From NCBI GenBank assembly GCA_002269645.1, contig NIVC01004748.1, forward strand, positions 1-36,246: a stretch of DNA of 36,246 bases. The letters run 5' to 3'. Below the pieces are notes generated by a model that saw only the letters and a list, made by a program, of their open reading frames with translations, was not told the DNA's origin and ran no database searches. This document shows positions 1-36,246 of this stretch, piece by piece. Source of the DNA: Macrostomum lignano (lineage: Eukaryota). The translations under genes were made by a program, and so were the position numbers. Numbering within the stretch: position 1 is the stretch's first letter; every line of letters begins with the position of its first letter.

Positions 1-296
1 GACTGGATATTGTTTGTCTCAAAGTTCAACAAGCTCAGAAAAGGTTCACACAAACTGCCAGAGAAATGAAACAGTTCACGAAATTTCTATAGCTCGTAGT
101 TTAAGCGTGCTCAACAATGATGCAGTCAAAGTTGGCGCTGAAAATGAAGCTTTTCTTTCGGGAAAAATCAGGGAAATTCGGAATACGTCAGTTGCTTTTG
201 TTTGTTTAACTGTTAAATGCAAAACGAATTTTTGCCCCAAAAACCATTCCTGGAAATCTATTTCTAAGAAAGCCGATTGCCAGTGCGTGATTCAAA

Positions 297-3978
<3,682 letters not shown>

Positions 3979-6845
3979 TTCAAGTCAGCTGTGCGCGCGA
4001 ATTTGAATTACAAGCTCTGCTGGATCCGAATTCTGTTGCTATAGTCTATAATTCATATCGACGGCAGCTTTAACAATTAAAAAATACGGAATTAGTCTGT
4101 GCGAGATTCTGACTTATTTGGATCCTTGTCAAAGCTCCGTATTATAACAATTTTTTTAATGTACGAGTTGAATGAATCAGTGCGTACATTACCTTTTCAA
4201 AAATTCCAAACAAGGCACGATACACACGCAGCTCGTACTTGAAGCACATTGAAGCGCATTTATTGTAAACTGGAAGATGCTCAGTGTGAGTGTGACTGCT
4301 CATATTCATAGAGTTGCCCGTCCATCTCGTCTCTTCAATGTGGAACTCTCTATTCTCTCTTTTATTTTTTTCTCCTTTCACAGCTTTTTTAGCCATAAGT
4401 GAGGCATGAGAAATTAAAATGAGAAAATAAATTTTGTATGTCTACAGTTGCGAATAATAGCTATTGCAAAGTATTACGCATTATTGTGCAATCCACTTAT
4501 TTTTTAGTCTATAAGTCATTCAACTATACCTTTGTTAATTTTTCATCTGTAACAGCTTAATGCCACATGAATTTATACATGTACTCTCGTAAACTTCGAG
4601 TTACTTTTGAGAAAGTCACGGCCACTAGCTGGGCTATCGTTGTAAACTAAATTCAATTAAAAAGTGCCATCGTTTAAAACAGTTGCAGCAGTAAAATCAA
4701 ATCACATTGTAACCTTATGCTATAGTGTAGAACCGTGTCTTTGTAATAATGAATCCAATAGTTGAACGGCTGCAAAACCGATCCATCACATAAATAAAAC
4801 AGAAGGACTGCGTGTATGTGTACATGTTAACATGTACATGTAAACGTGAATTCGCCCACTGGAAAAGACGTGCATGTATAGTTGCTTGGGTCCTTTCATG
4901 TTGCATGGTATTACAACGGTATTAATGGGTTTTATAAATATGTACGAACTCGACTGAAAAAAAAGTTGGTATAGACAGAGCACTGCAATTTTCCAATGAG
5001 TTTTTTGGAAGACACGACAAAAAAAACGTAGGCAAAAGGCTTCGAACTTAAAAAAGTCAGAACCGAATTCCAAAATGTTTAAGAACGGGCCATTATTTTG
5101 CGAAACACTGAAGGTTAAAAGCACTGAAAAGCCTTTCGGTCTGTTATTCTATTTAAGGCATTTCCGATGATTGGCAAAGTGGATTGGCTTGCTACGAATA
5201 ATCGCAGGTACAAAAATTATAGGGGACGACTTCGAACGGTAATTTTCATTTTTGCAATATTTTTAAGCAATAAAACAAATTTGCTAAGCTTAATTTTAAT
5301 TCCGACAGCAAATCATGAAACTCCGCAGTGATTATTAATGTTTTGATAACAAAAAATTAGTTTGTTTTGAAAAAAGTTCTTAAAATTTACGGCGTTGTCA
5401 CTCTTTGCAATAATTTACTTTCTGAATAATGTAACGATTTTTACAAGCTAAGTTCATTAATCATTAATAATGTTATCTCTCTTTATTAAACTGTCTATGA
5501 AAATCGATGACAAAGAAAATTGCTTGTTAATCAAGTTGTCTCAAAAGGTGTCAAAACTCTGAAAGCCATTAGCTTTTTGTACAATGACTTACATACTTTT
5601 TAAACGTTTCTCTAGAATCTTGAAGACACCGAGAAACGTTTTATTTTATTAAAAAAGTTTATAATATAATATAGTCAATAATTAAAGACTAAATCGCACT
5701 GATTGACTGATATGTTCTCCGTTAATTTTGTGTCATACTTTGTTCCAATTAGAAAAGGTAGGCATAGGCCTAAATAAAAATGCAACTAAGCCTTCATTTC
5801 TTTTTCATGCAAACAATGTATAATTGAAATATTGATTTTCAATAGGGTACTGTATCAATTTAAATCAAAATGTAATTACGGGTGCCCCTCACATTTATTA
5901 ATATTTAAGGTAATAAGAAATATATATATAGATACAAAGCATCAAAGATCAAACCATTGTATCCATATGCATATCTAGGGTTTATATTTTATGGTAATTT
6001 GTATGAGCTAGTAGCATTATACTAAGTCAAAAATAATATAAATTTACTTAGTCACTTTTCTACTATTACTGTAGTGTATTATATTGTGTAGAGTCTATAA
6101 AAATTTAAGATTTATTGAAAATTATACAATTATATAAGCATAATTTTAACAAGCTAATATTAAAGTGGTCCAAAGTTTTATACAAATATATTTTATTATA
6201 TATTTCATATGGTGTTATTTATTGGTTTTATTTAAAGTTTAAATTTCAAAATGCTTATATACTTTTCTAAATACTGTTTATAAACAGACTTTTAGCTTAA
6301 TAATATTATATTATAAAGTCAAAAACATATTATTTTATATAAAAGCACAAATTGTCCTTAATAGAATATTTCAGAGATTTTTTAGACAGACATCTAGAAA
6401 AAGTCAGAGCACCTCTAGTGGTAAAATAGTTGTTGATAAAACATCCAGTTATTGTCTACCTAGTCATCTGCTTTATCTGGGAGCCTAATGTCTAAGATAA
6501 AGTGAAGGCCAATTAATAAAATATATATATTCTTTTTTCTTAACTTTTCTACTAGTAATTATTATCAATGAGTAATACAATTTTGAGCATTTGACATCCA
6601 AAATGTAGGTCAGAACTCCCTCATGGCCATTCTAAGAATTAACAATTTTGAGGCAAGTTTCAGAGTTCATTCAAGCATTTTGAATAACTTATTGTAGGTA
6701 AAATCTAAATTCTTAAGCTATTGTAAATAATTATTTTAAAGCACTTTTTGTTTTGCCATGGAGCCATAAAAGCAGATTTCTCTGTAATGTTTCCCCACAG
6801 TAAGGAAGCAGGACTCCCTGAGTCTAATCAGCAGCAGCAGCAGCC

Positions 6846-9800
6846 ATGGTTATCACTGGCTCTGAGATCAAGGCTGGCAGCCTCACATTTCTGTCCAACT
6901 TCGACTCTGGCAATCTCGCCCGGGTGGCCAAGCTCTCCTCCAGAGACGACTCAGATGAGCAGCAGGGCAGTTCGGCCTCATCTGCAGCTGCGCCGCCCCC
7001 GCCGCCGGCGCCAACCTCCCAAGCCGAGGCCAACCGGCCTGACTACGAGTACCAGGTGTGGACTCGCAAAGACGCCGAGGGCTTCCAGTTTGAGAACGAG
7101 AATCGCACCTGGTTTCACTTCGGCGTGCGCGGCTACCAGCCAAACAAGCTCATCAAGCTCACCGTGATGAACCTCAACCGGCAGCAGCGCCTCTTCCAGC
7201 AGGGCCACCAGCCGGTGTTTCGTGTCGGCTTCCCTGACGGCAGCTTCGCCAAGTGGCAGCGTGTCCGCGACCGCTGCTCCTGCGAGACAGTCGACGGCCA
7301 GTTCTACCTGACCTTCACGCACCGGTTCGGCGCCAACGCCAAGGGCTGCACAACTTACTTCGCGTTCTGCTATCCCTGGTCCTACACAGAGTCGCAGGAG
7401 CAGCTGTCCGCGCTGGACTATCGGTTGGTTTAGCAATGATTGCCGCCTTCCAAAGTGGGCTTTCCTTGGGCTACCCTGAGGGGGGGGGCGTAGTCCAGTG
7501 GTCTAGCGCAGCTCAATTCCGAGTGCAGTCACAGTAATTTGAGGCTAAATTGGAATCTCGGCTTGGCTCTGCTCGTGCAATTAACGCCATTGAGGGCCAA
7601 CCCCCAAGGCACAGTGAAGTGTACATGCCTAATGATAAATAAAGTTAGGGCCACTGTACACTCCTGTGTGAGTGTGTGCCTGCGCGTATGACTGCGTACG
7701 TATCCGCGCGCTTGTGTGCCTGCTCAGGGGAGTCGGCGGAATGGGGGCAGCAATGCCTCTCACCGGTTGTGCGACAATGTCGCTTAAAGTGCGCCAGGGT
7801 ACCTCTAATAAAAGAATGAGCTACTCTAGTAGCAAAATTATTGAATTTTTAGCCGATGGCCCAATTTCGAAGACCCCTGGGTTCGATTCCGTGAGTGCGG
7901 CCGTATTAATTTGGGGATGGTGTACGAAAACTTAACACCATAAAAAGCAGCCACGAGGGCCAACCCCAAAGGCACAGAGAGTGTACATGCCTGACGATTA
8001 GTATTGGCGCCTTTAAATAAGAATGTCGTCATGTTGACTATTTCCGAATTAATTTTTTTAGCCTTAATAAGTTCACGCTTGAAAACGTTCAATCTTACAA
8101 AAGTGCATCGAATACATCGCACATATCTTGCTCCCGCTAACTTATCTCGTTCTCAGCTTCCGCCACTGCGCCGCGATGAGGCCGGGCAAGGCTGGACCAG
8201 ACGAGATCTATTACCATAGGGAGCTGCTGTGCCACAGTCTGGACAGGCAGAGGGTGGACCTGCTCACCATCACCGACTGCCACGGCATGACTGACCAGGT
8301 CTGGCTTGCCTGTCTGGCAACTGCTTTTTGATCTCTGCATCCACTAACCATCTCTGCCTGCAGTCCCGATCCTTTAGTCCCGATCCTTCAGTCCCGATCC
8401 TTCAGTCCCGATCCTTCAGTCCCGATCCTGCGGTCCCGATCCTGCAGTCCCGATCCTGCAGTCCCGATCCTGCAGTCCCGATCCTGCAGTCCCGATCCTG
8501 CAGTCCCGATCCTGCAGTCCCGATCCTGCAGTCCCGATCCTGCAGTCCCGATCATTCAGTCCCGATCCTGCAGTCCCGATCCTTCAGTCCCGATCCTTCA
8601 GTCCCGATCCTGCAGTCCCGATCATTCAGTCCCGATCCTGCAGTCCCGATCCTGCAGTCCCGATCCTTCAGTCCCGATCCTTCAGTCCCGATCCTGCGGT
8701 CCCGATCCTGCAGTCCCGATCATTCAGTCCCGATCCTTCAGTCCCGATTCTTCAGTCCCGATCCTTCAGTCCCGATCCTGCAGTCCCGATCATTCAGTCC
8801 GGATCCTTCAGTCCCGATCCTTCAGTCCCGATCCTTCAGTCCCGATCCTGCAGTCCCAATCCTTCAGTCCCGATCCTTCAGTCCCGATCCTTCAGTCCCA
8901 ATCCTTCAGTCCCGATCCTTCAGTCCCGATTCTTCAGTCCCGATTCTGACGTCCCGATTCTGCAGTCCCGATCCTGCAGTCCCGATCCTTCAGTCCCGAT
9001 CCTTCAGTCCCGATCCTTCAGTCCCGATCCTGCAGTCCCGATCATTCAGTCCGGATCCTTCAGTCCCGATCCTTCAGTCCCGATCCTGCAGTCCCGATCC
9101 TGCAGTCCCGATCCTGCAGTCCCGATCCTGCAGTCCCGATCATTCAGTCCGGATCCTTCAGTCCCGATCCTTCAGTCCCGATCCTGCAGTCCCGATCCTT
9201 CAGTCCCGATCCTTCAGTCCCGATCCTGCAGTCCCGATCCTGCAGTCCCGATCCTGCAGTCCCGATCCTGCAGTCCCGATCCTGCAGTCCCGATCCTTCA
9301 GTCCCGATCCTTCAGTCCCGATCCTGCAGTCCCGATCATTCAGTCCGGATCCTTCAGTCCCGATCCTGCAGTCCCGATCCTGCAGTCCCGATCCTTCAGT
9401 CCCGATCCTTCAGTCCCGATCCTGCAGTCCCGATCATTCAGTCCGGATCCTTCAGTCCCGATCCTTCAGTCCCGATCCTGCAGTCCCGATCCTGCAGTCC
9501 CGATCCTTCAGTCCCAATCCTTCAGTCCCGATCCTTCAGTCCCGATCCTTCAGTCCCAATCCTTCAGTCCCGATCCTTCAGTCCCGATTCTTCAGTCCCG
9601 ATTCTTCAGACGACGTCCCGATTCTGCAGTCCCGATCCTGCAGTCCCGATCCTTCAGTCCCAATCCTTCAGTCCCGATCCTTCAGTCCCGATTCTTCAGT
9701 CCCGATTCTGACGTCCCGATTCTGCAGTCCCGATCCTGCAGTCCCGATCCTTCAGTCCCAATCCTTCAGTCCCGATCCTTCAGTCCCGATTCTGCAGTCC

Positions 9801-12800
9801 CGATCCTGCAGTCCCGATTCTTTTCTGATCCCAACGCCGCCTCTGACCGTTCGCAATCCACTCCGTTACCGCCTTCGCCGCAGGAGGAGGACCGCTTCGA
9901 CGAACGCCTCTTTCTGGAGCGCAGCAACCCGCGGCCGCGCGCCTTCCCCGGCAAGCGAGTCTTCCTAGTCAGCAGCCGGGTGCACCCCGGCGAGACTCCG
10001 GCCAGCTTCGTGTTCAACGGTTTCCTAGAATTCATCCTTCGCGAAGCCGACGCCCGAGCCCGCCAGCTGCGCCGCCTGTTCGTGTTCAAGCTCATCCCCA
10101 TGCTCAACCCGGACGGGGTCACCCGGGGTCACTATCGCACCGACAGCCGTGGTGTCAATCTGAACAGATTCTACCTGGACCCCGACCCGCAGCTCTACCC
10201 CACAATCTACGCTGTCAAGAGCGTGCTGGTTTATCACCATCGGGCCAATCGGAAACAGGCTGCGCCTGCTAGGACCTCGGCCGCCTCCGCAGCCTCCGTA
10301 CCCGTCCCGGACAGAACGGCGGCCGAGAATTCCTGTGCAAAATCGGCATCGGCCGAGTCGGCGCCAGAATTAGTTTCCGGCGACACGGAGGACGCTGAGA
10401 GAAACATTCGAGTGAGGTCACTTGGTTGGGATTAGTCTGATGTACTTTTACTGTATACGGGTTGGCATTTCAAAGGCGCGGAGATAAATAATCGTGCGCT
10501 TACTGAATAGGCCGCGCTAATTAAGCGCCTACCGAACAACCGTTTACTGGCTAATAGAGCTCGGAATGAAGTCGCTCATATGTACGGCATGCCTAAACCA
10601 CATCATACCTGCATGCATTTGAGCACATCTAATTTTTTGCCTCTCGCAACAACAAAAAGTAAACCAAGGATCCAACTGAAATCCCACAGTCTCGCAATCG
10701 AGTCATGTCCCTAGTATTCGACGAGACCAAAGGCGAGAACGTCCTGCTACGCGAGGGCTCGCCTCAGATGGCCGCTGCCGATTCACCGATACGCAAGTCG
10801 CCGCTTCCCATAAAAAAACAGTCTGATTTCCGGCCGGGAAACGAGGGTTCCGATTCCGATGGAGATGACCCAGTGAGTGTTCGAGAATCCGTTTTATGAG
10901 TATAGGGTAAGAGACAATGAAGTGATAGGCTATAGACAATGGGTTGGTGACAGACAATAGGTAATGTGGTGGTGACAGGCCATAGACAATGGAGTGGCAG
11001 GGCATAGAAAATGTGGTGGGGACAGGCCATAGACAATCGGGTGGTGACAGGCCATAGACAATCGGGTGGTGACAGGCCATAGACAATCGGGTGGGGACAG
11101 GCTATAGACAATGTGGTGGTGACAGGCCATAGACAATGGGATGGGGACAGGCCATAGACTGTTGTGCGACAGGCAATGGACACTAGGGTGGTTGGTGACA
11201 GGCAATGGACACTAGGGGTGGTGGTGACAGGCAATGGACACTAGGGGTGGTTGGTGACAGGCAATGGACACTAGGGGTGGTGACAGGCAATGGACACTAG
11301 ACAGGCAATGGACACTAGGGGTGGTGACAGGCAATGGACACTAGACAGGCAATGGACACTAGGGGTGGTGGACACTAGGTGACAGGCAATGGACACTAGG
11401 GGTGGTGACAGGCAATGGACACTAGGGGTGGTGACAGGCAATGGACACTAGGGGTGGTGACAGGCAATGGACACTAGGGGTGGTGACAGGCAATGGACAC
11501 TAGGGGTGGTGACAGGCAGGCAATGGACACTAGGGGTGGTGACAGGCAATGGACACTAGGGGTGGTGACAGGCAATGGACACTAGGGGTGATGACAGGCA
11601 ATGGACACTAGGGTGGTGACAGGCTATAGACAATGGGGTCGCAGGCCATAGACAATGTAGGGATGACAGGCCATAGACAATGCAGTTATAGACTATGTTT
11701 AATATGGTCTGAAGCCATAGGCTAAACAAACCACTGTGGCAGCAGCCCTAGCTCAGCTCCGTGCGTGCATCCTTCTCAGGTTCCCGGCGGTCCGGGCTCC
11801 TTTGACCCCGGCAACCCGACCTGTCCGCACCTGTGCGATCCGCGCCTGCTCGAGGTTCCTCCATCGGACAGCGGCATCGCCTACTATATTGACCTGCACG
11901 GCCACTGCTCAAAGCGCGGCTGCTTTGTCTATGGCAACAACGTCGAGCCGGACTCAGCAATGATGGAGAACTTGTTATACCCGCGCCTCATCGCTGCCAA
12001 TTCTGCCTATTTCGAATATTCAGCCTGCAACTTCACCGTGCGCAACATGTACCTGCGGGACAAGCGGGACGGACTGTCAAAAGCTGGCGCTGGCCGGGTG
12101 GCCATTTGGAAGCACCTGGGCCTGGTGCACAGCTACACGCTGGAGTGCAACTACAATAGCGGCAGATGCGTCAATCACCTGCCTATGCATCAGGTGAGGC
12201 ACTGCGATCCCCCCCCCCTGATTTCTGCTCTCTGCTTATTTGTTAGTGGGTTCGCAGGGGGCTGTGGGCACTGTTGCAAATAAAGGCGACGATTGACCCA
12301 CCGCCATTGAAGAGGCAAGCAGTCATACAGAGTGCCCATGCCCCTCTGCTTACTGAATCTGTATATATCAGGGTTCGGGAAACTTCGGCCCGCGAAGCCT
12401 CTTTATCGTCTCGCCTCTCTCTCCTCTCTATCCTTCCCTCCCTCTCTCTCCTCTCCCTTCTCTCATCTCTCCTCTCTCTCCTTTCCTCCCTCTCTCTCCT
12501 CTCCCTTCTCTCATCTCTCCTCTCTCTCCTTTCCTCCCTCTCTCCTCTCTCTCCTTTCCTCCCTCTCTCCTCTCTCTCCTTTCCTCCCTCTCTCCTCTCC
12601 TCTCTCCTTTCCTCCCTCTCTCCTCTCCTCTCTCCTTTCCTCCCTCTCTCCTCTCTCTCCTTTCCTCCCTCTCTCCTCTCCTCTCTCCATTCCTCCCTCT
12701 CTCTCCTCTCTCGCTTCTCTCTCATCTCTCTCCCTTCTTTCCTCTCTTGTCTCTCTCCTCTCTATCCTGTCTCTTCCGTCTCTCCATTCTCTCTCCTCTC

Positions 12801-14071
12801 TTTTCTCTCTCTTCTCTCTTTTCTCTCTCTCTCTCTCTTCTCTTTTCTCCTCTCTTTTCTCTACTCTCCCTTCTCTCCCTTCTCTCTTCTCTCTTCCCTC
12901 CCATCGCTTGTCTCTCCTCTCTCTTTTCCAATCTGCTCTCTCTTCTTTCTCCTCTCCTCTCTCCTCACTCATCTGGCCCGCAGCCCCACAAGCTGGATTC
13001 TTTATATGACTTTTGAGATAAGAAAGTTCGCGGACCTCAGGTACATATGAATCTGCCACCAGAGTGTACATATTCCCTTGACATGAATTGTGCATGCAGT
13101 TGATAAAACCGCAACAAATCGAATCTTTCCAGGATCCCCGACTGACGCCGCCGCCTCCGCCCGGCCCGCCGCCGAAGTACGCGCCGGCTCACTACCAGGA
13201 GGTCGGCCGGGCGATGGCGGTGGCCGCGCTGGACCACGTGCAGTCGAATCCTGTTAGCCGGCTCAGCAAATCCAGTTTAGCCGCCCTGCGCGACTGGACC
13301 CGGCGCTACCTGGCCTCGCTGCGCGGCGGGCCTCGCGCTGTGAAGACTTTTCTAGCCAGCTCGGCTGGCAGCATTGGGCCCAGCCTCCGACAGCAGCAGC
13401 AGCAGCACTTTCGGAGCCGCTCTCAGCAGCAGCAGCAGCAGCAGCAGCAGACGACACCTTCGACATCGTCGTCGGCAACGTCTTCTACAACTGCCGCTGG
13501 CGCGGTGCGTCGAGCTCCGCTGCGTCGTGCGGCGCCTCCACCGCCGACTAACCAGCAGCAGCGGCGCTCAACAACGAATAAAGCCACGGCGGCGGCCGCG
13601 GCAGCGGCGGCACCTCCCCCTCCCTCCCAGGCTGCTCAGCCGCAACAGCAGCCAACTCCAGCTCAGACTCAGCAGCAGCAACAGCAGCCGGTACTGCCAG
13701 GCAGTCTGGAGCAGCAGCAGCAGCCATCGCTGTTCTCACCACGCCAGCAGGCCCTGCTGTCCTCCGTGCCGCCATTGCGCAACCGGCCTTCAGTTGGAGT
13801 TGGCAGCTCGGCCAGTGTGCTGTTGGTCACGGCGGCGGATCTGGAGGAGTCCAAGGTTGCCCAGCTGAGGAGCTGCCTGCAGGCCGAGTCAGTGCCAGTC
13901 CGGCGCAGTGCCTCCATCGGCTGCCTGAAGCCCAACGGACGCGGCGGTGGCGGCGCTGCCGGTTCATCGTCGTCGACGTCTCTGTCGGGGCCGATCGCGG
14001 CAGTCAGCCGCTTCCAGCTAAGGCGGAAGGCCAGCGTGCCGCTCGCCAGGCCGCCAAACCGGCCGGACTGA
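6846..14071 (+). CDS. AGBL5: Cytosolic carboxypeptidase 5 (tubulin deglutamylase, M14 family), about 927 aa, 6 exons
   Basis: Exons 6846-7423, 8157-8298, 9884-10411, 10690-10872, 11780-12193 and 13133-14071 have GT-AG ends and consistent phase (2784 nt in total). Motifs: [68 protein letters not shown] (zinc H/E), [44 protein letters not shown] (zinc H), [10 protein letters not shown] (catalytic E), [12 protein letters not shown]. The ATG has strong context (GCCATGG) and an in-frame stop upstream. Confidence 0.93.
7480..7795 (+). mobile_element. tRNA-derived SINE (family A), internally deleted head
   Basis: A-box-like TAGTCCAGTGGTCTAG, then a body colinear with 34787-35143 and 2683-2940; lies in AGBL5 intron 1. 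Confidence 0.75.
7872..8011 (+). mobile_element. Partial tRNA-derived SINE (family B)
   Basis: GACCCCTGGGTTCGATTCCGTGAGTGCGGCCG..GTGTACATGCCTGACGATTAGTAT matches the 890-1160 element. Confidence 0.55.
8357..9820. repeat. 14-bp minisatellite CAGTCCCGATCCT(G/T), about 104 copies, AGBL5 intron 2
   Basis: Tandem unit seen directly; it explains the 14-aa periodicity (3 units) of ORF 8328..9968. Confidence 0.97.
10925..11690. repeat. About 26-bp minisatellite GTGACAGGCAATGGACACTAGGGGTG with degenerate flanking variants, AGBL5 intron 4
   Basis: Homogeneous core at about 11165-11625, with diverged GACAGGCCATAGACAAT-type units on both sides. Confidence 0.9.
12410..12970. repeat. CT-rich polypyrimidine low-complexity tract, AGBL5 intron 5
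   Basis: Almost purely C/T on the sense strand, with recurring TCCTCTCTCTCCTTTCCTCCCTC blocks. Confidence 0.92.
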
Positions 14072-14355
14072 CCGGTTGGGGAGGGGGGAGTTGCTGGGCC
14101 AGCAGCTGGCATTGTGGCCTGAAGAGAAGTGCATCGTCTGTTTATCAATAATTGTTTTTGCTGCGATCTGTGATCAGTATCTGTGCCGCTTCATTGCAGA
14201 GGAGTTACGCGTCTTAATTTCGCATTCGAGTTTGCATTGCTGGTTGCAAGTGGCCTGTCTTCAGAGACTAGGAAATCATCGTTTATAAAGTCATTTTTTC
14301 TAATGTGTGATGAAGTTTTGTACAGCTTGCCGCTAGTTGGTTTGTCACTTTAGGC

Positions 14356-14807
14356 CACAGATACAAGAATAACTAGATGGGCCACTATTCAGGCATAAAT
14401 ACTTAGTAAATCAGCTTTCTACTTTCAGTTCAGTAGCAAAGAAGAATACATAAGCTATTTATAAAAAAGCCAGCTGAAACGAATTTGATAAGTTTAGAAG
14501 CCCAAAGCTTGCAGGCGGTAAACAGCTTGCTTTATTGGTTCAGTAATAATGTACATTAGCCAGTCCACTGAAATGTACATGGCAGCTTTAGGCTGGAATT
14601 CCGAGAAAGGCAATAAAAATTGGGGTGGGGCGGGGGGGGGTAGGGTGGGAAGGCGCGGTTGGAGGGCTTAAGCTGTGGGTAAGAGCCAATAAATGAACCC
14701 TGCCTTTAAGAATACATTAAAATGCTTCCGTTTAACTTACTACTGAACTGAAAGTAGCTTGCACGCAAATGTGCTGAGTGGCCCATCTAGTTATTCTAGT
14801 ATCTGTG
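14356..14807. mobile_element. Non-autonomous hAT-type DNA transposon (MITE), 452 bp
   Basis: 8-bp direct repeat CTTTAGGC at 14348-14355 and 14808-14815. Terminal inverted repeats CACAGATAC(A/T)AGAATAACTAGATGGGCCACT, plus a subterminal inverted block CTACTTTCAGTTCAGTAG (14419-14436 / 14740-14757). An 8-bp duplication with CA termini is typical of hAT. Confidence 0.8.
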
Positions 14808-16696
14808 CTTTAGGCTCAGAATTATCATGATATTTTAATTATCAAGTGCACCGTCTGCTCAGATCTCAATTACAGATTTACCTGTAAACTGAAATCCGTC
14901 CATACCTAGCGCGTTTTCATTCCTGCAAACCTATTGATTTTCCTTTAACTCGCCTGCACTTGACTCTTGTTGCACATATCGTTTGGAATTTGGCAACTCA
15001 CCCGTGAGCCTTCCACAAGAACTTGACGCTCTTTTTTGATTTCTCTTTGCACTTTTTTGACACGGTTCGAACCATGTTGGTTTTAGCTTATATAATTGAA
15101 TCGAAATTTTTATCGAGTGGCACCGATTTTCGCTGACAGAGAACCACCAGTCACGTAGAGTTCAATAAAATATTTCAAAATATGTACTCTGCGTTTATCT
15201 CTATTGTTTTTGAACGCACTTTTAAAAAAAGTATACATTTCTACGAGTATATATAGTATTTTGATTTTTTTAAACTCTGTCATTCGACATTTCATTAGCC
15301 AAAGCTACTAATAGTAGAAAAAAATGCGCGTATCGACTGACAATTTCAGTTCAAATTGGCCAGCTACTAATAGTAGATAGAATAATGTCAAAATAAATAA
15401 GAACCGGTAAATTAAGTGAGGTGCTTGCAAAATAGATCCATTCCGTTTATTTCCGAAAAAGAAATTCTTCAATTCGCAAAAAGTATTTGCAAAGAAGAAA
15501 ACATTTTCTGTAGAATTGATAAAAACAATTTAAGAAAACAGCTGGTACAGTTGCTAGGGTTCTCCGCAAAACAGTTGTCGTAAATTTCAAGAATATTAAC
15601 AAATCTTTACGATCTGAAACGGCGCTATCGAATTCCGATTCTGAAATATTAAATTTAAAAAGATAAAAAAATATTCCGATTTCTCGTACAAGGATAAAAA
15701 CGCAATTTATACTACTTGAATTCAGTCAGTAAATAAGTAGTTCACCCGGAGGAAAAACCGGACCAGTCTGGCAAACGCGGCGAATTAACCAATCAGATTT
15801 GAATGCGGAACTGTCACGATTCTCAATTAGAATTTTTACTCAGAAAATAGAGAGTTGCATCAATTGCATAAAAATTGCGTAAGATTGTGCGCCAATTGTA
15901 CTTTTAGTAATCTCTGGAAAAATACCATTTTATTGTGGATAAAAGAATTACGCGAAAAAAGGAAAGTATAAAAGATTTGTGCAGTGGAATACGAGCATAC
16001 AAAAAGCTAGCTAGTGACAGACCATCTAGGAGATGATAAATTAGTCAACTTGTAAACTGTTTTAGTAACTTGTGTTTTTTGACGCATTGTCTAGGCAGAT
16101 TGATTGCTTGCGAATTGCTGTAGGATTTTGCGAAGAGACGCCAGATTTTACCATAGACAAAGGCTGTGAACCAATGAAAACGCAGTTAGATTTGCCATAT
16201 TTATCCAGCAAAACTCTAAGCATGACACTTTGATCCGATTCTTTGGAATGCGAACTTACGAGTTGAGCTCGGACCCAGGGGACAGCTCAGACCAGATCGC
16301 TGCGCCGCTCGCCCCGAGCTCGCTGCGGCGGCGCCTGCTGCTGCTCTCTTGTCGCAGATGCGGCGGCTGCGGCTGAGGTGTTGAAGCTTCCGGTGACCCG
16401 TCGTACACGTAAACAGAGCCGCCGTCACCTTCGGCAGATCTCTGCCGCTCCTGCTCGTTGTCGTCCTCCTGGTTCCAGTTGAATGACACCTTCTTGACGG
16501 CGCCGATTGTCTTCTTGGTGAACGCGGCCGCGGCGGCGTTGGCGGCGGCGGTGTCGGAGTTGGCGGTGCCGGACCGCTGGTAGCCGGGCAGCTGGGCGGG
16601 TCCAGGGCCAGCTCCGCCTGCTGCTGCCGCGTCGCCGCTCCGGCGGGCTGGCCTGGGCCCCGCTGGACTGGAAGCTCTCCGAGCTGTCCTGCGAGC

Positions 16697-19600
16697 TCAG
16701 CGGCGGTAGCCGGCGTCGCGGCGGAGTCGTCGGCGTCCTGGCGCCGGCCTGCCGACCGGCCAGCGGCCAGCCGTTGACGCTGCCGTTGAGACTGTCTGAT
16801 TCCTCCTCGCTGATGGTGTCGAACCGGCCATGCTGCCGCCCTCCTGCTGCTGCTGCTGCTGGTCTTCGCCGCCGGGGAATCGGCCGTAGCGCCGGCTCTG
16901 CATCGACCGCTTGCTGCCGCGGCGCCGCAGCTTGGCTGGGAAGAGTCGCCATGGTGAGTTTTTTTCAACCGACGGGTAATTCATCCCGCACGAGAGCGCA
17001 CACCTGCACAAATACTTTGGCCAGTGCTCCTAAGCTGCACGTTCCGTAAGCTGCGTTTCCTAAGCTGCATGTTCCCTAAGCTTCATGTTCCCTAAGCTGC
17101 ATGTTCCCTAAGCTACATGTTCCCTAAGCTGCATGTTCCCTAAGCTGCATGTTCCCTAAGCTGCATGTTCCCTAAGCTGCATGTTCCCTAAGCTGCATGT
17201 TCCCTAAGCTGCATGTTCCCTAAGCTGCATGTTCCTAAGCTGCATGTTCCTAAGCTGCATGTTCCTAAGCTGCATGTTCCTAAGCTGCATGTTCCTAAGC
17301 TGCATGTTCCTAAGCTGCATGTTCCCTAAGCTACATACATGTTTCCTGAGCTTTATAAGCTTCATGTTGACTGAGATACATTTCCTAAAGTGGCTTTTTG
17401 GTACTAGTGGAATCAAGTCTTACTTTGCACGTGACTGATGTTCCCGGCTTCCCAGCGCCTTACTGTGCTGCATATGCCGTTGGTTCGATCTCCAACAATT
17501 CGTGTCATCTCGTTCTTTGTCGTCCGACTTCTGACGGACCATCAAGTAGCGCTTGATAAGGTCGCGCATCACCGACTGAGGGTTGGGTTAGGATTTCCGT
17601 TTAGTTTTAATGTGGGACGACATCAACAAGCAAACAGGCTTCTTCACCTGGTACCGAGCCTCCTTCTCGTTTACTTTCTTCACCACTTTCTGCAACAGGA
17701 GAGATAAGCCGCTTCTCAATTGCAAACATGATGCAAAATTCACTTAGATAAAATCTTGCAGTCTTACCCGGATGCTCTGCCACTTGCTGCGCTGGTGCCG
17801 CTTAGAGCAGGAGCAGACCTTATCCTTGAGCCAGGCCATCGCGTACAGGAAAGACTTCGGGCTCGGGATGATGTTGAATGGCGTCGGCAGGGTGCCGCCT
17901 TCGTCAAAGTAGCTGATCCACAGCTTGCCGCGGGCGAACTTCCACTCCGTGTCTGCCTGGGCCTGCAGATGTGAAAAATCTGTTTTTTATTTTCTATCGC
18001 CGCTCTACTTTGAGTAGCAGGCACTGAATATTAGAAACGTACCACAATCTCTTCAAAGCTGCAGTTCATCATGGCAATCAACATGTTGAGCAGGACGATG
18101 AATGTTATTGCAGAGAAGGCGCCGTACATGAGCTTGCCTGCGGGAGAGTGACGGCTGAGACTGGCTCTCGGGCTGCTGGGAGAGTGACGGCTGAGACTGC
18201 TTCTCGGCTTGGAGAGTGATGGGTGAGACTGACTCTCGGACTGTGAGAGTGACGGGTGAGACTGACTCTCGGACTGTGAGAGTGACGGTGAGACTGACTC
18301 TCGGGCTGGAGAGTGACGGCTGAGACTGACTCTCGGACTGTGAGAGTGACGGGTGAGACTGACTCTCGGGCTGGGAGAGTGACGGCTGAGACTGACTCTC
18401 GGACTGTGAGAGTGACGGCTGAGACTGACTCTCGGACTGTGAGAGTGACGGGTGAGACTGACTCTCGGACTGTGAGAGTGACGGGTGAGACTGACTCTCG
18501 GACTGTGAGAGTGACGGGTGAGACTGACTCTCGGACTGTGAGAGTGACGGGTGAGACTGACTCTCGGACTGTGAGAGTGACGGGTGAGACTGACTCTCGG
18601 ACTGTGAGAGTGACGGGTGAGACTGACTCTCGGACTGTGAGAGTGACGGCTGAGACTGACTCTCGGACTGTGAGAGTGACGGGTGAGACTGACTCTCGGA
18701 CTGTGAGAGTGACGGGTGAGACTGACTCTCGGACTGTGAGAGTGACGGGTGAGACTGACTCTCGGACTGTGAGAGTGACGGGTGAGACTGACTCTCGGAC
18801 TGTGAGAGTGACGGGTGAGACTGACTCTCGGACTGTGAGAGTGACGGGTGAGACTGACTCTCGGACTGTGAGAGTGACGGGTGAGACTGACTCTCGGGCT
18901 GGGAGAGTGACGGCTGAGACTGACTCTCGGACTGTGAGAGTGACGGGTGAGACTGACTCTCGGACTGTGAGAGTGACGGGTGAGACTGACTCTCGGGCTG
19001 GAGAGTGACGGCTGAGACTGACTCTCGGACTGTGAGAGTGACGGGTGAGACTGACTCTCGGACTGTGAGAGTGACGGGTGAGACTGACTCTCGGACTGTG
19101 AGAGTGACGGGTGAGACTGACTCTCGGACTGTGAGTGAGAGTAAACAATTAAAATATATTCATTTACGCGTCAGAAGATATTTTTAATGGATTTTACCTA
19201 ACTACTTTCCCCCTGAAACGTTATTAATTAATTATGGTGCCAGATGCGAAAATGAAAGTGATAGGAGGCTCTCAACGTTGTCAAATGATGATAAATCAAC
19301 CAGTCCATTAAATAGCCGACCATTACCAATGAATTCCGTGAACGAGTGCTCGTACTCGAGGTCGGTGTTGCTCAAATCTATCAGGCCGTAGGCTGACCAG
19401 TAGAGGGACTGGGTGATCTCAAACAGACTGTGGGGTTTGCAGGTTGCCATTGGTTATCGAGTAAAACGACATAATGGAAAATGTAGGCGGATCTCTGCAG
19501 TACTCAGAGTGCTACAGTTTTATTGTCGTTTGCGCTTCAAACCTACTTGCACTTTACGGTAGAATTCATATGAGATTATATTGGCAGCCTCTGACTTTCT

Positions 19601-22600
19601 GACATGGCTCATACGTATTTTAGTTAGCTGTTTTGCTAGAATAAATTGCATACCCATATGCATAAAAGCAACCTTATTTAGTATATTGGACTAGCAATCT
19701 GCGCCCCCCGTTGGGGAGGCAACAAAAAAGAAATAAAAATGTTTGAATAAACTACACGTAGGTTATGATCTTGCACAGTTATCATTTTTTGCATTTTTAG
19801 AGGAAAAAATGATTTTCTAAAGCAGAAAAGCACTGCTCCGAAAGCCAGCTATCTAGACTAAGATATCAGATCCCTATGAGCTTTGGCTCATGGTATCTGA
19901 GCAATCCCCAATGAGCCAAGCATTTCGGCGATTTCCCATGAGCCTTGACATCTTAGCAATTCCTCCATGAGCCTTGAGCCACAGCATTTCAGCAATTCCC
20001 CCATGAGCCATTGAAATCTTAGCAATTCCCCCATGAGCCATGAAAACTCGTAATTCAACCCCAAATGAGCCTGGACATCTTAGCAGAAACCCAATGAGTT
20101 TTTATGGTTCACATGGCGATTCTTTTATTCTTTCTTTCGTTAAGTCTGTTAAACCTAAAGTTTTCCGTTAAAGCTTTTAATGCAAAATTACGCTATCAAA
20201 ATTCGAACCCAGGTCGCTGCATTAGCAGTTCAGTCTCTTCACATCGATGACATGAATTTTAGCACTTATAATTCAATACTCACATCAAGTCGGTTAGAGT
20301 GATGACGCAATTGATTTCTCTGTTCTTTTCTCTTTCCCTCTAGTCTCTCCTTCATCTAGTCTCTCCCTCATCTAGTCTCTCCCTCATCTAGTCTCTCCCT
20401 CATCTAGTCTCTCCCTCATCTAGTCTCTCCCTCATCTAGTCTCTCCCTCATCTAGTCTCTCCCTCATCTAGTCTCTCCCTCATCTAGTCTCTCCCTCATC
20501 TAGTCTCTACCTCATCTAGTCTGTCCCTCATCTAGTCTCTCCCTCATCTAGTCTCTACCTCATCTAGTCTGTCCCTCATCTAGTCTCTCCCTCATCTAGT
20601 CTCTCCCTCATCTAGTCTCTCTCATCTAGTCTGTCTCATCTAGTTTTTCCTCATCCACTTCAGCCTCGCTCCCTCATCAGCTCTCGCTATTTACTTCAAC
20701 CCACTACCAGCATGTACATGTATGTTTGGCATTGTCATGTTTAGATAGCGCTGAAGCGAACTCAAGCGGAACAGCAAATAAACCCAAAACTGTACTTTAC
20801 TCACAGTCGTCCATCTCTCTCATTTTGCACTGCTTATTTGCACTTCTCTCATCTTACTTTACTGTCAATTTTAGCTTTCAAAAATTGTCTGTCTGTGCAG
20901 TCTCTGCATTTGAAAATACTTCAGTTGCCAGTGTCCATCAAAGAAAGACTCACTTGGAAAAGGTCCGTCCCCTTGTCACGCAGTAGCTGTACTTGTCCAA
21001 GTCGGTTCCCGTGATGCCGAAGTAGAATTTGTTATCCTGACAATACTTATTCCTCTGATAGGCGTAGAACCAGTAGAGCTGGTTAAAGCCGCAAGCAAAC
21101 GAGCAGATCACTAGCACCACAACGAACAGGAATTTCAGAATATCATTTAGCATGCGGCCTAGCGAGATCTGCAGCGGACCCAGGTGAGGATTAATAGTAA
21201 AGATGTTAACCAGTTTCAGCATTGAGAAGATGTTCGCTATGGCAAATAGGCACTCCGAGATCAGAGTTGGGTCGTACGCGTCCCAGTACTTGCGGTGTAG
21301 GCTGCGCAGCTCCGAGTTCTGGTGCACCTGGATGAATTGGAAGGTTGGCATTTTGGCGACGTTGTGGTGAAGGAGAGCCCTATTGATGTACTGCCCTACT
21401 GCCCTTACTCCTGTAGCTGGCGGTTGCCCAACTTCTGTAGCTGACGGTTGCCCTACTTCTGTAGCTGGCGGTTGCCCCACTTCTGTAGCTAACGGTTGCC
21501 CTACTTCTGTTGCCCAACTTCTATAGCTGACGGTTGCCATACTTCTGTAGCTGACGGTTGCCCTACTTCTGTAGCTGACGGTTGCCCTACTTCTGTTGCC
21601 CAACTTCTATAGCTGACGGTTGCCATACTTCTGTAGCTGACGGTTGCCCTACTTCTGTAGCTGACGGTTGCCCTACTTCTGTAGCTGACGGTTGCCCTAC
21701 TTCTGTAGCTGACGGTTGCCCTACTTCTGTAGCTGACGGTTGCCCTACTTCTGTTGCCCAACTTCTATAGCTGACGGTTGCCATACTTCTGTAGCTGATG
21801 GTTGCCCTACTTCTGTTGCCCAACTTCTATAGCTGACGGTTGCCATACTTCTGTAGCTGACGGTTGCCCTACTTCTGTAGCTGACAGTTGCCCTACTTCT
21901 GTAGCTGACGGTTGCCCTACTTCTGTAGCTGACGGTTGCTCTACTCCTGTAGCTGACGGTTGCCATACTTCTGTAGCTGACGGTTTCCCTACTTCTGTAG
22001 CTGACGGTTGCCCTACTTCTGTTGCCCAACTTCTATAGCTGACGGTTGCCATACTTCTGTAGCTGACGGTTGCCCTACTTCTGTAGCTGACGGTTGCCCT
22101 ACTTCTGTAGCTGACGGTTGCTCTACTCCTGTAGCTGACGGTTGCCATACTTCTGTAGCTGACGGTTTCCCTACTTCTGTAGCTGACGGTTTCCCTACTT
22201 CTGTAGCTGACGGTTGCCCTACTTCTGTAGCTGACGGTTGCCCTACTTCTGTAGCTGACGGTTGCCCTACTTCTGTAGCTGACGGTTTCCCTGCCATTGC
22301 TGCTGAAAACTACAGATCTTAATAATTTTAAACTTTTTTTTCAAATTTTTCAGCTGTAAAGTTACTAGCGCTGACCTGGGAACACGAAACACGAGGCTTT
22401 CCAAAAACATTTTAGTCTGAATTTTTTAAAAGTAGTTAAAAGTTTTTACTATCTACGCTTGTAATAGCTATCAGGCTGTATCATTGCGGGAAAAAACAGC
22501 TTTTAAGACAGCTTCGGATAGCACAGTCGATGGGTATAGCTCGTAAAGGCTAGTTTGCACTGAAGGGTAAATGCGGCACTTAGCACTGTCAACACAGACA

Positions 22601-25600
22601 AAGCAGCTATCGGGTGAGATGTGCATGCACGCACGCGGAACTGAGAGTCGAGTTCCAGTTTCAATATTTGTTTGATTTTGACGAATCGAAGTGAGAGGCG
22701 AAGAATCGGCCATCCAGTATTTAGTTTGACAGCTCCGCCATTCACAATAAAAGTGCACAAGTACTTAATCTCCTCACCTGGACGAAATAAGAGCGTAGGA
22801 TAAAAGCTGCTGCTGAAAGCTTTACTTCTGTAAGCATAGGAACATAACTTAATGCAGATGGCGAATATGCTGGTACCTCCAGCAACGACTATGAGATTGT
22901 CTCCCAATTACCTAATCCGTGATTAATTGCGCTATGGACAGCTAGTCCGCGCCCACGCATGGGCCACTTTTGCTCTGCAAGGAAATTTCTCACTCAGTGA
23001 CAGCAAGGCTTACTGTTGCTTCTCCCAGCCAAAAACCTGGAAACTGACCCGCTCCTGACAACCCGAGATAGCTCGCATTCTCCTTTGGCTTCTTGTTTTA
23101 TAGGCATCAACTGACGAAAACTTGCGACAATTTGCCCAGAGTTATCTTAAATCGATCCACAAAAAACTTTTCCTTGCATAAATAATGTTAGCAAAAATAA
23201 AGCTGCATGTTCCCTAAACTGCATGTTCCCTAAGCTGCATGTTCTCTAAGCTGCATGTTCCCTAAGCTACATGTTCTCTAAGCTGCATGTTCCGTAAGCT
23301 ACATGTTCCCTAAGCTGCATTTTCCCTAAGCTACATGTTCCCTAAGCTACATGTTCCCTAAGCTACATGTTCTCTAAGCTAAATGTTCCGTAAGCTACAT
23401 GTTCCCTAAGCTGCATGTTCCTTAAGCTACATGTTCCCTAAGCTGCATGTTCCCTAAGCTACATGTTCTCTAAGCTAAATTTTCCCTAAGCTGCATGTTC
23501 CCTAAGCTACATGTTCCCTAAGCTACATGTTATCTAAGCTAAATTTTCCCTAAGCTGCATGTTCCCTAAGCTACATGTTCTCTAAGCTACATGTTCCCTA
23601 AGCTGCATGTTCCCTAAGCTACATGTTCTCTAAGCTAAATGTTCCGTAAGCTACATGTTCCCTAAGCTACATGTTCTCTAAGCTGCATGTTCCGTAAGCT
23701 ACATGTTCCGTAAGCTACATGTTCCCTAAGCTACATGTTCTCTAAGCTGCATGTTCCCTAAGCTACATGTTCTCTAAGCTAAATTTTCCCTAAGCTGCAT
23801 GTTCTCTAAGCTAAATGTTCCGTAAGCTACATGTTCCCTAAGCTACATGTTCTCAAAACTACATGTTCCCTAAGCTGCAAGTTTCCCAAGCTGCATGTTT
23901 CCTAAGCTACATGTTCCGTAAGCTACATGTTCCCTAAGCTACATGTTCCCTAAGCTGCATGTTCCCTAAGCTACATGTTCCGTAAGCTACATGTTCTCTA
24001 AGCTATATGTTCCCTAAGCTACATGTTCCCTAAGCTACATGTTTCCTAAGTTACATGCTTCCAAAGCTGCATGCTCCCGGATTTCCTGAGCAGAGGCACT
24101 CACCCTATAATAAGATACTCCTCGCAGTGTGATGGTGGCCACGTACAGAGCATTGGTGATGAAATCCAGCAGGTTCCACATATCAGTCACGTACGCTTTG
24201 ATGCCCTCGCCCCAGAGCTGTTTGATCTCCTGCCAGACAAAGCCTGTGGGTGGCAATTAGCAGAGTTTGATAAGAAAATTTCTGATAGATAAATACAGTA
24301 GGTAGACAGGTGAGAGTGTGGAGAGGTGAGAGAGTAGGCGGAGATGAGTAGACAGGTAAGAGAGTAGACAGGGGAGACAGTAAACAGGTGAGAGTAGATA
24401 GGTGAGAGAATATACAGGTGCATGTGGGCGTTTAAATGATTAGGCATGTATATAAAATCAATGAATGGTAGTAATTCGTAGATGATCAATTGTTAAAGTC
24501 TGGTATTAGGTTGTAAATCACCGCTACATAGCAACCATCATAGCGTGTTACGATTTAGCAGTTAGGAGAGAAGCAATAAAACGATGGCATTTGCTTGCCG
24601 CAACTACGGGAAGCCAAAGGTAGATTATCTTTGAGGCAGGGGCCTCACAGCCGGATATGGGGGAAAGCGAGGCAGTTGGGGGGGGAAATGGGAATTGGAA
24701 TTCGATTCAAATCTGCCACGCCCAGACATGAATGCCAAATTGGGGCCAGCTAGCTCGGGGAGAACCGAGCTTCAATTTAATCCCCCCTCTTTCTCCATCT
24801 GTCTGCCTCAATAGAAGGGAGCGAGAGAGGTGGACAAAAGCGATGTAAGAAAGGAGAGGGAATCTGGGTGTGGTTTTTATGCTTGCCAGCCGGTTTCCCC
24901 GGACGGGCTGGGCGGCCAAAAGAAGCTGCTGAATGCATGCTCGATAGGTTTAATTATCCCTCATTTACTGCCAATGCAATATTGAGTGGCCCTGCCCGGT
25001 TCACCTAATTCCAAGGACTGCTAGATAGCAATCGGTACTAGTGTAGTCCTTGGCCCAGCACGCGATGGATCAAGGCTTATCTACCGATTAAATTACCATC
25101 AGTGCGTTCTATTCTTTCAGAACTACTCTCTACTGTTGTCAGAAAACGTTGTTACAGTCTGCCCCCTTTCCCGGTGTATTTTTATCCTTCATTTAAAACC
25201 CTCCAAAGAATCTGTTTGATTTTTTAACATTCGAAAGTCGCCCCAATTTAAAGTTGCATAATGTAATCTAACCTGTAACACATGTTTATCACTAACTAGC
25301 GTATTAGCCCACATACTAATGTACTCAATTCTTCTTTCGTTATTATTGACAATATTTCTATTGAAATTATGACGCAGACGTGGGCGTTGGCCGCTCCTGC
25401 TTGCTTGGCTAGCAAAGTCCATTCGTAGAGACAAGAGAAAGCTTGGCGTATGGCTTGGCTCGACCACGCCCAACGCTTGTTTGATTGGATTTGCCCCACT
25501 GCTGGATTTTGGATGCATGGACTGAGGGTATAAACTTTTCAAGACTGTCACCATGGGCGACTGAACAGCCGTACGCAGCCTTCAGATGCGCCGCGCAATA

Positions 25601-28600
25601 GCTGCGGCTGAGCTGTCGGTTGCACATCTAGCCATTAGTGCAGGTTTAATCAATTATTTTTATTTATTAAGATCGTCCCACCGCTTTGCTATGACAAGGA
25701 CATAGATCACAATGGTCCATTCCACCATATCTAGATGGCATGGCACAGAGCATCTCACCTAGGACATAGATCACAATGGTCTATTCCACCATATCTAGAT
25801 GGCATGGCACAGAGCATCTCACCTAGGACATAGATCACAATGGTCCATTCCACCATATCTAGATGGCATGGCACAGAGCATCTCACCTAGGACATAGATC
25901 ACAATGGTCTATTCCACCATATCTAGATGGCATGGCACAGAGCATCTCACCTAGGACATAGATCACAATGGTCTATTCCACCATATCTAGATGGCATGGC
26001 ACAGAGCATCTCACCTAGGACATAGATCACAATGGTCCATTCCACCATATCTAGATGGCATGGCACAGAGCATCTCACCTAGGACATAGATCACAATGGT
26101 CTATTCCACCATATCTAGATGGCATGGCACAGAGCATCTCACCTAGGACATAGATCACAATGGTCCATTCCACCATATCTAGATGGCATGGCACAGAGCA
26201 TCTCACCTAGGACATAGATCACAATGGTCCATTCCACCATATCTAGATGGCATGGCACAGAGCATCTCACCTAGGACATAGATCACAATGGTCCATTCCA
26301 CCATATCTAGATGGCATGGCACAGAGCATCTCACCTAGGACATAGATCACAATGGTCCATTCCACCATATCTAGATGGCATGGCACAGAGCATCTCACCT
26401 AGGGCATAGATCACAATGGTCCATTCCACCATATCTAGATGGCATGGCACAGAGCATCTCACCTAGGACATAGATCACAATGGTCCATTCCACCATATCT
26501 AGATGGCATGGCACAGAGCATCTCACCTAGGACATAGATCACAATGGTCCATTCCACCATATCTAGATGGCATGGCACAGAGCATCTCACCTAGGACATA
26601 GATCACAATGGTCCATTCCACCATATCTAGATGGCATGGCACAGAGCATCTCACCTAGGGCATAGATCACAATGGTCCATTCCACCATATCTAGATGGCA
26701 TGGCACAGAGCATCTCACCTAGGACATAGATCACAATGGTCCATTCCACCATATCTAGATGGCATGGCACAGAGCATCTCACCTAGGGCATAGATCACAA
26801 TGGTCCATTCCACCATATCTAGATGGCATGGCACAGAGCATCTCACCTAGGACATAGATCACAATGGTCCATTCCACCATATCTAGATGGCATGGCACAG
26901 AGCATCTCACCTAGGACATAGATCACAATGGTCTATTCCACCATATCTAGATGGCATGGCACAGAGCATCTCACCTAGGACATAGATCACAATGGTCCAT
27001 TCCACCATATCTAGATGGCATGGCACAGAGCATCTCACCTAGGACATAGATCACAATGGTCCATTCCACCATATCTAGATGGCATGGCACAGAGCATCTC
27101 ACCTAGGGCATAGATCACAATGGTCCATTCCACCATATCTAGATGGCATGGCACAGAGCATCTCACCTAGGACATAGATCACAATGGTCTATTCCACCAT
27201 ATCTAGATGGCATGGCACAGAGCATCTCACCTAGGGCATAGATCACAATGGTCCATTCCACCATATCTAGATGGCATGGCACAGAGCATCTCACCTAGGA
27301 CATAGATCACAATGGTCCATTCCACCATATCTAGATGGCATGGCACAGAGCATCTCACCTAGGACATAGATCACAATGGTCCATTCCACCATATCTAGAT
27401 GGCATGGCACAGAGCATCTCACCTAGGACATAGATCACAATGGTCCATTCCACCATATCTAGATGGCATGGCACAGAGCATCTCACCTAGGACATAGATC
27501 ACAATGGTCTATTCCACTATATCTAGATGGCATGGCACAGAGCATCTCACCTAGGACATAGATCACAATGGTCCATTCCACCATATCTAGATGGCATGGC
27601 ACAGAGCATCTCACCTAGGACATAGATCACAATGGTCCATTCCACCATATCTAGATGGCATGGCACAGAGCATCTCACCTAGGGCATAGATCACAATGGT
27701 CCATTCCACCATATCTAGATGGCATGGCACAGAGCATCTCACCTAGGACATAGATCACAATGGTCCATTCCACCATATCTAGATGGCATGGCACAGAGCA
27801 TCTCACCTAGGGCATAGATCACAATGGTCCATTCCACCATATCTAGATGGCATGGCACAGAGCATCTCACCTAGGACATAGATCACAATGGTCCATTCCA
27901 CCATATCTAGATGGCATGGCACAGAGCATCTCACCTAGGGCATAGATCACAATGGTCCATTCCACCATATCTAGATGGCATGGCACAGAGCATCTCACCT
28001 AGGACATAGATCACAATGGTCCATTCCACCATATCTAGATGGCATGGCACAGAGCATCTCACCTAGGGCATAGATCACAATGGTCCATTCCACCATATCT
28101 AGATGGCATGGCACAGAGCATCTCACCTAGGACATAGATCACAATGGTCCATTCCACCATATCTAGATGGCATGGCACAGAGCATCTCACCTAGGACATA
28201 GATCTCAATGGTCCATTCCACCATATCTAGATGGCATGGCACAGAGCATCTCACCTAGGACATAGATCACAATGGTCCATTCCACCATATCTAGATGGCA
28301 TGGCACAGAGCATCTCACCTAGGACATAGATCACAATGGTCCATTCCACCATATCTAGATGGCATGGCACAGAGCATCTCACCTAGGATATAGATCACAA
28401 TGATCCATTCTACAATGCTCGGCGCACCGCCTCTCTCCTGCATTTTCTCCTCCAGGGTGTCCATGATGAGATCTTCAACCCGGATGGCAGCCAGCACCAG
28501 AAAGCCGAGGAATAACATGTAGGAGGCGCTGTGGCAGATAAATTTAATAAACGGCTTTCGCATCTTCTGTCCCAGTTCCGATCGAGGCGCCACCAGGTAG

Positions 28601-31600
28601 ACCATTGACAGCAGCGGGAAAATCCCGGCAAAGGTGCCAATCATGCCCATTTGAAAGAACATGTGCTTCCGACGGAAACCGGGTAGGCCTTCGTACCAGA
28701 GTGCGGCTAGCAACTGCTGACAGTGCGGATGGGCCACAAACTGAGGGGTGCAATTAAAAAAGCACTTGGATAATTCTTTCTGCTATGAAGTTTCATCTAT
28801 ACGCTCAACTGAGCTTGATTCCAACAAAGACTGCGTAAAGACCAGAGACAGAAACGGGACGGAACGGGACGGAACGGGACGGAACGGGACGGAACGGGAC
28901 GGAACGGGACGGAACGGGACGGAACGGGACGGAACGGGACGGAACGGGACGGAACGGGACGGAACGGGACGGAACGGGACGGAACGGGACGGAACGGGAC
29001 GGAACGGGACGGAACGGGACGGAACGGGACGGAACGGGACGGAACGGGACGGAACGGGACGGAACGGGACGGAACGGGACGGAACGGGACGGAACGGGAC
29101 GGAACGGGACGGAACGGGACGGAACGGGACGGAACGGGACGGAACGGGACGGAACGGGACGGAACGGGACGGAACGGGACGGAACGGGACGGAACGGGAC
29201 GGAACGGGACGGAACGGGACGGAACGGGACGGAACGGGACGGAACGGGACGGAACGGGACGGAACGGGACGGAACGGGACGGAACGGGACGGAACGGGAC
29301 GGAACGGGACGGAACGGGACGGAACGGGACGGAACGGGACGGAACGGGACGGAACGGGACGGAACGGGACGGAACGGGACGGAACGGGACGGAACGGGAC
29401 GGAACGGGACGGAACGGGACGGAACGGGACGGAACGGGACGGAACGGGACGGAACGGGACGGAACGGGACGGAACGGGACGGAACGGGACGGAACGGGAC
29501 GGAACGGGACGGAACGGGACGGAACGGGACGGAACGGGACGGAACGGGACGGAACGGGACGGAACGGGACGGAACGGGACGGAACGGGACGGAACGGGAC
29601 GGAACGGGACGGAACGGGACGGAACGGGACGGAACGGGACGGAACGGGACGGAACGGGACGGAACGGGACGGAACGGGACGGAACGGGACGGAACGGGAC
29701 GGAACGGGACGGAACGGGACGGAACGGGACGGAACGGGACGGAACGGGACGGAACGGGACGGAACGGGACGGAACGGGACGGAACGGGACGGAACGGGAC
29801 GGAACGGGACGGAACGGGACGGAACGGGACGGAACGGGACGGAACGGGACGGAACGGGACGGAACGGGACGGAACGGGACGGAACGGGACGGAACGGGAC
29901 GGAACGGGACGGAACGGGACGGAACGGGACGGAACGGGACGGAACGGGACGGAACGGGACGGAACGGGACGGAACGGGACGGAACGGGACGGAACGGGAC
30001 GGAACGGGACGGAACGGGACGGAACGGGACGGAACGGGACGGAACGGGACGGAACGGGACGGAACGGGACGGAACGGGACGGAACGGGACGGAACGGGAC
30101 GGAACGGGACGGAACGGGACGGAACGGGACGGAACGGGACGGAACGGGACGGAACGGGACGGAACGGGACGGAACGGGACGGAACGGGACGGAACGGGAC
30201 GGAACGGGACGGAACGGGACGGAACGGGACGGAACGGGACGGAACGGGACGGAACGGGACGGAACGGGACGGAACGGGACGGAACGGGACGGAACGGGAC
30301 GGAACGGGACGGAACGGGACGGAACGGGACGGAACGGGACGGAACGGGACGGAACGGGACGGAACGGGACGGAACGGGACGGAACGGGACGGAACGGGAC
30401 GGAACGGGACGGAACGGGACGGAACGGGACGGAACGGGACGGAACGGGACGGAACGGGACGGAACGGGACGGAACGGGACGGAACGGGACGGAACGGGAC
30501 GGAACGGGACGGAACGGGACGGAACGGGACGGAACGGGACGGAACGGGACGGAACGGGACAGCGTCGAACTAACCTTCTTCTGCTTGTACTTGATGGCCA
30601 TCTTGAGTCGGGACAAGTTCATCCTCTCACCCTCCGTAAGGGTTTTGTCGTTGAGCTTTGCGTTGCCCTGTCCGGCGTCCTGGTTAAGCACGATGGCCAG
30701 CTCCTCGGAACTGCGAGTCTGCTCCAGCAGAGCCGTGGCAAACTTCTGACAATCGGCCGACAGGTTCTCGTACTCCTCGCGGAACTCGTGCTCGAGCCGG
30801 CCGAGTCGGTGCATCTCCCAGCTGAGCTCGAAGGCTGTCAGAATCGGATCCTTGCTAGACAGGGCAATCAGCGACGGGCTGGCCAGGGCTTTGTAGGCGT
30901 TGATGCGCGATTTCGAGTGCTGCAGACTGTCCTCCTTGTGCGCCCTGACGCAGTCGACGCAAGCGCAGCGCAGTTCGTGCGGCTTGGGTACGCGGTCGCC
31001 GCGATCCAGCAGCAGCTTGATGATCTCGTAGTTATCGATCTGGGCGGCCAGGATGATCGGCGTGACGTCCGGCGTGAAACTGCTGGACGGTGTTGTGCCG
31101 AGGAGGCCCTGCGGTTAGAGGATCGGAGGCTGTTGGTGGTTTCATGGACAGGTCAACTGAATTAAAAGACGCTAGCTCGCAGATATTGTGAATTTTGCTG
31201 TAGGCCGATTTTCACGGTGAAATGCATCAACTTAAAAATATATAAAATAATAATTGATTATAACTGCCCTAATGGTCAGATTTGTAACCGACAGCTCAGC
31301 CGCAGCTATTGCGCGGCGCATCTGAAGGCTGCGTACGGCTGTTCAGTCCAAGGACTAGGGGGGGGGGGGGGGGCGGCGTCGCCACACACACCCTCAGTTA
31401 CCCCAGCTAATGCTGGCACCCATTTTACAGCTGGGTGAAGTGAAGCAATGCAGAGTTAAGTGCCGTGATCAAGGACACAAATTGCTCCTGGTGAGTCGAG
31501 AATCGAACCCCGACCTTTCAGTCGTGAGTCCGACGCTCTAACCACCAGGCTACAACCCCATATCTTAAGATAAGATGATTGAAGATTTTTAGCACTAAAC

Positions 31601-34486
31601 ATATACAATATCTCTCCTTCTGGACTTCCGGATTACAAATGAAGTGCTTTTAAAAGGTTGCTTCACAGGTTTATCAGGCTTGCAATGCACATTCTTCATG
31701 AACTGCTACCAGAGACGGGCAAACAAGCAAAGCTCCCGTGAACTTTCTGCTGTTCCTGTCTGTATGTATTTTGAGCGGCGCAAAGCTCTTCAATCTTTAC
31801 TTTTTAAACTTGTGAGCGCAGCTCGGACAAAACACCTGCTGGCTGCATTTGCAATTCGGGAGTCCAGCAGGTGAGATATTGGGAATTCAGTGCTTAGAAC
31901 CTGAAAACTTCCCAGCTCGCCAGTGCAGTTCGCAGTGAAAACCGGCAGCCTCCAGCGAAATCTGAACGCCTTCTAAGCGGAATGGAAAAGAAAAAAGAAA
32001 ATAAATAAAATTCTACAACGGAAAATATGAGTAGAGGAATTTGAGCAGTTTGCAACCAGGCGTGACACTGCTTCCATGCCGGTCAGCTTCAACATAACAA
32101 CTCGTGTGACTGAACCCTTTAACTGAATTCTTAAACACATAAAGCTAAGCAGGCTGAAGGAAAAGAGAAACGAATAGTTAAGAAAAAAGCAAAATTTACT
32201 AGCAAAGAAAACTTGGATCGCAAGCGACCGGCAATGCGCTCCCAATCTCTGATTTGCAAGTAGGCCATGGATGGAGCGGAGCTGCGGCAGTTATCCGACT
32301 GTAATTTTGCCGCAGTTAATTGGCAATGATTTCGTGCAACAATGACAATGATTTAATAATCCATTCGGAACCGCCCAGGTAAAACTTCTTATGGAGCGAT
32401 TGTCCCTTCATTCTGAAGTCTAAATGTCACTACGCGTTCTGGCGCCCCCCTAAAAGAAACTGGCGCCCCCTCCTAAAAGAAACTGGCGCCCCCTAAAAGA
32501 AACTGGCGCCCCCCTAAAAGAAACTGGCGCCCCCCCCCCTATAAGAAGCTGGCGCCCCCAAAAGAAACTGGCGCCCCCCTCCTAAAAGAAACTGGCGCCC
32601 CCTATAAGAAACTGGCGCCCCCCTAAAAGAAACTGGCGCCCCCCCCCTAAAAGAAACTGGCGCCCCCCTATAAGAAGATGGCGCCCCCTAACTCACGGCC
32701 CCCCAATCAAAATTCCTGGCTACGCCCTGCCACAGTTTGCGAAACAATGTAACGATATATACCGATTTTTTTCGGCAGCAATTGCGTAAGCTGAAGCCGC
32801 GTAGCGGCTGAAGCTTAGTAGAGCAATTGCTGCCGAAAAAAATCGGTACATGTCATTATTGTACCCTTTTGACTTCCCCTGTCTATGGCCCAGACATGTA
32901 TAGTGCGGATGCTGAGTATGAAATGCGATTGTTGCCGGAATGCGCTTTGAAAGGGTTGTAGAGATAATCAATCGTCTATGGCAAATTTAGTTGCTCTCTA
33001 AATGAAAGGGTTGTAGAGATAATTAATCGTTTATGGCAAATTTAAAGGACAGTGAAGACAGCTAGCCTGGCTGCCATGAGTTAATTCTCAAGTTGATTTT
33101 GAGCTTGAATTAATTCTCCTATTCGGAGTGCAAATAGGAAAACTAGCTATGATTCGCTACGCAAACATTCCTGGCGGAGAAATATGTGGACTCTCCACGG
33201 ACGAGTTGGCTTTTGTCACCCGAGAGTCGAGCACGCGCTACGTTCTGGAGATGGACAACCTGGATGCGTCGTCCAGTTCCAACGGGCTGCCTGAGCTAGG
33301 TAGCGAAGATCTGGAAATGTTGGACCAACTTGAGAGTGACTCAGTGCCGAAATCGACCGAGACGCAACGGAAGCTTCACGTGGCAAGGTTCCGACAGTTC
33401 CTCAACGAGAAGGGGCTCTGCCAGGAGTTTGAGCGTGTTCCGGATCGATTTTTGAAAGATTATCTGAGGCTTTTCTGCGGTTTGTTCTTAAGAACTTTTT
33501 GTGACTATGAAACACTTTCGCCGTGTTGCTATTGTTGTTCCTTGTTTTGATAGCCAAATACATTCGTCTGAAATCCGGCAACAATCGAAAAAAGCCGACA
33601 AACAATTAAATTGTTACCGCAAGTATGAATGCCGGAAACCATAGACAAAAGGGAACAATGTTGCCGGGGTGCCCAAAGCCCTCCAGCTAATAAAAAACGA
33701 GCTCGTAATCATTATTGAAGGGGTGTCATGGGGTCGCCAGAGTATGCTTTAGGGTACTTACTCGTATGTGGTGATAAATGAGCACTAAGCCAGATCAGCC
33801 ATAGAAAGATTATTTTTCTGCATTCTCCCCCGTCAAATAATTACGTTTGAGCTTAAGTTCGATGCACAGGCTAAGCCGATACTCGTAAAGTAGAAATGCA
33901 GACAATAAAAAGCGTCAAAATCGGATGGTAAACTCACGGATAAGTCCTTCTTTTTCTGTCGCTCGGTTTGCGAGCTGAGCAGCATCTCCACAGCGATGAT
34001 GTTCTCCTCTTGAATGGCGTGCAGCAGCGCGTCGCCGAGCTCCAAGTTGTACGCCAGTAGCACCTCCAGCAGCTCGATGTGCTCGTATTCGATGGCGACG
34101 TGGAGGGCTGAGCGGCCGAGCGAGTCACGGCAGTTGATGTTGATGCCTAGCGAGGAGGCGCTTTCGATGCTGCGCCGAACCGTGGCGAGGTCGCCGAGCT
34201 CCACTGCCTGCAGATAGCGCCGCTCGTTCATGTTGAGGTCGAAATCCTTGCGCAAGAGGCCGCCCGCGGCGCTCCCGGCAGCGCCAGAGCCGCCGTTTCC
34301 TCCTCCGCCGCCACCACCGCCTCCGCCCGCCTCCTCCAAATCGATTCCAAGCTGCTCGATGATCTGCGATAGCTCCATTGTGCGGTCGAAAACGGTGGCG
34401 CCGCCGCCGGCCTCCGCATCGCCGGCGGCCTCCTCTGCATTGCCTCCGGACTGCTGACGCTTGTAGTCTCGCCACACTTTTTCCAT
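16697..34486 (-). CDS. TRPC: Canonical transient receptor potential (TRPC / TRP-gamma-like) cation channel, about 950 aa, 11 exons; 3' end uncertain
   Basis: Exons 34486-33938, 31108-30575, 28740-28383, 24243-24104, 21327-20954, 19427-19327, 18137-18043, 17962-17768, 17689-17648, 17575-17424 and 17003-16697 all have GT-AG ends and consistent phase. Motifs: ankyrin repeats ([36 protein letters not shown]), [11 protein letters not shown] zinc site, [67 protein letters not shown], pore [28 protein letters not shown] box [19 protein letters not shown]. The last two exons are low confidence (may extend to 16256 or beyond). Subfamily member not resolved. Confidence 0.92.
17029..17336. repeat. 16/17-bp minisatellite CTAAGCTGCATGTTCC(C), TRPC intron 10
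   Basis: Seen directly; same unit as 23200-24075. Confidence 0.95.
18141..19134. repeat. 33-bp minisatellite GAGAGTGACGGGTGAGACTGACTCTCGGACTGT, about 30 copies, TRPC intron 6, running into the exon-7 acceptor
   Basis: Seen directly; gives the 11-aa periodicity of ORFs 18105..19148 and 18313..19008. Confidence 0.96.
19895..20090. repeat. Degenerate repeat of about 29 bp (TTAGCAATTCCCCATGAGCC core), TRPC intron 5
   Basis: Several diverged copies of AGCAATTCCCC(C)ATGAGCC. Confidence 0.6.
20337..20645. repeat. 16-bp minisatellite CATCTAGTCTCTCCCT, TRPC intron 5
   Basis: Tandem unit seen directly. Confidence 0.93.
21393..22292. repeat. 24-bp minisatellite CTACTTCTGTAGCTGACGGTTGCC with higher-order blocks, TRPC intron 4
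   Basis: Seen directly; a deletion-variant block (CTACTTCTGTTGCCCAACTTCTATAGC) recurs about five times. Confidence 0.95.
23200..24075. repeat. 17-bp minisatellite CTAAGCT(A/G)CATGTTC(C/T)C, TRPC intron 4, next to the exon-4 donor
   Basis: Seen directly; same family as 17029-17336. Confidence 0.95.
25559..25656 (+). mobile_element. 3' tail fragment of the CORE-like SINE, inverted relative to the 31251-31560 copy
   Basis: 25559-25621 is the exact reverse complement of 31286-31348 (63 nt); imperfect similarity continues about 35 nt further. Confidence 0.75.
25697..28413 (-). repeat. 64-bp tandem array (42 units) made of the TRPC exon-3/intron-3 junction
   Basis: Sense unit GTGAGATGCTCTGTGCCATGCCATCTAGATATGGTGGAATGGACCATTGTGATCTATGTCCTAG. 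Donor GT positions fall exactly at 28382-64n down to 25758. The last 31 nt of each unit match the last 31 nt of exon 3 with 3 differences. Confidence 0.97.
28851..30560. repeat. 10-bp repeat GGAACGGGAC, about 171 essentially invariant copies, TRPC intron 2
   Basis: Seen directly; starts about 14 nt into the intron from the exon-2 donor (30574). Confidence 0.97.
31251..31560 (-). mobile_element. tRNA-derived SINE with CORE-like central domain
   Basis: Minus-strand head GGGGTTGTAGCCTGGTGGTTAGAGCGTCGGACTCACGACTGAAAGGTCGGGGTTCGATTCTCG has A and B boxes. It is followed by GTGTCCTTGATCACGGCACTTAACTC..CTGTAAAATGGG, resembling the MIR/CORE domain. The tail is shared with 25559-25656. Confidence 0.7.
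32439..32730. repeat. Degenerate repeat of about 22 bp CTGGCGCCCCC(n)TAAAAGAAA ending in a MITE-like terminus
   Basis: About 11 units with a variable C-run, followed by AAATTCCTGGCTACGCCCTG; no matching opposite terminus found. Confidence 0.75.
32760..32848. other. Near-perfect 89-bp palindrome/hairpin
   Basis: 26-bp perfect arms (32760-32785 and 32823-32848) enclose an inner imperfect stem TAAGCTGAAGCCGC-GTA-GCGGCTGAAGCTTA. Confidence 0.85.
33149..33480 (+). mobile_element. Truncated Crypton-like (DUF3504-associated tyrosine recombinase) N-terminal fragment, antisense within TRPC intron 1
   Basis: [45 protein letters not shown] resembles the recalled N-terminal helical region of animal Crypton/ZMYM/QRICH1/KCTD1-type recombinase domains (..VPxNTxxxTxWAVxxFxxWL..LxxYLRxFY). 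Similarity stops after YLRLF; no catalytic domain is present. Confidence 0.5.
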
Positions 34487-34786
34487 GTCTGCCTTGCGGC
34501 TCGGGTCCGCTGCAAGTTGGCCTCGGGTAAAACACCACTCTAAAATACGGATTGAGGTGGACAATACATGAGTGGCTCGCAGTTTGAAAATCAGAAATTT
34601 TAGAAATTAGTCTCTATTTGTTTAAGAGTGGTGGGTGTAAAAGCCTTAGAAAATTTCCGCGGCCTAAGCGGTATTTCAGACGATCGATATGTGGGACTCA
34701 TGCGCTCTTAGCCACTAGCCCGGACTGTATTCAGTAATTGCAGTAGTCCAAGCATGCATGAATCAAAAGTATCCCCTAGTTCATTT

Positions 34787-35143
34787 GGGGGGGGCTAAGC
34801 TCAGTGGTCTAGCGCGGCGCTTTGATGTGCCAGCGGCCCAGGCTCGATTCCAAGTGCAGTCACATTAATTTGGGACTAAATTGGAATCTCGGCTTGGAAT
34901 TGTTCATGCTACAATTAATGCTCTCAAGAGCTAACCCCAAGGCACAGTGAAGTGTACATGCCTAACGATAAATAAAGTTAGGGCCGCTGTACACTCCTGT
35001 GTGAATGTGTGCCTGTGCGTATGACTGCGTACGTATCCGCACGCTTGTGTGCCTGCTCAGGGGAGTCGGCGGAATGGGCAGTAATGCCTCTCGCCGGTTG
35101 TGTGACAATGTCGCTTAAAGTGCTCCAATGTGAACACAGCCCC
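34787..35143 (+). mobile_element. tRNA-derived SINE (family A), most complete copy
   Basis: A-box AGCTCAGTGGTCTAG and B-box-like GGCTCGATTCC, then a body colinear with 7480-7795 and 2683-2940. Confidence 0.8.
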
Positions 35144-36246
35144 TGATTTTAATGAAGAATCCCCTAATTCAAGATTTGATGCAAGAGGAAAATTATATTT
35201 CGATTTCAAAATATCTCAGGGAATCCTCCAAGTGCAAATAAGTTCAAAAAAAGTGGATTAACGCGATGGTATTAGTCAAACCTGCCAATAATGACTTACC
35301 TATCGCTGTCAATTAGCAAAGCTTTGAAATTTCTTCATCTTGGGGCGAGTCGCAGCGGTGCCGATGAGCATTCCTGTTTTGCTGGCACAGGGCCTTTTCT
35401 TCCAGCTGGTCCAGAGCCCTCCCCAACTCCATCTGCATAACGATGGGCCCGCGCCCGAGGACTGTCTGCCGAACCCCGCCCAGAGCAGCAGAGGGCGATT
35501 GGATTGGCTGTGCCAGAATTCTGAGTTGCGCAGGTGCTGGGGGTGGATTAAGGGATTTTTGCTCCACCCAGCATTCTGCCAGCAAAAGCCTACATTTTGC
35601 CTGCGCGGCTTCTTCCTTTGTCAATCCTTATCCAAACAATTTCCTTTTGTGTGGTCGCACGGTAAGAGCACAGCTTGAGAAAAATTGGTTGAGCAAGGAA
35701 GCCGCTATCACCCTGTCCTGCGCTTGACTAAACAGGGCGAGCTGCTCCAATTGTTTTCTAGGAAAGGAAATCAATTTTTTATTTTGGTTAAGGTGACGTC
35801 TTCATTGTGTAAACTTATGCTTCGATTACAAAGTGATTGCAAACTTCAACCAAAGCAAGTCGCATATCAGTTTTGTGAAATTTGTCAAACTTGTGCGTGC
35901 AGGGTGGGTGCATTTAGCATGGGTGTGGTCTCCAAGTGAGCTAGCTGGCTGCAAACCTACAGTACATGTAAATGGCTGGATATCTGTAGAGCAGCCCTAG
36001 TACGGTCCCCGCCTTTGCTTAATATTTTCATACAGTCTATGACAATGAGTTTGGAAAAGATTTTAGCCGCTAACCGAGTGTAATGAAAGTTTGCACGCAT
36101 CGAATTGCAGAGTCTGATGAAAGGTAGGGTGCCTCTTTGATATCCCTAAGAGCGTACAAGAACTTTTTTTAGTTTTAGCGGGCTTGAACCAACCGTACTC
36201 GCGTCTGATCCATTGTTTACAGAAGGTTTGCTCTCGAGAAATTGAG

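Follow-up and report, generated by a model that had tools for sequence, protein, structure and literature searches.

Minisatellites that start in an exon and carry copies of its splice donor into the following intron have been described in several human genes. In F7 intron 7, a 37-bp minisatellite VNTR has its first monomer across the exon 7/IVS7 boundary (Borensztajn et al. 2006, PMC1557585), and the pseudo-sites of its further copies are intrinsically functional, with the most upstream site alone normally being used (PMC1557585). Reiterated donors are also found in IFI6 (6-16) intron 2, with 25 pseudo-donors, in CBS IVS13, with 15-20 repeats, in LMNB2, with 10-15 copies of 100 bp, and in PDGF intron 4, with 16-18 copies of 81 bp (PMC1557585). 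The authentic donor alone is used in F7 IVS7, LMNB2 and PDGFA, and the two nearest pseudo-sites are used besides it in IFI6 and CBS (PMC1557585). In the polyubiquitin gene UBC, coding ubiquitin monomers form an array with AG/GT unit boundaries from which whole units can be removed, as observed in its isoforms (Duan et al. 2024, PMC10809524), and the ratchet points of Drosophila are single conserved sites with juxtaposed acceptor and donor motifs (YAG/GTGAG), in introns that are mostly >40 kb (Pai et al. 2018, PMC6110457). Finally, the micro-exon genes (MEGs) of schistosomes encode secreted proteins of micro-exons parted by long introns (bioRxiv 10.1101/2023.06.21.545858).

We found a 64-bp array of the F7-IVS7 class, to which IFI6, CBS, LMNB2 and PDGFA also belong, in intron 3 of a channel gene of Macrostomum lignano, on the minus strand of the window, i.e., the whole 36,246-nt stretch of DNA that was analysed (GenBank assembly GCA_002269645.1, contig NIVC01004748.1). 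As in F7 intron 7, a minisatellite with a period between 10 and 100 bp lies in the intron, its first unit holds the exon-intron junction, and pseudo-donors identical to the authentic donor come after it in the intron; the many reiterated donors from a minisatellite starting in the exon are likewise shared with IFI6, CBS, LMNB2 and PDGF. The dimensions differ, however: the F7 array has 5-9 units of 37 bp, of which just 4 nt each are exonic, whereas the present one comprises 42 units of 64 bp, each including ~36 exonic nt. Because of this long exonic part, the units resemble AG/GT-bounded in-frame micro-exons, unlike those of F7. The number of pseudo-donors (41) exceeds any figure given for the human genes (PMC1557585). 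By analogy with these human precedents, and with the gene otherwise intact, we infer that the first donor is also the one chosen at this locus.

The host gene encodes a TRPC (TRP-gamma-like) channel, with homology across TRP_2, S1-S6, the pore and the TRP box. Its product matched the solved structures of TRP-gamma (9vqq, E = 4e-89) and TRPC5 (E = 5e-80), the best relative was the Clonorchis TRP-gamma (55% identity), and the top TRPC relatives were all from flatworms (Clonorchis, Cichlidogyrus, Protopolystoma and Anoplocephala). Word-index and exhaustive representative protein searches, in which a close relative could be missed, gave best identities of 55-61% and nothing above ~61%; one ORF of the window had no counterpart in an exact look-up, and scanning the window for Rfam families and tRNAs yielded no match. 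This multi-pass channel is encoded in ordinary exons of 42-550 nt, and the features flanking and accompanying the array are as follows:

28383..28740, minus strand: exon 3, TRPC/TRP-gamma-like, 358 nt, ending in phase 1, located by tblastn of TRPC homologues
28377..28385, minus strand: authentic donor of intron 3, TAG/GTGAGA (exon -3 to intron +6), the same as the 41 pseudo-donors
24244..25694, minus strand: non-array remainder of intron 3, with the acceptor CCACCCACAG at 24244
24104..24243, minus strand: exon 4, 140 nt, opening with GCTTTGTC, its protein ending in SYYR; partner of the authentic donor
25559-25668: copy of a dispersed repeat in intron 3, whose other copy is inverted, in intron 1 (31237-31348)
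24302-24420: small 16/30-bp array in intron 3

Intron 3 is 4139 nt long. Homology and a conserved intron together fix the boundary of exon 3: the Clonorchis sinensis TRP-gamma orthologue has an intron at the same position and in the same phase, with the donor TTAG/GTGAGG, and this equivalent intron is 364 nt long and has no junction array. The boundaries and the homologue alignment agree with an earlier note, made from the sequence alone, as to exons 3 and 4 and the phase 1 of intron 3. When exons 3 and 4 were joined at the first donor, the product was colinear with TRPC homologues and the junction showed no gap against the solved TRP-gamma, TRPC5 and TRPC4 structures; 67 homologues spanned this junction, with identical spacing in 55 of the 58 that matched the scoring pattern and no micro-exon word in any of them. 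Extending exon 3 to any pseudo-donor led to a premature stop, and an open, homologue-colinear product was obtained only from the first donor.

The array itself is a real repeat, far beyond chance. Tandem Repeats Finder reported it as a single array (period 64, indels 0, score 5288), whose first 28 nt, from 28410, lie in exon 3 and which accounts for 65% of intron 3. On the minus strand, from 28382 down to 25695, it parses into 42 units spaced by exactly 64 nt:

25697..28410, minus strand: 64-bp minisatellite as called by Tandem Repeats Finder, 42.4 copies, 98% matches
25759..28318, minus strand: units 2-41, each opening with a pseudo-donor (minus-strand parse)
28318, 28254 ... 25758, minus strand: the 41 pseudo-donors, of which the last opens unit 42 (minus-strand parse)
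27550-27487, minus strand: unit 14, the first stop-bearing unit, with TAG in its 36-nt piece
25695..25758, minus strand: unit 42, the degenerate final copy, with a CCTTG end, no AG and no following donor

As the earlier note had described, each unit consists of a 28-nt GT..AG piece and a symmetric 36-nt piece, the latter in-frame (phase 1-1), of a length that is a multiple of 3, and flanked by AG and GT. The 28-nt piece GTGAGATGCTCTGTGCCATGCCATCTAG (GTGAG..CTAG) is invariant in 42/42 units, with 0 matches expected by chance. Since unit 1 lies across the exon 3/intron 3 junction, copies of the authentic donor recur downstream of it, and CCTAG/GTGAGATGC indeed occurs 42 times, as one authentic donor and 41 pseudo-donors of identical sequence. 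These pseudo-donors are strong, with 7 contiguous consensus positions. The YAG/GTGAG terminus that had been ascribed to every unit is present in 41 of the 42, but not in unit 42, where CCTTG is followed by TCATAG; the sequence beyond this unit is unrelated to it (8/64 identical). A scan of metagenomes with 40 nt of the unit returned 0 matches.

The consensus 36-nt piece occurs in 24/42 units, and our recount of the variants gave the same numbers as the first reading. GTC is changed to GCC (V>A) in nine units (5, 7, 9, 11, 18, 20, 25, 27 and 31), with the alternating V/A run confirmed at 28126..27679, TGG is changed to TAG in seven (14, 19, 23, 36, 38, 39 and 41), and GTG is changed to GAG (V>E) in unit 3 alone; unit 14 carries a second change, ATG to ATA, besides its TAG. 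All five variable sites fall inside the 36-nt piece and none inside the 28-nt piece; at four of them the change is non-synonymous or nonsense, and at the fifth the terminal AG of the unit is lost.

The template for the 36-nt piece is the last 28-36 nt of exon 3, which are identical to the unit at 26/28 and 30/36 positions, with homology ending beyond. Unit 1 thus combines the two sides of the junction, the 28-nt piece being the intron head and the 36-nt piece a copy of the exon tail. This bears out the earlier view that the unit is repeat-born and nearly copies part of a transmembrane helix, namely about half of what we take, from TRPC topology, to be S2. As the unit arose from a junction-spanning segment, a pseudo-exon tail and an exact donor copy are found in every one of the repeats. 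We propose that a 64-bp segment across the exon 3/intron 3 boundary, with the final ~36 nt of exon 3 and the initial 28 nt of intron 3, was amplified in tandem, presumably by replication slippage or unequal exchange. Productive mRNA would then be formed by joining the most upstream donor (28383/28382) to the acceptor at 24244, the entire array would leave as intron, and its effect would be at most low-level unproductive splicing.

We hold it to be highly probable that the array is such an intronic minisatellite, derived by amplification of a junction segment, with the first donor spliced to the acceptor at 24244 and no coding role. As part of this explanation, the in-frame 28+36 parse is, with the same high probability, a by-product of the positions of the duplication break-points: the chance that the exonic part is a multiple of 3 (~1/3) and that the intron head ends in AG (~1/16) is roughly 2%. 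This ~2% coincidence is set against a genome with very many such arrays. An array that stands in for the exon tail, rather than adding to it, was ruled out, since no GT is present at exon position -36.

The earlier note had considered the units as a possible cassette-exon library. On this reading, one or a few of the 36-nt pieces would be included between exons 3 and 4, as 12-residue V/A/E inserts in S2, to give the junctions exon 3-ATATGGTGG and GTCCTAG-GCTTTGTC. The phase 1-1 pieces with AG before and GT after are consistent with this reading, single inclusion would leave the frame open for 35/42 units, and flatworms do splice microintrons (PMC6530080). However, 7/42 units carry TAG stops and the stop-free peptides are only three distinct ones, while variation is confined to the would-be exon and spares the would-be intron, the reverse of what coding constraint would produce. 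Furthermore, the 12-residue insert at the junction is missing from all of the homologues and structures examined. Each included piece would also bring an identical donor facing identical acceptors, so that inclusion would be chained, and chained inclusion would reach a stop after 6-13 inserts, with unit 42 lacking a donor. These results make both the cassette inclusion and the two junctions that it implies very improbable.

The micro-exon words were also absent from 368 proteins retrieved with a chimeric query containing two inserted units, a search that brought up no relative of >60% identity; this absence is a weak negative, because no protein of this species or of a close relative was among those retrieved. 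The parallel with schistosome MEGs had to be abandoned as well: although the array pieces share with MEGs symmetric exons of up to 36 nt, the gene fails the micro-exon-gene definition, as MEGs encode secreted proteins mostly in micro-exons with long introns, whereas this gene encodes a TRPC channel in ordinary exons and the pieces are only 28 nt apart.

Flatworm microintrons have modes of 32-37 nt and lack polypyrimidine tracts (PMC4040987, PMC6530080), and the array-free introns in the window measure 72, 78 and 80 nt, so that the doubt raised in the earlier note about the 28-nt spacing was a fair one. An intron of 28 nt would lie below the reported flatworm modes, but for a flatworm it is not absurd. 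Since the nearest relatives of the channel are from flatworms, which splice microintrons of 32-37 nt, length tells less against the 28-nt piece there than it would in most animals, and we dropped the notion that 28 nt is categorically too short to be spliced.

The reiterated CCTAG/GTGAG could, alternatively, act as both acceptor and donor, and the array would be removed in steps of 64 nt or multiples of 64 nt, each step regenerating the exon 3/GTGAG junction and leaving the mRNA unchanged. Indeed, AG/GTGAG ends 41 units, and 64 nt is near the length of the local short introns (72-80 nt) and near the long microintron modes of flatworms (58-90 nt; PMC4040987, PMC6530080). In addition, human transcripts make use of dual-specific AGGT sites, with an enrichment in tandem-repeat genes, UBC among them (PMC10809524), and a harmless path of this kind would not be removed by selection. 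On the other hand, intron 3 is just 4.1 kb, whereas recursive sites in flies are typical of introns >40 kb (PMC6110457), the candidate acceptor is TAG, in contrast to CAG in 13/13 real acceptors of the window, and the yUnAy branch-site consensus is absent from the unit. The AG/GTGAG arrangement, moreover, already follows if a donor that has ...CCTAG before it is duplicated. The pyrimidine fraction upstream of the internal AGs (0.65-0.71) is similar to that of real acceptors in the window and therefore does not discriminate.

Compared with the ratchet-point consensus (Y)nNYAG/GTRAGT, the array has AG/GTGAGA in 41 units, with an upstream pyrimidine fraction of 0.65, TAG in place of CAG and no yUnAy motif. 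Drosophila ratchet points have strong polypyrimidine tracts. They are also single sites, whereas the array comprises 41 recent identical copies in a 4.1-kb intron, with TAG acceptors and no branch consensus; in contrast to UBC, its units are intronic and contain stops. We thus consider stepwise removal unlikely. It is similarly doubtful that, with a flatworm-like, microintron-capable spliceosome, the 41 CCTAG/GTGAG junctions form a multi-step 64-nt ratchet, working by intron-defined recursive splicing, in which occasional in-frame capture of a 36-nt piece yields variants with an S2 insert.

The identity of the pseudo-donors to the authentic donor also raised the possibility that the second or third donor is used in some transcripts, as the two nearest pseudo-sites are in human precedents (PMC1557585). 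Exon 3 would then be extended by 64 nt or multiples of 64 nt, and the frameshifted, stop-containing mRNAs would be degraded, in agreement with the premature stop in every exon extension; the array would serve as a mild expression sink or as a tunable, copy-number-dependent damper of the channel. However, the F7 pseudo-sites stay silent as long as the first site is free of mutation (PMC1557585), and a regulatory signal was not found in the array, the RNA fold of the exon tail with units being ordinary and not significant (z = -1.73). Such leakage, with the dampening role built on it, is in our estimate quite improbable. The array may also act as a U1-binding or regulatory element.

As tandem arrays are error-prone in assembly, and a neighbouring 10-bp array has 171 copies at 100% identity, repeat mis-assembly might also have produced the copy number or even the array as a whole. 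Against this, the variants are ordered, with the V/A alternation proximal and the TAG units distal, the flanks are clean and unique on both sides, and the junction-spanning unit 1 is anchored in a conserved exon, which leaves an artefact hardly credible.

The junction-segment origin that we favour for the 64-bp array accords with the repeat content of its surroundings. Minisatellites make up 30.9% of the window, and arrays are present in every long intron of both of its genes. The neighbouring gene is CCP5-like, 50% identical to bird CCP5. A second array in the TRPC gene bears on an acceptor:

18138..19135, minus strand: 33-bp array in intron 6 of the TRPC gene, whose last unit supplies the exon 7 acceptor (CACTCTCCCGCAG)

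In this array, ~24 of the units further upstream hold CACTCTCACAG, a pseudo-acceptor in the same register that closely resembles the exon 7 acceptor. Since arrays fill the long introns of both genes and the 33-bp array reiterates the exon 7 acceptor, junction reiteration looks like a general mutational habit of this genome.

Taken as an ordinary product of repeat instability, the 64-bp array should be annotated as an intronic minisatellite and not as exons; gene predictors could easily mis-call its 36-nt pieces. It is most likely a harmless by-product and not a store of spare mini-exons. The locus offers a test case, in that one donor has 41 perfect copies behind it and an acceptor of the same gene has ~24 close look-alikes ahead of it, and it bears on whether "first site wins", a rule that F7 established in mammalian cells, reaches a distant invertebrate lineage. 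If the ratchet reading were true, the array would, together with the 33-bp array of intron 6, be a natural experiment on site choice among dozens of identical sites. Tandem duplication of a junction can create ready-made in-frame pseudo-exons, raw material that evolution could occasionally recruit.

The 64-bp repeat was resolved by Tandem Repeats Finder as a single array at 25697..28410 (period 64, 42.4 copies, 98% matches, 0 indels). On the minus strand, GTGAGATGC occurs 42 times at a spacing of exactly 64 nt, from 28382 down to 25758, which bears out the division of each unit into a 28-nt GT..AG piece and an in-frame 36-nt piece made in an earlier note on this DNA. The 28-nt piece, GTGAGATGCTCTGTGCCATGCCATCTAG, has the same sequence in 42 of 42 units, and the 36-nt piece is in reading phase 1-1 and encodes 12 residues plus (G). 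Numbering the units from the exon 3 side, our recount reproduced the variants of that note: TGG>TAG in seven units (14, 19, 23, 36, 38, 39 and 41), GTC>GCC (V>A) in nine (5, 7, 9, 11, 18, 20, 25, 27 and 31) and GTG>GAG (V>E) in unit 3. We also found two features absent from it, namely a second change in unit 14 (ATG>ATA) and the terminus of unit 42, which reads CCTTG, then TCATAG, without a terminal AG or a donor after it; the claim that every unit ends in YAG|GTGAG therefore holds for all units except this one. Variation is confined to the 36-nt piece, with five variable sites against zero in the 28-nt piece (P = 0.056 under a uniform distribution). The changes at four of these sites are non-synonymous or nonsense, and the one at the remaining site removes the AG.

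The gene that carries the array is on the minus strand and encodes a canonical TRP (TRPC/TRP-gamma-like) channel; its exon model below was built by tblastn with homologues.

Exons and introns of the TRPC gene
Exon 1, ends at 33938, minus strand
Exon 2, 31108-30575, minus strand
Exon 3, 28740-28383, minus strand
Exon 4, 24243-24104, minus strand
Exon 5, 21327-20954, minus strand
Exon 6, 19427-19327, minus strand
Exon 7, 18137-18043, minus strand
Further small exons, downstream of exon 7, minus strand
Introns 1-6, 2829, 1834, 4139, 2776, 1526 and 1189 nt
Introns 7-9, 80, 78 and 72 nt (78 and 72 counted directly in the sequence)

Among solved structures, the spliced exon 3-5 product matched TRP-gamma (9vqq, E = 4e-89) as well as TRPC5/TRPC4. 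In an exhaustive search, the top-scoring relative was Clonorchis sinensis TRP-gamma (55% identity), followed by other flatworm proteins, and searches with the window's genes found no protein relative above ~61% identity. A real 42-nt exon (~17641-17682, minus strand), between the 78- and 72-nt introns, encodes 14 residues that align to Clonorchis TRP-gamma residues ~820-840, and exemplifies a genuine small exon in this gene.

The end of the unit matches the tail of exon 3 (26/28 identical over the last 28 nt, 30/36 over the last 36 nt), the likeness vanishes farther upstream in exon 3, and the sequence beyond unit 42 is unrelated to the unit (8/64). These comparisons confirmed that the unit is repeat-born, as the earlier note had proposed, and show that it copies the end of exon 3 together with the opening 28 nt of intron 3, with repeat unit 1 spanning the junction. 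The GTGAG opening each unit is thus a copy of the authentic donor (TAG|GTGAGA, 28383|28382), YAG|GTGAG at the unit boundaries is the copied exon-intron junction, and the 36-nt piece has its phase-1 end from exon 3. Only the positions of the duplication break-points set the in-frame start and the preceding AG, for which the chance is roughly 1/3 x 1/16. Such an origin explains all of the features listed in the earlier note.

When the authentic donor is joined with the 24244 acceptor, the product is colinear with all homologues and gap-free at the junction against the solved structures. The exon 3/4 junction is spanned by 67 homologues, and the spacing from the P..E to the G..W.E.K motif is identical in 55 of the 58 that fit the pattern. 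Extension of exon 3 to any pseudo-donor, as we call the 41 donor copies within the array, leads to a premature stop. Judged from these alignments, the productive mRNA would have to be the one using the first donor. In the Clonorchis orthologue, an intron interrupts the same codon position in the same phase (...TACGTCTTAG|GTGAGG); it is 364 nt long and has no junction array, so the exon 3 donor is old and the array a recent addition. The same Clonorchis intron carries a 56-bp unit x 1.9, mid-intron and clear of the donor (TRP-gamma locus L001, 16455-16563), which is a small independent duplication.

The 36-nt pieces had also been proposed to form a library of alternative micro-exons, which is not supported. 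Seven of the 42 pieces carry stops, the stop-free ones encode only three distinct peptides, and the variation, confined to this piece and mostly non-synonymous or nonsense, runs opposite to the pattern that coding constraint predicts. The exon tail copied in the piece presumably encodes half of helix S2, an assignment based on TRPC topology; a 12-residue insert would double this half, no homologue carries one, and micro-exon words occur in none of the 368 retrieved proteins. Moreover, each included piece would bring along another copy of the donor that had just served, again facing the same acceptors. With every piece retained, a chain of inclusions runs into a stop at unit 14; with every second piece retained, it does so after 6-9 pieces. 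Unit 42 offers no donor for such a chain. The internal acceptors are TAG, against CAG in 13/13 confidently placed acceptors of the window, and a yUnAy branch-site motif is absent from the unit; internal and real acceptors do not differ clearly in pyrimidine content. Micro-exon genes of schistosomes are defined by secreted proteins made of micro-exons with long introns between (bioRxiv 10.1101/2023.06.21.545858), and we rejected this identity for the TRPC gene, which does not fit the definition.

The view that 28 nt is too short for adjacent use stood in part. This length is far under the local minimum, the array-free introns of the gene being 72, 78 and 80 nt (n=3 short introns), but in flatworms, to which the channel's nearest relatives belong, modes reach ~32 nt: Gyrodactylus microintrons peak at ~32 and 58 nt (PMC4040987), and Opisthorchis introns at 37 and 90 nt, often without a polypyrimidine tract (PMC6530080). 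The size argument is not decisive; the stronger one is functional, as efficient 28-nt splicing would destroy the channel mRNA, yet the remaining exons are all intact and conserved. Recursive splicing, in which CCTAG|GTGAG serves as acceptor and then donor so that 64-nt units are removed, the junction is regenerated and the mRNA bears no trace, draws on dual-specific AGGT sites that are real and enriched in tandem-repeat genes (PMC10809524). However, fly recursive sites lie mostly in introns above 40 kb (PMC6110457), intron 3 spans only 4.1 kb, and the acceptor signals in the units are weak, making this route improbable.

A junction-spanning minisatellite with reiterated pseudo-donors, of an already known class, is very probably what the array represents. 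In human F7 intron 7, a 37-bp unit is repeated 5-9 times with its first monomer over the exon 7 donor, and IFI6, CBS, LMNB2 and PDGF have the same arrangement on record; the authentic donor is the sole one used in F7, LMNB2 and PDGF, and the two nearest pseudo-sites are used too in IFI6 and CBS (PMC1557585). In its DNA sequence, the TRPC intron 3 array shows all three structural hallmarks of this class, but it is larger (41 pseudo-donors), its unit has a long exonic part resembling an in-frame micro-exon, and its host lineage is another.

The other half of the window contains, on the opposite (plus) strand, a gene for a cytosolic carboxypeptidase-like 5 (CCP5/AGBL5; 6846-14071), whose exons show ~50% identity to bird CCP5 (best match 61%, Logan transcript DRR639838), whose C-terminal exon has abundant poly-Q, poly-A and poly-P, and whose introns each hold one dominant array. 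A dispersed element of ~230-290 bp, possibly a SINE-like repeat, occurs in three copies 84-89% identical (2675-2905, 7511-7796 and 34842-35127); at gathering thresholds it matches neither a tRNA nor an Rfam family. Two 91% identical copies of a 110-bp repeat, at 25559-25668 (intron 3, 30 nt past the 64-bp array on its distal side) and inverted at 31237-31348 (intron 1), could form a duplex in the pre-mRNA that bridges exons 2 and 3.

Tandem arrays with periods of 9-72 account for 30.9% of the window; each long intron of the TRPC and CCP5/AGBL5-like genes has at least one, and the short introns have none.

Other arrays adjoining splice sites of the TRPC gene
28853-30560, intron 2, 10-bp array starting 15 nt after donor 30575|30574, 171 copies, 100% identity
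Intron 4, 16-bp array starting 26 nt into the intron
18138-19135, minus strand, intron 6, 33-bp array, ~30 units, 95% matches, ending exactly at the exon 7 acceptor

The 10-bp array, AACGGGACGG as read on the plus strand and CCGTCCCGTT as transcribed, occupies nearly all of intron 2; either it arose very recently or it was simplified during assembly. The last unit of the 33-bp array provides the exon 7 acceptor (CACTCTCCCGCAG|), and ~24 upstream units carry a pseudo-acceptor, CACTCTCACAG, in the same register, a mirror image of the donor-reiterating 64-bp array. Tandem arrays appear to account for most of the expansion of the window's introns, the three array-free ones being 72-80 nt, and since arrays adjoin several splice sites, they support a general mutational process acting on introns that were short to begin with, as opposed to a design peculiar to exon 3.

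Follow-up and report, generated by a model that had tools for sequence, protein, structure and literature searches.

A 64-bp minisatellite repeats the exon 3/intron 3 junction and its 5′ splice site in a TRPC channel gene of Macrostomum lignano

Intron 3 of a TRPC channel gene in the flatworm Macrostomum lignano begins with a 64-bp tandem array in which the boundary between exon and intron falls within the first monomer. The 5′ splice site of exon 3 is thereby followed by 41 identical copies of itself, and the number of copies differs between the homeologous versions of the gene. The array is probably a young, hypervariable intronic minisatellite, in which the first donor is used, the pseudo-donors behind it are silent or used at a low level and copy number is neutral or nearly so.

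The analysed stretch of DNA (the window; 36,246 nucleotides) is a whole contig of the M. lignano Mlig_3_7 assembly. The gene on its minus strand (BOX15_Mlig003128g1) encodes a TRPgamma/TRPC4/5-like channel. Its product carries the Pfam domains Ank, TRP_2 (3.9e-28) and Ion_trans, and PDB comparison returned TRPgamma (3e-127) as well as TRPC4 and TRPC5 at about 1e-112 to 1e-114 (TRPC4 at 1e-114). Ankyrin repeats, TRP_2, a six-helix ion-transport domain and, in the gene models, the TRP box (EWKFAR) place it in the TRPC subfamily. Exon 3 aligned gap-free to TRPgamma (9vqq) and TRPC4 (5z96). When its authentic donor was joined to exon 4, the alignment to both channels remained gap-free across the join and the conserved sequence of their S1 helix was restored. 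The U1 5′ end encoded by the genome itself (AUACUUACCUG) can form six Watson-Crick and two wobble pairs with the authentic donor. Tandem arrays account for 31% of the window and for 64–93% of introns 2, 3, 4 and 6 of the TRPC gene; simple and tandem repeats make up 15% of the M. lignano genome (PMC5730564).

Table 1. Coordinates of the features around the junction array in the window. A slash within a sequence marks a splice junction.
Feature	Position	Strand	Remarks
Exon 3	28383..28740	-	358 nt; ends in phase 1; protein from FVAHPHCQQ; based on protein homology and gene models
Authentic 5′ splice site TAG/GTGAGA	28377..28385	-	First intron base 28382; donor of all deposited models
64-bp minisatellite, 42.4 copies	25697..28410	-	Unit: nt 1–33 of intron 3 and a 31-nt copy of the end of exon 3
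41 pseudo-donors	First intron base 28382-64n (n = 1..41), 28318 down to 25758	-	
Terminal unit F	25697..25757	-	Only about 0.4 of a further copy after it
Intron 3, unique 3′ part	24244..25696	-	Acceptor ...CCACCCACAG/G
16-bp short array in the unique part of intron 3	24302-24420		Tandem Repeats Finder
Exon 4	24104..24243	-	Followed by donor AGG/GTGAGT
Unrelated neighbouring array (AACGGGACGG) x 171	28853..30560	-	Fills 93% of intron 2

Tandem Repeats Finder described the array with a period of 64, 98% matches and 0% indels, a monomer within the minisatellite size range of about 10–100 bp. Its upstream end lies 28 nt inside exon 3, and the last 28–31 nt of this exon constitute the exon part of the first monomer. 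The motif AGGTGAGATGCTCTG occurred 42 times on the minus strand with all spacings exactly 64, and the donor is present as 42 copies of TAG/GTGAGATGCTCTG, which share the 9-mer TAG/GTGAGA as well as the sequence from +7 to +33. An earlier note, made from the DNA letters, had proposed a unit composed of intron 3 (33 nt) and exon 3 (31 nt) sequence in a TRPC gene, 41 extra donors behind 28382 at exact 64-nt spacing without indels, three sites at which the copies differ from the real exon, and an exon 4 acceptor at 24243. Repeat analysis and homology bore out each of these points. Among the 42 copies, 24 are of type A, nine of type B (GCC) and six of type C (TAG in the exon-like part), while D and E are singletons. 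None of the variants touches the 9-mer. The terminal unit F ends with CCTTG, not CCTAG, and does not provide a 43rd donor.

Compared with the real exon end, 3 of 31 nt are changed in the majority unit: GTA to GTG (silent), ATC to ACC (I to T) and ATC to GTC (I to V). The copies agree with the paralogs at the I/V site (YV[LM]G), whereas at the I/T site it is the real exon that does so (EWIIV). Some units carry TAG or TGA variants, including in-frame stops, indicating that the copies are free of coding constraint. Given this mixed match and the in-frame stops, separate homogenisation within the array is a better description than preservation of an older allele; the earlier note had put forward both, and the I/V site alone agrees with the latter. 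No open frame of at least 50 aa was present in the array on either strand, which excludes a coding repeat or an opposite-strand gene. A 128-nt probe matched just the four contigs carrying the TRPC gene. Restriction of the unit to this locus excludes an origin from a dispersed satellite or transposon.

Besides the window contig (C4748), the TRPC locus is found on contigs C3203, C4152 and C807. C3203 represents the same haplotype assembled a second time: the array is identical with the same order of 42 units, and 18.7 kb align to the window with 0 mismatches and 22 single-base indels. The donor count is 42 on C4748 and C3203, 9 on C4152 and 2 on C807. Intron 3 ranges from 1.6 to 4.1 kb, and the length differences correspond to the differences in unit number within about 5 nt. 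The 42- and 9-donor versions share an identical terminal unit, and the 2-donor version has a variant of it likewise ending with CCTTG. The unique intron flank differs by 0.29–1.07% between versions. Such a low flank divergence (0.3–1.1%) despite 42, 9 and 2 donors indicates that the array changes very fast. M. lignano possesses three subgenomes, S, L1 and L2, which differ mainly by indels (PMC10733133), and the three versions fit the three subgenomes of this neopolyploid. Exon 3 SNPs tell the versions apart: 28738 and 28720 mark the 42-donor copy, which alone has T there, 28576 and 28540 mark the 9-donor copy, and 28596 marks the 2-donor copy. From the gene models alone, junction reads are not assignable to one homeolog.

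Both models from the 42-donor haplotype are truncated at the 3′ end, to 784 and 904 aa compared with 1073 aa. This shortening traces to 1-nt indels and to an assembly haplotype switch, at which the window contig loses about 140 bp (17517-17419), and not to the array. Neither the indels nor the switch are lesions common to both assemblies, which speaks against decay of the 42-donor copy into a pseudogene.

A second TRPC paralog (42% identical) contains an independent donor-repeating array of 32–34 bp at the homologous junction. The copy numbers of its three homeologs are approximately 5, 9 and at least 19, and in two of the three the array units constitute most of intron 3; the paralog lies on contigs C1402, C868 and C1360. 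Units of the paralog array end with CG, not AG. Four of the five other TRPC paralogs showed no junction-spanning repeat in the 100 nt that follow the homologous donor.

All deposited models of the gene (PAA46675.1 on the window contig, PAA52666.1, PAA48426.1 and PAA76641.1) join the first donor to exon 4. Behind the GenBank annotation is a genome-guided assembly of the transcriptome, made from RNA-seq with StringTie/TACO and combined with a BLAT-mapped de novo transcriptome (PMC5730564). An older, independent ML2-based prediction (P0002) contains the same join. A search of the exon 3–5 peptide against 5.8 billion proteins for transcript-derived partial proteins revealed no M. lignano fragments, and the gene IDs gave no match in a full-text literature search. 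The earlier note had considered strict use of the authentic donor as one of two outcomes. This outcome is favoured by the four models and the older prediction, by the restored S1 helix and by the precedent of human F7 described below.

RNA structure does not discriminate between the donors. A 192-nt stretch of the array folded no better than shuffled sequences (z = -0.81), which disfavours masking of the pseudo-donors by structure. In local folding all donors were mostly paired including the first one (unpaired probability 0.003 against 0.0005 on average). The whole window showed no match to an Rfam family, so that a structured RNA of a known family was discarded as a candidate.

Use of any donor other than the first would give rise to a premature stop lying upstream of numerous exon junctions. 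Splicing from donor 2 adds 64 nt, shifts the frame and results in a stop 58 nt into exon 4. Transcripts spliced from donor 3 or a subsequent one run into a TGA located 65 nt beyond the exon 3 end. As this TGA overlaps donor 2 (AG/GTGA), it is encountered only from donor 3 onward; the expectation that extension of the exon runs into a TGA in unit 2 thus holds for the third and later donors but not for the second. A 36-nt in-frame cassette of 12 codons (ATATGG...CCTAG), included via an internal TCTAG/A, is formally possible. It is unsupported and would disrupt helix S1.

The array probably originated through tandem duplication of a 64-bp segment across the exon 3/intron 3 junction, after which unequal exchange or slippage took place. 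As the monomer contains the junction, this process would have repeated the donor TAG/GTGAGA 41 more times in intron 3. Productive splicing would proceed from the authentic, most upstream donor and remove the whole array as an ordinary intron. The pseudo-donors would be silent or used at a low level, any use yielding a transcript with a premature stop, and copy number would drift; the homeologous versions within one inbred line have 42, 9 and 2 copies. We infer silent pseudo-donors and a copy number that most likely has no, or next to no, effect on channel expression. A drifting minisatellite fits better than a tuned element because 42, 9 and 2 copies occur at 0.3–1.1% flank divergence, arrays occupy almost a third of the window and the paralog array is independent.

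Minisatellites with a first monomer across an exon-intron boundary occur in the human genes F7, CBS, IFI6, LMNB2 and PDGF, and usually only the most upstream donor or donors are used (PMC1557585). In the 37-bp VNTR of F7 intron 7, only the most upstream of 5–9 identical donors is used (Borensztajn et al. 2006, PLoS Genet, PMC1557585), and deletion of monomers leaves the splicing pattern unchanged (PMC1557585). The TRPC array resembles F7 in its boundary-spanning first monomer, identical pseudo-donors behind the authentic donor, variable copy number and, judging from the gene models, probable productive use of the most upstream donor. It differs in size (42 x 64 bp with 31 nt of exon and 33 nt of intron, compared with 5–9 x 37 bp with 4 and 33 nt) and in its strong donor (TAG/GTGAGA), whereas that of F7 is weak (TGG/gtgggt). 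Silence of the pseudo-sites is an experimental result in F7; for the TRPC gene we infer it. IFI6 (6-16) intron 2 with 25 pseudo-sites and the 31-bp VNTR of CBS intron 13 with 15–20 repeats (PMC1557585, citing Turri 1995, Yang 2000 and Lievers 2001) likewise repeat the donor many times. In these two genes the first two pseudo-sites are constitutively used along with the authentic donor, whereas the TRPC models contain only donor 1 and use of a pseudo-donor would introduce a premature stop. The longer monomers of LMNB2 (100 bp, 10–15 copies) and of PDGF intron 4 (81 bp, 16–18 copies) repeat the junction as well (PMC1557585), and only the authentic donor is used; these are vertebrate genes with fewer copies and no known homeolog copy-number series. 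Descriptions of this arrangement from the years 1995 to 2006 already cover at least five human genes. Its novelty, as suggested by the earlier note, stands only in the narrow sense that the gene is a TRP gene. Against the proposed explanation, the scanning rule has been established in mammalian cells, not in flatworms, and use of the second and third sites in IFI6 and CBS speaks against silent pseudo-donors.

It is conceivable, though unlikely, that the array serves as an expression dial, the second outcome considered in the earlier note. In this reading a fraction of transcripts would be spliced from pseudo-donors, gain a premature stop and undergo nonsense-mediated decay. A higher copy number would entail more of this unproductive splicing, so that copy number would determine channel dosage and expression of the three homeologs could diverge. 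Such a function would be in line with the shared 9-mer and +7 to +33 sequence of all donors, with the premature stop that follows every donor but the first, and with 2, 9 and 42 donors in homeologs of one nucleus. The CBS repeat is reportedly linked to reduced CBS activity (Lievers et al. 2001, listed in PMC1557585). Use of the second and third sites in IFI6 and CBS (PMC1557585) points in the same direction, and a human study associates tandem-repeat length with splicing variation genome-wide (PMC10078293). However, all gene models use donor 1 and the pseudo-donors have no transcript support. F7 splicing was unchanged by monomer removal, and its pseudo-sites did not compete even at 91% consensus (PMC1557585). 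As the known leaky cases use the first two pseudo-sites only, 9 and 42 copies would be expected to act alike. A 21-fold copy range at minimal flank divergence, an array-rich genome and the paralog array all fit drift, and the conservation expected of a regulatory element was not found between near-identical homeologs with 2–42 copies or in the four TRPC paralogs that lack a repeat.

In a formal sense, each pseudo-donor is a juxtaposed AG/GT, since exon 3 ends with AG and every 64-nt unit starts with GT and ends with YAG; each unit reads GTGAGATG...TGTCCTAG. Judging from the sequence, joining donor 1 to any unit-terminal AG would regenerate exon 3 followed by GTGAGA. The array might hence be removed stepwise, or transcripts from downstream donors might be repaired by splicing donor 1 to a unit-terminal AG, with a correct mRNA in either case. 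Recursive splice sites (ratchet points) of Drosophila and vertebrates, in which a pyrimidine tract abuts AG/GTRAGT and a donor is regenerated, are single, conserved and located in very long introns. The TRPC sites share with them the juxtaposed 3′/5′ splice site (YAG/GTGAGA) but are reiterated, vary between homeologs (2, 9 or 42 sites) and reside in an intron of 1.6–4.1 kb, 4.1 kb in the 42-donor version. An 80-nt intron in the TRPC gene implies that short introns are spliced in M. lignano; it is the shortest one seen there, and a single 64-nt unit is still shorter. Moreover, the units end with TAG behind a mixed tract, whereas seven of seven real acceptors mapped in the gene are CAG behind C-rich tracts. 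Paralog units ending with CG are tolerated at 5 to at least 19 copies, and the property is therefore not needed for tolerance. We consider this purely formal reading very unlikely. It is most improbable that PacBio/Canu assembly of a repeat-rich polyploid genome created the array of 42 copies or its exact length. Reasons for caution are that chimeric scaffolds account for 36% of the assembly length according to a published subgenome analysis (PMC10733133), that the window contig switches haplotype and that two assemblies of one haplotype differ by single-base indels. Against an artefact stand the same 42-unit order on two contigs, the common architecture and CCTTG-ending terminal unit of the 9- and 2-donor versions and the agreement of intron lengths with the expected number of units. 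In addition, a 2.7-kb array should fit well within single long reads.

In two TRPC paralogs, donor-repeating arrays that are unrelated to each other occupy the same homologous junction. This raises the idea that junction-aimed or splicing-coupled duplication of the 5′ exon/intron junction is a common way for M. lignano introns to lengthen, or that copy number separates homeolog expression. We regard this as an outside chance. Genome-wide, three AGGTRAGT motifs spaced 20–50 nt apart were counted 11,460 times, compared with 6,009 for the reversed control. Four distinct AGGTRAGT arrays were sampled, and in none of them did a clear exon run into the first motif; the surplus of motifs hence does not count as evidence of junction-spanning arrays.

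How the spliceosome chooses among identical donors is debated, with linear 5′-to-3′ scanning, acceptor proximity and exon definition as candidate principles. With 42 strong identical donors, the TRPC array exceeds any human case in PMC1557585 (maximum 26, IFI6). Two further versions in the same nucleus, with 9 and 2 donors, provide natural alleles for comparison, and both RNA interference and stable transgenesis are available in the flatworm. Should the first-donor rule hold, a scanning-type rule known from mammalian cells would extend to a lophotrochozoan; should it fail, dosage of the three homeologs would depend on copy number. For annotation of the M. lignano genome, exon-abutting arrays are a warning, as they may give rise to read-through and shortened models. 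Intron 2, which is filled almost completely by the neighbouring array in the window, comprises just 394 nt on C4152.

The gene on the minus strand of the window codes for ankyrin repeats, a TRP_2 domain and an ion-transport domain; among proteins of solved structure, it is closest to Drosophila TRPgamma (3e-127) and to TRPC4/TRPC5 (about 1e-112 to 1e-114). The alignment to these proteins is free of gaps over the join between donor 1, the authentic 5′ splice site of exon 3, and exon 4, a join that lies within transmembrane helix S1. Tandem Repeats Finder returned a single indel-free array at this junction, made up of 42.4 copies with a period of 64 and 98 % matches. On the minus strand, the exon ends in ...GTAGAATGGATCATTGTGATCTATATCCTAG and is followed by GTGAGATGCTCTGTGCCATGCCATCTAGATATG and a near-copy of the exon end, a pattern that then recurs. 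Motif counting revealed 42 occurrences of AGGTGAGATGCTCTG in the array, all spaced by exactly 64 nt, confirming the junction-spanning array of 42 regularly spaced, indel-free donors described in the earlier note. The units are of types A (24), B (9), C (6) and D, E and F (one each), and none of the differences between types touches the 9-mer TAG|GTGAGA. As the terminal unit ends in CCTTG, the donor series stops at 42; this exact figure is that of the assembly and is provisional. A 128-nt probe found the unit confined to this locus in the 764-Mb genome. Neither strand of the array contained an open reading frame of at least 50 aa, and no match to an Rfam family was obtained anywhere in the window.

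Features of the TRPC locus, its repeats and the second paralog array
Feature	Position	Strand	Details
Exon 3	28740..28383	minus	first intron base 28382
Exon 4	24243..24104	minus	
64-bp array	25697-28410		
Intron 2 array	28853-30560		(AACGGGACGG) x 171; 93 % of intron 2; starts ~15 nt past exon 2 donor
Gene model BOX15_Mlig003128g1 (PAA46675.1)			window = whole 36,246-bp contig
Sister models Mlig029366g1, g2, g3			contigs of 170,429, 57,664 and 370,780 bp
Site of loss relative to C3203	17419-17517		~140 bp lost
Inverted repeat, intron 3 arm	25559-25668		just past the array
Inverted repeat, intron 1 arm	31237-31348		near 3′ end of intron 1
Dispersed repeat, three copies	~34962-35114, ~7632-7820, ~2588-2839		
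Paralog array L033	C1402:56283-56636 region		about 9 copies
Paralog array L034	C868:311649-312002		about 5 copies
Paralog array L035	C1360:26978-27331		about 19 or more copies

Mlig_3_7 was assembled with Canu from PacBio reads of the inbred DV1 line and contains 180 Mb of duplicated blocks (PMC5730564). The same locus was found on three further contigs. One of them (C3203) carries an array identical to that of the window, unit for unit, and differs from the window over 18.7 kb by 0 mismatches and 22 one-base indels. The two contigs are one haplotype assembled twice; the indels appear to be leftover consensus errors from the long reads and not biological differences, and a single-base indel probably accounts for the frameshifted 784-aa model PAA52666.1. 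The match without mismatches extends down to position 17517 of the window, beyond which about 140 bp are lost. Below this point the window is 95 % identical to C3203 and 97 % to another contig of the locus (C4152), which looks like a haplotype switch or a chimeric join. Part of the exon encoding residues 826-858 goes missing there, which explains the shortened 904-aa model PAA46675.1.

The two remaining contigs carry far shorter arrays, with nine donors on C4152 and two on C807. Intron 3 is 4139 nt long in the version with 42 donors, 2029 nt in that with nine and about 1574 nt in that with two, differences that match the unit counts to within ~5 nt. In the unique 1.4 kb of intron past the array, divergence is 0.29 % between the 42- and 9-donor versions and about 1 % between either of these and the 2-donor version. 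Such low divergence of the flanks indicates that the array changed its length 5- to 20-fold within a very brief period. Variants specific to the array are common to the 42- and 9-donor versions, whose terminal units are identical, while the terminal unit of the 2-donor version is a variant also ending in CCTTG. The polyploidy of M. lignano is recent, and its three subgenomes, S, L1 and L2, show ~2 % SNP difference but differ mainly by indels (PMC10733133). We infer that the three versions may represent L1, L2 and S, a reading supported by the presence of every other TRPC paralog of the genome on exactly three contigs.

Donor 1 is joined to exon 4 in all four GenBank models, that of the window contig included, and also in an older, independent prediction from the ML2 era. 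The Mlig_3_7 annotation was built by genome-guided transcriptome assembly, using StringTie/TACO on RNA-seq together with a BLAT-mapped de novo transcriptome (PMC5730564). The models therefore provide indirect RNA evidence for donor 1, of a kind that does not tell the homeolog of the reads and leaves room for minor isoforms. A search for transcript fragments spanning this part of the gene returned none. Use of donor 2 would add 64 nt, shift the frame and lead to a stop 58 nt into exon 4, and donors 3 onward would include a TGA overlapping donor 2. The stop in unit 2 that the earlier note predicted for an extended exon thus applies from donor 3 onward and not to donor 2. The genome contains 27 U1 snRNA genes with the canonical 5′ end AUACUUACCUG, which forms six Watson-Crick and two wobble pairs with TAG|GUGAGA. 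This pairing places the repeated site among the stronger donors of the gene, relative to the other donors mapped in it. The U1 genes lie on contigs C1212-C1214, C3672, C3830, C4525 and C4853, on several of which they form clusters with one gene roughly every 11.3-11.5 kb. The predicted fold of the array was no better than that of shuffled sequence (z = -0.81), and the first donor was not singled out by RNA structure, every donor 9-mer being mostly paired in the prediction.

Minisatellites of this architecture are known from human genes. In F7, a 37-bp minisatellite of intron 7 has its first monomer lying across the boundary with exon 7, which creates 5-9 identical donors (Borensztajn et al. 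2006, PMC1557585). Splicing there takes only the functional donor furthest upstream; pseudo-sites are activated one by one once upstream sites are mutated, do not compete even when raised to 91 % consensus, and deletion of monomers leaves the splicing pattern unchanged (PMC1557585). The first three sites are used in IFI6 (authentic donor plus 25 pseudo-sites) and CBS (15-20 repeats), and only the authentic donor in LMNB2 (100 bp x 10-15) and PDGF (81 bp x 16-18) (PMC1557585). The flatworm array resembles this class in its minisatellite-sized monomer, the first monomer lying over the junction, its identical repeated donors and its variable copy number, and with 42 donors it exceeds any case in that list. 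That it shares the restriction to the upstream donor or donors is supported only indirectly. The arrangement is thus already known as a class, and the claim of novelty in the earlier note holds only in the narrower sense of a TRP gene; the window array is the first example that we can document, both for TRP genes and for flatworms.

A genome search with the exon 3 peptide, combined with reading of the junctions, revealed a second array at the homologous exon 3/intron 3 junction of another TRPC paralog, which is only about 42 % identical to the window gene. Its unit of 32-34 bp consists of GTGAGT and 26-28 nt copied from the exon end of the paralog itself, and the array makes up most of a short intron in two of the three homeologs. 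The short intron closes with ...CCCGCAG|, and exon 4 opens with GCTTTGTCTGGGCC. No sequence is common to the two arrays, which therefore arose separately. In four other TRPC paralogs, no junction-spanning repeat was detected in the first 100 nt past the homologous donor.

The probable explanation of the window array is a hypervariable minisatellite that is neutral or nearly so, in which donor 1 would be spliced and the remaining array removed as intron. The alternative proposed in the earlier note, that copy number sets channel expression by unproductive splicing, is unlikely; it agrees poorly with a copy number that drifts freely and with the leaky human cases, in which use of pseudo-sites is limited to the first two. 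With AG as the end of exon 3, every unit has the formal structure of a GT...YAG intron and every pseudo-donor that of an AG|GT site, so the units might erase themselves through stepwise removal of the array or repair of mis-spliced RNA. This is very unlikely. The units of the second paralog end in CG and are tolerated nevertheless, showing that an AG end is not required. An assembly artefact is highly improbable given two concordant assemblies of the 42-donor array and shorter alleles of the same architecture. Overall, the earlier interpretation is supported in part, in its anatomy, while the arrangement is of a known kind. The main value of the array lies in a natural series of 2, 9 and 42 identical donors in an experimentally tractable animal.

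Simple and tandem repeats account for 15 % of the M. lignano genome (PMC5730564). In the window (1-36246), 31 % of the sequence consists of tandem arrays, which fall into 14 separate blocks and make up 93 %, 68 %, 64 % and 84 % of introns 2, 3, 4 and 6, respectively. In so array-rich a genome, it is no surprise that an array should have been seeded across a junction. A rough motif count over the whole genome gave 11,460 occurrences of three AGGTRAGT motifs spaced by 20-50 nt, compared with 6,009 for the reversed pattern as control, a two-fold excess. Since none of four distinct AGGTRAGT arrays sampled showed a clear start at an exon, no conclusion is drawn from it. Several arrays of the window begin within ~25 nt of an exon edge. 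Intron 2 is only 394 nt long on C4152, where its array is absent or much shorter, and the ML2-era prediction reads through this array as a peptide repeated in 10-residue units. The locus also calls for caution in gene annotation of this genome.

Two further repeats were observed in the window. The three copies of a dispersed repeat have near-identical minus-strand translations. An inverted repeat of ~110 nt, 91 % identical and with a 65-nt core containing one mismatch, has arms that would be complementary in the pre-mRNA and would flank exons 2-3 and the array; its intron 3 arm is found in all three haplotypes.
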